Source of the DNA: a bacterium | GTDB lineage: Bacteria; Patescibacteriota; Minisyncoccia; Phycocordibacterales; UBA9973 | Length of the DNA stretch: 64,000 bases | Assembly: GCA_021824345.1 (NCBI GenBank) | Contig: JAKAKW010000011.1 | Coordinates: 9,074 to 73,073, forward strand | Reading direction: 5' to 3' | Shown: positions 1 through 64,000 of the stretch, in pieces | Position numbering within the stretch: position 1 is the stretch's first letter | Layout: each line of letters opens with the position of its first letter | The notes under the pieces: model-generated | The model's database searches: none | Told to the model about the DNA's origin: nothing | The model's input: the letters and a program-made list of their open reading frames with translations, nothing else | Made by a program: the position numbers and the translations under genes

Positions 1-252
1 CTCCCCTTCCTCTTTTTCCGGTTCGTCCATGCGGGCGATCGTTTCGTCCACCACTATTTTCACTTGGAAGAATTGCACTTCGCCCGTATCCGGATCAAAC
101 TTGGCTCGGACGATCTGTCCGCGCTTGCCGTAATCTTTTTTGTAGGCGGCAGCCATAGCCTGCTCGATGGCGTCCAGAATTTTTTCTTTCGGAATTTTTC
201 TTTCCGTCTCCAATTGTTCCAACGCACTCTTGAATGTCTTTATGTCCAACAT
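1..252 (-). CDS. nusA: Transcription termination/antitermination factor NusA, N-terminal part (gene runs off the window edge)
   Basis: Reverse-strand translation from ATG (250-252) gives MLDIKTFKSALEQLETERKIPKEKILDAIEQAMAAAYKKDYGKRGQIVRAKFDPDTGEVQFFQVKIVVDE..., which matches the conserved NusA N-terminal domain (B. subtilis LEKEKGISKEIIIEAIEAALISAYKRNF..VRV..DVVDEV, recalled from memory); absent from the ORF track because no stop lies within the window. The track ORFs 64..429(+) and 95..394(-) are in other frames. Confidence 0.75.
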   Translation of the reverse strand, partial: MLDIKTFKSALEQLETERKIPKEKILDAIEQAMAAAYKKDYGKRGQIVRAKFDPDTGEVQFFQVKIVVDETIARMDEPEKEEGE

Positions 253-292
253 AATATTTTATTGTGCTTACTATTAAATTGTTCAGTCTATC

Positions 293-326
293 GGGCGGCT
301 CCCCGATATGCATCGGGGAGCCGCCC
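293..326. repeat. Perfect GC-rich hairpin (15-bp stem gggcggctccccgat / atcggggagccgccc, 4-nt loop atgc) in the divergent nusA / CTD-gene spacer
   Basis: Read directly from sequence; same style as the palindrome families elsewhere but a different sequence. Confidence 0.6.
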
Positions 327-564
327 TTCCCGCCCCGGCTTTTCACTAAAAAAAGCCCCGGCAGGACAGGACTTTGATGAAAAAAGCATAGCACGGAATG
401 TATTTATTCGCAACAGGCCCATATTTTAAACGAAACGCCATAAATATCGGATATATTAGTTGTATTTCGCGAACCGGCATGTGTGGAAAAACCCTCAATT
501 TTGTATTATATGCTTATTTAGCAATACATTTTTAAAATTCTTTTCCACAGCATATCCATATTCC

Positions 565-594
565 TTGACAAACCGTTTTAAAATGTTGTACAAT
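565..594 (+). promoter_or_regulatory. Sigma70-like promoter candidate (TTGACA 565-570, 18-nt spacer, TACAAT 589-594) upstream of the 713 gene
   Basis: Consensus -35 and near-consensus -10 hexamers at canonical spacing; followed by an AAAGGAG RBS before the ATG at 713. Confidence 0.4.
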
Positions 595-712
595 ACAACA
601 AAATACGCACTTTGTCAAAAATTTATTTTGGTTAGTTAATAAAGGGCATGAGTCGAAGCTCGCGCGCTTTAGTAGCTAACTAAAAATAAATAATAAAAAG
701 AAAGGAGCTAAA

Positions 713-1540
713 ATGAAAGCTCTTATAACTATTACGTTTTTTATTTTCCTGATGGCTGAAGTATCAGCTCAGGAAAAGTGGGAAATAATCAATTATGGAA
801 TTCCCATAATTGATTATCCGAATTGTACGGTATCGTACAATTCTGACGGGTCAGTATCGTTTAAGACATATTTGACCACTCCTGATCCACCACTAGATCC
901 AAAGCTGGTGGTTTACTGGAAGTCCACTCTTACAGTTCCAACAACTGTAAGAAACTTAATCTCTGGCAACTTCTCCTTGTTGGGAGATAGTACATTATTG
1001 GGAGTCCAGATCGGGTTTGGAATATCCCATGACGGAGAAAATTGGGCGTTTGTTTTTGGAACAAGCAAAGGAGATACAATGTTCCCCGGACAAAGCACAT
1101 ACTTGACGTGGGATATGACTAATCTCACTAAATATGGCGTCTCGTTGGATAGTGTGAAGGCGATAACAATCATTATCCAGTTGTTGACATCAAAGCCCGA
1201 ATATACTTGGGCGACAGTCAAGATGTGGAATTTGGGATATTCTAGTGTGACTGGAATAAAAAATCCTCACAAGAGGGAGGATTTTCAACTGAGTCAGAAT
1301 TTTCCTAATCCATTCAATCCGACAACTACGATACAATACCAGTTGCCCAAAGCTGGTAATGTAACTATAAGGGTTTATGATATTTTGGGCAATGAAGTAG
1401 CAACACTTGTTAATGGAGAAAAGCCTGCCGGCGTTTACGAAACGAAATTCAACGCTAGCAATCTTTCTTCCGGTCTGTACATCTACCAGCTCAAGGCTGG
1501 AAATTTTATGCAGACAAAAAAGATGATGCTATTGAAATAA
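713..1540 (+). CDS. Secreted protein with a T9SS-type C-terminal sorting domain (Por_Secre_tail-like)
   Basis: N-terminal signal peptide MKALITITFFIFLMAEVSAQE. The C-terminal ~80 aa FQLSQNFPNPFNPTTTIQYQLPKAGNVTIRVYDILGNEVATLVNGEKPAGVYETKFNASNLSSGLYIYQLKAGNFMQTKKMMLLK is a near-textbook T9SS CTD (NPFNP..T.I.F.LP....V.L.VYD..GR.V..L........G.Y....D.S.L.SGVYFY.L.AG.F..TKKM.LLK). RBS aaaggag precedes the ATG. The gene and its flanks are markedly AT-richer than neighbours. Confidence 0.8.
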   Translation: MKALITITFFIFLMAEVSAQEKWEIINYGIPIIDYPNCTVSYNSDGSVSFKTYLTTPDPPLDPKLVVYWKSTLTVPTTVRNLISGNFSLLGDSTLLGVQIGFGISHDGENWAFVFGTSKGDTMFPGQSTYLTWDMTNLTKYGVSLDSVKAITIIIQLLTSKPEYTWATVKMWNLGYSSVTGIKNPHKREDFQLSQNFPNPFNPTTTIQYQLPKAGNVTIRVYDILGNEVATLVNGEKPAGVYETKFNASNLSSGLYIYQLKAGNFMQTKKMMLLK

Positions 1541-1581
1541 AAAAATAAAGAAAGGAGTTATACATTGGAACAAAATTACCC

Positions 1582-1646
1582 GGCCTTACTTTTCATTTCA
1601 ACAATATATCAATATATATTGGAAAAGTAAGGCCTTTCTCGTTTTT
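1582..1646 (+). terminator. Rho-independent terminator candidate after the CTD gene
   Basis: 13-bp stem ggccttacttttc (1582-1594) / gaaaagtaaggcc (1622-1634) with an AT-rich loop, followed by tttctcgttttt. Confidence 0.55.
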
Positions 1647-1771
1647 AACCGTTTTTTATAAATATGGGGTTTTCCACACGCAAATGGCGTATTTTTAATG
1701 CTTATAAAGGTATAATAAAGACTATTAATGGAAAAGAAAGACAAACAACCTGTCTAAATCAAACTATATTT

Positions 1772-4700
1772 ATGCGTAAAAAAATTTGGATAATTTTACT
1801 GGGAGTGCTTGCTGTGGCTATCGGTTCGTTTCTGCTGTACGGTAAAATCTTCGCGGCCCTGCCTCCCGGACCGTTAATCTCAATTACCACTTCCGTGCCG
1901 GCCAATGTGGACCAAGGTTCTACAGTTTATATAGGATATACCGTGGATCCGAGAGGGTATACCACCACCTGTCAATGGAACAATCTGGGCGGGAGTCAAT
2001 CAATTACAAGTATCGGCCCGTCTCTTGTCTACACGGACAACAAGATGCCACTTTATGGCTTTAGCTCTAGCAATTCAACGGCATCAATCACTTGTCAAAA
2101 TGCGCAGGGAACCAATACGCGCACTATGGCTTTTAGTGTATGGAATAAAGTTTCCTTTAACGTTATAAGTGGCGTGCAACAGTACGTCGTGCCTTCGGGA
2201 GTAAGCACAATTGGAATTGCGGTGAAAGGCGCCGGAGGCGGACAAGGGGGCGGTGAAGGCGGAAGCAATAGTTATCCGGGCGCAAATGGAGGCAAGGGCG
2301 GAGTGACCGTTCAGTTTGTGAATGTTACCGCGGGAAGCGCTATAAATATAGTTGCGGGAGGAAAGGGACATGGCGGAGGATACAACTCGGGTGGCGGGGG
2401 CGGAGGAGCATCTGCGGCTTACTATCCATCTGACGGTTCCAGCTTTAAGATAATAGCTGGCGGAGGCGGAGGGGGAGGGGCTGATGCATGGGACGGCAAC
2501 AAAATTTATGGCGGGGTAGGCGGTATGGGCGGTACTACAACCGGCGGTGGCGGAGGCGGAGGAGCCGGCAACGGAGCCGGAACCACGCTGGTTGACAACA
2601 ATTCTTATGCCCAAGGAGGAATAGCAGGAGGCGGAGGAGGAGGAAGCGGTTATTACCCCGGAGGTACCAGTAGCGCTACTGGCGGTTACGGGGGAGTAGC
2701 TATCGGAATCTTTTCGGCCGGGCAGAACGCAACCAGTTCTTCCGGATGCGGATTATATGGGAAGGGAGGCAATGGCGGAAGTTTGCTTGACGCAGCCGGA
2801 GGAGTTTGTAACAGAGCCTCTCCTACCGCGGGAGGAGACGGGCTTTATTCTGTTACGGGCAGTGCCATAACTACCAATCTCTCCAATGCGTTTTCATATG
2901 GCAGTGCCTCAAGCGGAGGAAGCGGGGGATTGCAGGTGGGAAATGACGGTTCCGACGGGGCAGTCTATATCTTTACACCTTCTCCCACCCCTCCACCGCC
3001 AGCGCCCATAATTGAACTTTCCGCGCAGAATGTGACGATGAATACGAATTCTACCGCTTATTCTAAAATAACTGCGTTGACTACAAATGTTTCTAGGCTT
3101 GATTGTTCAGTTATTGCTCTTCCAAGCTTCTTATCTTCTCCTTCTGCCGATTGTGCTCAAGTAGCCATTAAATCTGGTTCTACTGCTACAAGTCCGAATA
3201 GCCCAGCACAAGTGTCAATTCTCGCAAAAGGATATGATTTAAATGGTAATGCTATTACTAGTTCCTCATCTTGTTTAGGTACTGCTGTATGGAATGGTCA
3301 GCTCGGAGGTTGTCTAGCCACTTTTGACGTTACAGTCGTCTCCACTCCATCTTGCACTACAACATCCCAAGCTTCTAATCTAACTTCCACGTCTGCCACC
3401 GCAGGCGGAAATATTTCTGACACTGGCGGGGTTCCCATAATTAATCATGGGGTGTGTTACTCTACAAGCGTTGGCAGTATCCAGAGCAATTGTCCGTCTG
3501 ACACCTCTTCTGTCTCTACCGGCTCTTTCGCAGAGTCTTTATCTAACCTCTCTCCCGGTACTTCTTATTATTATCAAGCATTCGCCCAAAATTCCGTTGG
3601 TACTACATATTGTACCAATATGGGTTCGTTTACTACGCCACAGTCAACCTCTTATCTCCCAGATCTTACGCCCGACCCTAATTATCCCGGGGTTACGTTT
3701 CCCACTCCCGTAGTTGCCGGGAGTTCTACAACGTTTTCCCAAAGGATAACAAACATAGGCTCGGCGTCTTCCGGCCCGTTTTATACCCTTGTCCGCTTTG
3801 ACAATGACGCCAACCATGCCACATACAATACGTCTCTCTCAAAAGAAATTTTCTATCCAAATAATTTGGTCCCGACAGGCATAGCGACTATCTCCGCTTC
3901 TCAGACACTTCCCTCTGCCGGCACCTGGTATGTTCAAGCGTGCGCTGACATAAGCAACGAATCTACCATGACCGGTACGATTTCCGAATCAAATGAGGGT
4001 AATAATTGCGGGAATTGGACGCAGATCACGGTGACATCAGCTCCGGCCGTTCCCACTTGTACTTCTCCTGTTGTTACTAACATTACTGACACCTCGGCCA
4101 CCGTAGGTGGTACCATTACTTCAGACGGAGGCGCTACGATCACTTCCCGAGGAGTGGCTGTTAAAAGCAGTACCGGTTCTTATATATACACCGATTTGGG
4201 CGGAACAACAGGTCCGGTTACGAGAGATATTATCAATCTTACGCCCGGTGCTACATACTATTTCCAAGCATGGGCGAATAATAGCGTAGGGAGAGGATAT
4301 TGCCCAGAAACTTCTTTTACCGCGTTAAGAAATACCACGATCAACGGTGTTTGTGCCCCTGTCCACTATAACTGCGCCGCGGGAACAAGTAGCAGTAATG
4401 CGCTATCTTTTAGCGGTCTTAACAGTGTTTATTCATGGGGTTGTCTTGGTTCTAACGGAGGAGTTCCCGCATCCCCTTCATGTTCAGAAACATTGTCTAT
4501 GTCCGGCACTCTTACATCCGATGCCCCTTCCTGTGTAATTCAATCCGGCCAGAGCAGTTGTAATGTTACTTTGACATGGGGTACTACAAATCCTCAAGGA
4601 GTTTCCTCTGTTACGAGTCCGACAGACAGCACAGGAGCCTCGGTGTCTACTAGGGTGGGGACGGGGGATTCCGGTAGCCAGTTGGTTTCTATACCCTATC

Positions 4701-7399
4701 CAGGCAGGACTTTCTTCCTTTACAACAATACCAAATCACTTGTTCCGACTTCTGAATCTCCTACCGGCTCTGGATTGCGAATTACTGCGACTAATAGTGC
4801 TCCTTCCGCCCCCGATCTAATCGCTGCAACGGTTTCCCCCACGGCGGCTAATACCGGGGTCTCCACCACCTTCTCCGCCACTATCACCAACCAAGGCACG
4901 GCCGCGACCGGCACCAGCTTCTACAACTTCTTCCAGAAAGCCACCGGTTCCGGAGGAACAGGGACGGTAACTGATCTCACCGCAACCCAAATGTCTGCCC
5001 TGGCGGCGGGAGGGACCGGCACGGCATCCGTCTCCACTTCCTTCCCCCCCGCAGGCACCTACTCCATGCGCGCCTGCGCGGACAAGAGTTCTTCTTCCAA
5101 TACCGGCACCATCACCGAATCAAATGAAAACAACAACTGCGGACCCTGGACGGATATTACGGTGACGACGCCGACAACGGTAGCTCCCGACCTCGTCGCC
5201 GGAGCGGTTGCCCCGACCACAGCCATCGCGGGTGACATCCAGCCTCTTTCTTCCGTGATCTCCAACCAAGGCAGTCTCTCCACTAATTCAAGTTTCTCCG
5301 TCAAGTTCAGCGTCTCCGCTTCTCCCAGCGGTACCGGGGCTTCCACTATCAACACAACCACCATGGCGGCCTTAAACAGCGGAACCAGCGCCACCGCCAC
5401 TGTCTCATATACCTTCCCTTCGGCCGGCACCTACTATGTCCAGGCCTGCGCTGATTCAACTAACGTAATCACCGAATCAAATGAGAACAACAATTGCGGG
5501 CCGTTGACGACTATTGCTGTATCGGTGCCCCTCCCCGTCTGTTCCGCTCCCTCCGTCAGCACCGGTACCTCCGCCTCCAACATTACTTCCAGTTCCGCCA
5601 CCGGTACCGGATATATCACTTCGGACGGCGGGTGCGCGGTAATCGTGAGCGGAGGCGTATGGAGCGTGTCTCATATCCCGACTACGGCGGATCCCGCTAC
5701 TTTAAGTCATACCACCGACGGCTGGGCAAGCGGGGGACCGTACAACATCAATATGACCAGCTTGTCTCCAAGCACTCCGTATTATTATCGCGCCTATGCC
5801 ACCAACTCGGCCGGCAAGACGGGATACGGGTCTGAAACACCCTTCACTACTTTGTCCATAATTCCGCCGACCTGTTCCGCTCCCTCCGTCAGCACCACTT
5901 CTCCGGCCGCGAGTATTACCCAATCATCGGCGGTCGGCGGAGGAACCATCTCTTCGGACGGCGGGTGTGCCGTCTCTGTGAGCGGAGTGGTATGGGGAAC
6001 TTCCAACAATCCGACATTCAACCCGAATTCCGGCCCGCTCACCGGTTCTACGGGCCAGACGACCGACGGCTGGGCCTCGGGCGGACCCTGGACCGACAAT
6101 ATGACCGGTCTTTCTCCGAGCACCCCATACTACTATCGCGCCTACGCGGAGAATAGCGCCGGTATCGCCTATGGCAACAATGTGTCTTTCACTACCTTGT
6201 CCGCCGCTTGTTCCGTTCCTTCCGTTACCACCGGTTATCCTCTGAGCAATATCGGCTACAATTCCGCTACTGGATCCGGAGCCGTAACCTGGTTTGCCGG
6301 CGACTGCCCGGCGACTGTGAGCGGGGTGGTATGGAGTACCGCGAGCGATCCGACATACAATCCCAATGCGGGCGCGTTTTCCGGTTCTTCCGGCCAAACC
6401 ACGGACGGAACGACGGCTCTTGGATCTTCTTGGTATGACACCATGACCGGTTTGTCTCCCGTCGCCAATTACCATTATCGCGCCTACGCGGTGAACAGCG
6501 CCGGAGTCGGATATGGCAACGATGTGGCTTTTTCCACCACCGTGGCGCCGCCGAATGCCATGACCGGGACTCTCTCCCCGAGCGCGAATTCCTGCGTCAT
6601 CAGCCAAAACGGCAACTCTTGTTATATAAACCTTTCCTGGAACACGACCAATCCGGCGGCGACGTCGGCTGTCACCTCATCGTATCCGAGCGCCAACACT
6701 GTTTTATTCAGCGGCAATTCCGGGACGAATGAGCTGGTTTGGATTCCATACAACTCCAGAGACTTGTATCTGTACAATAACGGCACTCTTTTGGACAGCA
6801 AGAACATAACATCTTCTTGCGCTCCCGGCACGACCTGGAACAACAGCGCTTGTATTCCCTCAGGCAGTCCGGTTTCCGTTTCCATTACCGCGGATTCTAC
6901 CCAGATAGCCTTGGGCGGTTCAACCACCTTGCGCTGGACATCCGCGGGCGCTTCTTCCTGTTCCGTCACTTCCACCCCTCCGGGATTTTCTTCCAATCTC
7001 ACCGCCGGAAGCGCCACTATCCAGCCTTCCGCTACTACCACCTATACGGCGCATTGCGGCGATAACCTTGGAAATTCCGCGAGCGATTCGGTCACTGTGC
7101 GGGTTTCTCTCTCCGCTCCATCGGTTACTCTGACCGCGAATCCGGCCGCTGTCGCGCAAGGGAGCCCCTCCACTCTTTCCTGGACTTCCGCCAACGCCAG
7201 TTACTGTTACGGGTCCAACTTCAATGTTCCCGCAAGCGGCCCCAGCACTTCCGGCTCCGTATCGGTGAGCCCGGCCGCCACCACAACCTATACCATCATT
7301 TGCGTGGCGCCGGACGGCACCCAAGTGACCGGTTCGGCTACCGTTACCGTTTTGCCTCCGGGTAATGGAGGAAAAGCGCCTGTATATAAGGAAAAGTAA
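1772..7399 (+). CDS. Giant (about 1875 aa) secreted/cell-surface protein with a glycine-rich region, three CARDB-like domains and several FN3-like tandem domains (putative adhesin)
   Basis: The ORF opens at 1664, but the first plausible start is the ATG at 1772 (MRKKIWIILLGVLAVAIGSFLLYG signal/TM). Residues about 190-360 are Gly-rich (GAGGGQGGGEGG...GGGGGGGAD...GGGGGGSGYYPGG). Three domains end in the CARDB signature ESNE[GN]NNCG[NP]W (about nt 3660-4030, 4800-5160, 5180-5520). Repeated ...LSP.T.YYYRAYA.NS.G..YG FN3-like modules follow. Clean rho-independent terminator downstream. Internal minus-strand track ORFs (2084..2614, 5924..6607, 6920..7414 etc.) are GC-rich frame artefacts. Confidence 0.8.
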   Translation: MRKKIWIILLGVLAVAIGSFLLYGKIFAALPPGPLISITTSVPANVDQGSTVYIGYTVDPRGYTTTCQWNNLGGSQSITSIGPSLVYTDNKMPLYGFSSSNSTASITCQNAQGTNTRTMAFSVWNKVSFNVISGVQQYVVPSGVSTIGIAVKGAGGGQGGGEGGSNSYPGANGGKGGVTVQFVNVTAGSAINIVAGGKGHGGGYNSGGGGGGASAAYYPSDGSSFKIIAGGGGGGGADAWDGNKIYGGVGGMGGTTTGGGGGGGAGNGAGTTLVDNNSYAQGGIAGGGGGGSGYYPGGTSSATGGYGGVAIGIFSAGQNATSSSGCGLYGKGGNGGSLLDAAGGVCNRASPTAGGDGLYSVTGSAITTNLSNAFSYGSASSGGSGGLQVGNDGSDGAVYIFTPSPTPPPPAPIIELSAQNVTMNTNSTAYSKITALTTNVSRLDCSVIALPSFLSSPSADCAQVAIKSGSTATSPNSPAQVSILAKGYDLNGNAITSSSSCLGTAVWNGQLGGCLATFDVTVVSTPSCTTTSQASNLTSTSATAGGNISDTGGVPIINHGVCYSTSVGSIQSNCPSDTSSVSTGSFAESLSNLSPGTSYYYQAFAQNSVGTTYCTNMGSFTTPQSTSYLPDLTPDPNYPGVTFPTPVVAGSSTTFSQRITNIGSASSGPFYTLVRFDNDANHATYNTSLSKEIFYPNNLVPTGIATISASQTLPSAGTWYVQACADISNESTMTGTISESNEGNNCGNWTQITVTSAPAVPTCTSPVVTNITDTSATVGGTITSDGGATITSRGVAVKSSTGSYIYTDLGGTTGPVTRDIINLTPGATYYFQAWANNSVGRGYCPETSFTALRNTTINGVCAPVHYNCAAGTSSSNALSFSGLNSVYSWGCLGSNGGVPASPSCSETLSMSGTLTSDAPSCVIQSGQSSCNVTLTWGTTNPQGVSSVTSPTDSTGASVSTRVGTGDSGSQLVSIPYPGRTFFLYNNTKSLVPTSESPTGSGLRITATNSAPSAPDLIAATVSPTAANTGVSTTFSATITNQGTAATGTSFYNFFQKATGSGGTGTVTDLTATQMSALAAGGTGTASVSTSFPPAGTYSMRACADKSSSSNTGTITESNENNNCGPWTDITVTTPTTVAPDLVAGAVAPTTAIAGDIQPLSSVISNQGSLSTNSSFSVKFSVSASPSGTGASTINTTTMAALNSGTSATATVSYTFPSAGTYYVQACADSTNVITESNENNNCGPLTTIAVSVPLPVCSAPSVSTGTSASNITSSSATGTGYITSDGGCAVIVSGGVWSVSHIPTTADPATLSHTTDGWASGGPYNINMTSLSPSTPYYYRAYATNSAGKTGYGSETPFTTLSIIPPTCSAPSVSTTSPAASITQSSAVGGGTISSDGGCAVSVSGVVWGTSNNPTFNPNSGPLTGSTGQTTDGWASGGPWTDNMTGLSPSTPYYYRAYAENSAGIAYGNNVSFTTLSAACSVPSVTTGYPLSNIGYNSATGSGAVTWFAGDCPATVSGVVWSTASDPTYNPNAGAFSGSSGQTTDGTTALGSSWYDTMTGLSPVANYHYRAYAVNSAGVGYGNDVAFSTTVAPPNAMTGTLSPSANSCVISQNGNSCYINLSWNTTNPAATSAVTSSYPSANTVLFSGNSGTNELVWIPYNSRDLYLYNNGTLLDSKNITSSCAPGTTWNNSACIPSGSPVSVSITADSTQIALGGSTTLRWTSAGASSCSVTSTPPGFSSNLTAGSATIQPSATTTYTAHCGDNLGNSASDSVTVRVSLSAPSVTLTANPAAVAQGSPSTLSWTSANASYCYGSNFNVPASGPSTSGSVSVSPAATTTYTIICVAPDGTQVTGSATVTVLPPGNGGKAPVYKEK
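5527..6545 (+). repeat. Three tandem ~340-bp repeats encoding FN3-like domains inside the giant surface protein
   Basis: Protein-level repeats CSAPSVST..SDGGCAV.VSGVVW......DGWASGGP....MT.LSPSTPYYYRAYA.NSAG..YG appear three times and are visibly similar at DNA level (cctccgtcagcacc...). Confidence 0.6.
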
Positions 7400-7412
7400 T
7401 ACGGCGAAAAAC

Positions 7413-7446
7413 AAAAATCCTCCGGACTTTTCCGGAGGATTTTTGG
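7413..7446 (+). terminator. Rho-independent terminator of the giant surface-protein gene
   Basis: aaaaatcctccgga cttt tccggaggatttttgg: 10-bp GC-rich stem, 4-nt loop, T-run. Confidence 0.75.
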
Positions 7447-7458
7447 TATACTGTATTT

Positions 7459-8259
7459 ATGGCAAAAAGAACATTGATCGCCGGAAACTGGAAGATGAAT
7501 CCTCCATCCGTCCGGGAAGCGGAAAAAATTTTGAAGGGGGTAATGGCGCGAACGGCGGGACTCCGCAAGACAGAGATAGTGATATTTCCGCCCTCCGTTT
7601 TTATCGAAAGGCTGGTGAAAATTGCGGGCCGGAGCAAAATACGGCTGGGAGCGCAGGATGTATCGGTCCAATCAGGCTCGGGAGCCTTCACCGGCGAGGT
7701 TTCCGCGGATATGTTCTATGATTCCCGGGCCAGATATGCGATAGCGGGACACTCGGAACGCAGAAATCCGTCCGCAGGCAGAGGGGAAAGCAATCACGAG
7801 ATCAATTTTAAAATAAAAGCGGCGCTTGCCGCGGGCCTTTCTCCGGTGTTGTGCGTGGGGGAAAGGGAAAGAGACCGCGACCATGCGTACTTGCAGCTCA
7901 TCAAATCGCAGGTGGAGGAATGCTTGAAGGGAATATCCAAAAAATCTATGGAAAAGATGATAATCGCTTACGAGCCCGTCTGGGCCATAGGCAGGAATGC
8001 CGTCCGCGAAGCCGTGCCGGAAGAATTCCAAGAAATGAAAATCTTCATTAAAAAAATACTGGCCGACAAGTTCGGTATAGTTCCGGCGGATACCGTACGC
8101 ATATTGTATGGAGGATCCGTATCGCCGAAAAATGCTGAAGGATTTCTGCGCGAAGGCGAGGCGGACGGTTTTTTGGTCGGAAGAGACAGTCTGTCCCCGG
8201 ACAAATTCGGGCGGATAGCAAAAATCGCGGAAGACGCGGGGCAGTGGCGCCTTTCCTGA
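7459..8259 (+). CDS. tpiA: Triosephosphate isomerase
   Basis: MAKRTLIAGNWKMN...AIAGHSERR...VLCVGE...ILYGGSV: canonical TIM motifs. Confidence 0.9.
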   Translation: MAKRTLIAGNWKMNPPSVREAEKILKGVMARTAGLRKTEIVIFPPSVFIERLVKIAGRSKIRLGAQDVSVQSGSGAFTGEVSADMFYDSRARYAIAGHSERRNPSAGRGESNHEINFKIKAALAAGLSPVLCVGERERDRDHAYLQLIKSQVEECLKGISKKSMEKMIIAYEPVWAIGRNAVREAVPEEFQEMKIFIKKILADKFGIVPADTVRILYGGSVSPKNAEGFLREGEADGFLVGRDSLSPDKFGRIAKIAEDAGQWRLS

Positions 8260-8287
8260 GTAATTCACAAAAATTTTTTGAAGTTTT

Positions 8288-9424
8288 ATGAAATCAATAA
8301 TCAAATTGAAAAATCTGAAAGGAGAAACGGCGCTTTTGCGCGCCGGTTTTGACGTTCCCATCAAGAACGGCCGGGTTGCCGATTTCAGAAGAATCAAAGC
8401 CGTTTTGCCGACAATAGAATTTTTGATGAAAAGGGGATCGGTGGTGATAATGGCGCATCAGGGCCGGCCGGGCGGAAAAACAGACGCGCGCTTTTCCCAG
8501 AAACCGGTGGCGCTCGCTTTGGAAAAACTCTTGAAAAAGAAGGTTAAATTCTCGGATGATTGCGTCGGCCCGTCTGCGGAAAGAGCGGTGAAATCCCTTA
8601 AAAAAGGCGAAGTCCTGCTTTTGGAAAATCTTAGATTCCATCCCGGAGAAGAAAAGAACAGTCCGGCTTTCGCCAGGGCGCTTTCCAGGCTGGGGGATGT
8701 CTATGTGGACGATTCATTCCCGGACGCGCATCGCGAGCATGCTTCCATCGTGGGCGTCCCGAAATATTTGCCGGCTTACGCCGGCTTCCGGCTTCTGGAC
8801 GAAATAAAATATTTGTCGGCCTTGTCCAAAGATACCAAGCATCCTTTCCTGTTCATCTTGGGAGGGGCGAAGTTTGAGACCAAATTGCCGGTATTGAAGA
8901 AGTTTTTGAAAAAGGCGGACAGCGTCGCCATATGCGGAGCCTTGGCCAATCAGGTTTTCAAGGAAGAAGGATATGAGACGGGGCTTTCCCTCGTCGAGGA
9001 CAAGAAATACGGATTGTCATCCCTGGCGCGAAATGGAAGAATAATCCTTCCGGTTGACGTCGTGGCGGAGAGTTCAAAGGGGAAAAAAATTAAATCGCCC
9101 TATGAGATTTCTAAAAATGAAAATATGGTGGACACGGGTCCCCAAACGGCGGATATTTTGGAAAAGGAAATAAAAAAGGCAAAAATGATCCTATGGAACG
9201 GACCGCTCGGAAAATCATCAGCGGGTCATCCCGGAAGCACCAAAGACATAATCAAAGCAATCGCCAAAAGCGGAGCGGTTTCGGTCATCGGCGGAGGAGA
9301 TACCATTGACCTCATCGCGGGAATGAAAATGGAAAAGAAATTCACCTTCATTTCCACCGGCGGAGGAGCCATGCTGGATTTCCTGGCCAAAGGGACTCTT
9401 CCGGGCCTGGAAGCTCTCAAGTAG
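8288..9424 (+). CDS. pgk: Phosphoglycerate kinase
   Basis: 378-aa protein with PGK hallmarks (RAGFDVP N-terminus, NGPLG, GGGD/TGGGA C-terminal motifs); directly downstream of tpiA. Confidence 0.9.
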   Translation: MKSIIKLKNLKGETALLRAGFDVPIKNGRVADFRRIKAVLPTIEFLMKRGSVVIMAHQGRPGGKTDARFSQKPVALALEKLLKKKVKFSDDCVGPSAERAVKSLKKGEVLLLENLRFHPGEEKNSPAFARALSRLGDVYVDDSFPDAHREHASIVGVPKYLPAYAGFRLLDEIKYLSALSKDTKHPFLFILGGAKFETKLPVLKKFLKKADSVAICGALANQVFKEEGYETGLSLVEDKKYGLSSLARNGRIILPVDVVAESSKGKKIKSPYEISKNENMVDTGPQTADILEKEIKKAKMILWNGPLGKSSAGHPGSTKDIIKAIAKSGAVSVIGGGDTIDLIAGMKMEKKFTFISTGGGAMLDFLAKGTLPGLEALK

Positions 9425-9444
9425 CCGCCGATTTCCAGACGGGG

Positions 9445-9473
9445 GAAGGGCGGAGGGTTACCCTCCGCCCTTC
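9445..9473. repeat. Family-A palindromic repeat (gaagggcggagggtTaccctccgcccttc, perfect 29-bp palindrome) between convergent pgk and HIT genes; likely bidirectional terminator
   Basis: Read from sequence. The same element recurs at 14454-14482 and 26628-26656. Confidence 0.7.
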
Positions 9474-9493
9474 CTTGCGATGGTTTCGGCCTG

Positions 9494-9904
9494 TCAAAGC
9501 GCTTGGCTGATCTTTTTTGCCACTTCTTTCGCTTCTCCATCGGCATAGTCTCTTCGGCCGTGCCATGGGCCGAAGCCGTCGCTTGAGAGGCGCGGTATCA
9601 CGTGCACATGAGTATGAAATATGACTTGTCCAGCCGCAGAATCGTTGTTCATGGTTACGTTTATTCCGTCCGCCTTGAGCTCTTTTTTGACTGCCATGCT
9701 GATCTTCTTTGCCGCTCGTATCAGCTTGCAAGCAATTTCCTCCGGAGTTTCATATATGTTTTTGAAATGTTCTTTGGGAATGATGAGGGTGTGTCCGATA
9801 TTTACCGGCTTAATGTCCAGAAAAGCAAGAGTATGTTCATCCTCATACACCTTTTCACTGGGTATTTCTCCCTTCACTATTTTACAAAAAATGCAGTCAT
9901 CCAT
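9494..9904 (-). CDS. HIT-family (histidine triad) nucleotide hydrolase
   Basis: Protein MDDCIFCKIVKGEIPSEKVYEDEHTLAFLDIKP...IFHTHVHVIPR contains the HxHxHxx triad. Only the 3' 411 nt of track ORF 9494..10927 is real; the rest overlaps recJ on the other strand. Confidence 0.85.
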   Translation of the reverse strand: MDDCIFCKIVKGEIPSEKVYEDEHTLAFLDIKPVNIGHTLIIPKEHFKNIYETPEEIACKLIRAAKKISMAVKKELKADGINVTMNNDSAAGQVIFHTHVHVIPRLSSDGFGPWHGRRDYADGEAKEVAKKISQAL

Positions 9905-9929
9905 GGGCAAATTATAACACATATTCCAA

Positions 9930-9959
9930 CGTGGGAGGCCTTGCCTCCCACGTTTTTTT
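9930..9959. repeat. Family-B palindromic repeat (cgtgggaggccttgcctcccacg) followed by a T-run, in the divergent HIT / recJ spacer
   Basis: 9-bp stem gtgggaggc / gcctcccac with 3-nt loop, then ttttttt; copies at 25130, 31360, 31422, 37581, 37602. Confidence 0.65.
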
Positions 9960-10018
9960 ATGTGGTCAAATAAAGGCGCGTTCAACGGATTTGCCTTATT
10001 CGTGATAAAATCAACTTT

Positions 10019-11689
10019 ATGCAAAAGTACGGCGAATTGCTGAGAACCCTGCTTGAAAAAAGGGGAATTATGGATCCGGAACAGGCGGAAATATTCTTGA
10101 ATCCGGATTACGAACGGGATCTCTATGATCCCTTTCTGATGAAAGACATGGAAAAGGCGTGCCGGCGCATTTTTGATGCAATACAGAAGGGCGAAAGAAC
10201 GGTGATTTACGCCGACTATGACTGCGATGGAATGCCCGGAGCGGTCATTCTGGAAGATTTTTTTAAGAAAATCGGGTTTGGAAATTACGAGGTGTACATT
10301 CCCGAGCGAAATTCGGAAGGATACGGATTGAACAAGGAAGCCATAGAAAAATTCGCCGAAAAAGGCGCGAGCCTTCTCCTTGCGGTGGACCTCGGTATTA
10401 CTGCGGTGGAAGAAATAGCCTTTGCCAAAGAAAAAGGCATGAATACCATTATAGTGGACCACCACCTTCCGCCGGAAAAACTTCCCGAGGCTTACGCCAT
10501 TCTGAATCCGAAAATAGACGGCTATCCGGAGAAAATGCTTTGCGCCGCGGGAGTGGCTTTCAAGCTGGTGCAGGGGCTTCTTGCCGCCGCGGAAAAAATT
10601 GACACGTTTCCGAAAATCCCCGCGGGATGGGAAAAATGGCTCATGGACATGGCCGGAATCGCCACTCTTTCTGACATGGTTCCGCTTTTGGGCGAGAATC
10701 GGGCCTTGGCGCATTTCGGAATGAAAGTCTTGCGCAAATCTCCCCGGCCGGGACTGCAGAAGCTTCTGCAGAAAATGAGGGTGGAACAGCGCTTTCTTTC
10801 CCCGGACGATATCGCATTTATGGTCGTGCCGAAAATAAATGCGGCCAGCCGGATGGATGATCCGCGCAGAGCTTACGAGCTTCTTTCCACTGATGATCCG
10901 GCTGAGGCCGGAGCGCTTGCGGACCATCTGACCAAGATAAACGACGAAAGGAAAACAATCGTAACGGGCATAATGCGGGAAGTGAACCGAAATTTTGAGA
11001 AAAGGAACACGGAGGAAAGCCTTCGGGAGGTGATAGTGGTTGGCAATCCGAATTGGAAAATAGGGGTTCTGGGCCTGGTGGCCGGCCGGCTTTCGGAAGC
11101 TTATGAACGGCCGGTTTTCGTATGGGGGGCGGACGAAAACGACTGTATCCGCGGGTCCTGCCGTTCCGACGGCTCGGTGTCAGTGGTGGAACTTATGCAC
11201 GAAACAAAGGAGTATTTTACCGAATTCGGAGGACACGAGCTGGCCGGAGGGTTTGCCGCGGAAAGGACCAAGATTCATTTTTTGGAAGACGCTCTGCTTT
11301 CTTCTTTCGCCAAAGTGAAGAGAGAAAAGCCGGAAGCGGCCGCCGATTATGATTTGAAGCTCGGCTTGTCCGATGTGACTATGAAAAACTGGAAGGAACT
11401 CCAGAAAATGGAACCGTTCGGATCGGGAAATCCGAAGCCGGTGTTCTTATTTGAAAATGTGAAGACTGAAAGCGTGAAAAAATTCGGAAAGAATGGCGGA
11501 GAGCATATTGAGATAACTTTCTCGGACGCCGGCGGACGCAAAATTAAAGCCGTTTCTTTTTTTTCCGGCGAAGATTCGTTCAAGGCGCACGTCTTTCCCG
11601 GCTCGTACGCCAATCTCCTGGCCAGCTTCGACCTGTCCCGATTCCGGGGAAGGGAGGAGCTCCGTCTGCGTATTGAGGATATATATTAG
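10019..11689 (+). CDS. recJ: Single-stranded-DNA-specific exonuclease RecJ (short form)
   Basis: DHH family motifs: VIYADYDCDGM, LLAVDLG, IIVDHHLPP, plus the RecJ-type DHHA1 region. Confidence 0.85.
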   Translation: MQKYGELLRTLLEKRGIMDPEQAEIFLNPDYERDLYDPFLMKDMEKACRRIFDAIQKGERTVIYADYDCDGMPGAVILEDFFKKIGFGNYEVYIPERNSEGYGLNKEAIEKFAEKGASLLLAVDLGITAVEEIAFAKEKGMNTIIVDHHLPPEKLPEAYAILNPKIDGYPEKMLCAAGVAFKLVQGLLAAAEKIDTFPKIPAGWEKWLMDMAGIATLSDMVPLLGENRALAHFGMKVLRKSPRPGLQKLLQKMRVEQRFLSPDDIAFMVVPKINAASRMDDPRRAYELLSTDDPAEAGALADHLTKINDERKTIVTGIMREVNRNFEKRNTEESLREVIVVGNPNWKIGVLGLVAGRLSEAYERPVFVWGADENDCIRGSCRSDGSVSVVELMHETKEYFTEFGGHELAGGFAAERTKIHFLEDALLSSFAKVKREKPEAAADYDLKLGLSDVTMKNWKELQKMEPFGSGNPKPVFLFENVKTESVKKFGKNGGEHIEITFSDAGGRKIKAVSFFSGEDSFKAHVFPGSYANLLASFDLSRFRGREELRLRIEDIY

Positions 11690-11750
11690 GATTATATGAG
11701 GGATTTTACCCTTGTATTTTATATATCATATACGATATACACAGTTTTCT

Positions 11751-11780
11751 TTGACATGCTGGAAATGGGCGTAGTAAAAT
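11751..11780 (+). promoter_or_regulatory. Sigma70-like promoter candidate (TTGACA 11751-56, 18-nt spacer, TAAAAT 11775-80)
   Basis: Consensus -35 with good -10 at canonical spacing in the 230-bp recJ-rnhA spacer. Confidence 0.4.
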
Positions 11781-11851
11781 ATGTGCAGAGCCGTTCAGTT
11801 CCTTCAAAACATAATAAAATCCTATCATTATAGATAGGTACAAACTAACTG

Positions 11852-11892
11852 AATGGCCATATTTTTTAATTAATATGGTCATTTCTTTTTTT
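11852..11892 (+). terminator. Terminator/attenuator-like hairpin plus T-run about 100 nt downstream of the promoter candidate and just upstream of rnhA
   Basis: aatggccatat (11852-62) pairs with atatggtcatt (11873-83) with one mismatch, then tcttttttt. Confidence 0.35.
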
Positions 11893-11918
11893 AGTAGAGC
11901 TTTTTATTTTTTTATACT

Positions 11919-12467
11919 ATGATAGTGGATATGCCGAAAGGAAAAATGATTATATACACTGACGGAGCGGCGCGGGGAAATCCCGGACCGGCCGGCTGGG
12001 GCGCGGTGGTTTTGATACAAGAGCCGAAAGTGCTCGGCAAGGGGCCGGAGGTTCTTCATCGCGGCAACCAAAAGCCGAAGCGCGAAGTTGCGGCGGAACT
12101 GGGCGGAGGGGAAAAGCATGCCACCAACAACCAGATGGAGCTTACGGCTGCCATTGAGGCTTTGAAATACGCGAAGGCAAAAAAATCCGATATGCCCCTT
12201 GAAATATACGCGGATTCAAAATACGTGCTTTTGGGCGTGACTGAATGGATAAAGAAATGGGTGTCCAATGGGTGGAGAACGGCCAATAAAAAGCCGGTGC
12301 TGAATGAAAAGATGTGGCGCGAACTGCACGCTCTGTCGGAGGAATTGCGGCCGTCCTGGTTTTATGTGGAAGGGCACAGCGGGGATACTTATAACGAACG
12401 AGCGGATGAGATCGCCACGGCTTTTGCCGACGGAAGGGAAGGCGAGATTAATTTGAAAAAACCGTGA
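11919..12467 (+). CDS. rnhA: Ribonuclease HI
   Basis: IIYTDGAARGNPGPAGWGAVV...NNQMELTAAIEAL...IYADSKYV...EGHSGDTYNERADEIA. True start may be an internal ATG (11931 or 11946). Confidence 0.85.
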   Translation: MIVDMPKGKMIIYTDGAARGNPGPAGWGAVVLIQEPKVLGKGPEVLHRGNQKPKREVAAELGGGEKHATNNQMELTAAIEALKYAKAKKSDMPLEIYADSKYVLLGVTEWIKKWVSNGWRTANKKPVLNEKMWRELHALSEELRPSWFYVEGHSGDTYNERADEIATAFADGREGEINLKKP

Positions 12468-12471
12468 GAAA

Positions 12472-13761
12472 ATGAGAGAAAAAATATTTTATATAGTTTG
12501 CTTCGGATTTCTTTTAGGAACGCTCGCGCGTTCCTTTCTTTTTGTTCCCGCCCTCGCGCCGGATATTCCGGAAGGAACATTTGAGGGCATGGTGGAGGAA
12601 GAACCGGATGCCGGGGAGAATAATCAAAAACTGGTTGTGAAAACCGAAGGAATGAAAGTTCTGGTTACAACGGGGCTGGAGCAATATTTTCGTTATGGGG
12701 ACGAAGTGCGCTTGTCCGGCAAGCCTAAACTGCCGGAAAATTTTGTTACCGACCAGGGCAAGGTTTTTGATTATGTGAATTACCTTCGCAAGGATGGAAT
12801 CAGGTATGTCGTAAGCTATCCGAAAATTGAGATTCTCTCGCGAGGGCGCGGAAGTTTTTTGCGGAATGCGCTTTTCTTTGCCAAAGAAAAGTTCATGGAT
12901 GCTCTCAAAGTTTCCATCCCCAGTCCCGAATCAAAACTTTTGGGCGGACTCATCCTCGGAGACCGTTCTTCTTTCAGTTCGGATATGCGGCAACAATTTG
13001 TGGATACCGGCACTATTCATATCGTGGCTCTGTCCGGGTATAACGTGACTATCGTCGCGGAATGGATCATGAAAATATTTTCGTTTCTGCCTCGCCTGGC
13101 CGGGTTCGGGGCCGGCATCCTGGGCATCATACTTTTTGTAATCATGTCCGGCGGGACGTCCACGGCCGTGCGGGCCGGGATAATGGCGGTATTGGGCATT
13201 CTGGCCAGGGTGCTTGGCCGGCCGTATGAAGCAGGGCGGGGCCTTATTCTGGCCGCCGCGGCCATGTGCCTGGCGAACCCGCTGATCATTGCCTACGACG
13301 CGTCTTTTCAGCTGTCGTTTTTGGCCACGGCGGCCGTTATTTTCGTCCCGCCTCGCATAGAGAAGCATTTTTATTGGATTAAATGGAAATGGCTGCGTGA
13401 AATCACGGTCACCACTTCCTCCGCGTATGTTTGCGTCGCTCCATACATATTTTGGCAGATGGGCAATCTTTCCCTGGTCGCCATTCCGGCCAACCTCCTC
13501 GTTCTGCCGGCCATCCCCCTCACCATGCTCCTCGGGTTCGCCGCCGGTTTCACCGGGCTTCTTTCCCCGATTCTTTCCGCGCCCTTCGGGTATTTTTCAT
13601 ACGCGCTTCTTCATTACGAATTATGGATAATAGGCGCCATATCAAAAATCCCGTTCGCTTCCATAAGCGTCGGGGATTTTCCGCCGGTATCCATCGTTCT
13701 GATCTACGCTTTCCTTATTTTGTGGCTTCTACGAAGTTCTTTTCAATCTCCTCCCAGTTAA
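12472..13761 (+). CDS. comEC: ComEC/Rec2 DNA-uptake channel, N-terminal DUF4131 + competence (TM) domains only
   Basis: Periplasmic OB-like N-terminal region followed by the multi-TM competence domain (GTIHIVALSGYNVTIVAEW...); lacks the C-terminal lactamase domain, which is encoded separately at 14409..15353. Confidence 0.75.
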   Translation: MREKIFYIVCFGFLLGTLARSFLFVPALAPDIPEGTFEGMVEEEPDAGENNQKLVVKTEGMKVLVTTGLEQYFRYGDEVRLSGKPKLPENFVTDQGKVFDYVNYLRKDGIRYVVSYPKIEILSRGRGSFLRNALFFAKEKFMDALKVSIPSPESKLLGGLILGDRSSFSSDMRQQFVDTGTIHIVALSGYNVTIVAEWIMKIFSFLPRLAGFGAGILGIILFVIMSGGTSTAVRAGIMAVLGILARVLGRPYEAGRGLILAAAAMCLANPLIIAYDASFQLSFLATAAVIFVPPRIEKHFYWIKWKWLREITVTTSSAYVCVAPYIFWQMGNLSLVAIPANLLVLPAIPLTMLLGFAAGFTGLLSPILSAPFGYFSYALLHYELWIIGAISKIPFASISVGDFPPVSIVLIYAFLILWLLRSSFQSPPS

Positions 13762-14311
13762 GATTCTGAAAAAACGTGTCAATGTATTTTTTCTTTTCCG
13801 AAGAAGCATAATCGTAAATATATGAGTGTTCCCACATATCCAGGGCCAGAATCCATTTGGCGCCGTTTAATTGTCCAAGATGCTGTTCGTCTATCCAGCT
13901 CGTTACCAGCTGGCCGGTGGCCTGGTCCCAGGCCATTACAGCCCAGCCTATTCCGCGAGTGGCGGCCATTTGCTTGAACGCTTCGATAAATACATCCATG
14001 GGCACATCTTTTTCCAGCTCGGCTTTCAATTTAGAATTTGCGGGCAATGGTTTGGCTCCTCCGGAAAGGGATTGGAAATAATATTCATGATTGCGTACTC
14101 CGTTGAACTCAAAGGCGAAGCGCCGGTGCAGTTCCCCGATCAAGAAAGCGTTGCCCGCAGGATCCTCTTGATAAAGTTTGCCCAGCTTTTCCCGCACCAG
14201 GTTGGCGTTTTTTACGTATCCTGAATACAGTTTCAAATGTTCTTCAATGTTTTTGGCGGAGATCCCCGAGAGTTCTCCGATGTTGAATTTTTTTTCTTCA
14301 AATATTTTCAT
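13715..14311 (-). CDS. sodA: Fe/Mn superoxide dismutase
   Basis: ...HHRFAFEFNGVRNHEYYFQSL...ALDMWEHSYIYDY: both Fe/Mn-SOD signature regions. 3' end overlaps the comEC fragment by 47 nt on the opposite strand. Confidence 0.9.
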   Translation of the reverse strand: MKIFEEKKFNIGELSGISAKNIEEHLKLYSGYVKNANLVREKLGKLYQEDPAGNAFLIGELHRRFAFEFNGVRNHEYYFQSLSGGAKPLPANSKLKAELEKDVPMDVFIEAFKQMAATRGIGWAVMAWDQATGQLVTSWIDEQHLGQLNGAKWILALDMWEHSYIYDYASSEKKKYIDTFFQNLNWEEIEKNFVEATK

Positions 14312-14408
14312 GGTTCTTTAATAGTTATTTATAAAGCATGCATATACTGCTTGTACGGAGCAATACGGCTCCATATTTCAAGCCATTTGCATATCAGCGC
14401 ATTATACC

Positions 14409-15353
14409 ATGAATTCCAAAGCACTTATAAAAAATGAAAAGAAACCGCTTGCCGAAGGGCGGAGGGTAACCCTCCGCCCTTCGGCGCCCCAGAAACCCGT
14501 AAAAATTTTCCCCCTATATGCCGTTTTTGCGCTTCTAGCAATGGCTATTTTCCTGTTTTCGCTTGATTTGCGGAATTCTCGCCGAGGGCTAACTTTTGCC
14601 ATGCTTGACGTGGGCCAAGGAGACGCGCTTTTTATAGAATCTCCGACCGGCACTCGGATTCTGGTGGACGCCGGGCCTCCGCGGAAAATATTGGGACAAA
14701 TGGCAAGGGTAATGCCCGCCCTTGACCGCACTTTGGATGCGGTGATAATCACTCATCCGGATGCCGATCATATTTCCGGATTCGCGGACATTTTGGAAAA
14801 TTATAAAGTAAAAGAAATTTTTGATCCCGGCATCGCGGATGATTCCGCGCTGTATCAGAACATAAAAAAAATTGCGGAAGAAAAATCCGTGCAGAACATT
14901 CCCGCCAGGCGAGGCATGCGGTTAAATATTGGCGGCGGCGCGGTTATTGATATTTTGTTTCCCGACGCTGATGTTCGCGACTGGGAAACAAATGCAGGCT
15001 CCGTGGTGGCGCGCCTCTCTTATGGCGATACCTCCATACTGCTTGCCGGCGACTCTCCGATAGATACCGAAAAAATCATTTTGGCGCAAACACAGAGGAC
15101 GCTTCTCAAAAGTACGGCGCTGAAAGTGGGCCATCACGGTTCCAAAAATTCCAGTTCGGCCGAGTTCATTGAAGCGGTCGCGCCCAAGTATGCTCTCATT
15201 TCCGCGGGCAAAGAAAACAGATACGGCCATCCGGATCCCGCGGTACTGGACATCTTTGAAAAGTCCGGGATACAAGCGTTCCGCACGGACGAACACGGAA
15301 CCATTCTCATGCGCTCCGACGGCAAGACTGAAGCCTTTTCTTTTTATAAATAG
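14409..15353 (+). CDS. comEC: ComEC C-terminal metallo-beta-lactamase domain protein (separate ORF)
   Basis: TM helix then MLDVGQGDALFIESPTGTRILVDAGPP...IITHPDADHISG...GHHGSKNSSS: ComEC-type MBL domain. The start is uncertain: the family-A palindrome lies inside the first 25 codons, so the true start is probably downstream, e.g. the ATG at 14541. Confidence 0.7.
   Translation: MNSKALIKNEKKPLAEGRRVTLRPSAPQKPVKIFPLYAVFALLAMAIFLFSLDLRNSRRGLTFAMLDVGQGDALFIESPTGTRILVDAGPPRKILGQMARVMPALDRTLDAVIITHPDADHISGFADILENYKVKEIFDPGIADDSALYQNIKKIAEEKSVQNIPARRGMRLNIGGGAVIDILFPDADVRDWETNAGSVVARLSYGDTSILLAGDSPIDTEKIILAQTQRTLLKSTALKVGHHGSKNSSSAEFIEAVAPKYALISAGKENRYGHPDPAVLDIFEKSGIQAFRTDEHGTILMRSDGKTEAFSFYK
14454..14482. 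repeat. Family-A palindromic repeat copy (gaagggcggagggtAaccctccgcccttc)
   Basis: Identical to 9445-9473 apart from the central base; lies 45 nt inside the track ORF starting at 14409. Confidence 0.7.
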
Positions 15354-15361
15354 CACTATTA

Positions 15362-15479
15362 AGCAAAACTTCCGGTACTCTCTTCGGAGGGGGTTTGGCG
15401 AGCGGCGGCGAGCCAACTTCAGGGATTTTTAAGCTTCAAAAATCCCGTACCCGGAGAGGAGAGTACCGGAAGTTTTGCT
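15362..15479. repeat. Structured intergenic element: 21-bp perfect inverted repeats flanking an inner hairpin
   Basis: agcaaaacttccggtactctc (15362-82) and gagagtaccggaagttttgct (15459-79) are perfect inverted repeats about 76 nt apart. The spacer contains the hairpin gggatttttaagcttcaaaaatccc (15422-46). Located between the comEC-lactamase stop and the glyA start. Confidence 0.6.
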
Positions 15480-15497
15480 ATATGCTAGAATGGTCAT

Positions 15498-16679
15498 ATG
15501 AAAGATAAACAAGTAGAAAATCTGATCAAAGCCGAAGAAAAAAGGCAAAAAAAGGTCATCAATCTAATCCCGTCGGAGAACTACGTATCCAAAGACGTAC
15601 TCATAGCCCTCGGCTCTATTTTTGACAATAAATACGCCGAAGGATATCCGCACGCCAGATATTACGGAGGCCAGACGAATACGGACAAGCTGGAAGAGCT
15701 CTGCAAGGCAAGGGCCCTCAAGCTTTTCAAACTCTCTCCAAAAGAATGGGCGGTGAATGTCCAACCGCTTTCCGGCGCTCCGGCAAACCTGGCGGTATAT
15801 TTGGGATTGGTTTTGCCCGGAGAAAAAATAATGGGAATGACTCTCACCGCGGGAGGGCACTTGAGCCACGGGCAGAAAGTTTCCATTACCGGAAAAGTCT
15901 GGCAGCAAGTTCCCTATGGCGTAGACCCCAAAACGGAGACGCTTAATTACGACGAATTGAAAAAGCTTGCGATGGAAGAGAAGCCGGCGCTCATTGTGGC
16001 GGGTTACACCGCCTACCCTCGGGTAGTGGACTTCAAAAAATTCAGGGAAATCGCCGATGCTTGCGGAGCATATCTCATGGTGGACATGTCCCACTTCGCA
16101 GGGCTGGTGGCCGGCGGAGCGTATCCGACTCCTTTCAAATATGCCGATGTGGTAACCAGTACCACGCACAAGACCTTGCGCGGTCCGCGCGGGGCTTTGA
16201 TTTTTTCGAAAAAAGATGACAGGAAGCTGGACAAAAAAATTGACAAGGCGATCTTTCCGGGACTTCAAGGCGGTCCGCACATGGGCCAGATCGCCGGCAT
16301 TGCCGTGGCTCTGAAGGAAGACACGGCTCCGGCTTTTAAAACTTACGCAAAGCAAATAGTGAAAAATGCCCGGGCGCTTGCCGGGGAGCTGGAAAAGCTA
16401 GGTTGGCGGATTATTTCCGGAGGAACCGATTCGCACCTGATCCTGATGGACACTTGGATGGAAGGCAAGGGCCTGCCCGGCAAAGACGCCGAGGCTCTGC
16501 TTGAAAAAAACGGCATCATCTGCAACAAGAACACCATTCCCGGAGAGACCCGTTCCCCGTTTGATCCTTCCGGCATCCGCATGGGCACTCCCGCCGAAAC
16601 CACCCGCGGCCGCAAGGAAAAAGATTTTCTGGCTATCGCCCGCAAAATCGACAAGATATTGAGAGCAGGGAAAAAATAA
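15498..16679 (+). CDS. glyA: Serine hydroxymethyltransferase
   Basis: ...VTSTTHKTLRGPRGA... PLP-lysine motif and overall SHMT architecture. Confidence 0.9.
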   Translation: MKDKQVENLIKAEEKRQKKVINLIPSENYVSKDVLIALGSIFDNKYAEGYPHARYYGGQTNTDKLEELCKARALKLFKLSPKEWAVNVQPLSGAPANLAVYLGLVLPGEKIMGMTLTAGGHLSHGQKVSITGKVWQQVPYGVDPKTETLNYDELKKLAMEEKPALIVAGYTAYPRVVDFKKFREIADACGAYLMVDMSHFAGLVAGGAYPTPFKYADVVTSTTHKTLRGPRGALIFSKKDDRKLDKKIDKAIFPGLQGGPHMGQIAGIAVALKEDTAPAFKTYAKQIVKNARALAGELEKLGWRIISGGTDSHLILMDTWMEGKGLPGKDAEALLEKNGIICNKNTIPGETRSPFDPSGIRMGTPAETTRGRKEKDFLAIARKIDKILRAGKK

Positions 16680-16688
16680 GAAAAGAAC

Positions 16689-17426
16689 ATGGATCAAAAA
16701 GGCAGAACAATTTTAATCACGGGCTCTTCCTCTGGCATAGGGGAAGCAACAGCCAAACTTGCCAAAAAATACGGATGGAATCCGATTTTGCACGGAAAAG
16801 ACGAAAGCGAGAAACTCAAAAAACTTGCAAAAGAACTTGAAGCTGAATATATTTTCTGCGATGTATCTAAGAAAGAACAATGCGAAGAGGTTGTAAAGAA
16901 ACTGTTGGAGAAAACTCCCAGAATAGACGCTCTTATAAATTCTGCCGGAATTGCAGCGCAGGAATCTTTTCTGGAAAGTACTGACGACGAATGGATGAAT
17001 ATGTTTAAAGTTAATCTGCTTGGTACGGTGCATCTCTGCCAACTGATAATTCCGGTGATGCAGAAAAAAAAATATGGCAGGGTAGTGAATCTAGCTTCAA
17101 TACGCGGACATTCCTTCACTGCCAGCAAGGAAGGTCTGATTTACTCTGCAACAAAGGCAGCAGTGATGACACTGTCTGCTAGTTTGGCTAAAAGATATGC
17201 GCCAGAAATTTTGGTGAATTCAGTATCGCCCGGTTTCACACAGACACCGATAAGCAAAGAATGGTCGGAAACAGGATGGAGGAAGAGCACAGAAAATCTT
17301 CTCGGCAGGGTGCTTCAGCCCGAAGAAATAGCGGAAGTAATACTGTTTCTCGCAAGCGATAAGAATACCGCCATTACCGGCCAGGATATTCTGGTAGACG
17401 GCGGATACGGAGCGTTTGATAAATGA
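16689..17426 (+). CDS. Short-chain dehydrogenase/reductase (SDR) family oxidoreductase
   Basis: ILITGSSSGIGEATA (TGxxxGxG), NSAG, and YSATKAA (YxxxK) motifs. Confidence 0.8.
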   Translation: MDQKGRTILITGSSSGIGEATAKLAKKYGWNPILHGKDESEKLKKLAKELEAEYIFCDVSKKEQCEEVVKKLLEKTPRIDALINSAGIAAQESFLESTDDEWMNMFKVNLLGTVHLCQLIIPVMQKKKYGRVVNLASIRGHSFTASKEGLIYSATKAAVMTLSASLAKRYAPEILVNSVSPGFTQTPISKEWSETGWRKSTENLLGRVLQPEEIAEVILFLASDKNTAITGQDILVDGGYGAFDK

Positions 17427-17895
17427 AATGCCGCATATTCATGAAAAAATAGATTTTTGTGTTGAAGTATTCATCGTACACAGGGACAAAGTGCTGTTGC
17501 GAATGCACGATAAGCATCACATATGGCTATCGGTCGGCAGACATATTGAACTTGACGAAGACCCCATTCAAGCGGCGGTTCGCGAAGTAAAAGAAGAAGT
17601 CGGCCTTAATGTTAAAATATTCGGCCAAGTGTCGGATACAAAAAAAGAGGCGGATTACCAGCCTCTTCCCGCTCCGGCATTTCTAGGTTGCCATGAAGTG
17701 AATAGCACGCATAAACACGTGGTACTTGTGTATTTTGCCACCGCTAGTTCAAACAAAATATCGGAAGCGGTGATGAAACACGAACGCACTGATATAATTT
17801 GGGCGACAAAAAAGGACCTTCTGAAAATGGATCTCAGACCCAATGTGAGATTCTATGCCGAACAGGCTTTAAGGGTATTGGGAAAAAATAAATGA
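17416..17895 (+). CDS. NUDIX hydrolase
   Basis: Nudix box GGHIELDEDPIQAAVREVKEEVGL. Confidence 0.8.
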   Translation: MINEMPHIHEKIDFCVEVFIVHRDKVLLRMHDKHHIWLSVGRHIELDEDPIQAAVREVKEEVGLNVKIFGQVSDTKKEADYQPLPAPAFLGCHEVNSTHKHVVLVYFATASSNKISEAVMKHERTDIIWATKKDLLKMDLRPNVRFYAEQALRVLGKNK

Positions 17896-17959
17896 ACCTG
17901 CAAGTCGGAGCCGATGGACAAATACTTCAAGGAAGTTTTAGAAAAAATGCAACAATAAT

Positions 17960-18397
17960 ATGGAAAATGAAACGGATAATCAAAGACCGAAAATCGGCAT
18001 AGGCGTAATGATATGGAAAAACAATAAGGTGCTTATTGGCCGCAGAAAAAATCGTCACGGAGATGGAGAATATTCTTTCACCGGAGGACACCTGGAATAT
18101 TCACAGTCATTTGAGAACTGTGCCAAGCAGGAAACTCTTGAAGAAGCTGGAATACATATAAGGAACATAAAGTTTCTATGCGTAGCCAATGGTACGCAGT
18201 ACGCGCCCAGGCATGATGTCTTGGTGGGGCTCTCCGCAGAATGGGAATCCGGAGAACCAAGAACGAACCCGGAAGAACGGATTGGGGATTGGAAGTGGTA
18301 CGATCTTGATGAGTTGCCCCAGCCTCTTTTTGCCTTCGCGGGGATAATGGTAAAAGCATATAAAAGCGGCCAAAATTATTTTGATATAGAAAAATAA
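17960..18397 (+). CDS. NUDIX hydrolase (MutT-like)
   Basis: Nudix box GGHLEYSQSFENCAKQETLEEAGI. Confidence 0.8.
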   Translation: MENETDNQRPKIGIGVMIWKNNKVLIGRRKNRHGDGEYSFTGGHLEYSQSFENCAKQETLEEAGIHIRNIKFLCVANGTQYAPRHDVLVGLSAEWESGEPRTNPEERIGDWKWYDLDELPQPLFAFAGIMVKAYKSGQNYFDIEK

Positions 18398-18421
18398 GAT
18401 ATTTTCTGCTATATTTTCCCT

Positions 18422-19123
18422 ATGGCAAAAACTAAAAGGAAAGGGAAATTCATTGTGTTTGACGGAACGGACGGCAGCGGAAAGGCCACGCAAGTGGCGC
18501 TTTTGGCGAAACGCTTGAAGAGGGAAGGCAGAAAAGTGGCGGTGCTGGATTTTCCGGAATACTACAAAAATTTTTTCGGCGGGTTCATCGGCCACTGCCT
18601 CTCCGAGCAATACTACAATTGGACCAATATTCATCCGAAAATCGCCGCAATAGCATACGCGGCGGATCGCTGGGAATCTTCCGAAAAAGTGCGCAAACTT
18701 CTTGCCGAAGGGTATATCGTGCTTTCCAACCGGTACATGAGCGCCAATCAGATCCATCAGGGAGGAAAGATAAAGAATGCCGCCAAGCGGGCGGCATTTA
18801 TCAAATGGCTGGACAAGATGGAATATGGCACTTTCAAGATTCCAAGACCGGACAAGATTTTCTATCTTAGCGTGCCCATTCCGACCATCCTACGGCTGAT
18901 CAAAGAGAGGGACGGAAAAAAGCGCCGGGCATATACCGGCAAAAAGAAAGATATAGTGGAAGGGGATATCAATTATCTGACCAATTCGCAAAAGACCGCC
19001 GAATGGCTGGCCGAGCGGGAGAAGAATTGGATAAAGATAGACTGCACGGAAGGCAACAAGCTTTTTTCACAGGAATCCATTCACCAAAAAATATATGCTA
19101 AGATAAAAGGCATTATAAAGTAA
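18422..19123 (+). CDS. tmk: Thymidylate kinase
   Basis: FIVFDGTDGSGKATQ P-loop and dTMP-kinase layout. Confidence 0.85.
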   Translation: MAKTKRKGKFIVFDGTDGSGKATQVALLAKRLKREGRKVAVLDFPEYYKNFFGGFIGHCLSEQYYNWTNIHPKIAAIAYAADRWESSEKVRKLLAEGYIVLSNRYMSANQIHQGGKIKNAAKRAAFIKWLDKMEYGTFKIPRPDKIFYLSVPIPTILRLIKERDGKKRRAYTGKKKDIVEGDINYLTNSQKTAEWLAEREKNWIKIDCTEGNKLFSQESIHQKIYAKIKGIIK

Positions 19124-19155
19124 CAGAACTCCAAGAGAGCCATAAATGATTTTTT

Positions 19156-19476
19156 ATGGTTCAAATCAGGGTTCGGTATGTAAGCGATTCCATTCAAGAT
19201 TTTATTAAATCCTTAGACAAGCGTACTCGCATTGCGTGCCGCGAAGCTGTCGCCGCGCTTGCAATCTATGGCAATGAACTGACAATGCCTTTATCAAAAA
19301 ATATTGGCAATGGTCTTTTTGAGCTTAGGGTAAAAGAAATAGCAAACATTAGAATTATATATACTTTTTATCTTAATTCTGCGTGGATCCTCCATGTGTT
19401 TGAAAAGACGAGCAATAGAATTTCAAAAAACGACATGGCTATATGTTTGAAAAGAAAAAGGATGTTGCTTGCATAA
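19156..19476 (+). CDS. Type II toxin, RelE/ParE superfamily (HigB / phage Gp49-like)
   Basis: ...SKNIGNGLFELRVKEIANIRIIYTFYLNSAWILHVFEKTSN... matches the Gp49/HigB pattern (..LFELRI....YRVLYFF......LLHAF.KK.). An HTH gene follows immediately. Confidence 0.6.
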   Translation: MVQIRVRYVSDSIQDFIKSLDKRTRIACREAVAALAIYGNELTMPLSKNIGNGLFELRVKEIANIRIIYTFYLNSAWILHVFEKTSNRISKNDMAICLKRKRMLLA

Positions 19477-19504
19477 TATTACATATATGTGATATTATTA
19501 CTTT

Positions 19505-19846
19505 ATGGAAAATATGAAGAAAAAAATTAAAAAAAGAAATGGCACTTACGACGAAATAAAAGAAATAAGGCCGGTTGATTTTGAGGACGATTTGGCGGAG
19601 GAGCTGAAAGACCCCGAGTTCAAAAAAGAATTTCAAAAACTGGGCCCAAAATACGCTCTCTATGCCGCCGTCGTAGAAAGCAGGCACCAGAAAAATATTT
19701 CTCAAAAAACTCTTGCCAAGCGCCTCGGCACCGGCCAGTCGGCAATTTCCCGTCTTGAATCCGGCAAATACAACCCTACCTTTGAATTCATGCAAAAACT
19801 TGCAAAAGCCCTGGAAACCGACATTACTATAACTTTCAGCAAATGA
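19505..19846 (+). CDS. HTH XRE-family antitoxin (HigA-like)
   Basis: ...ISQKTLAKRLGTGQSAISRLESGKYNPTFEFMQKLAKAL: classic Cro/C1-type HTH. Toxin-then-antitoxin order as in higBA. Confidence 0.6.
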   Translation: MENMKKKIKKRNGTYDEIKEIRPVDFEDDLAEELKDPEFKKEFQKLGPKYALYAAVVESRHQKNISQKTLAKRLGTGQSAISRLESGKYNPTFEFMQKLAKALETDITITFSK

Positions 19847-20265
19847 AAATCAAAGTTAAAAAACTGAAGGAAGATGCGAAATTGCCGAAGTATGCCCATC
19901 CCGGAGATGTCGGCATGGATTTGTTTTCCATGGAAACAGTGACTATTGCGCCGGGAGAACATCACCGGTTCTGGCACGGATTTGCCCTGGAATTTCCCGT
20001 CGGCCACGCGGCCATCATAAAAGACAAGTCCAGCATTTCCAAGGCCGGTTTGCATACCATGGGCGGAGTTTTTGACGCCGGTTTTCGCGGGGAATATAAC
20101 ACTCATTTGGTAAATCTGTCCGACGAACCGTATTCAGTGGAGAAAGGGGACAAGGTTGCCCAGCTTTTGATTGTTCCCGTGGAAATTGTAGAATTAGAAG
20201 AGTCGGACGAGCTTGCCGATTCCTCCCGCGGCACGGGGGCCTTCGGATCTACCGGCAGGAAATAA
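19843..20265 (+). CDS. dut: dUTP diphosphatase
   Basis: AHPGDVGMDLFS...RSSISKAGL..GVFDAGFRGE...: dUTPase motifs. 4-nt overlap with the upstream gene. Confidence 0.9.
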   Translation: MKIKVKKLKEDAKLPKYAHPGDVGMDLFSMETVTIAPGEHHRFWHGFALEFPVGHAAIIKDKSSISKAGLHTMGGVFDAGFRGEYNTHLVNLSDEPYSVEKGDKVAQLLIVPVEIVELEESDELADSSRGTGAFGSTGRK

Positions 20266-21926
20266 TGAAGGAAAAGATAAAAAAATTAGTGAGCGAAGCG
20301 CTGGCCGAATTGAATTTGGGCGAGGTTTATTTTACCGTTGAACATCCGGATGATTCTGTAAACGGTGATTACTCCACGAACGTCGCGCTGGTTTTGTCCA
20401 AAAAGCTTAAACAGAATCCCAGGGAGGTGGCGGAAAAAATAATATCCGGCATCAAAAAACCGCCTGAGATTTCTGCGATAAAGCCGGCGGGCCCGGGCTT
20501 TATCAATTTCCATCTTTCACGAAAATTCTTCGCCGACACCATCGACGAAATTCTGGAGAAAAAAGAAAACTACGGCAAGAATAAAAATCTGGCGGGACAG
20601 AAGGTAATAGTGGAATACACCGATCCAAACCCGCTCAAAGAGTTTCATATCGGCCACTTAATGAGCAACACCATCGGCGAAGCCATTTCCCGGGTCGTTG
20701 AAGCCAGCGGCGCGGAAGTTAAGCGGGCCTGCTATCAAGGCGATGTCGGAATGCACGCCGCCAAGGCAGTGTGGGGATATTTGCACGAAAAAAATTGGAA
20801 GACCGCCTACGCATTCGGATCCAAGGCGTACGAAAAGGACGACAAAGTGAAGGAAGAGGTGCTTGCGGTCAACAAAAAACTGTATGAACGATCCGACCCG
20901 GAGCTAAACGCTATCTATGACCAAGGCAGAAAAGCTTCCCTGGAAAGTTTTGAAGAAATATATCGGAAGCTCGGCACCTCTTTCAATTACTATTTCTTTG
21001 AAAGCGAAACGGGCAAGCTTGGGAAGGAAATCGTGGAAGAAAACACCGGCAGCGTTTTTGAAAATGGAGATAAAGGCGCGATCGTATTTCATGCGGAAAA
21101 GTTCAATAAGAAACTGCATACCCGCGTCTTCATAAATTCCGAAGGCTTGCCCACTTATGAGGCGAAAGAACTGGGACTGGCGAAAATCAAATACGGCAAG
21201 TTTCCATACGACAAATCCATTGTTGTCACCGGCAATGAAATCAACCAGTATTTCCAAGTGCTTTTGGAGGCCATGAAGCGGGTGTTCCCGGAGCTCGCGG
21301 AGAAAACCAGACATATTTCCCACGGCATGCTCCGCCTTCCCACCGGCAAGATGTCTTCCAGGACAGGTGATGTAATCACCGGCGAATCGCTCATATCTTT
21401 GATTTCGGAAAAAGTGGTTGAAAAAGTGAAAGAAACCAATCGCGGAGAAATGACCGAAGAATTCATAAACCAAGTGGCCGTGGCGGCCCTGAAGTATTCC
21501 ATTCTGAAGCAGTCTATCGGCTCGGACATCATTTACGACTTTGATAAGTCCATTTCCTTTGAAGGAGATTCCGGTCCGTACTTGCAGTATTCATACGCCC
21601 GGGCCAAATCCGTGGCGGAAAAAGCGGAAAAAGAAGAAATTTTTATGAACGTGGAAAATCCGCCCGAGGAAATTTCCGCTCCCGAGCGTTTGCTTTATAT
21701 TTTCCCGGAAATTGTGGAAAGATCCGCCAGGGAATTCCAACCGCACCACATAGCGAATTATCTGATTGAGCTGGCCCGCGCCTTCAACGCATATTATGGG
21801 AATAATCGCATCGCGGACAAGAACGATGAAAGCTCCCCGTACAAAGTGGCCCTGGCCAGCGCCTTTGCCATTGTGATAAAAAACGGCCTGCGATTTCTCG
21901 GCATCCAGGCCCCGGAGAAGATGTAA
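20265..21926 (+). CDS. argS: Arginine--tRNA ligase
   Basis: Class I HIGH region (EFHIGHLMSNTIGEAISR) and ArgRS anticodon-binding C-terminus; TAATG overlap with dut. Confidence 0.9.
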   Translation: MKEKIKKLVSEALAELNLGEVYFTVEHPDDSVNGDYSTNVALVLSKKLKQNPREVAEKIISGIKKPPEISAIKPAGPGFINFHLSRKFFADTIDEILEKKENYGKNKNLAGQKVIVEYTDPNPLKEFHIGHLMSNTIGEAISRVVEASGAEVKRACYQGDVGMHAAKAVWGYLHEKNWKTAYAFGSKAYEKDDKVKEEVLAVNKKLYERSDPELNAIYDQGRKASLESFEEIYRKLGTSFNYYFFESETGKLGKEIVEENTGSVFENGDKGAIVFHAEKFNKKLHTRVFINSEGLPTYEAKELGLAKIKYGKFPYDKSIVVTGNEINQYFQVLLEAMKRVFPELAEKTRHISHGMLRLPTGKMSSRTGDVITGESLISLISEKVVEKVKETNRGEMTEEFINQVAVAALKYSILKQSIGSDIIYDFDKSISFEGDSGPYLQYSYARAKSVAEKAEKEEIFMNVENPPEEISAPERLLYIFPEIVERSAREFQPHHIANYLIELARAFNAYYGNNRIADKNDESSPYKVALASAFAIVIKNGLRFLGIQAPEKM

Positions 21927-22346
21927 CTAAGGAAAATAGGGATCTTTATTCTTCAGCACCAATTTTTTTGCTTCTTCAGCTAGGCGTTTGAATTTTTCTT
22001 CATCCTCATCCGTGAGCGAGTTTAATTTTTCAAATATTTCATTGAGCTTAGCTGTTCTTTTGGGATACTTTTCGATTCCGTTTTTCATTCTCTTATATTC
22101 AACAGCATCATCCCCGAACTTATTTTTTACTTCTCCCAACAATTTTTCCATTGTAGGAAAAAGATTTTCTTTTATTTCTTTATTAACCTCTGCAAATTTC
22201 CCATTCTGTTTTCTTAATTCCCTTACAAAATATGTGAGTGTAATTAAACATTCCTCAAAACCCAGGTTGTCAGGCACAGTCGTTAGATCTTCCTTCCCAG
22301 CATTCGTTTTTTCCATCTCGTTTCCATTCATATCAATATTGTACAT
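21927..22346 (-). CDS. Hypothetical K/E-rich coiled-coil protein (antisense to flanking genes)
   Basis: 139-aa ORF with no recognisable domain; AT-richer than flanks. Confidence 0.4.
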   Translation of the reverse strand: MYNIDMNGNEMEKTNAGKEDLTTVPDNLGFEECLITLTYFVRELRKQNGKFAEVNKEIKENLFPTMEKLLGEVKNKFGDDAVEYKRMKNGIEKYPKRTAKLNEIFEKLNSLTDEDEEKFKRLAEEAKKLVLKNKDPYFP

Positions 22347-22398
22347 TTTTTATATCAAGATGTAAAAACAAGGCCTTTATGATAGAATCATTTCCATA

Positions 22399-25300
22399 AT
22401 GGCTTCCGGTGAAGAATCTAAAAAATCCGAATCTGCTCGGCGCGAAGAGCGGATTTTGGAGTTCTGGAAGGAGAATAAAATTTTTGAAAAAACTCTGGGA
22501 AAGCCGTCCCCCAAGGGGGAATTCGTTTTCTACGAAGGTCCGCCTACGGCCAATGGCAAACCTCACATAGGGCACTTTGAGGCGCGTTCTTTCAAGGATG
22601 CCGTTCCCAGGTACAAGACCATGCGCGGATACCATGTGCGTCGGAAAGGCGGATGGGACACCCACGGCCTGCCTGTGGAGCTTGCGGTGGAGAAAAAACT
22701 CGGGCTTAGTTCCAAAAAGGGGATAGAGGAATACGGAATTGCCAAGTTCAACGAGCAATGCAAGGAAAGCGTATGGGAATATGTGAACCTATGGGAAAAG
22801 TTCACCGAGCGCGTGGGATACTGGGTGGATCAGAAGGATGCCTACGTCACTTACCATAACGATTACATTGAATCTCTTTGGAATATCGTAAAAAAAATAG
22901 ATGAACAAGAACTGCTTTACAAGGATTACAAAGTGGTTCCGTGGTGTCCGCGCTGCGGGACGGCCCTTTCCTCGCACGAATTGGCGCAGGGATATGAGGA
23001 TGTGAAGGATCTGTCGGTGTATGTGAAATTCCGCGTGAAATCTTCGCCTGACGCTTTTGCGAAGGTCCTCGGTTCCCCTCGCACAAAGCTTGCTCCTTCG
23101 GAGCTGGAAGCTCGGCCAGACCATTCGCAAAAGCATTCAGTCGAGGATTTCACATATATTCTGGCATGGACCACTACCCCCTGGACTTTGCCGGGCAACG
23201 TTGCTTTAGCGGTAGGAAAAGATATTGATTACACCGCTTTGCGCGTAAAAGGGGTTTCCGAATTGTATATTCTCGCAAGCGATAGGGTAAAGAGTGTCTT
23301 TGAAGGGCAGGAAATTGAAATTGTGCATGACAACATAAAAGGATCAGATCTTGTCGGCCTGGAATACGAACCCTTGTATCCGTATTTCGCGAACACTCTT
23401 CCTGAGAGCGAAAAGTCCAAACTTCCAAAAGCATACAAGGTTTACGAAGCGGATTTTGTGACAACCGTTGACGGCACGGGCGTGGTGCATACCGCCGTGA
23501 TGTACGGACAAGACGACTTCGTGCTGGGCACCGCTATCGGTTTGCCCAAGCACCATCTCGTGGGTCTGGACGGGAAATTCCTGGCCGGCACTGATTTTCT
23601 TGAAGGAAGATTCGTGCGAGACGAAGATGTGGCAGTGGACATTATCAAAGACCTTGCGCACCGGAACCTTTTGCTAAAGAAAGAAAAGTACGAACACTCA
23701 TATCCTTTCTGCTGGCGCTGCCATACCGCGCTCATATATTACGCGCGGGACTCGTGGTACATAAAAGTTTCAGATCCGCGGATTAAGGAAAAGATGATTT
23801 CTGAGAATGAGAAGATAAACTGGGAGCCGGCGCACATTCGGGACGGGCGTTTCGGAGAATGGCTGCGCGATATCAAGGACTGGGCGATTTCCCGCGAGCG
23901 GTACTGGGGAACTCCGCTTCCGGTGTGGACATGCGAGAAATGCAACCAGAGGATTACCATCGGAAGCATTGAGGAACTGAAAAAGCATACGAAGAAATCC
24001 GGCAATCGGTACTTCTTTATGCGGCATGGAGAAGCAGAGAGCAATGTTAAGGGTATGGTGGCTTGCAGAGTGGAGGATAACGATAATTTAATCGAGGCCG
24101 GGAAACAACAAGTATTGTCTTCGGCAAAACAACTAAAAGAAAAGAATATTGATCTTATTTTCTCCTCGGATATTTTGAGGACGAAAGAGACAGCTGAAAT
24201 TGTTAAAAAAGAAATTAGTACTGAAAAAGAAATAATTTTTGACAAGCGCCTGCGCGAGTGGAACGTAGGAAAATTTGACGGAAAAACATGGCACGAATAT
24301 AAAAAATTTGCGCGCCAACACGATGATTGGTACAGTTTTATCCCTGAGGGAGGCGAATCATTCAAAGATATAAAGATTAGAGTTTTTGATTTCATTTACG
24401 AATTGGAGAATAAATACCAAGGGAAAAATATCTTGATCGTCACTCACCAGGCTCCGATTGTAGTTATTCTTAAGGGTTTAGATAAACTTAATGATGAAGA
24501 TACAAAGGCAGGTGATAGCGATGTGAACTTAAGATTCAAGGGAGGAGAGTTTAAAGAGATAGATTTTACCTTACTTCCCCACAACAAAAACTACGAGCTG
24601 GATTTGCACCGGCCATACATAGACGAGGTTCCGCTGGTCTGCGATTGCGGAGGAAAACTTTCTCGTACACCGGAGGTTATGGACGTCTGGTTTGATTCCG
24701 GTTCCATGCCGTTTGCCCAGGATCATTATCCTTTTGAGAACAAAGACTGGATTGACGATCACGGATATCCGGCTGATTTCATATCGGAGGCCATAGATCA
24801 GACTCGCGGATGGTTCTATACCCTGCACGCCGTGGGAGCGCTTGTGGGGAAGGGCAGGGCATACAAAAATGTAATCTGTCTCGGACACCTGATGGATGCC
24901 GAGGGAAAGAAAATGTCAAAACATATCGGCAACGTAGTGGACCCCTGGGAGATGATAGAGAAATACGGGGCGGATACTTTGCGATTATGGATGTACTCCA
25001 TAAACCAGCCGGGCGAGTCCAAGAATTTTGATGAAAAAACGGTGGTGCTTCTCCACCGGCAAATGTTCGGTCTGCTTTACAATGTGCTTTCTTTCTACGA
25101 GCTTTACCGCGACAAAGAGCTTGAGACGATGGGAGGCAAGGCCTCCCACCGGCCTGCCTCGGAAAATATTCTGGATAAGTGGATAATTACGCGATTAAAC
25201 GAGCTGGAGATTCTGTGCACGGAAAATCTTGAGAAATATAAATTATTGGAACCCGTGCGGGCCATGCGCGATTTCATCGACGATCTGTCCACTTGGTATT

Positions 25301-26016
25301 TGCGCCGATCCAGGGAGCGCATTAAGGACGGGGACAAGGATGCCAAGCGCACTTTGTACTTTGTGTTGAAAAATCTTGCCAAGCTTCTGGCCCCGTTCGC
25401 TCCTTTTGCCACCGAGGATATATGGCAAAAGCTTAAAAGCGATGAGGACCCTGCAAGCGTTCATTTGTCCGAGTGGCCGTACAAGGACCAATCCCTTTTG
25501 CAAAAGCTTTTCGGAAAGAAAGAAAAAGTGGATTACTCAGTGCTGGAAAATATGCGCCGAGCCAGGCAGATTGTGACAATGGGCTTGGAAGCTCGGCAGA
25601 AAGCGGGCATAAAGGTGCGCCAACCGCTCGGACTTTTGAGGATAAAGGATCGGAATCTTTCATCGGAGTATGAAGAGCTCATCAAGGACGAGCTCAATGT
25701 TAAAGAAATTGCCAAAGATGCCGGCCTAGAAGGAGAAGTGTTGCTTAATACTGAAATTACTCCTGAACTTAAAGAAGAAGGCGACTATCGCGAACTGGTT
25801 CGCGCTATTCAGGATATGCGCAAAGAGGCGGGGCTCTTACCGAGCGACATGGTAACGCTTCTTTTGGATACTGATGAATCTGGCGAAAAGCTGGCCAAAA
25901 AATTTGAAGAAGATCTGAAGAAAACTGTTAGCGCCGAAAAAATTGAATTCACGGAAAGCGACGGTCCGGAAATCAAAATCGGCAATTCAGCGTTTAAGAT
26001 AAAAATTCAAAAATAG
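22399..26016 (+). CDS. ileS: Isoleucine--tRNA ligase (type 2) carrying three insertions
   Basis: HIGH (PTANGKPHIGH), CP1 editing (WTTTPWTLPGN), KMSKS (KMSKHIGN). 1205 aa is about 150-200 aa longer than typical type-2 IleS. Insertions at 23062-23128, 24001-24570 and 25130-25148 are annotated separately. Confidence 0.9.
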   Translation: MASGEESKKSESARREERILEFWKENKIFEKTLGKPSPKGEFVFYEGPPTANGKPHIGHFEARSFKDAVPRYKTMRGYHVRRKGGWDTHGLPVELAVEKKLGLSSKKGIEEYGIAKFNEQCKESVWEYVNLWEKFTERVGYWVDQKDAYVTYHNDYIESLWNIVKKIDEQELLYKDYKVVPWCPRCGTALSSHELAQGYEDVKDLSVYVKFRVKSSPDAFAKVLGSPRTKLAPSELEARPDHSQKHSVEDFTYILAWTTTPWTLPGNVALAVGKDIDYTALRVKGVSELYILASDRVKSVFEGQEIEIVHDNIKGSDLVGLEYEPLYPYFANTLPESEKSKLPKAYKVYEADFVTTVDGTGVVHTAVMYGQDDFVLGTAIGLPKHHLVGLDGKFLAGTDFLEGRFVRDEDVAVDIIKDLAHRNLLLKKEKYEHSYPFCWRCHTALIYYARDSWYIKVSDPRIKEKMISENEKINWEPAHIRDGRFGEWLRDIKDWAISRERYWGTPLPVWTCEKCNQRITIGSIEELKKHTKKSGNRYFFMRHGEAESNVKGMVACRVEDNDNLIEAGKQQVLSSAKQLKEKNIDLIFSSDILRTKETAEIVKKEISTEKEIIFDKRLREWNVGKFDGKTWHEYKKFARQHDDWYSFIPEGGESFKDIKIRVFDFIYELENKYQGKNILIVTHQAPIVVILKGLDKLNDEDTKAGDSDVNLRFKGGEFKEIDFTLLPHNKNYELDLHRPYIDEVPLVCDCGGKLSRTPEVMDVWFDSGSMPFAQDHYPFENKDWIDDHGYPADFISEAIDQTRGWFYTLHAVGALVGKGRAYKNVICLGHLMDAEGKKMSKHIGNVVDPWEMIEKYGADTLRLWMYSINQPGESKNFDEKTVVLLHRQMFGLLYNVLSFYELYRDKELETMGGKASHRPASENILDKWIITRLNELEILCTENLEKYKLLEPVRAMRDFIDDLSTWYLRRSRERIKDGDKDAKRTLYFVLKNLAKLLAPFAPFATEDIWQKLKSDEDPASVHLSEWPYKDQSLLQKLFGKKEKVDYSVLENMRRARQIVTMGLEARQKAGIKVRQPLGLLRIKDRNLSSEYEELIKDELNVKEIAKDAGLEGEVLLNTEITPELKEEGDYRELVRAIQDMRKEAGLLPSDMVTLLLDTDESGEKLAKKFEEDLKKTVSAEKIEFTESDGPEIKIGNSAFKIKIQK
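23062..23128 (+). repeat. About 66-nt repeat element inserted in-frame in ileS (encodes roughly AKVLGSPRTKLAPSELEARPDHSQ); second copy at 36154-36215
   Basis: aggtcctcggttcccctcgc...agctggaagctcggccagaccat has a 23-nt identical core and about 75-80% identity over 70 nt with the tatD-rpsF spacer copy. From a remembered T. thermophilus IleS alignment, this IleS has about 28 extra residues between VKFRVK and WTTTPWTLPGN. Confidence 0.65.
24001..24570 (+). other. Inserted histidine-phosphatase (phosphoglycerate-mutase-like) domain within ileS
   Basis: FFMRHGEAESN (RHG catalytic motif), IFSSDILRTKETAEIV, DKRLREWNVG, IPEGGES, IVTHQAPI match the PhoE/GpmB-type histidine phosphatase fold. The insert lies between the conserved PVWTCEKC...ELKKH and DLHRPYIDEV...VMDVWFDSG IleS segments and is AT-richer than the flanking ileS sequence. 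Confidence 0.7.
25130..25148. repeat. Family-B palindrome copy (tgggaggcaaggcctccca) in-frame inside ileS, encoding GGKASH
   Basis: Exact match to the intergenic family-B element (31422-31440); translates as MGGKASH within a variable IleS linker. Confidence 0.6.
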
Positions 26017-26017
26017 A

Positions 26018-26602
26018 ATGGAAATTCCTAAGCCGAAATCCAAACAGCCGATCCCGGAGAATGCGAAATGCGTGTTTCATGGAGAAATTTTTGATGTGTA
26101 TCAATGGGAGCAAAAAATGTATGACGGAAGTACTGCGACCTTTGAAAAACTGAAGCGGCCGGACACAGTAGTAATTTTCCCGATATTGCCTGACGGGAAA
26201 ATTCTTCTTGTTGAACAAGAACAACCCGGGAAAGATCCTTTCATAGGGACTCCTGGGGGCAGGGTGGACCTAGGAGAAGATATACTGGAAGCCGCCAAGC
26301 GGGAGTTACTGGAAGAGACCGGCTATGAAGCGAAAAAATTTATTTTATGGGATGCTCAACAGCCGGTAAGCAAGATTGAGTGGTCTGTGTATACCTTTGT
26401 CGCCAAGGGTTTGAAAAAAGTAGCGGATATGAATTTGGATGCGGGAGAAAAGATAGAACTGAAACCAGTGACATTCAATGAATTTATGGAAATAAGTGTA
26501 AAACGAAATTTCAGCGAGCGGGAAATTGTATTGAAAATAATGGAAGCAAGATTAATTTCCGAGAAAAGAAAGGAACTTCAAAAGTTATTCTCTCCGGAAT
26601 AG
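26018..26602 (+). CDS. NUDIX hydrolase (ADP-ribose pyrophosphatase-like)
   Basis: Nudix box GGRVDLGEDILEAAKRELLEETG. Confidence 0.8.
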   Translation: MEIPKPKSKQPIPENAKCVFHGEIFDVYQWEQKMYDGSTATFEKLKRPDTVVIFPILPDGKILLVEQEQPGKDPFIGTPGGRVDLGEDILEAAKRELLEETGYEAKKFILWDAQQPVSKIEWSVYTFVAKGLKKVADMNLDAGEKIELKPVTFNEFMEISVKRNFSEREIVLKIMEARLISEKRKELQKLFSPE

Positions 26603-26627
26603 TTCGACGTGGCAGGTCGGAATTTTT

Positions 26628-26656
26628 CCAGGGCGGAGGGTTACCCTCCGCCCTAG
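26628..26656. repeat. Family-A palindromic repeat copy (core gggcggagggttaccctccgccc)
   Basis: Same core as 9445 and 14454; outer arms slightly degenerate. Sits after the NUDIX gene and before a TATAAT-containing promoter region for the next gene. Confidence 0.65.
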
Positions 26657-26717
26657 ACAGCATTGTATATTTATAGCAGTGAAATTTTTAATATTTTCGG
26701 TGGTATAATATAGTGAT

Positions 26718-27362
26718 ATGAAAATCACAAAGCTTGGGCATTGTTGCCTCATTATTGAAGAAAACGGAAAGAGGATTATGACTGATCCGGGTTCTTTTAC
26801 CGCGGAAGAGCAGAAGAAAGAGAAAGATATCGATGTCATTCTTTTTACCCACGAGCACGGCGACCACTACCACCTTGAATCGCTGAAGGAAATTCTGAAG
26901 AACAGTCCGAATGCGAAAATAATCACAAATGCCGGCGTGGGGAAGCTTCTGGACGAAGCCGGCATAAAGTATGAAATCATGCCGGACAAAACTTCCAAGG
27001 AAGTTTTGTCCGGCATAGAACTGGAAGCGCATGACTGCAAGCATGGGGAAATTTTTGAAGAATACGGCCAGGTGCCGAACACCGGCTTCTTTATCGGCAA
27101 GCGCCTATTTTATCCTGGAGACTCATATTACAATCCCGGCAAGCCAGTGGAAATCCTTGCGCTTCCCGTGGCCGGCCCGTGGGCGAAGGTGGCGGACTTT
27201 ATGCGCTATGCATTGGATGTAAAACCGAAAGTATGTTGTCCGGTGCATGATGGCATGCTGGGAAAATATTCCGGGCTTGCGTATTGGGTGCCAGAAAAAG
27301 TGCTTCCTGAGAATGGGATTTCTTTCAAGATTCTTGAAAAAGGCAAAACGGAGGAATTTTAG
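26718..27362 (+). CDS. MBL-fold metal-dependent hydrolase
   Basis: HEHGDHYH (HxHxDH) motif and UPF0173-like layout. Confidence 0.8.
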   Translation: MKITKLGHCCLIIEENGKRIMTDPGSFTAEEQKKEKDIDVILFTHEHGDHYHLESLKEILKNSPNAKIITNAGVGKLLDEAGIKYEIMPDKTSKEVLSGIELEAHDCKHGEIFEEYGQVPNTGFFIGKRLFYPGDSYYNPGKPVEILALPVAGPWAKVADFMRYALDVKPKVCCPVHDGMLGKYSGLAYWVPEKVLPENGISFKILEKGKTEEF

Positions 27363-27370
27363 TTTCTAAA

Positions 27371-27961
27371 ATGCACCACATATACCATACTGAAGGGATT
27401 ATTTTGGGAAGCCGAAACTACGGCGAGTCCGGGAAATATTATTATCTCTTTACTCGCGATTTGGGAATGATAACGGCGGCCGCCCGCGGGGTGCGCAAGA
27501 TGCCTTCCAAATTGCGTTATATTTTAAGTGATTTTTCCTACATTAAAACAGACCTGGTGCGGGGAAAAGATTTTTGGCGGATCACCAGCGCGTCCAAAAC
27601 CAATACATTGGAAAAAATTTCCAAGCATCCCGAAACTCTGAGGATTTTTGCCGGTATTTCCCGCCTGCTTAGGAAACTGTTGGCCGGCGAAGAGCCCAAT
27701 ACTGAACTCTTTGACGACCTATTAAAAGGCCTGGAAGCGCTTGAAAAATGTTCCGATGACGGGGAGCTTCGCGACATCGAAGCGGTGGTGGTGCTTCGGG
27801 TCCTGTACAAGCTCGGATATGTGGGCGCAGACGAATCCGTGGAAAGCCTCGCGCGCTCTCCTTTTGCGGGGGACATGGCATACCGCGCGGCTTCCCAAAG
27901 AAAAAAAATTCTCTCCGAAATCAACAAGGCTCTGCGGGAAAGCATGCTATATGGCGCGTAA
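27371..27961 (+). CDS. recO: DNA repair protein RecO (short form)
   Basis: N-terminal OB-fold segment TEGIILGSRNYGESGKYYYLFTRDLGMITAAARGVRK matches RecO (EGIVL.S..YGE.D.I..LLT...G......G.R). Confidence 0.7.
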   Translation: MHHIYHTEGIILGSRNYGESGKYYYLFTRDLGMITAAARGVRKMPSKLRYILSDFSYIKTDLVRGKDFWRITSASKTNTLEKISKHPETLRIFAGISRLLRKLLAGEEPNTELFDDLLKGLEALEKCSDDGELRDIEAVVVLRVLYKLGYVGADESVESLARSPFAGDMAYRAASQRKKILSEINKALRESMLYGA

Positions 27962-28048
27962 AGCGCCTTATAACAGCCAGCAAGGGCGCCGAACAAATAC
28001 CCTTCGGGCATTTGTTTCCGTCCTCGCTTGTTGTTATAATTACAAATT

Positions 28049-29974
28049 ATGGCAGGAGACTCAGACAAATTAAATCGGCTGGAAGAATTAAAAACAAAGC
28101 TTTCCGGGAAAAATTATCGAATGAAAATCGGCAACCGAGAAGACTTTGTCCATCCATACAAAAGCGAGATATCTGATTCATGGGGAGGAAAAGAAAAAGA
28201 GAAGGAATCATTTTCGGACAAATTTTTTACCCAGACCTCCGCTTTCAAAAAATTTTTCATTTTTTCCATAATATTTTTCATACTTGCGGCCGGGTTCGCC
28301 GCTTTCACTTTTTTCTTCAAGGGCAATACCATTTCCAACAGCAATATCGGAATATCCGTGCTGGGCAATCCATTTGCGGCCGGCGGGGAGCCGCTTTCTC
28401 TGCAAATAGAAATTACGAACAAAAACAGTTCGCCTCTCGAGCTGGCCGATCTTTTGGTGGAGTATCCGAAAAGCGCTTCGGACAGCCTGGCTTCAAACGC
28501 TGAAAGGCAAAGAATAAACATCGGCACCGTTCCCGCCGGCGGGGTGCGGGATGAGAATGTAACCGTGGTGCTTTATGGCGAACAAGGAAGCGTGAAGCCG
28601 GTGAAAATAACTCTGGAATATCGAGTGGAAGGATCCAACGCCATCTTTGTGAAAGAGAAGGACTATCAAGTTTCCATCAACTCCACTCCTTTGTCTCTTT
28701 CCATTGATGTCCCTCCGAACGTCAGTCCGAATCAGAATGTTACCTTGAACATAAAAACCACATTGAATTCCACCATACCCGCAAAGAACATATTGGTCAG
28801 CGCGGACTACCCGGTGGGATTCCAGTTTGTATCGGCCAATCCCGCTCCGTCTTTCGGGAACAATGTCTGGACCCTTGGAGATCTGGCGCCCGGAGTGGAA
28901 AGGGATATTTCCGTTACCGGAAAAATAATAGGGGCGGCCAGCGGAGAGGACAAGACTTTTCACATATACAGCGGTTCGGAGAGCGATACCGATCAGTCAA
29001 AAATAGGCATAATTTTCAATTCACTTTCTCAGACGATAGCCGTGGAGAAGCCTTTCATTGCCGCCATGCTCTACCTCAACGGATCATATCAGGATCAGTA
29101 TGCGGTAGACGAAAGCACTCCTTTGGTGGGGGAGATACATTGGGCCAACAATCTTGATACCCAAGTAAACGATATGCGAATTACCGCCAAGATTTCCGGC
29201 AACGCCATGGATCCCGCTCAGATATCTTCCCAAGACGGGTTCTACGATTCCACCAAGGATTCCATCGTCTGGGATAAAAATTCGGACAGCGATCTTTCAC
29301 AGGTGGCTCCGGGCGGATCCGGGGTGGTGAAATTTACCATGTCTCCGCTGCCTCTCTACGGATCAAACGGACTCCTGTCCAATCCTTCCATCCGCATAGA
29401 TGTGTCGGTCTCGGGGAAACAGCCTCTTTCGGGCAATGCCTCCACCGATTTGCAAAATTCAGAATCAAAAACAGTTAAAATAATTTCGGATGTGGGATTG
29501 TCCGCCCAGGCCTTCTATTCTTCCGGACCATTTCAGAATTCCGGACCGGTTCCGCCGAAAGTCGGACAGAAAACCACTTACACTGTCACCTGGTCCGTGA
29601 CCAATACGGCCAACAATATATCCAAGGCGCAGGTAAAATCTTCTTTGCCTCCATGGATAGATTACGCCGGGATAGTTTCTCCCCCTTCAGAGGATTTCAG
29701 CTATAATCCTTCCACCAAGCAATTGGTTTGGAATGTCGGAAACATCGCCAAAGGGACGGGTATCACCGGCGGCAGCCGGCAAGTGAGCTTCCAAATAGAG
29801 TTCACGCCGTCGCTCTCCCAAGTCGGGGCCGCTCCCACCCTGGTGAACGACGCCGTTTTGACCGGGCATGATGATTTTGCTAATGTAGACGTGACGGTGA
29901 ACAAGACCGCCTTGAGCACCAGGCTCGGCAGTGATCCGAATTTCCCGGCCAGCGGAGAAAGGGTAGTGCAGTAG
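28049..29974 (+). CDS. Hypothetical membrane-anchored extracellular repeat protein
   Basis: Short charged N-terminus, one TM helix (FFIFSIIFFILAAGFAAFTFFF), then about 550 aa of beta-rich Ig/CARDB-like repeats; no catalytic motifs. Confidence 0.65.
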   Translation: MAGDSDKLNRLEELKTKLSGKNYRMKIGNREDFVHPYKSEISDSWGGKEKEKESFSDKFFTQTSAFKKFFIFSIIFFILAAGFAAFTFFFKGNTISNSNIGISVLGNPFAAGGEPLSLQIEITNKNSSPLELADLLVEYPKSASDSLASNAERQRINIGTVPAGGVRDENVTVVLYGEQGSVKPVKITLEYRVEGSNAIFVKEKDYQVSINSTPLSLSIDVPPNVSPNQNVTLNIKTTLNSTIPAKNILVSADYPVGFQFVSANPAPSFGNNVWTLGDLAPGVERDISVTGKIIGAASGEDKTFHIYSGSESDTDQSKIGIIFNSLSQTIAVEKPFIAAMLYLNGSYQDQYAVDESTPLVGEIHWANNLDTQVNDMRITAKISGNAMDPAQISSQDGFYDSTKDSIVWDKNSDSDLSQVAPGGSGVVKFTMSPLPLYGSNGLLSNPSIRIDVSVSGKQPLSGNASTDLQNSESKTVKIISDVGLSAQAFYSSGPFQNSGPVPPKVGQKTTYTVTWSVTNTANNISKAQVKSSLPPWIDYAGIVSPPSEDFSYNPSTKQLVWNVGNIAKGTGITGGSRQVSFQIEFTPSLSQVGAAPTLVNDAVLTGHDDFANVDVTVNKTALSTRLGSDPNFPASGERVVQ

Positions 29975-29983
29975 AAAGAAAAA

Positions 29984-31327
29984 ATGAGCAAAGAAAAAAA
30001 ATCGGAAGAGAACAATTTGATGGAAAAAATCGTGTCGCTCTCTAAGCGGCGGGGGTTCATTTTCCAAGGATCGGAAATATACGGAGGCTTGGCCGGCACC
30101 TGGGATTACGGCCCCTTGGGACTGGCCCTGAAGAAAAATATAGAAAGCCTGTGGTGGAACCGCTTTGTGGATTCGCGGGAGGATATGTACGGCATCGACT
30201 CCGCGATACTGATGAATCCGCGAGTGTGGGAGGCGAGCGGGCATGTGTCCGGTTTTTCCGATCCTCTGGTGCAGTGTGAAAAATGCAAGCGCCGTTTCCG
30301 GGCGGATCATTTGGAAAACGCTTCAAAATGCCCGGATTGCGGAGGAAAACTCGGGGAACCCAGGCAATTCAATATGATGTTCAGAACCTCCGTCGGTTCG
30401 GTGGACGGTTCGGATATGGCGGTATATTTGCGTCCGGAAACGGCGCAGGGAATGTTCGTGAATTTCAAAAATATTATTGATTCATATCATCCCAGAATGC
30501 CTTTCGGCATAGCCCAAATCGGCCGGGCTTTTCGGAACGAAATCGCTCCCCGCGATTTTATCTTCCGGGTAAGAGAGTTGGAAATCATGGAATTTGAATA
30601 TTTTGTTCGGGAAGATGAGTGGAAGGGCATTTTTGAGTATTGGCGCAAAGAAATGCTTTCCTGGTTTTTATCGCTCGGTTTTGAAGAAAGCGACATAAAG
30701 GAAGTGGAAATACCGGAGGAAGATCGAGCGCACTATTCCAAGCGCACCGTAGATTTTCATTTCAATTTCCCCCATAAATTTGATGAAATTGCCGGCCTCG
30801 CTTATCGCACCGGTTTCGATCTGGAGAACCACATCAGGGAGAGCGGATCGGATTTGTCGTATTTGGATCCGGTGTCCGGCGAAAGATTCGTCCCTCACGC
30901 GCTTGAGCCCACTTTCGGCCTCGGCCGGCATCTTTTGGCCGTTCTATCCAAGGCTTATACCGAAGACAATCTCGGCGGAGAAACAAGAGTTTTTCTAAAA
31001 TTCCCCGCAAGGCTGGCACCGATCAAAGCGGCCGTGTTTCCTTTGCTCAAAAACAAGCCGGAATTGGTAAAAAAAGCGAGAGATATATATGAGACCCTGA
31101 AGAAAGAAGTGCCTCAGACTGAATTTGACGACAACGGCAACATCGGCAAGCGCTATCGCCGGCAGGATGAAATCGGCACTCCCTGGTGCATTGTGGCGGA
31201 TTTCGACACCTTGGAAGACGACACGGTTACAGTTCGCGACAGGGATACCGGAAAACAGGAGAGGATGAAAATTGCGGAACTGTCCGGATATATTAAAGAA
31301 AAGCTGGCGGCAGGAAGTTTGCGATAG
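29984..31327 (+). CDS. glyQS: Glycine--tRNA ligase (alpha2 dimeric type)
   Basis: RRGFIFQGSEIYGGLAGTWDYGPLG..., class II motifs, insertion domain with the C..C pair. Confidence 0.9.
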   Translation: MSKEKKSEENNLMEKIVSLSKRRGFIFQGSEIYGGLAGTWDYGPLGLALKKNIESLWWNRFVDSREDMYGIDSAILMNPRVWEASGHVSGFSDPLVQCEKCKRRFRADHLENASKCPDCGGKLGEPRQFNMMFRTSVGSVDGSDMAVYLRPETAQGMFVNFKNIIDSYHPRMPFGIAQIGRAFRNEIAPRDFIFRVRELEIMEFEYFVREDEWKGIFEYWRKEMLSWFLSLGFEESDIKEVEIPEEDRAHYSKRTVDFHFNFPHKFDEIAGLAYRTGFDLENHIRESGSDLSYLDPVSGERFVPHALEPTFGLGRHLLAVLSKAYTEDNLGGETRVFLKFPARLAPIKAAVFPLLKNKPELVKKARDIYETLKKEVPQTEFDDNGNIGKRYRRQDEIGTPWCIVADFDTLEDDTVTVRDRDTGKQERMKIAELSGYIKEKLAAGSLR

Positions 31328-31352
31328 GAAAACAGCGGGTGCACGGCAGCAG

Positions 31353-31446
31353 CGGGAGAGTGGGAGGCCTTGCCTCCCACTTTTTAATATGTGTCCTGCC
31401 AGGCCACGACTTCTAGGAGTGGGAGGCAAGGCCTCCCACTCTCCCG
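31353..31446. repeat. Pair of family-B palindromes in inverted orientation with extended 28-bp arms, flanking a 37-nt spacer
   Basis: cgggagagtgggaggccttgcctcccac (31353-80) ... agtgggaggcaaggcctcccactctcccg (31418-46); MITE-like or nested-hairpin architecture between glyQS and the M16 peptidase gene. Confidence 0.65.
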
Positions 31447-31487
31447 CCGGGCTTCCTACAAGCTTTTGATTATGGTATGTTTTATGG

Positions 31488-32756
31488 ATGAAAATCTCCA
31501 AGAAAATTCTTTCCAACGGCCTTCGGGTGGTGGCCATACCGATGAAAGACAATCCGACTGTTACCGTGCTGGTGCTGGTGGAAGCGGGATCCAAGTACGA
31601 ACCCGCCCGGCAGAACGGCATCTCCCATTTTTTGGAGCATATGTGCTGGAAAGGCACCCTGAAGCGTCCGGGGTCCGTGGATATTTCCCGGGAACTGGAC
31701 GAGCTCGGCAGTTCATACAACGCTTTTACTTCCCACGAATTCACCGGATACTACGCCAAGTCCGACGGCCGGCACTTCCGGAAAATTTTTGAATTGCTGT
31801 CGGATATTTATCTGCACCCTGTTTTTCCTGAAGCGGAAATAGAGAAGGAAAAAGGAGTGATCATGGAGGAAATGAACATGTACCGCGATATTCCGCAGCG
31901 GCACATTGACGATCTGTTTATGAAGCTTCTTTACGGGCCTTCTCCGGCCGGGCGAGGCATCTTAGGCTCCCGGGAGAGCGTTTCCGGGCTCAAACAAAGA
32001 GATCTTTTGCGCTATCACTCCATGCATTATCTGCCGGAATCCACCGTAATTGCGGTGGCGGGAAAAGTTTCCGAGAGGGAAGTGATGGAAGAAGCGAGGA
32101 AGATATTCGGGAATGTGAAGCGCGGAAGAAAGGCCGGCAAGCCGAAGGTGCGGGAAAGCCAGAAAAAACCCGCCGTTTTGATTGAATACAAAAAAACCGA
32201 CCAGGCGCATTTCATGCTCGGAGTCAGAACTTACAGCATGTTTGACAAGCGGTCGCCGGCTCTTGCCCTTCTTTCCTCGGTGCTTACCGGAGGAATGAGT
32301 TCCCGCTTGTTTATAAAATTGAGAGAAGAAATGGGAGCGGGATACTACGTGCGTTCCGACAATGATACTTTTACCGACCACGGATTCTTCCAGATTTCCG
32401 CCGGAGTGGACAAGAAGAGGATAAAAGAAGCGCTTCGGGCGGTGCTGGCCGAATGCCGGAAGCTGGCGGAAAAAGAAGTTTCCAAAAGGGAACTGGACAA
32501 GGCGAAAGAGATCTTGATAAGCGGAATGAAATTCTCTCTGGAATCCAGCGACGACATCGCCGATTTTTACGGAGGACAGGAAGTGCTAAAAAGGAAGATG
32601 GTTTCTTCCGAAGAGAAAGCCAGAAGGATCAGGGCCGTCACTCCCGCCCTGCTTCGCAAAACAGCCGAGGAAATTTTCAAAGACGGGAGCCTGAATCTGG
32701 CCCTGATCGGCCCTTTCCGGCAGAAGGGAGAATTTTTGAAAATGCTCAAATTCTGA
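31488..32756 (+). CDS. M16-family zinc peptidase (pitrilysin/insulinase-like)
   Basis: HFLEHMCWKGT inverted zinc-binding HxxEH motif with the downstream E. Confidence 0.85.
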   Translation: MKISKKILSNGLRVVAIPMKDNPTVTVLVLVEAGSKYEPARQNGISHFLEHMCWKGTLKRPGSVDISRELDELGSSYNAFTSHEFTGYYAKSDGRHFRKIFELLSDIYLHPVFPEAEIEKEKGVIMEEMNMYRDIPQRHIDDLFMKLLYGPSPAGRGILGSRESVSGLKQRDLLRYHSMHYLPESTVIAVAGKVSEREVMEEARKIFGNVKRGRKAGKPKVRESQKKPAVLIEYKKTDQAHFMLGVRTYSMFDKRSPALALLSSVLTGGMSSRLFIKLREEMGAGYYVRSDNDTFTDHGFFQISAGVDKKRIKEALRAVLAECRKLAEKEVSKRELDKAKEILISGMKFSLESSDDIADFYGGQEVLKRKMVSSEEKARRIRAVTPALLRKTAEEIFKDGSLNLALIGPFRQKGEFLKMLKF

Positions 32757-32768
32757 TATTATATCAGT

Positions 32769-33851
32769 ATGTCCGACGGGAAGAACAAACTCTCCATCTC
32801 CATATCCACCGACACCATGCTTCGGGCGGTTTTGGTGGCGCTCGGGGTGTTTCTCATTTGGCGCCTGCACGATCTGGTAATGGTTATTCTGACCGCAATC
32901 GTGGTCGCTTCCTTTGTGGAATCCGCCATTCCCCACCTTCAAAAGCTGCGGCTGGGAAGGGTCGCGGGGGTTGTCATACTTTACATTATTACCCTGCTTA
33001 TTCTCGGGGGGCTGTTTTATATCTTCGTCCCTCTTCTGATCGCGGAGATCTACAATATTTCAAGCGTTCTTTCCAACTACATTCCAAATGTGGCATTTCT
33101 CGACGCCCTCAAGGCCGGCTTTTCCGGAGCTCAAAATATCGTGTCCAGCCTGCCGTCCGGCAACATCACTTTTTCTTCCTTGCTTTCCACGTCCAGCGCC
33201 TTTATCGGGAATCTTTCGGGCGGATTTTTCCAGACTTTATCTCTTGCCTTCGGCAGTATCGTGAACGTGGTGCTTATCATCCTCATTTCTTTCTATCTTT
33301 CCATTCAGAAAAACGGCATAGAGAATTTTTTGCAGATAATCTTTCCGGCCCAGTACGAAGAGTATGTGCTTGACCTATGGCGCAGAACCAGGAGAAAAAT
33401 CGCCTTTTGGATGAGGGGACAGATGCTCCTCGGAGTGATCATCGGGGTGCTGACTTATCTGGTCCTGACTCTGCTCGGAAGCGAATATTCACTGCTCTTG
33501 GCCATCATCTCCGGCATCACCGAGCTCATTCCTTACGGCATTCTTATCGCCCTCATTCCCGCCGTGTCTTTTTCATACATTTCCGGCGGAATTTCCATGG
33601 CCCTCTTGGTGGCCGGCGCGTATTTGATAATTCACCAGTTTGAAGCGTATCTCTTTACTCCGCTTATCATGCAGAAAGTGGTGGGGCTTTCGCCTTTAGT
33701 GGTAATCCTGGCCGCCTTGGTGGGACTCGAGCTCGGCGGATTCTGGGGCCTGGTGCTGGCCATCCCGGGCGCGGTGTTTATCATGGAACTGGTAGGCGAT
33801 TTGGAAAAAAGAAAAGCTTTCCGAAAAGAAAATCCCCGCTCGGAATCGTGA
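32769..33851 (+). CDS. AI-2E family (PerM/UPF0118) transporter
   Basis: 8-TM layout with a conserved C-terminal region (LIPYG...HQFEAYLFTPLIM). Confidence 0.8.
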   Translation: MSDGKNKLSISISTDTMLRAVLVALGVFLIWRLHDLVMVILTAIVVASFVESAIPHLQKLRLGRVAGVVILYIITLLILGGLFYIFVPLLIAEIYNISSVLSNYIPNVAFLDALKAGFSGAQNIVSSLPSGNITFSSLLSTSSAFIGNLSGGFFQTLSLAFGSIVNVVLIILISFYLSIQKNGIENFLQIIFPAQYEEYVLDLWRRTRRKIAFWMRGQMLLGVIIGVLTYLVLTLLGSEYSLLLAIISGITELIPYGILIALIPAVSFSYISGGISMALLVAGAYLIIHQFEAYLFTPLIMQKVVGLSPLVVILAALVGLELGGFWGLVLAIPGAVFIMELVGDLEKRKAFRKENPRSES

Positions 33852-35305
33852 AAAATTTCTATATTACAACCACTCTTCCTTATGTAAACGCGCCCCTGCA
33901 CATGGGACACGCCCTTGAGTTCGTGCGGGCGGACGCCGTAGCCAGATACAAGAAATTGATCGGCTTTGAAGTATTCTTCAATACCGGCACCGACGAGCAT
34001 GGAATGAAAATTTTCGAGCGGGCGGAGGACGAAGGCATGAGCCCCCAGAAATTCGTGGATGAGAGCTACGCCAAATTCCGCGAGTCGGTGAAAATTTTCG
34101 GCATCATGCCGGAGGCGCATTTTATCCGCACCACGGAAGAGAGGCATATAAAGGCGGCCCGGGAATTCTGGCAAAGATGCAAGGATGGCAAGGATGAAAA
34201 CGGGCAGTCGTATATATACAAGAAGAACTACAAGGCGAAATATTGCGTCGGCTGCGAAGAAGAAAAATCCGATTCGGAGCTGGAGAACGGAGAATGCCCG
34301 CTCCATCCCGGCCGCCCGCTTGAGGTCATTGAAGAGGAAAATTATTTCTTCCGATACAGCTCGCTTCAGAATAAATTGCTCAAGTTTTATGAAGACAACC
34401 CCGATTTTGTCGTTCCCGATTTTCGCTTCAATGAAGTAAAACAATTCGTCTCCGGAGGACTGCGGGACTTTTCCATTTCGCGTTTGAAAGAAAAGATGCC
34501 CTGGGGCATTCCGGTGCCCGGGGACCCTGACCATGTGATGTATGTGTGGTTTGACGCTCTAACCAACTATATTTCCACTCTCGGCTGGCCGGAGGACGAA
34601 GACGGGCTCTTTGAAAAATTCTGGGCGAACGGAACGCCCGTTCAATATTGCGGAAAGGACAATACCCGCTTCCAGGCGGCCATGTGGCAGGCCATGCTCA
34701 TGGCGGCCGGCGCGCCCAATTCGCACAAGGTAATAGTGGACGGCTTTATCACCGGCGAAGGAGGAGTGCGCATGTCCAAAACCATCGGCAATGTGGTGGA
34801 CCCGAAGGATATCGCCGAAGAATACGGCACCGATGCCCTGCGATATTTCCTTCTCGGGGAGGTATCAAGTTTTGAAGACAGCCCGTTTACCATGGAGCGA
34901 TTCAAAAACGCATACAACGCCAAACTGGCGAACGGATTGGGAAACCTTGCTTCGCGCATCCTCACTCTTTCCGAAAAATATTTGGAAAAGTGTCCGGAAA
35001 TACCGGAAAAATCCATACCGCAGGAATTTTTTGATTATTTTGAAAAGTTTGACATGCAGAAGGCGGTTGAATTCGCATGGAACAAAATCCAGGCGCTGGA
35101 TAAAAGAATCCAGGAAGAACAGCCGTTCAAAGTAGTGAAGACCGACGAGGAGAAAGGGAAGGAGATAATAAAAGAGCTGGTGCTGGAGCTCTATGCCGTT
35201 GCCCGGATGCTCAATCCTCTTCTGCCCGAGACGAACGTGAAGCTTAAAAAACTGATTCGCGAAAACAAAAAGCCCGAAACTCCGCTTTTTCCCCGCAAAG
35301 ATTAG
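33848..35305 (+). CDS. metG: Methionine--tRNA ligase (core, no C-terminal dimerisation domain)
   Basis: LPYVNAPLHMGHALE (HIGH-type), KMSKTIGNVVDP (KMSKS), CxxC...CP zinc knuckle. Confidence 0.9.
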   Translation: MKNFYITTTLPYVNAPLHMGHALEFVRADAVARYKKLIGFEVFFNTGTDEHGMKIFERAEDEGMSPQKFVDESYAKFRESVKIFGIMPEAHFIRTTEERHIKAAREFWQRCKDGKDENGQSYIYKKNYKAKYCVGCEEEKSDSELENGECPLHPGRPLEVIEEENYFFRYSSLQNKLLKFYEDNPDFVVPDFRFNEVKQFVSGGLRDFSISRLKEKMPWGIPVPGDPDHVMYVWFDALTNYISTLGWPEDEDGLFEKFWANGTPVQYCGKDNTRFQAAMWQAMLMAAGAPNSHKVIVDGFITGEGGVRMSKTIGNVVDPKDIAEEYGTDALRYFLLGEVSSFEDSPFTMERFKNAYNAKLANGLGNLASRILTLSEKYLEKCPEIPEKSIPQEFFDYFEKFDMQKAVEFAWNKIQALDKRIQEEQPFKVVKTDEEKGKEIIKELVLELYAVARMLNPLLPETNVKLKKLIRENKKPETPLFPRKD

Positions 35306-35307
35306 CC

Positions 35308-36123
35308 ATGCCGAAATACATAGATATACATTGCCATACGAACTTTCAGGTGTTCAAAGAAGATTATAAAGACGTTATAAAGCGGGCGCTCCGGGGCGAT
35401 ACCTGGCTCATAAATGTCGGCACCCAGGCGGATACTTCCCAAAGGGCCATAGAAATCGCCCGTGAATATCCGGAAGGAGTTTATGCTTCCATCGGCCTGC
35501 ATCCCATTCATACCGGCAAGTCATATCACGACGAGAAGGAGCTCGGGGAGGGAGGCGCGGAATTCACTTCCCGGGGAGAGGTTTTTGACCATGATACGTA
35601 TCTTGCCTTGGCGAAAGATCCGAAGACGGTTGCAATAGGGGAATGCGGCCTTGATTACTATCGCACCGAACCCGAATCCATTGAAAAGCAAAAGCAGGCG
35701 TTCATCGCGCAGATAGAATTGGCCAATGAAGTTGGCAAGCCTCTCATGCTTCATGTGCGCGACGCTTACGAAGATACTCTGGAAATTTTAAAAAAGTATG
35801 CCAAAGTAAAGGGAGCGGTGCATTTTTTTGTCGGCACGCCCGCGCAGGCGAAAAATTTTCTGGATTTTGGTTTTATGCTTTCCTTTACCGGAGTGCTGAC
35901 TTTCACTCATGATTATGATGAGGTTGTAAAAGCCGCTCCGCTTGATATGATTTTGAACGACACTGATTCGCCTTATGTGGCTCCCGTGCCGCACAGGGGA
36001 AAACAAAACGAGCCGGCGTACATACGGGAAGTGACAAAGAGAATCGCCGAGCTGAAAGGAATATCTGAAGAAGAAGCGGCCTCCGCCATCATGGCAAACG
36101 CCCGGCGGCTGTTCAAGATCTAG
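35308..36123 (+). CDS. tatD: TatD-family metal-dependent hydrolase
   Basis: IDIHCHTNF (HxH) start and the TatD conserved His/Glu/Asp pattern. Confidence 0.85.
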   Translation: MPKYIDIHCHTNFQVFKEDYKDVIKRALRGDTWLINVGTQADTSQRAIEIAREYPEGVYASIGLHPIHTGKSYHDEKELGEGGAEFTSRGEVFDHDTYLALAKDPKTVAIGECGLDYYRTEPESIEKQKQAFIAQIELANEVGKPLMLHVRDAYEDTLEILKKYAKVKGAVHFFVGTPAQAKNFLDFGFMLSFTGVLTFTHDYDEVVKAAPLDMILNDTDSPYVAPVPHRGKQNEPAYIREVTKRIAELKGISEEEAASAIMANARRLFKI

Positions 36124-36127
36124 AAGG

Positions 36128-36241
36128 GCCGGGGAACGCACAGGAGTTCTGCTAGGTCCTCGTTCTCCTCGCTTTAGGTCCGCTTCTACGAAGCTGGAAG
36201 CTCGGCCAGACCATCGCAGAGCTCCTGTGCGTTCCCCGGCC
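36128..36241. repeat. MITE/RPE-like element: 26-bp inverted repeats flanking a 62-nt core shared with ileS
   Basis: ggccggggaacgcacaggagttctgc (36128-53) pairs with gcagagctcctgtgcgttccccggcc (36216-41) with one mismatch. The core 36154-36215 matches ileS 23062-23128. Confidence 0.65.
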
Positions 36242-36294
36242 TATTCATATTCCTTTCGGCCTGAAATTGGACTTTTAAAGCCCTTTCTGTTAAT

Positions 36295-36849
36295 ATGCAG
36301 CATATGTCAGAGACGGAAAACGATGACAAAAAATCCGCAGAAATCGCGGAAAATAAAGACACGGCCGAATCGGCAAAATCCGCCGGGAAGCAGATATACG
36401 AGCTCGGCTATCTTTTGGTGCCCACCATTGCTGAGGAAAACGCCCCTGCGTTGTTCGGCAACCTGAAAGAATTAGTGGTTTCTTTCGGCGGAGAGATAAT
36501 TTCCAGCGAAATGCCCAGAATGATCCGCCTTGCTTATGTAATGGCCAAAACCATTGATAACGTAAAAAACAAGTTTGATACGGCATATTTCGGATGGATA
36601 AAGTTTGAGGCGGAAAAGAGCGCCGTCGCTGAAATAAAGAAGAAGCTTGACGCAAACACCGACCTTATCCGCTTCCTGATCACCAAAACCGTCCGGGAAA
36701 ACACTCTTGCTCCGAAGAAGTTCAGCGGAGGCGGTTCAAGCAGGTATCGCGGATCCGCCGAACACAAGGAGGAAAAAGAGCCCTCCGCTCCCATGGATGA
36801 AGAGAAAGTGGACAAGGAAATAGAAGCCCTGGTAACCGAGGCGGCTTAA
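36295..36849 (+). CDS. rpsF: 30S ribosomal protein S6 with N- and C-terminal extensions
   Basis: Core IYELGYLLVPTIAEENAPALFGNLKELV...RLAYVM...DLIRFLITKT matches S6; rpsF-ssb-rpsR operon context. Start could be 36295 or 36304. Long charged C-terminal tail. Confidence 0.7.
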   Translation: MQHMSETENDDKKSAEIAENKDTAESAKSAGKQIYELGYLLVPTIAEENAPALFGNLKELVVSFGGEIISSEMPRMIRLAYVMAKTIDNVKNKFDTAYFGWIKFEAEKSAVAEIKKKLDANTDLIRFLITKTVRENTLAPKKFSGGGSSRYRGSAEHKEEKEPSAPMDEEKVDKEIEALVTEAA

Positions 36850-36891
36850 TTATCATTAACCAGCCGCGGAGATGGCGCTTATAAAAATAAC

Positions 36892-37344
36892 ATGTATCTA
36901 AACAAAGTCATTCTAATAGGAAATCTTACTCGCGATCCGGAGCTGCGCTCTCTGCCTTCAGGAATAAAAGTTTGCTCTTTCTCCATAGCCACTAACAGGG
37001 TATGGAAGGACAAGAACGGTTCCCGCCAGGAAGCGGCCGATTATCATAATGTGGTTGTGTTCGGCAGGCAAGCGGAAAACGTGGCCCAGTATATGAAGAA
37101 AGGAAATTCCATGCTGGTGGAAGGCAGAATGCAAACCCGCAGCTGGGAAGACAAGCAGAGCGGAGAAAAAAAATATCGGACGGAGGTGATCGCCGATCGC
37201 ACTCAATTCGGACCGAAAGGCGGCGGCGGAGGAGGAAGCGCCGGAGCTTCTCAAGGGGCCAAAGGCAAGCAGGAAGAATCCGGAGAAGTTGATTCCATAG
37301 AATATCCGGAAGAAGACATTAACCCGGAAGACATACCATTTTAA
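36892..37344 (+). CDS. ssb: Single-stranded DNA-binding protein
   Basis: MYLNKVILIGNLTRDPELR OB-fold start, Gly-rich linker, acidic C-terminal ...EEDINPEDIPF tip. Confidence 0.9.
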   Translation: MYLNKVILIGNLTRDPELRSLPSGIKVCSFSIATNRVWKDKNGSRQEAADYHNVVVFGRQAENVAQYMKKGNSMLVEGRMQTRSWEDKQSGEKKYRTEVIADRTQFGPKGGGGGGSAGASQGAKGKQEESGEVDSIEYPEEDINPEDIPF

Positions 37345-37355
37345 TTTAAAGAAAT

Positions 37356-37556
37356 ATGAAGCAAGATTATTTTTCAGCCAACAATATCAAATACATAGAT
37401 TACAAAGACGTGGAAATCCTGAAGCGCTTTCTGAACGCCAACGGCAAAATTGTGAACCACAAGCGTTCCGGAATCACTTCCAAAAACCAGCGCAAGCTGG
37501 CGACCGCCATAAAGAATGCCCGCTTTATGGGGCTTCTGCCTTTCGTGGCGAAATAG
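37356..37556 (+). CDS. rpsR: 30S ribosomal protein S18
   Basis: 66-aa protein, ...YKDVEILKRFLNANGKIV..R.SGITSKNQRKLATAIKNARFMGLLPF. Confidence 0.9.
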   Translation: MKQDYFSANNIKYIDYKDVEILKRFLNANGKIVNHKRSGITSKNQRKLATAIKNARFMGLLPFVAK

Positions 37557-37578
37557 CGAATTTTATAAGTTTTAATGA

Positions 37579-37630
37579 AGGTGGGAGGCCTTGCCTCCCT
37601 AAAGGAGGCAAGGCCTCCCACCTTTTCTTT
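37579..37630 (+). terminator. Terminator of the rpsF-ssb-rpsR operon built from two abutting family-B palindromes
   Basis: ggtgggaggccttgcctccc taaa ggaggcaaggcctcccacc followed by ttttctttat. Confidence 0.7.
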
Positions 37631-37635
37631 ATATT

Positions 37636-38208
37636 ATGCTTGCATACAACGAAATTCGGGAAAAGAAAATAATCATTTACAACGGAGAACCATGCGAAGT
37701 GGTGGATTCCCATGTGGCCCGCACCCAGCAAAGGAAGCCCCAGAACCAGGTGAAATTAAAAAGCCTGATTTCCGGCAAGACCATAGCCGCCACTTTCCAT
37801 GTATCGGACTCCGCGGATGAGGCGGAAATAGACCGGAAGGAAGTAAAATTTTTATACCAAAACCGCGGGGAGTATTGGTTCTGCGAACCAAGCGATCCCA
37901 GCAAGCGCTTCAAGCTCGATGATTCTCTGATCGGCGCGTCGGGAAAATTCCTGAAGGCGAACGAGAATGTTTCCGTCATGGTATGGGACGACGAGGGAGA
38001 AGAAAAAACCATCAAGCTGGATCTGCCCATCAAAATGGAATTCAAGGTAAAAACGGCTCCTCCCGCGGTAAAAGGCAACACCGCCCAGGGCGGAAGCAAA
38101 GTAATCACTCTTGAAAACGGCACTACCATTAACGCTCCGATGTTCATCAGCGAAGGGGATACCATCCGGGTAAATACCGAGACGGGGGAATACGTGGAGC
38201 GAGCGTAA
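37636..38208 (+). CDS. efp: Elongation factor P
   Basis: 190 aa with three OB/KOW-like domains; ...KPQNQVKLKSL..GKT... region and overall EF-P length. Confidence 0.85.
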   Translation: MLAYNEIREKKIIIYNGEPCEVVDSHVARTQQRKPQNQVKLKSLISGKTIAATFHVSDSADEAEIDRKEVKFLYQNRGEYWFCEPSDPSKRFKLDDSLIGASGKFLKANENVSVMVWDDEGEEKTIKLDLPIKMEFKVKTAPPAVKGNTAQGGSKVITLENGTTINAPMFISEGDTIRVNTETGEYVERA

Positions 38209-38213
38209 TATTC

Positions 38214-40415
38214 TTAACCGCCCGCCTGTTCCGAGAACTTTTTTCGGATATCCTTCAAAATCTGGCCCGCGATTTTCGGATTTTCTTTCAAAAATGTCCG
38301 AGTGGAATCGTAGCCCCGTCCGAGCTTCACTTCCTCTTCGCCATCCGGCTTGCCCGCCTGCCCGGTTGGCTTGTATGAATACGAACTGCCGGACTTTTCC
38401 AAGATCTTAAACTTTTCTCCGAGGGCGATGAGTTCGCCTTCTTTGGAGATGCCTTCGTTATAAATGATGTCGAATTCCGTCTGCTTGAACGGCGCGGCTA
38501 CTTTGTTTTTTACCACTTTCACTCGTGTTCGCGATCCCACCACTTCTTCTCCTTTCTTTATTTGGGCGATGCGCCGGATGTCCATTCGAACACTTGTGTA
38601 AAACTTAAGAGCCTTGCCTCCGGGCGTTGTTTCCGGCGAGTTGCTGACCAGGCAGCCATCCGCAAAATAATTGTGGTTATCAGCGACGCTTATATCAAAT
38701 CTTTGCCGGCTTATCCTCTGGCCATCATGGTACGGCGTACGGGTTCTGATTTCTTTTATTATCATCGGGCGCAATATCTGGCTTTGCTTTGATTGTTGAG
38801 GATCCGTCTGATGATAGCGCCCGCGGTATTTTTCAGGAAGCTTGTATTCCATGGACTTAGGAACGAAAGGGGATATCAGTTCAAAGAATTTATCCGACTC
38901 TGCGGCACTAAAACCCAGCACTTGATATTCTCCGCATTTCCTCCATTTGGGCGCAATATCATAGCGGGCGAATATCCGGTTGATTCTGTCAACGCTCTCC
39001 GGCTGATTTCCGAAGGCGTTGGCGTACAGCCCGGCTCTCGGCCGCCGCGCGTACCATTTTCCTTTCCATTCTGAAAGTCCGGTCTGCATTGTTCCGTCTC
39101 CGCAGTACCATAAAGCTATCATGCGAGGAGTAATTTGCTCCACCAAAAACTCCGGCACGATCTTTTTTTGTTGCGGATAAAACAGTCCGTGTAGGTCTCC
39201 GATGCGCAGAAGATGTTTGGTTTCCACAATGGCATTTCCCCTAGAATTTTCCATTACGACATTGCTGGCGATATCGCCCAATTCCTCTGCGAGCCATGAC
39301 ACGTATTGGGATTGTTCTGCTCCATGTTCCTCCCTGAAATATGCGGTTTGTTCGTTAAATTTCTTAATGTTTCCATCTCCCAGCAAAGAGCCGATGATAA
39401 TCTCCTCTTGTTCCGGGGAGAGGTCTATATTATTTATATTCACTGATATCTCATCTCCGGCTTTCAGTTCCTTGGCCTTTTTCCAGCCAGCCGGCGTATA
39501 TATTTTGTGGTCGGGAGTGCAGGAAAATCCTCTTCGTCCGTTTCCCGTATGGTTTTGAACAAAAAACTGCAAGAATGAATCCGTTTCTCCGTTTATGTGC
39601 CAGTCAGTTATGAACTTTGCTTCTACGCATTTCTTTTCAAAATTATAAGAAAGCACCTTCACTTTTTTAGTTTGATTGACAATTTTCCCGATTTTTTCTT
39701 TCGTTCCGTCGGCCAGCAGCACTTTCGTATCGTAGGAAAAACATCCGAACATCACCCCGATCTGCATTCTGATTTGGTTTATGAAAATCACTACGGTCTT
39801 GCTTCGCGCCACGATTGCCGTGAGCTTGCGCAGAGCTTGGGACATAAGCCGGGCCTGCTTGCCCACATGATATGCTCCCATATCTCCCTCGATTTCATCT
39901 TTTGGAGTAAGGGCTGCCACCGAGTCCACCACCACCACGTCAATCTTGCCGGTGCGCACAAGCGATTCCACTATTTCCAGCGCCTGTTCTCCGGTATCCG
40001 GCTGGGAAATCAGGAGTTCGTTTATGTTGACGCCGAGACGTTTGGAATATTCCGGATCCATGGCATGCTCCGCGTCAATGTACGCGCATATTCCGCCTTT
40101 CTTTTGCGCCTCCGCCACTATATGCAGGGACAGGGTAGTCTTCCCGCTGGACTCCGGGCCGAAAATTTCGATAATCCTTCCGCGGGGAATGCCTCCGACC
40201 CCCAAGGCCATATCCAGGCCGATTGAGCCCGTGGGTATTACGTTCACATCCACCTTCGGGGTATCCCCGAATTTCATAATAGTGCCTTCGCCAAACTTGG
40301 TCTGCAGGGCTTTCAGGGTGTCTTCCAATCCTGAAGCGTTTCCGCCTTTTCCGGCGGAACCCTTTTTTTCTTCACTTATTTCCTTCTGGGGGTCGGTTTT
40401 TGTTTTTTTAGGCAT
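38214..40415 (-). CDS. recA: Recombinase RecA interrupted by a 368-aa intein
   Basis: N-extein has Walker [10 protein letters not shown] and ...[11 protein letters not shown]-extein resumes [23 protein letters not shown].... Between them is a Cys1...VSN intein with LAGLIDADG motifs. Confidence 0.9.
38640..39743 (-). mobile_element. RecA intein with LAGLIDADG homing-endonuclease domain
   Basis: Starts [14 protein letters not shown] (block A, Cys1), ends [11 protein letters not shown]|S (terminal Asn, +1 Ser). Internal [11 protein letters not shown] and [18 protein letters not shown] motifs. 1104 nt = 368 codons, in frame, at the MFG|SPETT site. Confidence 0.85.
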
Positions 40416-40420
40416 AGCTA

Positions 40421-40765
40421 TTAAAACGTTAATTTATAATACTTTTCATCCTTATGGCCGAATTTGTCTTCGGCTTGGATTACCATCATATTATACCCCG
40501 GAAGCAGGGCCACCGTATCTTCAAAATTACCCTTTTCATCTATAGGTATTTCCCGTCCGTCCAGGTACAGTTTCAAGGCATTTTCCGCGCTTCCTTTTAC
40601 TTTCATTATCCCGTCCCGGGTCTGGTCTCGTTCTGCGATGTTTACGTCTTGTATCTTCACCCCGAAGACCAAAGCCTTGGTCCGATAGAAAGCGTACAAT
40701 ACTATTAATAAAGAAAAGATAAAGAAAATGGAGATCTTCAGCAGTTTCTTCGCGTCAGTGGTCAT
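40421..40765 (-). CDS. Small hypothetical membrane-anchored protein between ftsK and recA
   Basis: 114 aa, N-terminal TM helix, 4-nt overlap with the ftsK stop; no recognisable domain. Confidence 0.5.
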
Positions 40766-43014
40766 GGCATATTCTCGCCGTTCTCATCGCGGGTGATTTT
40801 TTCAAGCACTTCCCGGGGCTTTGCGCCTTCGCCCGGTCCCACCACTCCGTGTTCCTCCAGCTGATCCATAAGGCGCGCCGCCCGAGCGTAGCCGAGCTTT
40901 AGCTTTCTCTGCAAGAATGAAGTGGAAGCCTTGCCCGCTTCTATTACGCACTGGCGAGCTTCCTCGTACATTTCATCTTCTTCCTCTCCGCCGTCCAAAG
41001 TGCTCTCAAAAATGCTCTTGTCGGGAGATATGGAACCCTCGGAGAGGGAAATTTCATCACCAAGCTCCTCTTTATACGCATCTGAGAGGAATTTAACCAC
41101 TTTCTTTACTTCGCCTTCGGAAATGAAGGCGCTCTGCAAGCGTTCTATGGAAGAAACTCCGGAAGCGTAAAGCATATCGCCTGCGCCCAAGAGCTTTTCT
41201 GCCCCGCCGGCGTCAAGAATGGTGCGAGAGTCTATTTGAGAAGAAACTTTCAGGGCGACTCTTGCCGGAATGTTTGCCTTGATAAGTCCGGTGATTACGT
41301 TCACTTCCGGCCGCTGGGTGGAAAGCACCAAATGGATGCCGACCGCCCTAGACATTTGGGCCAGACGCACTATGGCCGCTTCCAATTCGCGGGGATAGGC
41401 GCTCATAATATCCGCCAACTCATCGATGATAATCACTATGTAGGGCATGCGATCTTCCCCGGATTCTTCCATGATTTCACCTTCGTCATCCGTTTTCTGC
41501 TTTTTTTGCTTTTTGCCCCAAACATTCTGGTGGTACGACTCAATATCGCGCACTGATTCGGCCTCCAGGATATCATAACGGCGATCCATTTCCTTGGCAG
41601 CCCATTTAAGCGCCAAAATGGCTTTCTTTGCGTCGGTTATCACCGGCGTAAGCAAATGGGGAATGTTCTTATATAGAGTGAGCTCCACTCTTTTCGGATC
41701 TACCATTATGAATTTAAGGTCTTCCGGGCTATTGCGATAGAGGAGGGAAACGATCATGGCATGAATAGTGACAGATTTTCCCGCTCCCGTCGCTCCAGCC
41801 ACCAAAATATGGGGCATTTTTGCCAAATTTCCGAATACCGCCCGGCCCGCAATAGAACGGCCCAGGGCAATGGTCAGGGGCTTCGCAGATTTCTGGAATT
41901 TTTCGTCTGACAGCATATTCGCCAGTCCCACGATAGATTTCGCCTTGTTCGGTATTTCAATTCCAACCAAAGATTGTCCCGGGATGGGGGCTTCTATGCG
42001 GATGGGGTGGGCGGCCAGGGCAAGGGAAAGGTCGTTCTGCAGAGCGACAATGCGGGAAAGCTTCACTCCCTCGGCCGGTTTCAAAGCATAGCGGGTTACG
42101 GTGGGCCCGATGGTAATCTCGTCCATCTCCACTTCAATTCCGAAGTTCTGGAGCGTTCGCTTTATTATCACAGAATTCGCTTTCACATCGCCGGTGTTCG
42201 GCTTGCCCATGTCTCCCTCCAAGAGGGAAAGGGGCAGGCCGGAATACCCGACAGCCACGGCCCGGCGTTTCGGAGAAATCTTTTTGAAAAATCCGGCCTC
42301 CTCTTCCTCTTCTCCCTTCTTTGTTCCGGTTTCGCTTTTCTTTTCGTTCCTGCCGGCATTTTCCGCGGCTTCCATTTTCTTTTCTTCCGCGCTCTCGGCC
42401 AAGGGAAGAATGACCGTATCCGATTCTTCGTCGTCTCCGCTTTCGATTGATTCCAATTTTTGATCAAGAGCTCTCTTGTTGCTGGTCATCGCCTGCCAGA
42501 GCTTTTTGAAAGTCGGCGCCAGGTTGGGCTTTGCGTCAAACATGGCCAAAATGGAAACGATAACTATGGCTCCCAAAAAGACAATGCTTGCATATACATC
42601 AAACAGGGAAACAAATGGAACCCCCAGAACTTCCCCCAGCACTCCGCCCGCATGATTGCGGGAGACCGCGTCGATTATTCCGAGCCCGGCAAGTATGAAC
42701 AATACGGAAGCGAACATTTGCATAATGCCGAAGCGGGAATCTTCTTCTTTTAAAAAAGAAACTCCCAGAAGCACGAACAAAATCGGGATGATGATGTATC
42801 CCACTCCCACCAGATAATGCAAAGCGTCGTAAGCGGCCGAGCCGGCCTTCCCGGCCAGGTTAAAGAGAGACATCAGAAAAAAAACTGCCAGCGCGAAGAA
42901 GATGATTGCCGCGATGCCGTGTTTAGTTTCTGATTTCAGACGGGCTCCGCCGCCGCTTCCTTGACGATTTTTTGCGGAAGCGGACCTGTTTTTCTTCTTG
43001 CTGTTTTTTGCCAT
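40762..43014 (-). CDS. ftsK: DNA translocase FtsK/SpoIIIE
   Basis: N-terminal TM segments, linker, motor domain with Walker A GATGAGKSV, C-terminal gamma wHTH domain (LGYARAARLMDQLEEHGVVGP). Confidence 0.85.
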   Translation of the reverse strand: MAKNSKKKNRSASAKNRQGSGGGARLKSETKHGIAAIIFFALAVFFLMSLFNLAGKAGSAAYDALHYLVGVGYIIIPILFVLLGVSFLKEEDSRFGIMQMFASVLFILAGLGIIDAVSRNHAGGVLGEVLGVPFVSLFDVYASIVFLGAIVIVSILAMFDAKPNLAPTFKKLWQAMTSNKRALDQKLESIESGDDEESDTVILPLAESAEEKKMEAAENAGRNEKKSETGTKKGEEEEEAGFFKKISPKRRAVAVGYSGLPLSLLEGDMGKPNTGDVKANSVIIKRTLQNFGIEVEMDEITIGPTVTRYALKPAEGVKLSRIVALQNDLSLALAAHPIRIEAPIPGQSLVGIEIPNKAKSIVGLANMLSDEKFQKSAKPLTIALGRSIAGRAVFGNLAKMPHILVAGATGAGKSVTIHAMIVSLLYRNSPEDLKFIMVDPKRVELTLYKNIPHLLTPVITDAKKAILALKWAAKEMDRRYDILEAESVRDIESYHQNVWGKKQKKQKTDDEGEIMEESGEDRMPYIVIIIDELADIMSAYPRELEAAIVRLAQMSRAVGIHLVLSTQRPEVNVITGLIKANIPARVALKVSSQIDSRTILDAGGAEKLLGAGDMLYASGVSSIERLQSAFISEGEVKKVVKFLSDAYKEELGDEISLSEGSISPDKSIFESTLDGGEEEDEMYEEARQCVIEAGKASTSFLQRKLKLGYARAARLMDQLEEHGVVGPGEGAKPREVLEKITRDENGENMP

Positions 43015-43175
43015 GTTGATTACATTTTATCACAGTTTGAAGTTGTCATAAAGATGGAATGAATATCAGCCTGCGTCCGCCTGTCTTCCGAAAGCGAGCG
43101 AGAATTGTTTGGAAGGGGGTTGAAAATAGCTCTCCGCGAATCATTGCGCAGGAGTCTATCAGAGATACTGATTGG

Positions 43176-43195
43176 AAAGGCAAATATTTGCCTTT
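43176..43195. promoter_or_regulatory. 20-bp perfect palindrome aaaggcaaatatttgccttt (operator candidate 1)
   Basis: Exact self-complementary sequence; near-identical second copy about 125 bp downstream. Confidence 0.5.
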
Positions 43196-43303
43196 GAGCG
43201 GGTTGCAAGCCCGAGCGGGCACGGTTCGAGTCCGCTGGCAAGCGGACGAGAGAGCGAGGGCAAGACCCCTGAGCCGCCTCGCTGGGGTGGCGAGGAAAGC
43301 GAG

Positions 43304-43322
43304 AAGGCAGAATATTTGCCTT
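43304..43322. promoter_or_regulatory. Palindrome aaggcagaatatttgcctt (operator candidate 2, one base off copy 1), about 45 bp upstream of the 43367 ATG
   Basis: Read from sequence; followed by tatataat immediately before the ATG. Confidence 0.5.
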
Positions 43323-43366
43323 TCCTTACTTGTAGAGCCATTGCTTTTTTCCTTGTCCTATATATA

Positions 43367-44215
43367 ATGGACAACATGCAAGGCGAGGGAGACAACATAA
43401 AGGACACTCTCAAGGACTCCTTAAAGGACACGAATTCCGCGCCTATTTCTATTGATTTTTCTCCCATTTCAGTTGGCACATACAACAAGACTGGCAAGCT
43501 TATTGCGGCTCTCTATATGGTAACAGACATAATGGACAGGGAAGAGCCCATAAGGGGCAGATTGAGAGCCTTGGGTTCGTCCATCTTATCGGACGCGTAT
43601 TTGCTCGCCACTCCGTATAGGACAGGTTCTCTTCCCAAATCATCCGATGTCCTTGAGATAGAGAGAAAAGTAATGGAGCTTGTTTCATTCCTTGAAATTT
43701 CTTCTTCCGTCGGAATGATTTCCGAGATGAACTCAAATATCTTAAAAACCGAGTTTCTTGAATTGAAACAGTCTTTAAAGGTTTTGGATACCGATCTCGA
43801 GTGGTTGCAGAAATTCTTTGATAAGAACCATAATCATTCTTCGGAAGAAATATCCGGCACCTCTGCCAATCGCCGGTTTAGTTACCTTCCAAATCGCGCT
43901 CAATCTGAACAAAATGACTCTCAAAATGTCCAAAAGAAAAATACCGAAATTCCTGAAAAAATGTCCGATAGGAACAATGGAAATTCCGTAAAGGACATGG
44001 AGGTTCTTAAAGGACAAAGAAGGGAAGGAATTATAAAAATCGTTAAAAATATGCCGGAAGGAGCCACTATAACGGACATTCGATCAAAGGCGACAGGTTC
44101 CTTGCTTTCCTGCGGGGAGAAGACCCTCCAGAGGGAGCTCTCAGCCATGGTAAGCGACGGTGTCCTTAAGAAAGAGGGGGAGAAGAGGTGGAGCCGCTAT
44201 TATATCAATAATTGA
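43367..44215 (+). CDS. Hypothetical protein with a C-terminal winged-helix-like domain
   Basis: The ORF is open from 43172, but the upstream part covers the palindromes and hairpins; ATG at 43367 (or 43376) is the likely start. The C-terminal ~60 aa (ITDIRSKATGSLLSCGEKTLQRELSAMVSDGVLKKEGEKRWSRYYI) resembles a wHTH DNA-binding domain; the rest is unassigned. Confidence 0.5.
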   Translation: MDNMQGEGDNIKDTLKDSLKDTNSAPISIDFSPISVGTYNKTGKLIAALYMVTDIMDREEPIRGRLRALGSSILSDAYLLATPYRTGSLPKSSDVLEIERKVMELVSFLEISSSVGMISEMNSNILKTEFLELKQSLKVLDTDLEWLQKFFDKNHNHSSEEISGTSANRRFSYLPNRAQSEQNDSQNVQKKNTEIPEKMSDRNNGNSVKDMEVLKGQRREGIIKIVKNMPEGATITDIRSKATGSLLSCGEKTLQRELSAMVSDGVLKKEGEKRWSRYYINN

Positions 44216-44657
44216 CAACGTATTTTCTCGTGTTCTAAATATGGGCGAAGGTAACATTTAAAGGCCGGATTTCGTCATATATGTCAGATTGCAGATTTCC
44301 AAAAAATATGCAATCATGTGTAAGCCTTGTGGATAAGGCTTATTTATCCACATAATATATTGCCGTATAGTCGCGTGCAGTATATTATATTGTTACTGCA
44401 AATTATGGACGAAAAAAGGCGTGCGAAAGCGCGCTGATTTGGGTCCACAATTTGCGTTTAGTTTTAATCTGTCCATTGTTTCTCGGTCCGCCTAGGCGGG
44501 GAAACAATGAAAGATAGAGACATGCGCTTTTAGTTTTGTCCTCTCATATTAAAAATGTCAGGACAAGTCGAAACTAAATTAATGGCGCATAACCCCTGTG
44601 GAGGTTTCTTAAAAATTATAAGTTTAGGAAACGGCCTCGGGATTAATAATTAACATT

Positions 44658-46823
44658 ATGAGTAATTTATCAAAATCAAAAGTCCTCTTGGGATTGGCGA
44701 TCGCGGTTGCAGTTCTTGTTGTCGGAGGTACCTTCGTCAGCGCTGCTTACACCCAGACTGTCACTCTTAAGCAGGGCATGACCAGCCCTCAAGTTTTGAG
44801 CCTTCAACAGACTCTTAACGCCAATGGCTATCTGATCGCCACCACCGGCGCGGGATCTCCTGGAATGGAGACCTCTTACTTTGGTTCTAAGACCAAGTCC
44901 GCTGTTATGGCTTTCCAGACCGCTAAGGGCCTGACTGCAGACGGAGTTGTCGGTCCTCAGACCGGCGCCGCTTTGGCTGCTTTGACTGGAACCACGTCTT
45001 CCTCCGGACTTCCGGCTGGATGCACCTCTGCCACCGGTTATAGCGCCACCACGGGCCAGCCTTGCACTTCCACTTCCAGTTCTTCGACTCTTCCGGCCGG
45101 TTGTACTTCAACCTCCGGTTACAGTCCTACCACTGGCGTAAAGTGCGACAGCACCACGTCTACGACTCTTCCGGCCGGTTGTACTTCAACCTCCGGTTAC
45201 AGTTCTACGACCGGTGCGAAGTGTGATGGAACTTCAACCCCCACCACTACTTCCGGAACCAGCGGTTATCTGTCCAATATAGTCAATGATTCTGCCAATC
45301 GTGTTTCCACGGTGTACGAATCTCAGACTGATCAAGTAGTGGGCGGATTCCAGGCTACGGCCAGCTTGGCTGACCAGACGGTGACCCGCGTTCGTGTTAC
45401 TTTCAATAACACTGACACCGTGTCTTCCGCTGACCTTGCTAAGTACATTTCCAGCGCTTCTCTGTGGTACGGTTCTACCAAGATCGCGACCATGCCTGTT
45501 TCTCAGGCTGACCGCTCCAATGCCGATGTCTTTACTTTTAACTTCACCGGCTTGAGCGCGAAGATCCCTGCGGAGCAGATCGGACACTTCTACGTTTCCG
45601 TTAGCGCCAATGGTTCAATTGACACCAACGACACTTCTGCCGCTTGGACGGTTAAGTTCGTGGCTTCTGGCGTGAGCGCTACGTCTCCTGATGGAACTTA
45701 CGACACTTATCCTTCTTCTGACCTTACCGCTCAGACCAGCCTTGGATTCGGCAAATTTGCCGCTCAGGGCGTAAAGGCTACTGTCAACCTGTCTTCCAGC
45801 AATCCTGCTGCCAGTTCAGTTGCAGTATCCAGCTCGGCTTCCACCACGGATGTCCCGCTGTTGGCCTTCACCATTCAGGCGACCAACTCTGATCTGACCT
45901 TGAGAAAGGTTCCGATCCAGGTTGTGGCCAGCGCGGACGGAGTAGGAAAGATCATCAGCACCTTGAAGCTGTATAAGGATGGAACAGTAGTTGATTCCGT
46001 TGACGCCACCAGTGGCGAGTACACTGTTACCAGCGGAGCCATCACTTCCACCAATGCAGCCAGCGCTACTGCTACCACTGCGGGTTACTTCTTCAGCAAC
46101 ATTTCGTCTCCTTACAACGTAATCAAGGCCGGTACTACCGCCGAATTCGTCATTAAGGCTGACGTTAAGTCTCAGAGCAGTAACTACACCGCGGGCGATA
46201 CGCTTACCGCTTCCTTCACCAATGCTGACGCTATCACCACGAACTTCTCTGTTCTGGATGGCAGCGGCAATCAGCTTACCACCGGCTCCACCTATCGCGT
46301 AGGTTCGGCTGTGGGTAATGTTCAGACTCTTCTGATTAACGGCGTGAACGTTGTGATGGGTACGGCTACTATGAGTCAGCCTACTTACAGCGGAAGCGGT
46401 GCTACCAAGACCGCCAGCGCTTCCTGGACGATTCCGGTCACCGTGACCGCCTTCGGACAGACCTTGTATGTCGGTCAGACCGTTCAGTTGGCTTCTACCG
46501 CGACGGCTTCCAATGCCTTCGCAGTGACCTTCTTTGACGGAGCTACCCCGACTACGGCTGACACTACGTCTTCAGCTACCTTGTCTATGACCACTTCTGA
46601 TGCTACCTTGGAGAGCAATGGTTATCGTTTGGATAGCGGAACGGCTAAGCACTTCACTTTGACCGTGCTTATGACCGCTCCTGCTACCGCCGATCACCAG
46701 TATGGAGCATGGATTCAGCAGATTCGCACTTTCACCTCTTCCGATATCGGAACTGGTGCTGCGAACCAGAGCTTGGTTCCTGCAACTTCCTTCAAGACCG
46801 GCATTCAGAAAGTCCACAGCTAA
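44658..46823 (+). CDS. Thr/Ser/Ala-rich cell-surface (S-layer-like) protein with N-terminal peptidoglycan-binding domain
   Basis: Signal/TM (VLLGLAIAVAVLVVGGTF), PG_binding_1-like domain (LKQGMTSPQVLSLQQTLNANGYL...MAFQTAKGLTADGVVGPQTGAAL), three ~26-aa LPAGCTS.SGYS.TTG..C repeats, then about 520 aa beta-rich and extremely T/S/A-rich. Strong terminator downstream; biased codon usage suggests high expression. Confidence 0.8.
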   Translation: MSNLSKSKVLLGLAIAVAVLVVGGTFVSAAYTQTVTLKQGMTSPQVLSLQQTLNANGYLIATTGAGSPGMETSYFGSKTKSAVMAFQTAKGLTADGVVGPQTGAALAALTGTTSSSGLPAGCTSATGYSATTGQPCTSTSSSSTLPAGCTSTSGYSPTTGVKCDSTTSTTLPAGCTSTSGYSSTTGAKCDGTSTPTTTSGTSGYLSNIVNDSANRVSTVYESQTDQVVGGFQATASLADQTVTRVRVTFNNTDTVSSADLAKYISSASLWYGSTKIATMPVSQADRSNADVFTFNFTGLSAKIPAEQIGHFYVSVSANGSIDTNDTSAAWTVKFVASGVSATSPDGTYDTYPSSDLTAQTSLGFGKFAAQGVKATVNLSSSNPAASSVAVSSSASTTDVPLLAFTIQATNSDLTLRKVPIQVVASADGVGKIISTLKLYKDGTVVDSVDATSGEYTVTSGAITSTNAASATATTAGYFFSNISSPYNVIKAGTTAEFVIKADVKSQSSNYTAGDTLTASFTNADAITTNFSVLDGSGNQLTTGSTYRVGSAVGNVQTLLINGVNVVMGTATMSQPTYSGSGATKTASASWTIPVTVTAFGQTLYVGQTVQLASTATASNAFAVTFFDGATPTTADTTSSATLSMTTSDATLESNGYRLDSGTAKHFTLTVLMTAPATADHQYGAWIQQIRTFTSSDIGTGAANQSLVPATSFKTGIQKVHS
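45009..45236 (+). repeat. Three tandem 78-81-nt repeats (LPAGCTS[AT][ST]GYS.TTG..C units) in the surface-protein gene
   Basis: Units start at 45009, 45090, 45168 (cttccggc[ct]gg...), highly similar at DNA level. Confidence 0.7.
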
Positions 46824-46861
46824 TCTAGCTTTGGCATAGGTCCAGTACAATAAAAGTACGC

Positions 46862-46893
46862 AAAAAACCGCCTTCGGGCGGTTTTTTGTTTTT
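46862..46893 (+). terminator. Rho-independent terminator of the surface-protein gene
   Basis: aaaaaaccgcc ttcg ggcggttttttgtttttg. Confidence 0.8.
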
Positions 46894-46926
46894 GTGTTTC
46901 AACTGTTTTATTTGTATAATGTACGA

Positions 46927-48951
46927 ATGAATTTAAAAGACAAGGTTCTCAAATATGCCAGTTTCATTCTTGTACTCCTTATTCCCGTCGTATATTTCGG
47001 AGGAGCGGCATATCCGAGCATCGCGCCTAAGATTTTTTTCTTTTACGGAGCAGTTGAATTGATGGCCGCCTTTTGGATATATGCTTTACTCACCGATCCG
47101 GAGTATCGATTAACAAAGAAAACTCTCCTTTATTTTATCCCCATATTTGCCTTTGTGGCATGGATGACCGTTTCAGGCGTCATGGCGGTCAATCCGCGTT
47201 TGGCGTTCTGGGGTACCCTGGCTCGAGGAACCGGCCTTATTGTTCTTTATCACGCCTTCATTTTTTCCGTTATAATGGCGTCTCTGTTTAAGAAGTTCGG
47301 AAAGGAATATTTGTACAGGCTGATGAAATGGTTTGTGGCGGGAGGGTTTTTGCTTTCAATAACCATATGGTTTGGGGCGTCAGGTTTCAAATTGCCGTAT
47401 CAGTGGTCTCAAACCGACGGGGGAGGAGGATTGACCGGCAATTCGTCTCTTGCGGCCGCCTACCTTCTCTTTGCCATTGCTTTTGGAATAATTTTGTTGC
47501 TTTCACGCTCAGTTTCTAAGAAAGAGAAATGGCTTACTGTGGGCGCCCTTACTGTTACAATCTTTTCTCCTCTTTTTATAAACTTGGTTTTCTGGATGTT
47601 CTCCGGCCAAGGTTTGATGGGGAATGCCCGCGGAGCAACAATAGGGATGTTTTCCGGAGTGGCTGCAGCTCTTGTAATTTATGCTATTTTTTCCGGTAAA
47701 AAAACTTGGCGAGCAATTGGCATTATCCTTGTTATCGCAGGGATTGCCAGCTTTTCATATCTATGGAATCGGTTAGTTACGCCCGGCACCTCTCTTCATG
47801 AGACATTTGTCCAAGATGCTACTGGTACCCGTTTCATATTTTGGAATGTGGGAAGCGAAGTTTTACAGGATAGTCCATGGTTTGGCTACGGGCCTGAAAA
47901 TTACATGATTGCTTTCCAAAGGCATTTTGATTACCGAATGCTTGAGGCAAAATATAACCATGAGGTATGGAACGATCGGGCCCATAACATCTATTATCAG
48001 ACCGGAACGGATGGCGGATATCCTGCCATTGTTTTATACGCGCTGTTTCTGGCAGGCATTCTATTTGCATTGTATAAAGCATACAAAAAAGAACGCCTGA
48101 GTCTGAAAGAGGCGTGCATCCTTGCCGGCTTGATCGTCGGATATGTTATCCAAAATTTGGTTTATTTCGATTCCACCATATCACTCATGGCTCTTTTCCT
48201 TGTGGCAGGAACAGCATACGGATTTCAATTTGACACCGCAAAACAAAATGAGGAAGTGTGGAAACTAAAGTCTATTCCAATCCAAAAGATCACATCCGTT
48301 ATCATCTTCATATTTTTTGCCCTTGCTTTCATTGTTTTCGCCTGGAATCCTTTTATGAAAGACATAGCGTATGTAAACGCCTTTGAACATCCGTCCGAAC
48401 AATCCTTCAAAGCCCTTGAAGACGGATCTTCCATTGGGGAAGATTGGGATGTCAGCGGATTTGCCAATGATATGTATAAGTTCTATGCTTCCCATTCCTT
48501 GTCCATAAAAAGCGACAAAGCCAGAAATGAACGTGCTATTCAAAGTATTTCATACACCCTTAACTATCTTGAATGGCTGGCTCCGAGAGAGCCGTATGAT
48601 TTTCGCCTTTATGCGAGCATGGTACTTCTATACAATACCAGGACTTTCCTTTCAAATGCTTCATATGATTCCGCGCAAGCGGAACACTTGCTTGCGCTTC
48701 TGGCTCATGCGGAAAAGCTGTCTCCCGGGGACCCAGAGATGTATTGGAATGAGGCCCAGATAATGGCCTGGAAGGGCGATTTGCAAGCTGCGGCAAACGC
48801 GTATGAAAAGGCGATAGAGGTTGCGCCAAAATTGTCCGTATCGCATGAACTGCTCATTAAGTTCGCACGGGCTCTGGGCGACAAAAATCTGTATAACTTT
48901 GCGGTAGATCAGGCAAAAAAGTATGTTCCCAATTTTGTAATTCCCAATTAG
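46927..48951 (+). CDS. Wzy_C (O-antigen ligase/polymerase superfamily) membrane protein with C-terminal TPR-like domain
   Basis: Multi-TM protein with the Wzy_C signature region ...WNDRAHNIYYQTGTDGGYPAIVLY... and a periplasmic C-terminal TPR-like region. Start placed at ATG 46927 (MNLKD...) because the ATG at 46894 abuts the upstream terminator and a TATAAT lies at 46913-18. Confidence 0.8.
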   Translation: MNLKDKVLKYASFILVLLIPVVYFGGAAYPSIAPKIFFFYGAVELMAAFWIYALLTDPEYRLTKKTLLYFIPIFAFVAWMTVSGVMAVNPRLAFWGTLARGTGLIVLYHAFIFSVIMASLFKKFGKEYLYRLMKWFVAGGFLLSITIWFGASGFKLPYQWSQTDGGGGLTGNSSLAAAYLLFAIAFGIILLLSRSVSKKEKWLTVGALTVTIFSPLFINLVFWMFSGQGLMGNARGATIGMFSGVAAALVIYAIFSGKKTWRAIGIILVIAGIASFSYLWNRLVTPGTSLHETFVQDATGTRFIFWNVGSEVLQDSPWFGYGPENYMIAFQRHFDYRMLEAKYNHEVWNDRAHNIYYQTGTDGGYPAIVLYALFLAGILFALYKAYKKERLSLKEACILAGLIVGYVIQNLVYFDSTISLMALFLVAGTAYGFQFDTAKQNEEVWKLKSIPIQKITSVIIFIFFALAFIVFAWNPFMKDIAYVNAFEHPSEQSFKALEDGSSIGEDWDVSGFANDMYKFYASHSLSIKSDKARNERAIQSISYTLNYLEWLAPREPYDFRLYASMVLLYNTRTFLSNASYDSAQAEHLLALLAHAEKLSPGDPEMYWNEAQIMAWKGDLQAAANAYEKAIEVAPKLSVSHELLIKFARALGDKNLYNFAVDQAKKYVPNFVIPN

Positions 48952-48974
48952 CAGTGTTTTGACGCCATTTTCAA

Positions 48975-49880
48975 ATGAAAAAAATTGTGATAACCGGAGG
49001 GGCAGGCTTTATCGGATCCCACATTGCGGATGCGCTGATTGAGAAAGGATATGAAGTCCATGTGGTGGACAATCTTTCCGCCGGGAAGAAAGAGAATGTG
49101 AATTCCAAAGCCATTTTGCACGTCGCGGATATACGCAATGGCATGGAAATGCTTAAGATATTTGAGGGAGCGGAATATGTTTTTCACGAAGCCGCTTTTC
49201 CGAGGGTGCAATATTCCATTGAAAATCCGGTGGAAACGCATGACATAAACGTAAACGGAACTTTGAATGTGCTGGAAGCGGCGCGGCTGTCCGGAGCAAA
49301 AAAAGTGATCTTCGCTTCCTCCTGCGCGGTATATGGCAATCCGACAAAATTACCAGTGGATGAAACTGGCGAGATTTCTCCCATGTCTCCCTATGCGGTG
49401 CACAAATGGATGGGGGAAAAGTATTGCCGAATGTATTCGGATCTGTACGGCCTTAAAACTGTCTGTCTCAGGTACTTTAACGTATACGGTCCGCGTATGG
49501 ATCCGGAGGGAGCTTATCCAATGGCGATCGGTAATTTCATCAAGATGCGTAAAATAGGCAAGCCTCTTCCCATAACCGGCGACGGAACGCAGACCAGAGA
49601 TTTTGTGAATGTAAAAGATGTGGTAAAGGCCAATCTTCTTGCGTTGGAATCAGACAAGATTGAAAAAGGAGAGGTGGTGAATATAGGCAGCGGCGTAAAA
49701 ACTTCCGTCAATCGCCTCGCCGAGCTTATCGGTGGACCTGTGGAGCGCATTTCTGCGCGACATGAACCGCACGATGTGCAATCTGATGTTTCATTGGCTG
49801 AAAAACTTTTAAGCTGGAAAGCGTCGGTAGTTATCGAGGAAGGACTTGCGGAATTAAAAAAAGAAAATAGTATAGCTTGA
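48975..49880 (+). CDS. NAD-dependent sugar-nucleotide epimerase (GalE-like extended SDR)
   Basis: ITGGAGFIGSH Rossmann motif, SS.AVYG, YAVHK (YxxxK). Confidence 0.8.
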   Translation: MKKIVITGGAGFIGSHIADALIEKGYEVHVVDNLSAGKKENVNSKAILHVADIRNGMEMLKIFEGAEYVFHEAAFPRVQYSIENPVETHDINVNGTLNVLEAARLSGAKKVIFASSCAVYGNPTKLPVDETGEISPMSPYAVHKWMGEKYCRMYSDLYGLKTVCLRYFNVYGPRMDPEGAYPMAIGNFIKMRKIGKPLPITGDGTQTRDFVNVKDVVKANLLALESDKIEKGEVVNIGSGVKTSVNRLAELIGGPVERISARHEPHDVQSDVSLAEKLLSWKASVVIEEGLAELKKENSIA

Positions 49881-49884
49881 GCGA

Positions 49885-50829
49885 CTACTGGCTCACAACG
49901 CTTTTGAAATACTCAATGGTTTTCTTTAGGCCTTCTTCCAGGGGAATCTTCGGTTCCCATTTTAATTTTTCTTTTGCGAGGGTTATATCCGGCTTCCGGC
50001 GGCGGGGGTCATCTTCAGGCAAGCCCTTGAAGACTATTTTTGATTTTGATTCTGACAAGTTTAATATCTTTTCTGCGATATCAAGCACGGTTCTCTCATC
50101 CGGATTGCCCAAGTTAACTGGTCCGGTAAAATCGCTGTTCATAAGCTTAACGAGTCCTAAGACCATATCTGAAACATAACAGAAAGATCGTGTTTGCCGT
50201 CCGTCGCCGTATACCGTCAAATCTTTTCCTTCAATTGCCTGCACAATAAAATTAGAAACCACTCTTCCGTCGTCTGCATTCATGCCGGGTCCGTAAGTGT
50301 TGAAGATTCTGGCAACACGTATCTTTGTTCCATACTTTCTCTGAAAATCAAAAAAAAGAGTCTCCGCTATTCTTTTTCCTTCGTCATAGCAGGATCTTAT
50401 GCCGATAGGGTTTACGTTTCCTTTATATTTTTCATTTTGCGGACTTTCCAAAGGGTCACCATAGATTTCGGATGTTGAGGATTGGAGAATTTTTGCATTA
50501 TTTGCTCTTGCCAGTTCCAGGACATTAAGCACGCCTATGGTGTTTGTCTGAATGGTGTGCACGGGATCAAGTTGGTAGTGTACGGGAGACGCGGGACAAG
50601 CAAGATTGTATATTTCGTCTATTTTCTGTTTTGGAAATTCTGCATTAATAATGTCTTTCTTTATGAATGTAAAGCGTTTTTCTTCCAAGAGGTGCCGGAG
50701 ATTTTCCATGCTTCCAGTCAATAAATTATCAACCCCGATGATTCTATAGTTTTCATTTTCAAGAAGATAACGGGAAAGATTGCTACCGATAAATCCTGCG
50801 CAACCCGTTATCATAATTGTTTTTGTCAT
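49885..50829 (-). CDS. UDP-glucuronate decarboxylase (UDP-xylose synthase)-like extended SDR
   Basis: IMITGCAGFIGSNL...VDNLLTGS...YGDPL.SPQ.E.Y.GNVNPIGIRSCYDEGKR... is characteristic of UXS/ArnA-decarboxylase enzymes. The track ORF begins at a TTG at 50868; the ATG at 50829 (MTKTIMITG) is the likely start. Confidence 0.75.
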   Translation of the reverse strand: MTKTIMITGCAGFIGSNLSRYLLENENYRIIGVDNLLTGSMENLRHLLEEKRFTFIKKDIINAEFPKQKIDEIYNLACPASPVHYQLDPVHTIQTNTIGVLNVLELARANNAKILQSSTSEIYGDPLESPQNEKYKGNVNPIGIRSCYDEGKRIAETLFFDFQRKYGTKIRVARIFNTYGPGMNADDGRVVSNFIVQAIEGKDLTVYGDGRQTRSFCYVSDMVLGLVKLMNSDFTGPVNLGNPDERTVLDIAEKILNLSESKSKIVFKGLPEDDPRRRKPDITLAKEKLKWEPKIPLEEGLKKTIEYFKSVVSQ

Positions 50830-50983
50830 GTCGGTCTTTATACTAACACCCGTTGTATTTAGTGGCAATATGTCTTAGTATAATTAAATTAATTGGGCGG
50901 AAAATGCAGGCGCGCAGAAAATGGTATAATATGAATGATCTAAAGGCAATTTTCCGAAAGTAAAAATAATAACATAAATCAAT

Positions 50984-52072
50984 ATGACAAAAAAATTTAA
51001 TAAAAGAAATCAAAAAGTAAACAAACGAGCGCTAATAATAGGCATAACGGGCCAAGACGGCTCGTATTTGGCTGAATTCCTGCTCTCTCGCGGATACGAG
51101 GTGCACGGCCTTATACGGCGCTCTTCCAGCTTCAACACGGGCCGTTTGGACGATATTTACCAGGATCCGCATGAAAGCCACCGCAGGCTCTATTTGCACT
51201 ATGGCGACCTAATTGATTCTCACAGCCTATTAAATATCATCAGCGAAAGCCAGCCGGACGAAATTTACAATCTCGGGGCGCAGAGCCATGTGCGCGTCAG
51301 CTTTGACATTCCGGAATATACCGCCGACGTGGATGCGCTGGGAACCACCCGCCTTTTGGATGCGGTGCGGGCGAGTAAACTGCCTGCAAAAATTTATCAA
51401 GCAGGATCCAGCGAGATGTTCGGGAAAGTATTGGAAACTCCGCAAAAAGAAAACACTCCATTCAACCCTCAAAGCCCCTATGCATGCGCCAAAGTATTCT
51501 CGCACTTCATTTGTAAAAATTACCGCGATTCATACGGAATGTTCATCGCCAACGGCATACTTTTCAATCATGAATCTCCCCGGCGGGGAAAAACTTTTGT
51601 GACCAAGAAAATAACCGAAGGCCTTGCGGACATAAGACTGGGGAAGAAAGACAGAATATATCTTGGGAATCTGGACGCCAAGCGCGATTGGGGATACGCG
51701 CCGGACTACGTGGAAGCAATGTGGCAGATGCTCCAGGAGGAAAAGCCGAATGATTACGTAATATCTACAGGGGAAACTCATTCAGTGCGCGAATTTGCCG
51801 AGGAAGCGGCACGTCTCATAGACATGGATCTGCAATGGAAGGGAAGCGGGCTTGAGGAGGAAGGCATAGACGCAAAGACGGGCCAAACAATCATCAGCAT
51901 TGATCCAAAGTATTACCGCCCTAGCGAGGTGGATGCCCTTCTCGGCGATAGTTCCAAGGCAAAGAAGAATCTTGGCTGGGAACCAAAAGTTAAATTCAAG
52001 GAGTTAGTGAAAATTATGATGGTAGGAGAGTTTGAAGAGAGAAAATTGGACAGTTCCGCATATTTGTCTTGA
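50984..52072 (+). CDS. gmd: GDP-mannose 4,6-dehydratase
   Basis: [34 protein letters not shown]..., GMD family. Confidence 0.9.
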
Positions 52073-53007
52073 TCATGGAAAAGAACTCCAAAATATACGT
52101 TGCCGGACATACCGGACTTGTCGGTTCGGCGATTGTACGAGAACTTAAAAAACAGGGATATGAGAATCTAATATTTAGGACTAGCAAAGAGCTAGACTTG
52201 CGCTCGCAATCAGACACCTTAGATTTTTTTAAGAAAGAACAGCCCGAGTATGTCTTTCTTGCCGCCGCCAAAGTTGGCGGTATAGGGGCAAATGATAAAT
52301 ATTCGGCGGATTTCATTAGGGACAACCTAGAGATAGAAGACAACGTAATTGACGGCAGCCACCAAGGGGGAGCAAAGAAACTGCTTTTTTTGGGCAGTTC
52401 ATGTATATATCCAAAGCTTGCTCCCCAGCCTTTAAAAGAAGAATACTTGCTCACCGGTCCGCTTGAAGAGACAAATAAAGCGTATGCGGTAGCAAAAATA
52501 GCCGGAATCACCATGTGCCAGATGTATGATAAACAGTATGGCACGAATTTTATTAGCGCCATGCCTACTAATTTGTATGGTCCCGGGGACAATTTTGATC
52601 TTGAAACTTCGCATGTTCTGCCCGCGATGATTCGGAAGTTTCATGAAGCAAAAGAAAGCGGGGCTAAAGAAGTGACACTGTGGGGCACGGGCAATCCTAA
52701 ACGAGAATTTCTGCATGTGGATGACTTGGCAAGCGCATGCGTTTTCCTTATGGAAAAGTACGATAGTCCGGAGATAATAAACGTGGGAACAGGGGAAGAT
52801 GTTTCAATAATGGAGCTGGCAGACAAAGTAAAAAAAATAATAGGGTGTTCCGGTAAAATTGTATGGGATTCAGACAAGCCCGACGGAACGCCGCGTAAGC
52901 TGCTGGATACTTCAAAAATCAATGCTCTCGGCTGGAGACCGTTAATTTCCATGGACGAAGGTATAAAATCTACATACGAGTGGTTTTTGGATAAATATGG
53001 AAAATAA
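52069..53007 (+). CDS. fcl: GDP-L-fucose synthase (GDP-4-keto-6-deoxymannose 3,5-epimerase/4-reductase)
   Basis: [15 protein letters not shown].., [14 protein letters not shown]. 4-nt overlap with gmd. Confidence 0.9.
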
Positions 53008-55015
53008 ATATGACATTGTAATAGTCGGCGCCGGAATTTCCGGCGCTACTCTGGCAGAGCGGTACGCTTCTTTAGGAAAAAAAGTGCTGGTGATAGAATC
53101 TCGGGACCATATCGGAGGAAACTGTTACGATTTCATTAATGAAGACGGAATCTTGGTGGCAAAATACGGGCCGCACTATTTTCATACGAATTATGAAGAC
53201 GTGTGGAGATATGTGAACCGTTTTTCTGAATGGGTCCCTTTTGAGGCTCGAGCCGTCAGTCATATTGACGGGAAAAAGGTTTCTTTACCCATAAACATAA
53301 AGACAATAAATCAGGTCTTTGGCTTGGAGATTAAAGAAAAAGAAGAAATGGAGAAGTGGGTAAAAGAAAATACTGAACCAAAAAGGCACCCCAGAAATTC
53401 TGAAGATGCGGCAATAGGCCGGGTAGGCAAAATCCTATATGAAAAGGTATTCAAGGAGTACACTCGAAAACAATGGGATAAGGATCCCAAGGAGCTTGAC
53501 CCTGAAGTGACAAACAGGATACCGATTCGCCTAAACGATGACGACAGGTATTTTACCGATGTCCATCAAGCCATACCAAGGGAAGGATACGCCAAGCTTT
53601 TTAAAAATATGTTAAGCAATGAAAATATAGAAGTTCGCCTCAATACCAAGTGGGAAGATGAAAAAGACAGGATTACTTACCGGGAGAAACTTTTTTTTAC
53701 GGGGAGGATTGATTCATATTTTAAAAAGAAATTCGGCCTGTTGGAATATCGCTCGCTTAAGTTTGAGTTTGAGACTTTTAACCGCGAATATTTTCAGGAA
53801 TACGTGCAGGAGAATTACCCGTCACTTAAAGTTCCCTTTACCCGAATTGTTGAATACAAGCATATGACCGGTCAGAAACATCCAAAAACGACCGTTTCCC
53901 GCGAATATCCTACTTGGGAGGGGGAGCCGTATTATCCGGTTCCTTCGACAAAAAACAGGAAGATATACGTAAAATATCAGCATGAGGCGAAAAGGTTGGA
54001 GAAGAAAAACATTTATTTTGTCGGCCGACTGGCCAATTACAAATACTTTAATATGGATCAGGCGTTCAAGAACGCCCTGGATTTGTTCTATAGGCTGGAA
54101 GGAAAGAAAGAACGCGGATCGGGGATGACGGTAAGACTCGCCGGGGGAATGGGAAACCAGATGTTTCAATACGCACTTGGCCGGAAGCTTTCAATAAAAA
54201 ACAACGTACCCTTGTATCTTGATTTGACGTTTTTAAATCACAGAGTCAAACTACCGGAGTTTTTGCGCCCTCATTTCGTTTTTCATGATTTGAAACTTGA
54301 TGTGTTTAATATCAAGGCTGACATCGCGAATCCCGCCCAAATTGGTTTTTGGAACCGTCCCTTTTTATCTGGAAAGATCATGATATTGATTGACGCGATT
54401 TTGCGCAAGCTCGCGCTCTTCCCAGGATGGGAAAAGTCATTTTCTTTTAACAAGAAAATCCTTGATTTAGGTCCTGGCACGTACCTGGAGGGATATTGGC
54501 AAAGCGAAAAATATTTCAAGGATATAAGCGAAACGCTTCGGAAAGATTTTTCCTTGAAAGCGCCCTTGTCCGGCAAGGCAGCGGAACTTTATAAAGAAAT
54601 AAGAAACTGCGCGTCCTTATGTATATTTGTGCGCAGGAAAGACATGGCAGATAAATCTTTTCACGGCACCGTGCCCATTGAGTATTACCGTGCCGGCATA
54701 GAATACATAAAGAAGCGTCAACCTATTGAAAAAATATACGTGTTTTCAGATGACAATGAATGGTGCCGGCAGAATCTGAAGTTTGAATATCCCACCTTGA
54801 TCGCCGAAAAGGAATGTTCCGGCAAGAAATGGGAAGGGCATCTTATTTTAATGAGTGCGGGCCGGAATTTCATAATCGCCAACAGTACTTTTTCCTGGTG
54901 GTCGGCATGGCTTTCAGATAACCCGAACAAGATAGTCGTTGCCCCTAAACAATGGTTTGGGAACAATAGGCTGGACGATTCCGATTTAATACCCGAAAGC
55001 TGGGTAAGATTATAA
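52997..55015 (+). CDS. Fusion ORF: UDP-galactopyranose mutase (N-terminal ~375 aa) plus GT11 alpha-1,2-fucosyltransferase (C-terminal ~295 aa)
   Basis: N-terminal [18 protein letters not shown]...[15 protein letters not shown] (Glf FAD-binding) through ...[12 protein letters not shown]. The C-terminal part begins at the internal Met of [18 protein letters not shown] (GT11 motif I) and contains VRRKD, YVFSDD and [12 protein letters not shown] motifs. Continuous frame with no stop. 11-nt overlap with fcl. Confidence 0.75.
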
Positions 55016-55090
55016 ATCTTTCATTTTAAGGATATTTATCAATTCTGATTTGTTGTTTTTATTCTTAATATAGCTTAGTATTATTTACAT

Positions 55091-55930
55091 ATGGCAAAAA
55101 AGAAACTCCGCATAGGATTTATCGGACAAGGATATATCGGGAAGAATTATGCGGATGATTTTGAACGCAGAGGATATAAAGTTACCCGATATTCAAAAGA
55201 GCGTCCTTATATCAAAAACAAAGAAGAAATCAAAGAGTGCGACGTAATATTCATAGCGGTTCCGACCCCTACGCGCCACGGATCCTTTTATGACGGAGTA
55301 TTGAGAGAAGTTATTCCTCTGGCCGGCCGAAATAAGGTTGTGGTCATCAAGTCCACTGTGAGCCCAGGCCTCACCCGCATCTTGCAAAATAAATTCAAAG
55401 ACCGCCTCATTATTCACAGTCCTGAATTTTTGAGCGAGGATACCGCCGCCAATGATGCAAGCAATCCTTTTTTTAATATTGTCGGTATAAAAAAGAATTC
55501 CCGAAAGCATAAAAAGGCGGCCTCGCTCCTTCTAACCATACTTCCTCCTTCTCCGTTTTTCTCCATAGTTTCATACGAAGAAGCCGAGCTCATAAAATAT
55601 ATTCATAATTCTATGGCCTTTACCCAAATTGTTTTTTTTAATCTTATGTATGATTTGGCCCTAAAATTTGGCGCCGATTGGGCCAATATCAACAGAGCCA
55701 TAAAAGCGGATCCGTTAATACCCAACAGGTACTCCGAACCTGTGCATAAGAGCGGAAGGGGTGCGGGCGGGCATTGTTTCATAAAGGATTTTGCAGTCAT
55801 ATCCCAGGCCTATGAAAAAGCAGTAAAGGATCCAAAAGGAATTGATGTATTGAAAAGCCTGGAAATAAAAAACATAGATCTTCTTAGAAAGAGCAAGAAG
55901 GATCTTGAATTGCTTCGTGAGATTTATTAA
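55091..55930 (+). CDS. UDP-glucose/GDP-mannose dehydrogenase-family protein, short (279 aa; C-terminal UDP-binding domain missing)
   Basis: IGFIGQGYIG (NAD-binding), VIFIAVPTPT, VVIKSTVSPG, IIHSPEFLSED, GAGGHCFIKD (catalytic Cys), as in Ugd; the ORF ends about 50 aa after the catalytic Cys. Confidence 0.55.
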   Translation: MAKKKLRIGFIGQGYIGKNYADDFERRGYKVTRYSKERPYIKNKEEIKECDVIFIAVPTPTRHGSFYDGVLREVIPLAGRNKVVVIKSTVSPGLTRILQNKFKDRLIIHSPEFLSEDTAANDASNPFFNIVGIKKNSRKHKKAASLLLTILPPSPFFSIVSYEEAELIKYIHNSMAFTQIVFFNLMYDLALKFGADWANINRAIKADPLIPNRYSEPVHKSGRGAGGHCFIKDFAVISQAYEKAVKDPKGIDVLKSLEIKNIDLLRKSKKDLELLREIY

Positions 55931-55939
55931 ATTTCCTAT

Positions 55940-56860
55940 ATGAAAAAAAACGCGGTTTCAGAAAAAATTTCGGCGGTTGTGGTAACGCATAATAGAAAAG
56001 AACTCTTAAGGAATTGTTTGAATGGAATTTTGCGGCAAACTGTCCCTGTCAACCATATCTTTATAATTGACAACGATTCTAAAGATGGTACGGAGGATAT
56101 GATCCGGGACAAATTTGGAGATAATCAGCTTGTAGAATATAGAAATCTCGGTAAAAATACCGGAAGCGCCGGTGGCTTTCATGAGGGTGTGAAGATGGCC
56201 TACGAGCGTGGATCGGAATGGATCTGGCTTATGGATGATGACGTAACACCTCGCCCTGATTGTCTGGAAAAAATGAAAAGCTACGGGCATATATCAAAAT
56301 GTATCAATGCAAACAAAGTTGATCCATCAAACAAGGAATATGAGTTCATGTTTGAAGTTATATTTGATCCTTCAATATGCAGAATGACTTTTATGAATAA
56401 TATCTCCTTTAAAAACGGCAAAGATTTTGCTTTTGTCAATGTCGGATGTTTTGAGGGAATGCTTATTCACCGAGATATTGTTGCCCAAATAGGTTTTCCT
56501 GACAAGCGATTTTTCATTTATAGCGATGATACCACTTATGGATTTATCGCTTCTCTGTATACAAATGTTATTTTTGTGAGAGATGCGTATTTTGATAAAA
56601 AAGTTTCCTTTAAAAATACTGCCACGCCGATTTTTTCATATTACGCGATTCGAAACCAATTCTTACTTAAGGAATACCTAAAGAAATACGGCATTTATAA
56701 TGCGCGCCTGTTTTATCTTGGAATAGCATTATTCGCCGGTCTGGCTGCCACCAAGCAGGCGGTTAGAAGCAGAGACATCAAGATACCATGGTATGTTCTT
56801 CGGGGATTATTTGACGGCTTAAGGGGAAAGTTTTATCAGATTGGGACACACAGAAAATGA
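55940..56860 (+). CDS. Family 2 glycosyltransferase
   Basis: ISAVVVTHNRKELL...IFIIDNDSKDGT (DxD) ...WIWLMDDD, GT-A fold GT2 motifs. Confidence 0.8.
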   Translation: MKKNAVSEKISAVVVTHNRKELLRNCLNGILRQTVPVNHIFIIDNDSKDGTEDMIRDKFGDNQLVEYRNLGKNTGSAGGFHEGVKMAYERGSEWIWLMDDDVTPRPDCLEKMKSYGHISKCINANKVDPSNKEYEFMFEVIFDPSICRMTFMNNISFKNGKDFAFVNVGCFEGMLIHRDIVAQIGFPDKRFFIYSDDTTYGFIASLYTNVIFVRDAYFDKKVSFKNTATPIFSYYAIRNQFLLKEYLKKYGIYNARLFYLGIALFAGLAATKQAVRSRDIKIPWYVLRGLFDGLRGKFYQIGTHRK

Positions 56861-59019
56861 ATCTTTCCTGGGAAAAGATAAACAAGGGACTTTTACTTCT
56901 TGGACTTGTTGCCCTGCTATATAGGGAAGGGAACTTTGCCGGCACGTTTATACCAAAGCCCTTTGAAATAATATTTGTGATCTTGTGTGTTTCCACAGCT
57001 CTTTTCATGTTAAAGGGCTCAAAAATGAAGGATTTTTTCGCATCAATACCGAGAAAAATATTAATTGCCGTATGTGTAATGTTGGGGTCAGTATTTCTGG
57101 GATGGATTTCGGCTTCATTGTCCGGCATGAAGCCCAATTTCAATATGATTTTGGAGCTAGGAACTTTTTTAATCGGAATTGGCATTTTTCTTTTGATTCT
57201 TTTTTATGCTCAGGGGAACAAAGCGTATGCGCGATATTGCTTATATGCCATGCTGGTTCCGGCGATATATGCTTTTTTTATTTTCCTGTATCCCGGCACA
57301 TATCTTGGCATAAATTTAAAAATACATTTCCTGGGTTTTACGATAAATCCGAATACCATTTCAAAGATCTTATTGATCCCGGCAATGTTTTTTGTTTCTT
57401 ATTCATTATTCGAGCATCGGAACAAATGGATAAAGGCTCTGTATATTTTCTTGTCCGCTTCCATGGTTTCTCTAATATTCTGGACGGGGTCAAGAGGGTC
57501 TTTGGTAAGCCTTATAATAGGAATGGGTTTCATTTTAGTCGTATACATATTTCATGAATTCACCTGGAAAAAAATCTTCTTCGGTTCCGGAGTAATCTTA
57601 GCTATACTTATTTTGGGTCAGGGGATGTTGCCCATAGATCGACAGGAGGCATTCGTGCACAGAGTGGTCCTCACTTTTATTCATCAGCCGAATATAGTTT
57701 CCACCTTGCGAGAATATACTACTGGGGTAGTTATATATCAGAATAAAGAGGAAGAATTGGAAGGAACGATTGACATAAAACTCGTTGAGCCTAGGCTCAT
57801 TGCGTGGCCGTTCTATTTGAAATATGTGCTTCTTCATCCCCTTGGCATAGGTCCGGATACGCACAAAGATTTCGGACTTGTAGATAAAAAAGGCAATCCA
57901 ATAAATTCAGGTCCTCATAACACCTATCTTGAAATATGGCTGTGGGGAGGCATACTAGGCATCCTAAGTTTCATATACTTATTGTATTGCGCTTTTAAAA
58001 ACTTAACGGAAAGGATCAAATCTTCCTTCAGCCTGACAAATATTGCGCTACTGGCGATTCTTTTTGCTTTATCCGTATCTATTTTCTTTGATGACAGTCT
58101 TTCATTTTATTGGTTTTTCATAATCTTGGCGTTTGCCTTAATTGAAAAGGAGACTATTGCGGTCAGCATGCATATGGGAAAAGAAGAGCTAGATATTTTT
58201 GCAAAGCTGAGTTGGAACTTCAAAACGGTTTTTGATGTTGGTTCAAGAGACGATATTGATTATTTTAAGATAAAAAACGACTGCGAGTATCATTTGTTCG
58301 AACCTAATACGGAGGCTATTGCCTCAATAAAACGGAAAATTTCGAATTTAGGCGAGCACAATATAATTCTCAATGAATTCGGACTATCAGACGCCGACAA
58401 AGACAACTGCGTTTATTACAAGAACGTTCAGTCATTTATCCCGCATTGGAGTTTAGCCTCTTTTGACACTGGCGAACGTTTTTCTCTGCGTAAAATGGAT
58501 GATTATGTGGAAAATCACGGCATATCCTTCATTGATTTTCTGAAAATAGACGTTGAAGGAATGGATTATCAAGTAATACTCGGGGGCATAAATACTATTA
58601 AGCGGAACAACAAAGTATCTTTTATCCAGCTGGAATGTTCCGGTGGCAGCAGGCAATATATCGAGCTTCTGGATAATTTTGATTTTTACTTAATTATGGA
58701 TCCTAGTCTGCTGAAAGTGATCAATACTTTAAACAGAACAGGCATCGACTTCAACAAGCAATTGATCAAGATGGATGAGGATGTAATAATTTTTTTGGAT
58801 AAGACTATGGCTGAAACTGGCGCCGCGGCTTGTATTTTAGGAGTGAATAAAAACATTGATTTTTCTTTAATAATTCAAGAAAGAAAACTGGCATACAGCA
58901 TAGTTTCCGTGAACAAATCGTACAGTGGAATGGCTCTGGATTATTTTAAGATCTTATACGGTATCAAAAGGCGCTTGCGGAAAATAAGGAAGACGGTCAA
59001 AAATTTCCTCTTTACTTGA
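56857..59019 (+). CDS. Fusion ORF: Wzy_C (O-antigen ligase/polymerase-like) membrane domain plus C-terminal FkbM-family methyltransferase domain
   Basis: About 430 aa with 10 or more TM helices and the Wzy_C region (GSRGSLVSL...SGPHNTYLEIWLWGGILG). From about residue 440, FkbM-type MTase motifs (FDVGSRDDIDYF...FEPN......KIDVEGMDYQVILG). No stop between the two parts. Confidence 0.7.
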   Translation: MNLSWEKINKGLLLLGLVALLYREGNFAGTFIPKPFEIIFVILCVSTALFMLKGSKMKDFFASIPRKILIAVCVMLGSVFLGWISASLSGMKPNFNMILELGTFLIGIGIFLLILFYAQGNKAYARYCLYAMLVPAIYAFFIFLYPGTYLGINLKIHFLGFTINPNTISKILLIPAMFFVSYSLFEHRNKWIKALYIFLSASMVSLIFWTGSRGSLVSLIIGMGFILVVYIFHEFTWKKIFFGSGVILAILILGQGMLPIDRQEAFVHRVVLTFIHQPNIVSTLREYTTGVVIYQNKEEELEGTIDIKLVEPRLIAWPFYLKYVLLHPLGIGPDTHKDFGLVDKKGNPINSGPHNTYLEIWLWGGILGILSFIYLLYCAFKNLTERIKSSFSLTNIALLAILFALSVSIFFDDSLSFYWFFIILAFALIEKETIAVSMHMGKEELDIFAKLSWNFKTVFDVGSRDDIDYFKIKNDCEYHLFEPNTEAIASIKRKISNLGEHNIILNEFGLSDADKDNCVYYKNVQSFIPHWSLASFDTGERFSLRKMDDYVENHGISFIDFLKIDVEGMDYQVILGGINTIKRNNKVSFIQLECSGGSRQYIELLDNFDFYLIMDPSLLKVINTLNRTGIDFNKQLIKMDEDVIIFLDKTMAETGAAACILGVNKNIDFSLIIQERKLAYSIVSVNKSYSGMALDYFKILYGIKRRLRKIRKTVKNFLFT

Positions 59020-60931
59020 AAAGCTTCCGGTATTTATCCTTGTTTTTCAAAACGTAGTCCGGCAAATCTGATTCGTCGGTCCAGTATTTGAATTTTCGGC
59101 CTCGATAATCCACGTTTTTATTCACTCTATCTTCTAAAGTTTCCAGCCAGTCTGCATAGGCTGGGTGCCGCCATTCCGCCATTTTTCTTTTTGCTCCTTC
59201 CACTCCTCCCATAAATCCGAAATGCCATCCGCCATCGTTAACCTCGGCATATCTAGTCTTTTTTCTGGTACGCAGATCATTCAGGCAATTTTCTTTTATA
59301 GTTTTGTATTGAACGGCAATTGTCCCCGTCCAACCGTTTACTTCGTTACAACGATTGTTTAAATAGTAATAGTATGCAAGCTGCTTTGGGCGGATTATCT
59401 CGCTTTTTGAAAAATCGGTAAGCCCTTTTAATTTTATTGGGTTCCATATTTCATCCAAGTCGGACACAAATACCACGTCCGTGTCATTCAGATTAAGCTT
59501 CGCAAGTGCTTTTTTCGCGCTTTCTTTCTGATAGAATTCCCGTACCCAGTAATGCTCTCCGGCGCCTACGTTGCTGTTATTCTTTGCCATTTCAAACAAG
59601 GAAGTGTCTTTAGGAAAATCATTCACCACGTAATAGGTTATCTTGTCTTTCCATTTTGCGAACCGCTCCTTGTGTTTCTCGTATTGCAGTTCATGGGGCA
59701 TTCCGGAAAAAGTTTCCGTGCTCTCCACGATCACGAATTGGTCCACGTAATCGTTCAATATATTAAGCCTGATTTCCAGGAGATCAAGTTCATTGAGCAG
59801 ATAAAACAGGTCGTATACCTTGATCCTTTTCTTATATTCGTCCAGTTCTATTTTTGATACCCAGGCCTTTTGCCTGACTTTTTCTTTTTTCAGTTCAAGG
59901 GAAGTTCTTACGAAGTTTTTTGCGCTCTGCATCTTGTAAATCACCGCCCTGGCGGCCCTTCTGGCGCTTTTCGGAAGCAATTGTTTGGCTTTTGCCTTCA
60001 TGCCTTTTGGGGCCGGCATGAAAACGGGAGCCTGATTTTGATAATAATCTTTATGTCTTTCCATATACGCCTTCAGTTCCTTTAAGCATGTATCATAATC
60101 GTTGAGATTCCCTTCCCGGTCCAGGTAATTCCACCCTTTCGTAATGTTGTATCCCAGGCTCCAGTATCCGTCCGAAACGTTGTGCCTGCCCCAATATTTC
60201 GGTGCAATGCAGAATTTTAGACTCTCGCTAAGCCAGGCGGGAAACCAAGCGAAGCTGGAATTGGACATGATGAGATAATGGGCGTTTTTAACCACGACAT
60301 AATCCTTTGCAATACTGAAATGAAATACCCCGAAATCCGGGAAGAATTTTTTGGCTGTTGAAACATCTTCGGTAATTACAATGAATCGGAAATTCGGATT
60401 GATTTTTCGCATATGCCTTACGGCATCTTCCCAATATTCTTTTCTCAAAAAAAATTCCGGATGCCTGACATACTCTCCGCCCCGGAAATTTATGACGCAG
60501 GTGTTGTCATCGGCGTAGTCATAGCATTCATATTCTTCCTTCACCTGGAGCCATTTTTTTATTTCATCCTTTCGGTGAAAAATATATTGCTCGTCTTGCA
60601 TTAATCCGTCTATTTTTGTGCCATCTTTAATGTTTACCAGATTTTTGTCATATGTTCTGATGTCTGCTCCGGAAAATGGGTGGATGATTTTTCTTTCAGT
60701 GTAATAATACTGCATGCCTTCGGGCAAGGTTTTGGGCGGTCCGCCCTCCGGGCCTTTTCCGCCTGTCACCTTACATCCGAAATCAAGATTCATAAAATTT
60801 CCCGCCTTAAATTTTTCAGGGGATTTGATACCAAAATCATATCCATTATCTAAGGAAAAAACTCTCGTTGCCACATAGCAGGCAAGCTGGTTGCCCAGTC
60901 CTTGGCCGTTGTATAACTCTGTAATTATCAT
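59012..60931 (-). CDS. Two-domain glycosyltransferase: N-terminal GT11-like domain plus C-terminal GT17-like (MGAT3-type) domain
   Basis: N-terminal GQGLGNQLACYV, FRGGEYV, MSNSSFAWFPAWL mirror GT11 motifs I/II/IV. C-terminal FYLLNELDLLEIRLNILNDYVDQFVIVESTETFSG..., TDVVFVSDLDEIW, GGWHFGFMGG, PDYVLKNKDKY parallel Glyco_transf_17 blocks (NHEFDLLDVRF..VVDAFVVCESNFT, DDVFIIDDADEIP, GWHCSWCF, PKYLLKNYDRF, recalled from memory). Confidence 0.7.
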   Translation of the reverse strand: MIITELYNGQGLGNQLACYVATRVFSLDNGYDFGIKSPEKFKAGNFMNLDFGCKVTGGKGPEGGPPKTLPEGMQYYYTERKIIHPFSGADIRTYDKNLVNIKDGTKIDGLMQDEQYIFHRKDEIKKWLQVKEEYECYDYADDNTCVINFRGGEYVRHPEFFLRKEYWEDAVRHMRKINPNFRFIVITEDVSTAKKFFPDFGVFHFSIAKDYVVVKNAHYLIMSNSSFAWFPAWLSESLKFCIAPKYWGRHNVSDGYWSLGYNITKGWNYLDREGNLNDYDTCLKELKAYMERHKDYYQNQAPVFMPAPKGMKAKAKQLLPKSARRAARAVIYKMQSAKNFVRTSLELKKEKVRQKAWVSKIELDEYKKRIKVYDLFYLLNELDLLEIRLNILNDYVDQFVIVESTETFSGMPHELQYEKHKERFAKWKDKITYYVVNDFPKDTSLFEMAKNNSNVGAGEHYWVREFYQKESAKKALAKLNLNDTDVVFVSDLDEIWNPIKLKGLTDFSKSEIIRPKQLAYYYYLNNRCNEVNGWTGTIAVQYKTIKENCLNDLRTRKKTRYAEVNDGGWHFGFMGGVEGAKRKMAEWRHPAYADWLETLEDRVNKNVDYRGRKFKYWTDESDLPDYVLKNKDKYRKLFK

Positions 60932-61554
60932 AAGTAATCCTTCGGGATATAAACTCCTGCCTCTTTAACGTAATCGTCTACATTATTGGGCACCACATCC
61001 GGGCGCGTTCTTTTTGCCAACTCAAACATAGTCTTGCGGCCGGTTCCCAAATACTCCAGCGAGCTGGTTTTTCTGTCCCATTCTTTTACTCTTTTGGCCA
61101 GAAGTTCGGCAATCACATCCACATAATCTCCTTGGGTATATTGATCAATGTAAGCCATAGGGAAAGGGAAAGGATTCGGTTTGAACAACGTGCGCAAAAT
61201 AAGGTGCCGGGGATGCGCCTCTACTATCTCCTCGGCCAGCTTTTTACTTAAAGCGTATACGCTGAACGGATATTTTGCAGACTCGCTGGAAACGTATATG
61301 AAAGGCGTGTTTTTGTAGTGGCTTATCAGATTAAAAGTGCCATAAACGTTTACCATAAAACATTTTTCTTTATCTTCATGCTCGGCCCTGCGCACGTCCG
61401 TGTACGCGCCCGCATGCACAATCAGATCATATTCCGCTTCCGGTATTTTCCCGGTAAAGTCAAAGTCTTCTGTTCCGACATAGTGCCCCGCAAGATGTTT
61501 TTGCAGTTCTTTGCCCAGCCGGCCGGTTCCTCCCGTGATTAATATTTTATTCAT
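60928..61554 (-). CDS. NAD(P)-binding short epimerase/reductase-like protein (RmlD-like)
   Basis: ILITGGTGRLG Rossmann start and a YALSK (YxxxK) motif; 208 aa. Confidence 0.55.
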   Translation of the reverse strand: MNKILITGGTGRLGKELQKHLAGHYVGTEDFDFTGKIPEAEYDLIVHAGAYTDVRRAEHEDKEKCFMVNVYGTFNLISHYKNTPFIYVSSESAKYPFSVYALSKKLAEEIVEAHPRHLILRTLFKPNPFPFPMAYIDQYTQGDYVDVIAELLAKRVKEWDRKTSSLEYLGTGRKTMFELAKRTRPDVVPNNVDDYVKEAGVYIPKDYL

Positions 61555-62233
61555 GATATTTTTTCTTCATATATTTAATTTCTTTCCTTTTTTCCCAAAA
61601 GCCTAAATGTTTGGTTGTCTGGTGCTTTCCAAGCCCGATGATAACGTTTATGTTGTTTAAAACGGTCGGCTCTCCATATTTTTCATAAAGTCTTTGGTAA
61701 TAATCGCAATCCAGCACCCAGGTCAAATTTTCATTAAACCATAAAGGATTTTCATTTGTAATGGCAAGCACCGAAGGGCTCCCTATGGTATTTTCCCCCA
61801 TTTTTAACTTATTATTGAAAGATGGGAAATGCGGTTTCATTATTTTGCCATTTTTTTCACTGTGCGCGCAGGCGGTAACCAACCAATGGCCCTTGAAATT
61901 ATCCACAACCTCCTTTAAAGAATTTTCTCCGCTCAAAAAATCGTCCATATATAATATTTTTATCAATTTTCCGGAGGCGGCCCTTATTGCTTCGTTGGTG
62001 TTTGCCGATATTCCTTTTCTCGGATTCTTGGAGTATTTAATATTTAACGAAGCATATTCCGGCCTCTCGCAGAAATTCTTTATGTCATCATTATCGGAAT
62101 TATCGGAAACTACTACTTCAAAATCTTTGAATGTCTGCTTTTTAAGCATATCAAAGCTCCTGGAGAGCAATTCAATGGCTCTACCATGCGCCTCAAAAGT
62201 CGGTATGCATACGCTTACGGCCGTTGTTCCCAT
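61547..62233 (-). CDS. Family 2 glycosyltransferase
   Basis: VSVCIPTFEAHGRAIELL...FEVVVSDNSDNDD...ILYMDDF: GT2 DxD pattern. Confidence 0.8.
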   Translation of the reverse strand: MGTTAVSVCIPTFEAHGRAIELLSRSFDMLKKQTFKDFEVVVSDNSDNDDIKNFCERPEYASLNIKYSKNPRKGISANTNEAIRAASGKLIKILYMDDFLSGENSLKEVVDNFKGHWLVTACAHSEKNGKIMKPHFPSFNNKLKMGENTIGSPSVLAITNENPLWFNENLTWVLDCDYYQRLYEKYGEPTVLNNINVIIGLGKHQTTKHLGFWEKRKEIKYMKKKYHE

Positions 62234-62291
62234 GAGAAAATATTATCATGTATTTACCTTATATGCATTCGTAGGATATAATTGACGGGTT

Positions 62292-63182
62292 ATGGTCCAA
62301 AAAACTTTACGGGAAAGAATTTCCTACGGCATAAGGTTTAGACTACAGAGCATGTTTTTGAGGTGCTTCGCCATTTTTAATTATTTAAGGTCTAATGGCA
62401 ATGTGTATGATGAACCGTCGGTGTGCGCTTTCTATCAATGCTACAAGAGGCCCAAATGTGTCATTACTGTCCTTGATTCATTCAGGAAGGTATATCCCTC
62501 AGGCACAGTTCATTTGTTTTGCGATCAGGGGGACGATATGAGCCATATAGCCGCGCATTTCAATTGCAAGTATGAGTACATGACCAACAGATCCGGAAAC
62601 GGCACCACGCTTTTTTTCTTATCCAAAGAGCGGTTGATGTCTTATCTGGATAGATTGCTGTATGCCGCGCAAAATTCAAAAGAGGATTTTATGATGATTC
62701 TGGAAGACGACTCTTTGGTTCTTGGGAAAATAAGGAAGCTGAAATTCGATTGGAATTGCATCAAATCAAACCACCATTACAGCGGGGGAGGGGTAACTTC
62801 AATATTAAGGATCCGAAACAAATCCATCCCTTGGTATGTTCGGAATATGTACTTTGCCGGCTGGGGAGGAGTGATGCTCAATAGGGCTTTTTTTGTTGAG
62901 CACTTTTCTGACAAGGAAAAGCTTTCGGATGCGATTGACATATTATCTCCGCAGATACAGATGCAGTGGGAGGGAGCGTTGCCTATGGACGCCATCGTAA
63001 CCGCTCTCATTATTTATTTCGGCGGTACGGTTGGGTGGTATCCGGGTTTTGCCGAAACCCAATATTGGAGATATAAGCTCAGACCTCTCTTTGGAAAGAT
63101 TGACGTTGTGCACAATGCAAAAAGCTTTTACAATTCTCCGATGTCAATAGAAGAAGAAAAAATATTTTATGGCAATCAATGA
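62292..63182 (+). CDS. Hypothetical protein (possible nucleotide-diphospho-sugar transferase)
   Basis: 296-aa ORF in a glycosyltransferase neighbourhood with a DDS motif (ILEDDS); no confident family assignment. Confidence 0.45.
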   Translation: MVQKTLRERISYGIRFRLQSMFLRCFAIFNYLRSNGNVYDEPSVCAFYQCYKRPKCVITVLDSFRKVYPSGTVHLFCDQGDDMSHIAAHFNCKYEYMTNRSGNGTTLFFLSKERLMSYLDRLLYAAQNSKEDFMMILEDDSLVLGKIRKLKFDWNCIKSNHHYSGGGVTSILRIRNKSIPWYVRNMYFAGWGGVMLNRAFFVEHFSDKEKLSDAIDILSPQIQMQWEGALPMDAIVTALIIYFGGTVGWYPGFAETQYWRYKLRPLFGKIDVVHNAKSFYNSPMSIEEEKIFYGNQ

Positions 63183-63850
63183 TAGTCTGTGGTATATTCT
63201 CCATTATTCTTTAAGTCAATCCTTATACGTGCTGCTGCTCTTAAAATACTATATGGAATTTCCTGTTTTTTCACATCTCCTTTTTTCGAATAGTTTAGCA
63301 ATCTTTCCGCTTCTGCCACAAGACGCTTTCTCGTATCTAGATCATCCATGTCTAATGGTTCGTCAGCTGGGCAGTTTATGTATTTGATCTCCGGGTGTTG
63401 TTCTTGAAAAGTGGCCCAAGCCCTGCGCTGGTGAATAGGGCGGGAAACTATGATAATCTGCTTTGGATCTATGCCGTTTTTCCTTATGAAAGGAATAGCT
63501 TCTCTCGCCTCTACTAGAGTGTTATCCGAAATGCTTTCTGTCAAGATGGCCTCAGGAGGCACTTTCAGCTTTTCTAATACTTCTTTGTACTTCTCATTTT
63601 CAGGGACCTCCCAGTCTTTGTTGCTGAATGATCCTTTTGTGGCAATAGCGACTACATGCTCGGAATACCCCTTCTTGTATAGTTCAGCCCCCTTCTCCGC
63701 TGGACCGACGGTAGATCCGCCAAATAGGAAGATTGCATCTGATCTTTCAGGTTTATCTTCTACTTTTAAATACTCAAAGAATGTCTGCATCGCCTTTTTC
63801 AGCTCCTCTTTTTTTTCGCTTTCATTTTTGTTGCTTATTTCTTCATTCAT
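63176..63850 (-). CDS. DUF218 (YdcF/ElyC/SanA-like) protein
   Basis: ...SDAIFLFGGSTVGPAEKGAELYKKGYSEHVVAIATKG...IIIVSRPIHQRRA... matches the DUF218 pattern. Confidence 0.65.
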   Translation of the reverse strand: MNEEISNKNESEKKEELKKAMQTFFEYLKVEDKPERSDAIFLFGGSTVGPAEKGAELYKKGYSEHVVAIATKGSFSNKDWEVPENEKYKEVLEKLKVPPEAILTESISDNTLVEAREAIPFIRKNGIDPKQIIIVSRPIHQRRAWATFQEQHPEIKYINCPADEPLDMDDLDTRKRLVAEAERLLNYSKKGDVKKQEIPYSILRAAARIRIDLKNNGEYTTDYH

Positions 63851-64000
63851 ATTATTTTTGATTTATCAATATTTTTGAAGATCTTTATATTGTAATAATA
63901 ATCGTTTGAAAAATCTCCATATTCATCTATATGTTTGTATATATCCCTGACGATATCCTCTATGCCGTATCTTGGGGCATATTCAAGGACTGATTCGGCT
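63851..64000 (-). CDS. Partial CDS (C-terminal 49 aa; stop TGA overlaps the DUF218 start as ATGA), unknown function
   Basis: Reverse-strand frame ...AESVLEYAPRYGIEDIVRDIYKHIDEYGDFSNDYYYNIKIFKNIDKSKII* runs in from the window edge. Confidence 0.35.

Follow-up and report, generated by a model that had tools for sequence, protein, structure and literature searches.

The window analyzed here (the whole 64,000-nt stretch of DNA) comes from a Paceibacteria/CPR bacterium, as indicated by the names of homologue matches. The locus in question has genes for GDP-Fuc, Galf, and dTDP-Rha, several glycosyltransferases (GTs), and two Wzy_C proteins; it also encodes, just beyond the edge of the window, a flippase (Wzx) and a phosphoglycosyl transferase (PGT) of the Bac_transf type. 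A Wzm/Wzt ABC transporter was found neither in the window nor in 10 kb of adjoining sequence. Judged by its gene content, this is a Wzx/Wzy-type surface-glycan locus, and it recurs in conserved form in other Paceibacteria. Here, we report on one of the two Wzy_C proteins (the second is longer), whose membrane domain runs on into an FkbM-family methyltransferase (MTase) (Table 1).

Table 1. Coordinates of the fused gene, its parts, and the adjoining genes within the window
Feature	Position	Strand	Basis or remark
Upstream GT2 glycosyltransferase	55940..56860	+	Stop overlaps ATG of fused ORF by 4 nt
Whole fused ORF, 720 aa + stop codon	56857..59019	+	Single uninterrupted reading frame, ATG start
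WaaL-like 12-TM membrane domain, aa 1-429	56857..58143	+	Predicted N-in/C-in
Pfam Wzy_C core, aa 200-373	57454..57975	+	Pfam profile
Large extracytoplasmic loop TM9-TM10, aa 258-356	57628..57924	+	AlphaFold2 helix boundaries; holds R313, H336, H354
Linker, aa 430-441, EKETIAVSMHMG	58144..58179	+	Former stop codon and intergenic spacer; junction alignment with L005
Former start codon of MTase gene, M438, now internal	58168..58170	+	Aligns with ATG of separate MTase gene in L005 and N-termini of stand-alone orthologues
FkbM-family SAM MTase domain, aa 442-683, predicted cytoplasmic	58180..58905	+	PF05050, TIGR01444, AlphaFold2 model
Basic amphipathic C-terminal helix, aa 684-720	58906..59016	+	AlphaFold2 helix H684-719
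Convergent GT11-like + GT17 glycosyltransferase	59012..60931	-	Overlaps 3' end of fused ORF by 8 nt

The overlap between the GT2 and Wzy_C genes recurs in the locus of protein P0042, where the MTase gene directly follows the GT11-like/GT17 gene, and in locus L035 the GT11-like domain (63% identity) is fused to an MTase orthologue. By comparison of loci, the GT11-like/GT17 enzyme is the usual genomic partner of the MTase in other lineages. Next door in the same strain lies a second lineage-specific fusion, Glf+GT11, which is split in relatives. A promoter and terminator scan around the fused gene gave counts at or below chance and no hit at the junction. A Shine-Dalgarno-like motif precedes only 3/38 genes of the window, so that a check for one at M438 was uninformative.

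A preliminary description of this DNA had reported a single ORF joining Wzy_C to an FkbM MTase. This was confirmed with Pfam and NCBIfam profile searches, which place both domains on one 720-aa ORF (PF04932 Wzy_C, aa 200-373, E 3.2e-14, 53.4 bits versus a cut-off of 31.7; PF05050 Methyltransf_21/FkbM, aa 460-598, E 3.4e-13, 50.5 bits versus 22.7; TIGR01444 fkbM_fam, 53.1 bits versus 37.7). The motifs quoted at the time (FDVGSRDD, KIDVEGMDYQVILG, and SMHMGKEE) are all found in the translation. One gene is present rather than two, as had been proposed; no stop codon interrupts the ORF, and a comparison of four loci showed no difference in their DNA.

The Wzy_C domain was modeled with AlphaFold2 and assigned by fold comparison to the WaaL-like (GT-C_B) fold, with a long outer TM9-TM10 loop. 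Its multi-TM nature had been described correctly, although the count of "10+" TM helices was too low (12 in the AlphaFold2 models). R213 (in the outer loop preceding the TM9-TM10 loop), R313, and H336 are invariant in 50/50 Wzy_C homologues. H354, within an H-N-X9-G-XX-G motif, is conserved in 44/50, with Asp in its place in 5. Every family-invariant residue is kept in the fused protein. In WaaL ligases, two conserved Arg bind the Und-PP phosphate and a conserved His activates the acceptor, all in outer loops (R191/R265/H313 of WaaL). The Arg/Arg/His pattern suggests ligation to an acceptor, and polymerization would be possible too. No solved Wzy polymerase was among the fold-search matches of the membrane domain. 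The domain scored 21 bits against the equivalog for WaaL sensu stricto (RfaL, NF012031; cut-off, 277), well short of that assignment, and neither domain gave a meaningful match when its profile was searched against PDB sequences. Its tie to WaaL comes from fold comparison only, not from a sequence profile.

Topology was predicted by positive-inside counts (15 versus 6 for the query; 16.7 versus 5.3 for the family mean), with 50/50 homologues in agreement on N-in/C-in. The MTase is hence predicted to lie on the cytoplasmic side, not in the periplasm, with SAM on hand; this was the side that the earlier proposal of a functional fusion depended on. The prediction agrees with the experimental topology of WaaL, C-terminal GFP fusions of which were fluorescent and functional (PMC2932511). 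That the C terminus is cytoplasmic and tolerates cargo is further suggested by other members of the family that have independently acquired a C-terminal partner, a cytoplasmic GT2 in P0085 and P0155 and a class-I MTase-like domain in the case of P0174.

The MTase domain was modeled with confidence as a Rossmann-type alternating beta/alpha fold (AlphaFold2) and matched many class-I SAM MTases in the PDB at probability 1.0. D460-V-G462, H479-x-F-E482, and K563-x-D565 are invariant across 45 MTase homologues, and all family-invariant residues are kept. Motif I (DVGSRDD) is a subfamily variant of the glycine-rich consensus and is conserved throughout the subfamily. The domain looks intact, and SAM-dependent methyl transfer is its putative activity. 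The C-terminal helix (36 aa; hydrophobic moment, up to 0.71; net positive charge) is a probable membrane-surface anchor, and the extension also occurs in the close stand-alone MTase orthologues shown in the alignment (P0090 and P0092). The five closest MTases were left out of the full-length model alignment (mixed MAFFT alignment grossly misaligned).

Between the domains lies a linker of 12 residues that is predicted to be disordered (pLDDT <50 at aa 433-440; junction peptide, ALIEKETIAVSMHMGK). The internal Met noted previously at the MTase start (SMHMGKEE) is M438, the counterpart in the alignment of the Met with which stand-alone MTase orthologues start. In the closest relative (L005; identity, 63% for Wzy_C and 70% for MTase), the orthologous genes lie side by side as two reading frames, parted by a stop codon and 19 nt. 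More generally, Wzy_C (432/435 aa) is a gene of its own in the closest relatives, with an FkbM gene, likewise separate, 14 to 19 nt downstream. At the junction in the window, the stop and spacer of L005 are replaced by in-frame codons, with a spacer shorter by 7 nt and many substitutions. The exact ancestral gene pair is documented by the L005 lineage only. The second-closest relative (L009) was considered as a further example and rejected; the FkbM gene next to its Wzy_C gene is not orthologous to the MTase of the window. None of about 88 Wzy_C and 60 MTase homologues joins the two domains, so the direction is fusion and not split. By these alignments, the fused ORF is a lineage-specific merger of two neighboring genes. 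Among the 22 loci from species-representative genomes, an orthologous MTase lies within 6 kb of Wzy_C in five and immediately downstream on the same strand in none (0/22), so the Wzy_C-MTase adjacency itself appears derived and local.

When 1.84 billion representative proteins were scanned, none but the fusion protein matched both domains, and no second lineage appeared among 5.8e9 or 1.84e9 proteins. The MTase-only search did not list the fusion protein itself (P0001), which is not the representative of its own 50% cluster, and the absence of other fusions is on that account strong rather than absolute. Literature searches on O-antigen ligases with FkbM or Patescibacteria found no account of this architecture, and those on FkbM, O-methyl, and fucose found no useful precedent. 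The same Wzy_C family has nonetheless been fused independently at its C terminus, to GT2 (P0085 and P0155) and to a probable class-I MTase (P0174; 23.6 versus 27 bits, below the Pfam gathering score). A search with P0174 shows a singleton and found no clade of Wzy_C-MTase fusions around it.

The results above cover the ORF, its two domains and fold, how it arose from neighboring genes, its singleton status, its predicted topology, and the type of locus. From them we infer what the MTase would act on and which sugar it would methylate, what would accept the glycan, and that both domains would be active when fused. The ancestor carried a WaaL-like Wzy_C gene of about 435 aa, some 19 nt of spacer, and an FkbM MTase gene of about 283 aa; loss of the stop codon together with a net 7-nt shortening of the spacer put both genes in one frame. 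The product is probably a genuine bimodular membrane enzyme with sites on opposite faces, in which a cytoplasmic MTase tailors a lipid-linked glycan that is then transferred outside in WaaL-like fashion; we hold this reading with fair, though far from complete, confidence. TM12 on one side and the amphipathic C-terminal helix on the other would hold the MTase at the cytoplasmic face. There, with SAM, it would O-methylate a sugar of the undecaprenyl-diphosphate-linked oligosaccharide during assembly by the cytoplasmic GTs; its likeliest target is the residue that the GT11-like/GT17 enzyme attaches. Wzx would flip the finished unit, which the 12-TM WaaL-like domain would then transfer from Und-PP at the outer face. 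If CPR/Paceibacteria lack an outer membrane and LPS, as is generally held, a lipid A-core acceptor is impossible. The fusion most likely adds only co-localization and a fixed stoichiometry, with no new chemistry and no coupled termination-ligation. The MTase may also be translated separately from M438/M440.

The reality of the fusion is the first point on which alternatives have to be weighed. The exact fused protein occurs on 15 contigs, including an NCBI MAG (GCA_027428375.1) and Logan assemblies made independently from three or more runs (SRR13241953, SRR13299515, and SRR17201078 among them), and the DNA is 100% identical to the window over 5 to 13 kb in 4/4 fetched loci (independent assemblies). 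With the same protein and DNA in several assemblies, a junction free of homopolymers and repeats, and a difference from the relative that consists of many substitutions and the 7-nt length change instead of a single-base indel, a single-read or single-assembly error behind the fused ORF appears very unlikely. Although the source of the window is metagenome assemblies, synteny is also continuous on both flanks, and we regard an artefact of sequencing, assembly, or binning, with the two genes really separate, as exceedingly improbable. A real fusion might still be a neutral or mildly harmful accident, a recent stop-loss without functional meaning that perhaps impaired one domain or left the MTase made mainly from M438. 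We consider this unlikely, while granting it a real chance. The fusion is a singleton carried by one strain, and all its copies are identical, a pattern that bears no mark of selection on the fused state; against an accident, both domains keep all invariant residues and fold confidently (AlphaFold2), and the topology fits the function. The ancestral ATG (M438) has been kept, although the sequence upstream of it is more GC-rich than typical start contexts of the genome. Before the fusion, the MTase came with a probable membrane-binding helix, so that tethering would alter little, and the neighboring Glf+GT11 fusion and singletons such as P0174 make sporadic fusion look habitual in compact loci; yet WaaL accepts cargo at its C terminus (PMC2932511), as do the GT2-fused relatives.

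The preliminary description had gone further and proposed that chain termination is merged with ligation, the MTase capping the non-reducing end as in WbdD so that the fusion couples length control to ligation. Chain termination by a methyl cap is known from WbdD, this protein is among the weak generic MTase fold matches, and an orthologue of the MTase of the window (P0170, 46% identity) sits in a locus (L035) with a Wzt ABC-transporter ATPase bearing a weak Wzt_C carbohydrate-binding domain, the transporter type that recognizes capped termini. The locus in the window, however, has Wzx and a Bac_transf PGT without Wzm/Wzt. In Wzx/Wzy pathways, chain growth takes place at the outer face, which has no SAM, and a cytoplasmic MTase can modify the unit only before flipping. 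Since the membrane and the flipping step separate their sites, the MTase and the ligase cannot act on the same chain end at once. No kinase domain or coiled-coil ruler was detected (the domains are Wzy_C and FkbM), the MTase is FkbM-type and not WbdD-type, and its conserved genomic partner is a GT and not a ligase. The proposal of merged termination and ligation is thus unsupported, and we give WbdD-like capping only a slim chance. A further reading, which is slightly more plausible and still decidedly speculative, starts from the repeated, independent fusions at the WaaL-like C terminus, to the FkbM MTase in this strain, to GT2 (P0085/P0155), and to a class-I MTase-like domain (P0174). In Paceibacteria, the WaaL-like protein could be a trans-membrane scaffold for the last cytoplasmic tailoring steps. 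The fusions would then point to enzymes physically arranged as an assembly line, such that only finished (e.g., methyl-capped) glycan passes to the flippase and the ligase. The orthologue in the Wzt/Wzt_C locus would fit a capping role of this kind. If true, the arrangement would give a Wzx-dependent pathway a checkpoint for quality control, much as Wzt recognizes caps in ABC pathways.

On the favored reading of a two-sided bimodular enzyme, the protein would be the first pairing of a ligase-type domain with a methyltransferase. CPR bacteria, though generally considered to lack LPS, have kept WaaL-like proteins; as a Rosetta-stone fusion, this one offers a hint, open to testing, of a functional link between glycan methylation and glycan transfer in poorly understood CPR envelopes. 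The fusion is real, but it is a one-off variation on a known two-sided enzyme type. Its practical value is modest, as a single-strain event built from well-known domains that opens no long-standing question by itself.

Among known systems, WbdD of E. coli O8/O9a is an MTase/kinase chain terminator with a coiled-coil ruler that caps chains polymerized in the cytoplasm in the ABC-transporter pathway. Like the MTase of the window, it is a membrane-associated SAM MTase that acts at the cytoplasmic face on Und-PP-linked glycan and has a C-terminal amphipathic membrane-binding region (predicted in the window protein). It differs in its pathway, its kinase and ruler, its MTase family, and in not being fused to a ligase. 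The WaaL of Cupriavidus metallidurans (PDB 7TPG/7TPJ; CAZy GT121) shares about 10 to 17% identity with the membrane domain, and there was no HMM-level match of that domain to the WaaL PDB sequence. The uncharacterized Paceibacteria proteins P0085/P0155 and P0174 likewise combine the WaaL-like family of about 435 aa with a C-terminal cytoplasmic tailoring enzyme; their partner domains differ from FkbM, and the GT2 of P0085/P0155 is the gene normally immediately downstream. The closest precedent is Brucella WadA, a bimodular protein of a GT25 glycosyltransferase and a GT121 O-antigen ligase (PMC9938171, PMC10920833). The architecture had been described as not known to be characterized, which stands insofar as no literature or second protein was found, but a ligase with a cytoplasmic tailoring domain had already been characterized in WadA (PMC9938171). 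Pfam found no GT25 domain in the window protein, and the likeness is one of design, not of membership. WadA has its soluble domain at the N terminus, a glycosyltransferase that acts on the acceptor (lipid A-core), and is conserved across several genera, whereas the window protein, found in one strain of a CPR bacterium, has at its C terminus a SAM MTase that probably acts on the donor glycan. In both proteins, the O-antigen-ligase-type domain has 12 TM helices and shares its polypeptide with a soluble cytoplasmic enzyme that tailors glycan in the same pathway; the two catalytic sites lie across the membrane from each other and would be used before and after flipping.

The fusion is a single uninterrupted ORF in the ORF listing of the window; its ATG overlaps the stop of the upstream GT2 gene by 4 nt, and the convergent GT11-like/GT17 gene overlaps its 3′ end by 8 nt. 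Pfam detected Wzy_C (53.4 bits; cut-off, 31.7) and Methyltransf_21/FkbM (50.5 bits; cut-off, 22.7), and NCBIfam TIGR01444 concurred with the FkbM assignment; the coordinates, motifs, and domain calls of the preliminary description are therefore correct. The identical protein is recorded on 15 contigs (NCBI MAG GCA_027428375.1 and Logan assemblies, with the exact protein in at least SRR13241953, SRR13299515, and SRR17201078), the window is 100% identical to four compared loci across 5 to 13 kb, and sequence inspection found no homopolymer at the junction (58135-58180). Judged from the assemblies, an assembly or sequencing artefact is a very unlikely source, and the fusion, as originally observed, is a real feature.

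Features of the window and of the glycan locus that carries the fusion
Feature	Position	Strand	Length	Details
Por_Secre_tail (T9SS-type C-terminal sorting) protein	713-1540	+	275 aa	
Giant CARDB/FN3 surface protein	1664-7399	+	1911 aa	
Class-I aminoacyl-tRNA synthetase, IleRS-type	22399-26016	+	1205 aa	His_Phos_1, aa 539-699
RecA	38214-40415	-		
PG_binding_1 protein	44658-46823	+	721 aa	Glycan locus
Second, longer Wzy_C protein	46894-48951	+	685 aa	Glycan locus
GDP-mannose dehydratase/GDP-fucose synthase-type genes				Glycan locus
Glf fused to GT11	52997-55015	+		Glycan locus; Glf, UDP-galactopyranose mutase (TIGR00031, 367 bits); GT11 fucosyltransferase-type domain, aa 495-670
UDP-glucose/GDP-mannose dehydrogenase-like protein	55091-55930	+	279 aa	
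Wzy_C-FkbM fusion	56857-59019	+	720 aa	Glycan locus; Wzy_C, aa 200-373; Methyltransf_21/FkbM, aa 460-598
GT11-like/GT17 protein	59012-60931	-	639 aa	Glycan locus
GT2, RmlD-like gene, another GT2				Glycan locus

The Wzy_C half belongs to a conserved family of ~435 to 450 aa (88 matches, next best at 63% identity), with a methyltransferase (MTase) attached in none of the 88, and the 60 homologues of the MTase half (161 to 353 aa) are all stand-alone. In the closest relative (loci L005 to L008), a Wzy_C gene (432 aa) is followed after 19 nt by an FkbM gene (283 aa) with 70% identity to the C-terminal half of the fusion. The junction reads ...ALRERG-stop, 19 nt, ATG-SLEKEELDIF in this relative and ...ALIEKETIAVSMHMGKEELDIF in the window; the stretch from the last shared codon to the ATG is 27 nt in the window versus 34 nt in the relative, which indicates that the stop was lost and the frame restored, with M438, the internal Met at the MTase start, as the former start codon. 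In the second-closest relative (L009), Wzy_C is likewise followed by an FkbM gene, which is, however, not orthologous to the MTase of the fusion. Among 22 loci drawn from species-representative genomes, the orthologous MTase lay ≤6 kb away in 5 and directly downstream on the same strand in 0. The MTase gene follows a GT11-like/GT17 gene with a 4-nt overlap in the locus of homologue P0042, and on one contig the orthologue (P0170) is fused to a GT11-like domain. The Wzy_C-MTase adjacency is thus derived and local, and in one lineage the fusion went a step further.

GT11-like and GT17 domains are fused also in L005 and L009 and occur as two genes in L033; in L035 (2075-4006), a GT11-like domain (63% identity) is fused to the FkbM MTase orthologue, and GT17 is separate. 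The GT11-like, GT17, and FkbM MTase modules appear shuffled between lineages.

AlphaFold2 models were confident for the Wzy_C domain alone (pLDDT, 85.4; pTM, 0.88) and for the full-length fusion (pLDDT, 86.9), with 12 transmembrane (TM) helices, a TM9-TM10 loop of ~100 residues, a disordered linker (aa 433 to 440), a Rossmann-type methyltransferase, and a long C-terminal helix. Short loops hold 15 Lys+Arg on the predicted inside versus 6 outside, a bias with the same direction in 50/50 aligned homologues; the experimental map of Pseudomonas WaaL has 12 TM segments, a large loop between segments 9 and 10, and a cytoplasmic C terminus, with C-terminal GFP fusions both fluorescent and functional (PMC2932511). 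On this predicted topology, the MTase would be cytoplasmic, on the side with available SAM, and C-terminal cargo would be tolerated. In an alignment of 50 homologues, R213, R313, and H336 are invariant, and H354 (H-N-X9-G-XX-G motif) is His in 44 and Asp in 5; O-antigen ligases have a two-Arg-plus-His signature and related polymerases Asp/Glu (PMC10920833). The conserved Arg/Arg/His pattern of the Wzy_C half resembles the ligase signature; the domain may be a ligase or a polymerase.

The MTase half retains all residues invariant across 45 homologues (e.g., D460/G462, H-x-F-E482, and K-x-D565) and structurally matches class-I SAM methyltransferases by fold comparison. At its C terminus, 36 residues fold into a very basic helix of strong amphipathicity (hydrophobic moment, up to 0.71), an extension common to close stand-alone orthologues in the alignment (P0090 and P0092); the MTase was therefore probably membrane-peripheral already before fusion, which fits a lipid-linked substrate, and fusion would alter its location little.

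Homologues carry the names Nomurabacteria, Paceibacterota, or Minisyncoccia (Patescibacteria/CPR). The glycan locus starts at ~44.6 kb and extends beyond the window end, where the same contig (L034, 1-10000) encodes dTDP-rhamnose genes (RmlA/B/C/D-type, two dTDP_sugar_isom genes among them), a DUF3431 protein, a GT2, a Wzx flippase, and a Bac_transf phosphoglycosyl transferase. No ABC transporter was found in the window and adjoining 10 kb, and other Paceibacteria repeat the same plan; with its flippase and phosphoglycosyl transferase, the locus is therefore a Wzx/Wzy-type pathway. The second Wzy_C protein has only ~22% identity to the fused Wzy_C over 250 aa, and its pairing with PG_binding_1 is kept in other Paceibacteria loci (L033 and the P0042 locus); it may complete a polymerase/ligase pair or provide a link to peptidoglycan. 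GT11 is a separate gene (281 to 311 aa) in relatives (L005, L009, L033, and the P0042 locus); here it is joined in frame to Glf, starting at its own native-looking Met, and Glf-GT11 is a second lineage-specific fusion of the locus. The short dehydrogenase-like protein, also encoded in the locus, has N-terminal and central domains, without the C-terminal UDP-binding domain.

Elsewhere in the window, RecA is interrupted by an intein with a LAGLIDADG homing endonuclease (Pfam RecA, Intein_splicing, and LAGLIDADG_2), the IleRS-type synthetase contains a histidine-phosphatase domain (E, 3e-34) between its catalytic and anticodon-binding parts, and the Por_Secre_tail protein, unexpected for Patescibacteria, adjoins the giant surface protein. 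Start contexts are A/T-rich, with a Shine-Dalgarno-like motif 3 to 12 nt before the start in only 3/38 confident genes; gene overlaps of 4 to 8 nt are common, and searches of the 64 kb detected neither tRNA genes nor Rfam families.

When 1.84 billion cluster representatives were scanned exhaustively with phmmer, 2222 matched, and the best 150 of these (to ~61 bits) included no protein matching both halves; the fusion itself is not a cluster representative, and other fusions could hide inside clusters. The same Wzy_C family includes C-terminal fusions to GT2 (P0085 and P0155), the partner being the gene that normally overlaps the Wzy_C 3′ end, and a singleton (P0174) with a probable class-I methyltransferase below the Pfam cut-off. 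The Wzy_C-FkbM protein is a Rosetta-stone fusion specific to its lineage, and the compact glycan locus that encodes it has several fusions of this kind.

The evidence best supports a bimodular enzyme with two sites on opposite membrane faces serving different steps; we infer its substrate and acceptor, and that both halves are active. The MTase would O-methylate, in the cytoplasm, a sugar of the Und-PP-linked unit, probably, by gene association, the one that the GT11-like/GT17 enzyme adds; Wzx would then flip the unit, and the WaaL-like domain would transfer it at the outer face. Fusion would bring co-localisation and fixed stoichiometry. The preliminary description had proposed WbdD-like chain termination coupled to ligation. 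WbdD acts in a setting of cytoplasmic polymerisation and Wzm/Wzt export and carries kinase and ruler modules, whereas the fusion has neither module, lies in a Wzx-type locus, and has its sites split by the membrane, all of which speaks against that proposal. The MTase orthologue P0170 (L035) adjoins a Wzt ABC ATPase with a weak Wzt_C domain, a hint that leaves a capping role as a low-probability reading.

Among known systems, the bimodular fusion comes closest to WadA of Brucella, in which a cytoplasmic GT25 at the N terminus is joined to a 12-TM O-antigen ligase (PMC9938171). The design is common to both but the family is not, the partner domain here being a C-terminal FkbM methyltransferase instead of an N-terminal GT25. 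Unlike WadA, the fusion is limited to one strain and is hosted by a CPR bacterium, a group generally held to lack LPS.

What the first reader, a model, noticed from the sequence alone, without database searches (positions are those of the whole stretch)
59012..60931. Two-domain glycosyltransferase combining a GT11-like and a GT17-like (MGAT3-type bisecting-GlcNAc transferase) domain
The C-terminal 330 aa align block-by-block, from memory, with the animal GnT-III family (ELDLLEIRL...DYVDQFVIVES..TF; DVVFVSDLDEIW; GGWHFGFMGG; PDYVLKNKDKY). GT17 homologs are scarce in bacteria. The N-terminal about 270 aa carry degenerate GT11 motifs (GQGLGNQLACYV / FRGGEYV / MSNSSFAWFPAWL). A single polypeptide with two distinct inverting-GT folds implies synthesis of two adjacent linkages of the glycan by one enzyme.
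Basis: partly seen in the sequence, partly recalled or inferred. Interest (0 to 1): 0.5.

Follow-up and report, generated by a model that had tools for sequence, protein, structure and literature searches.

The report
Fused GT11-like and GT17 glycosyltransferase
This gene in an uncultured Patescibacteria (CPR) genome really does join a fucosyltransferase-like domain to a GnT-III-family (GT17) domain, but it is one of hundreds of such uncharacterised fusions that sit in surface-sugar gene clusters, so it is a solid but fairly ordinary find.

Summary
The 639-aa ORF at 59012..60931 (-) is real, and every quoted motif is present. Pfam places aa 353-588 in GT17 (90.7 bits, cut-off 26) and aa 109-270 in GT11 (27.0 bits, cut-off 23.9). 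A profile-profile comparison with canonical GT11 neighbours (99.6 %, E 2e-24, 242 columns) and fold searches of a good AlphaFold model (pLDDT 88) confirm two modules. One is a fucosyltransferase-type GT-B (NodZ, FUT8, POFUT) and the other is a GT-A with an invariant DLD motif. A basic helical linker joins them and there is no membrane span.

The rarity claim fails. There are more than 100 full-length homologues, 73 loci in species-representative genomes and about 7,000 GT17-domain cluster representatives. In Citrifermentans and Thiobacillaceae the same two modules are separate neighbouring genes with a DUF3431 gene between them. In CPR, DUF3431 or an FkbM methyltransferase is often inserted at the linker. 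DUF3431 models as a GT-A-like fold.

The window's cluster also encodes GDP-fucose synthesis (Gmd, Fcl), a Glf-GT11 fusion, GT2s and Wzy_C proteins. The best reading is a bifunctional cytoplasmic enzyme that adds two sugars to a lipid-linked surface glycan. Donor and acceptor specificities are unknown, and an MGAT3-type bisecting activity is unlikely.

The parts
59012..60931 (-). Whole ORF, 639 aa plus stop codon: a two-module glycosyltransferase.
   Evidence: ORF. Pfam GT17 and GT11 both above cut-off. AlphaFold2 model with mean pLDDT 88.4.
60047..60931 (-). N-terminal module, aa 1-295: a divergent GT11-type domain with a fucosyltransferase-superfamily GT-B-like fold.
60470..60487 (-). FRGGEY (aa 149-154), the counterpart of GT11 motif I (HxRRGDY). 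R150, G151 and Y154 are invariant. The second Arg is replaced by Gly and Asp by Glu.
   Evidence: hhalign column alignment. Invariant columns. Coordinates checked.
59822..60046 (-). Inter-module linker, aa 296-370: strongly basic (20 K+R against 5 D+E), modelled as a long helix (311-367). It is the site where homologues carry DUF3431 or FkbM inserts.
   Evidence: Charge and hydrophobic-moment calculation, and a basic linker in the homologues inspected. Secondary structure. Insert positions.
59015..59821 (-). C-terminal module, aa 371-639: GT17-family domain with a GT-A fold.
59453..59461 (-). D491-L-D493, the DxD-type motif at the end of strand 486-491. Both Asp residues are invariant in 50 homologues.
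   Evidence: Invariant columns. Strand position in the model. Coordinates checked.
60928..61554 (-). Upstream gene in the same operon: a short (208 aa) RmlD-like SDR. Its stop codon overlaps the start of the fusion gene.
   Evidence: Pfam RmlD_sub_bind 56 bits. Overlap visible in the sequence. A homologue lies upstream on the same strand in 19 loci.
61547..62233 (-). First gene of the operon: a GT2 glycosyltransferase (228 aa), the most conserved neighbour of the fusion.
   Evidence: Pfam Glycos_transf_2 52 bits. A homologue lies upstream on the same strand in 53 of 72 loci.
56857..59019 (+). Convergent neighbour: a Wzy_C (O-antigen ligase/polymerase-like) membrane protein fused to an FkbM methyltransferase. 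In other genomes the FkbM part is inserted into the GT11-GT17 protein or lies directly downstream of it.
   Evidence: Pfam Wzy_C 53 bits and Methyltransf_21 50 bits. P0054-type GT11-FkbM-GT17 proteins. tblastn positions of FkbM hits.
50984..53007 (+). GDP-L-fucose pathway: Gmd (50984-52072) and an Fcl-like protein (52069-53007).
   Evidence: NCBIfam gmd 545.6 bits (cut-off 415). GDP-L-fucose synthase 482.4 bits, just under its cut-off of 500.
52997..55015 (+). UDP-galactopyranose mutase fused to a canonical GT11 domain, the second GT11-type module of the cluster.
   Evidence: NCBIfam UDP-GALP_mutase 367.6 bits (cut-off 303.75). Pfam GT11 84.1 bits at aa 495-670.

Best explanation
The gene encodes a soluble, probably peripherally membrane-associated, bifunctional glycosyltransferase of a Patescibacteria (Paceibacterota/Nomurabacteria-like) genome.

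The N-terminal module (aa 1-295) is a divergent member of the GT11 / alpha-fucosyltransferase superfamily. It is an inverting, metal-independent GT-B variant that would use a GDP-activated 6-deoxyhexose, most likely GDP-L-fucose made by the Gmd and Fcl genes 6-9 kb away.

The C-terminal module (aa 371-639) is a GT17-family GT-A enzyme. It is inverting, binds a divalent metal through D491-x-D493, and would use a UDP-sugar, possibly a HexNAc by analogy with GnT-III.

The two modules add two sugars, probably successive ones, to the same undecaprenyl-(pyro)phosphate-linked oligosaccharide on the cytoplasmic face of the membrane. They would work together with the co-transcribed GT2, a separate DUF3431 (GT-A-like) protein, an FkbM methyltransferase and a second, canonical GT11. 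The product would then be polymerised or ligated by the adjacent Wzy_C-type proteins onto a surface glycan or glycoprotein.

Shown: the domain families, the folds, the conserved motifs, the absence of a membrane span, the conserved gene partnership and the fusion history. Inferred: that both modules are active, the donors, the acceptor, the order of action, the membrane association through the basic linker, and the final destination of the glycan.
For: Domain identity.

Conserved catalytic-type motifs across 50 homologues of 48-80 % identity: R150/G151/Y154 of motif I, N224/F227 of the SNSSF motif, D491/D493, and G568-W569-H570.

The N module is the more conserved half, with a median of 65 % identity against 48 % for the C module in 119 homologues. 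That argues against a decayed domain.

There is no hydrophobic segment (maximum 19-residue Kyte-Doolittle mean 0.99). The linker has 20 K+R against 5 D+E, and the linkers of the homologues inspected are similarly basic.

Gene-fusion logic: in Citrifermentans bremense R1 and a Thiobacillaceae MAG the two modules are separate genes of one operon. The order is GT2, GT11-like, DUF3431, (methyltransferase), GT17, (methyltransferase), canonical GT11. In CPR they are fused directly (81 of 119 homologues) or with DUF3431 or FkbM between them (38 of 119).

Both modules co-occur in nearly all of the 73 loci. A canonical GT11 lies within 8 kb in about 50 of 73 loci. The GT2 lies upstream in 53 of 72. DUF3431 is present in 47 of 74 loci.

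GDP-fucose genes are in the window and near the fusion in 14-17 of 72 other loci. The operon shows translational coupling through overlapping stop and start codons.
Against: No member of this family, and no bacterial GT17, has been assayed (PMC4202792; literature searches).

Motif I of the N module has lost the His, the second Arg and the Asp of HxRRGDY. The Pfam GT11 score is only 3 bits above the cut-off. It falls below the cut-off in the stand-alone Citrifermentans orthologue, at 17 bits. The donor may therefore not be GDP-fucose.

True Gmd and Fcl genes are near the fusion in only about a fifth of loci, although the flanks were limited to 8 kb. The canonical GT11 next door could be the real fucosyltransferase.

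No initiating phosphoglycosyltransferase, Wzx flippase or ABC exporter was found among the ORFs scanned: those of at least 120 aa in 43-64 kb plus selected larger ORFs elsewhere in the window. The lipid-linked route is therefore assumed, not seen.

The fold tools do not report which query residues were matched. Assigning hits to the N or C module rests on fold class and aligned length.
Confidence: 0.6

Rival explanations
1. Only the GT17 module is catalytic. The N-terminal GT11-like module is a degenerate pseudo-enzyme that binds the acceptor glycan or nucleotide, or acts as a scaffold or targeting domain.
For: Pfam GT11 is only 27.0 bits against a cut-off of 23.9. Only 35 of 50 homologues reach E<=0.01. 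Motif I reads N-F-R-G-G-E-Y instead of H-x-R-R-G-D-Y.
Against: The N module is the more strongly conserved half, with a median of 65 % identity against 48 %. The remaining motif residues are invariant: G9-x-G11-x-G13-N14-Q15, R150, G151, Y154, N224 and F227. It also exists as a stand-alone 330-aa gene in other phyla. The homology spans the whole GT11 domain, 242 columns.
Confidence: 0.12
2. Both modules are active, but the N module is not a fucosyltransferase. It transfers another sugar, for example a different GDP-6-deoxyhexose or a dTDP- or UDP-sugar made by the many SDR enzymes of the cluster. The canonical GT11 domains nearby would do the fucosylation.
For: Motif I is divergent. A canonical GT11 accompanies the fusion in about 50 of 73 loci, and in the window it appears as the Glf-GT11 fusion. 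True Gmd and Fcl are close by in only 14-17 of 72 loci. The extended locus holds dTDP-sugar genes and several epimerases or dehydratases.
Against: The closest families by sequence and fold are all GDP-fucose-dependent: GT11, NodZ/GT23, GT37 and POFUTs. The first Arg of motif I is kept; from general knowledge of FUT8 and alpha1,2-FucT mutagenesis it is the one that contacts GDP (not tested here). GDP-fucose synthesis genes are present in this window.
Confidence: 0.2
3. The C module is a true functional equivalent of animal MGAT3, adding beta1,4-GlcNAc to a beta-linked mannose ('bisecting' activity).
For: Strong GT17 family membership. The only activity known for the family is EC 2.4.1.144 (PMC7014118; my recollection of CAZy).
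Against: No bacterial MGAT equivalent is known and bacterial GT17 members are uncharacterised (PMC4202792). PF04724 genes are also present in plants and fungi, so family membership does not by itself fix the activity (PMC5225481). Identity to the family is remote: only 216 of 348 model positions are matched. Nothing in the window indicates a beta-mannoside acceptor.
Confidence: 0.06

Closest known systems
GT17 / GnT-III (MGAT3, Pfam PF04724)
   Same: Significant family match (90.7 bits). The blocks NELDLLEIRL, VIVES, SDLDEIW, GGWH and LPDYVLKNKDKY are present. The model has a GT-A fold and a DxD-type motif, as proposed for GnT-III (PMC7014118).
   Different: There is no type-II membrane anchor or stem. 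The domain is fused to a second GT. The context is a prokaryotic cytoplasmic one inside a surface-polysaccharide cluster. Activity is unknown and no N-glycan core acceptor is expected.
GT11 bacterial alpha-1,2-fucosyltransferases (the FutC/WbsJ/WbgL type, PF01531)
   Same: Homologous over the whole domain (hhalign 99.6 %). It shares the N-terminal G-x-LGNQ motif, the R-x-G-[DE]-Y core of motif I and the SNSSF(A/S)WW/F-AWL motif. GDP-fucose genes are in the same cluster. NCBI already names some homologues 'alpha-1,2-fucosyltransferase'.
   Different: The Pfam score is marginal. The His, the second Arg and the Asp of HxRRGDY are replaced. It forms a separate, tightly conserved subfamily that always travels with a GT17 gene or domain. 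Donor and linkage are untested.
Multi-module bacterial glycan synthases (for example chondroitin polymerase K4CP, heparosan synthase PmHS2 and WbbM, which appeared among the fold-search hits)
   Same: One polypeptide carries two glycosyltransferase active sites that act on one growing glycan. These proteins appear among the fold-search hits.
   Different: Those enzymes are polymerases or O-antigen enzymes built from other families (GT2, GT45 and others). Here a GT-B-type GT11-like module is joined to a GT-A GT17 module by a basic helix, and nothing indicates processive polymerisation.
DUF3431 (PF11913)
   Same: It is the domain inserted between the two modules in 38 of 119 close homologues. 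It is encoded as a separate gene about 9.5 kb from the fusion in this genome, outside the window.

Membership tests
GT17 (Glyco_transf_17, PF04724) | Sequence match to the family HMM above the curated gathering score. | tested here: met
   90.7 bits against 26, E 1.3e-25, aa 353-588 on model positions 56-271 of 348. 50 of 50 homologues match.
GT17 (Glyco_transf_17, PF04724) | GT-A fold with a DxD-type metal and nucleotide-sugar motif. | tested here: met
   [not shown]
GT17 (Glyco_transf_17, PF04724) | Beta-1,4-GlcNAc transfer to the beta-mannose of N-glycans (EC 2.4.1.144), the only characterised activity of the family. | not testable with these tools
   This needs an enzyme assay. The genomic context gives no hint of a beta-mannoside acceptor.
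GT17 (Glyco_transf_17, PF04724) | Type-II Golgi membrane topology (a feature of the animal enzymes, not a requirement of the family). | tested here: not met
   There is no hydrophobic segment: the maximum 19-residue hydropathy is 0.99.
GT11 (Glyco_transf_11, PF01531) | Sequence match to the family HMM above the gathering score. | tested here: met
   27.0 bits against 23.9, a narrow pass, over aa 109-270 only. 35 of 50 homologues reach E<=0.01. The stand-alone orthologue in L068 scores only 17.1 bits, below the cut-off.
GT11 (Glyco_transf_11, PF01531) | Homology over the whole catalytic domain to bona fide GT11 proteins. | tested here: met
   hhalign of the N-module alignment against an alignment of about 50 canonical GT11 neighbours gives probability 99.6 %, E 2.3e-24, with 242 columns aligned (query 1-249, template 1-276). 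One representative, from L068, scores 113 Pfam bits.
GT11 (Glyco_transf_11, PF01531) | Motif I, H-x-R-R-G-D-Y (GDP-fucose binding). | tested here: inconclusive
   The aligned sequence is N-F-R-G-G-E-Y. The first Arg, the Gly and the Tyr are kept and invariant. His becomes Asn, the second Arg becomes Gly and Asp becomes Glu.
GT11 (Glyco_transf_11, PF01531) | Fucosyltransferase-superfamily GT-B-variant fold. | tested here: met
   [not shown]
GT11 (Glyco_transf_11, PF01531) | Alpha-1,2-fucosyl transfer from GDP-L-fucose. | not testable with these tools
   The only evidence is contextual: Gmd and an Fcl-like gene are in the same cluster.

The most novel reading that the evidence does not exclude
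The window's protein would be one form of a conserved, mobile set of three transferases: a GT11-like module, DUF3431 and GT17, usually accompanied by a GT2, a methyltransferase and a canonical GT11. The set is found fused or unfused in Patescibacteria, an Altiarchaeales archaeon, Thiobacillaceae, Elusimicrobia, Chitinophagaceae and the cultured Citrifermentans bremense. It would build one conserved, methylated, deoxyhexose-containing oligosaccharide motif. On this reading DUF3431 is an unrecognised GT-A glycosyltransferase family. The prokaryotic GT17 proteins would define the broader function of a family known biochemically only from animal GnT-III.
Probability: 0.3. Interest if true: 0.5.

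Novelty: new member of a known kind. Interest (0 to 1): 0.3.

Why it matters
Only one activity is known for GT17, animal GnT-III. The family has no solved structure (PMC7014118; no PDB match), and its bacterial members are uncharacterised (PMC4202792).

This family offers small, soluble, anchor-free GT17 domains that could be expressed for structure and specificity work. A cultured bacterium, Citrifermentans bremense R1, carries the same modules as separate genes, which would allow genetics.

The family also shows how genome-reduced Patescibacteria pack operon neighbours into multi-enzyme polypeptides for surface-glycan synthesis. It gives a first functional lead for DUF3431.

For the genome scan itself, this is a correct domain call on an otherwise ordinary glycan-cluster enzyme. 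It is not a rarity.

Tried and rejected
- NCBIfam gave no named family for the fusion.
- Sequence and profile searches of the PDB found nothing usable for either module. The DUF3431 profile gave only chance-level hits.
- The AlphaFold-database fold library (afdb50) was not available. A direct structural comparison with modelled MGAT3, and a taxonomic survey through AFDB, could therefore not be made.
- No phylogeny of the GT17 domain against eukaryotic members was built. The homology tools returned only the nearest, prokaryotic or metagenomic, sequences and carry no taxonomy.
- Promoter and terminator scans around the operon were not above the shuffled expectation and were not used.
- No tRNA or Rfam element is present in the window.
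- A first count of Gmd and Fcl neighbours was inflated by cross-hits among SDR paralogues (median 25 % identity). It was redone with identity thresholds.
It was repeated with accepted sequences.
- Literature searches for GT17 in bacteria, for DUF3431, for PF04724 and for Patescibacteria fucosyltransferases found no characterisation of this family.
- A horizontally acquired eukaryote-like gene was rejected as the main explanation, because the family is broad and deep within prokaryotes.


Full report
**Observation**

The window holds a single ATG-initiated ORF at 59012..60931 on the minus strand, 639 aa. The start is well defined. Met1 is invariant in 50 homologues. The ATG overlaps the stop codon of the upstream gene (ATGA) and is preceded by AAGGA.

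It gives Glyco_transf_11 at E 3.4e-6, 27.0 bits (cut-off 23.9) for aa 109-270. NCBIfam has no model for the protein, and no solved structure is detectable by sequence or profile.

**Anatomy**

An AlphaFold2 model built on 50 homologues is confident, with mean pLDDT 88.4. It shows three parts:
- an alpha/beta N-terminal module, aa 1-295;
- a long helix, aa 311-367, within a linker of aa 296-370;
- a C-terminal alpha/beta module, aa 371-639.

The linker has 20 Lys+Arg against 5 Asp+Glu. The linkers of the homologues inspected are similarly basic, although their sequence and length vary (75-142 residues). The protein has no hydrophobic segment that could span a membrane.

**The N-terminal module**

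Pfam sees only the C-terminal half of GT11, and only just. I therefore collected the canonical GT11 proteins that lie next to homologues of the fusion in other genomes. One of them, from L068, scores 113 bits on Pfam GT11. I compared profile with profile. The result was 99.6 % probability, E 2.3e-24, with 242 aligned columns that cover the whole GT11 domain.

The alignment pairs three motifs:
- G-Q-G-L-G-N-Q-L with G-G-L-G-N-Q-M;
- N-F-R-G-G-E-Y with H-V-R-R-G-D-Y;
- S-N-S-S-F-A-W-F-P-A-W-L with A-N-S-S-F-S-W-W-G-A-W-L.

R150, G151, Y154, N224 and F227 are invariant.

The N module is thus a real but divergent GT11 relative. It keeps part of the GDP-binding motif but not all of it.

**The C-terminal module**

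The literature held here says that GnT-III is proposed to be GT-A with a DxD motif and has no solved structure (PMC7014118). It also says that GT17 lacks the xED catalytic Asp of most inverting GT-A families (PMC7185993). The catalytic base therefore cannot be named.

**How common it is**

The exact protein is in NCBI on a 219-kb contig of the MAG GCA_027428375.1 (DAICBP010000002.1) and on 11 other contigs. The methionyl-tRNA synthetase of the window is 70-75 % identical to proteins named Candidatus Paceibacterota, Nomurabacteria or Minisyncoccia. The host is therefore a Patescibacteria (CPR) bacterium.

The big protein search returned 599 hits. Of the best 120, 81 have the same two-module plan and 38 have a third domain in the linker. 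A few carry source names such as 'alpha-1,2-fucosyltransferase' or 'DUF3431 domain-containing protein'.

A scan of one genome per species found 73 loci. Most are in Patescibacteria. Others are in an Altiarchaeales archaeon (40 % identity over the full length), Thiobacillaceae, Elusimicrobia, Chitinophagaceae and the cultured Citrifermentans bremense R1.

The GT17 module alone matches 7,016 cluster representatives at E<=1e-3, 3,967 at 1e-10 and 180 at 1e-30. Many of these are 250-300-aa stand-alone proteins and some belong to 1,000-2,250-aa proteins. That library has no taxonomy. Taken together with the genome scan, the statement that GT17 is scarce in bacteria does not hold.

**A conserved module and a fusion history**

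tblastn of the two halves against the 73 loci shows that they travel together almost everywhere. They are contiguous, separated by 0.7-0.9 kb, or a few kb apart.

In Citrifermentans bremense R1 the genes are separate and in this order:
- GT2-DUF5672;
- GT11-like (330 aa);
- DUF3431 (285 aa);
- GT17 (323 aa, 96 bits);
- a class-I methyltransferase;
- canonical GT11 (113 bits);
- an epimerase.

A Thiobacillaceae MAG has the same order, with a methyltransferase between DUF3431 and GT17.

In CPR the DUF3431 domain is inserted exactly between the end of the N module (residue 297) and the basic linker. Other variants carry an FkbM methyltransferase at that place, or a SAM methyltransferase after GT17. 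Three-domain proteins P0003, P0004 and P0006 are 76-79 % identical to the window protein in both modules. That is as close as the nearest two-domain relatives apart from P0001 and P0002. The middle domain is therefore gained or lost among close relatives.

In the window's own genome DUF3431 is a separate gene about 9.5 kb away, beyond the window's end. The FkbM domain is fused to the convergent Wzy_C protein at 56857..59019.

Counts over the loci (flanks limited to 8 kb):

| Partner | Loci |
|---|---|
| Canonical GT11 within 8 kb | about 50 of 73 |
| Homologue of the GT2 at 61547, upstream on the same strand | 53 of 72 |
| DUF3431 | 47 of 74, of which 37 between the two modules |
| True Gmd | 14 of 72 |
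| True Fcl | 17 of 72 |

**Genomic context in the window**

The fusion is the last gene of a three-gene minus-strand operon with overlapping stop and start codons: GT2 (61547..62233), a short RmlD-like SDR (60928..61554), and the fusion.

On the other side lie these genes:
- Wzy_C-FkbM (56857..59019);
- a GT2 whose best NCBIfam hit is GlfT1 (55940..56860);
- a short nucleotide-sugar dehydrogenase;
- a UDP-galactopyranose mutase fused to a canonical GT11 (52997..55015);
- an Fcl-like protein (482 bits against a cut-off of 500);
- Gmd (546 bits against a cut-off of 415);
- two more SDR enzymes;
- a second Wzy_C protein (46894..48951).

The public contig continues with dTDP-sugar genes. GC falls from about 0.49 to about 0.40 across this cluster. 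No initiating phosphoglycosyltransferase, Wzx or ABC exporter turned up among the ORFs I scanned. These were the ORFs of at least 120 aa in 43-64 kb plus selected larger ORFs elsewhere in the window.

**Mechanism proposed**

I commit to a bifunctional cytoplasmic glycosyltransferase. The GT11-like module would transfer a GDP-activated 6-deoxyhexose, most likely L-fucose. The GT17 module would transfer a UDP-sugar with the help of a divalent metal bound at D491/D493. Both would act on the same lipid-linked oligosaccharide, with the basic helix holding the enzyme at the membrane surface. The glycan would be methylated by the FkbM domain and handed to the Wzy_C proteins.

The families, folds, motifs and gene partnerships are shown. 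Activity of both modules, donors, acceptor, order of action and membrane binding are inferred.

The main rivals are:
- the N module uses a donor other than GDP-fucose (0.2);
- the N module is non-catalytic (0.12), which its higher conservation (65 % against 48 % median identity) argues against;
- the GT17 module is a true bisecting GlcNAc transferase (0.06), which nothing in the context supports.

**Comparison with what is known, and verdict**

The protein is a member of GT17 by sequence, fold and motif. It is a divergent member, or close relative, of GT11. Multi-module glycosyltransferases are a familiar kind, and this architecture is already abundant in public data, partly under a generic fucosyltransferase name.

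I found no paper that describes or assays it, or any bacterial GT17 (PMC4202792). I therefore file it as a new member of a known kind, with modest interest (0.3).

The more interesting reading is that the GT11-like / DUF3431 / GT17 set is a conserved three-transferase module, and that DUF3431 is an unrecognised GT-A family. The evidence does not exclude this reading, but it needs biochemistry.

Noticed in passing
window 38214-40415 (-): The RecA gene (733 aa) is interrupted by an intein carrying a LAGLIDADG_2 homing endonuclease. Pfam gives RecA 428 bits in two stretches, LAGLIDADG_2 76 bits at aa 338-510 and Intein_splicing at aa 232-592.
   Followed up: no
window 22399-26016 (+): A class-I aminoacyl-tRNA synthetase of 1,205 aa (tRNA-synt_1 in two stretches, plus Anticodon_1) has a histidine-phosphatase domain (His_Phos_1, 119 bits) inserted at aa 539-699. 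This is an unusual insertion.
   Followed up: no
window 52997-55015 (+): UDP-galactopyranose mutase (NCBIfam 367.6 bits, above cut-off) is fused to a canonical GT11 domain (Pfam 84 bits). In other loci the two parts also occur as separate adjacent hits.
   Followed up: partly
window 56857-59019 (+) and 46894-48951 (+): There are two Wzy_C (O-antigen ligase/polymerase-like) membrane proteins in one cluster. The first is fused to an FkbM methyltransferase. Elsewhere that FkbM domain is inserted into the GT11-GT17 protein (P0054 type) or lies directly downstream of it.
   Followed up: partly
[not shown]
   Followed up: partly
window 55091-55930 (+): This nucleotide-sugar dehydrogenase is only 279 aa and matches the family model over positions 71-282 of 413. 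It appears to lack the C-terminal domain and part of the N-terminal domain, so it may be truncated or split.
   Followed up: no
window about 50000-64000 compared with 8000-48000: GC content falls from about 0.48-0.51 to 0.39-0.42 across the glycan cluster. This would be consistent with a variable or horizontally exchanged island (my interpretation).
   Followed up: no
window 713-1540 (+) and 1664-7399 (+): A small protein carries a Por_Secre_tail (T9SS C-terminal sorting) domain. Next to it is a 1,911-aa CARDB/fibronectin-III surface protein. The sorting domain seemed unexpected to me in a Patescibacteria genome.
   Followed up: no
L018 2842-4830 (Candidatus Altiarchaeales archaeon A3, contig MTER01000057.1): A full-length two-module homologue, 40 % identical over residues 1-630, sits on a 5.7-kb contig assigned to an archaeal MAG. 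This is either inter-domain transfer or a binning error.
   Followed up: no
proteins P0141-P0143, P0148, P0149, P0181: GT17 domains 34-36 % identical to this one occur inside very large proteins of 1,400-2,250 aa of unknown origin in the metagenomic representative library.
   Followed up: no
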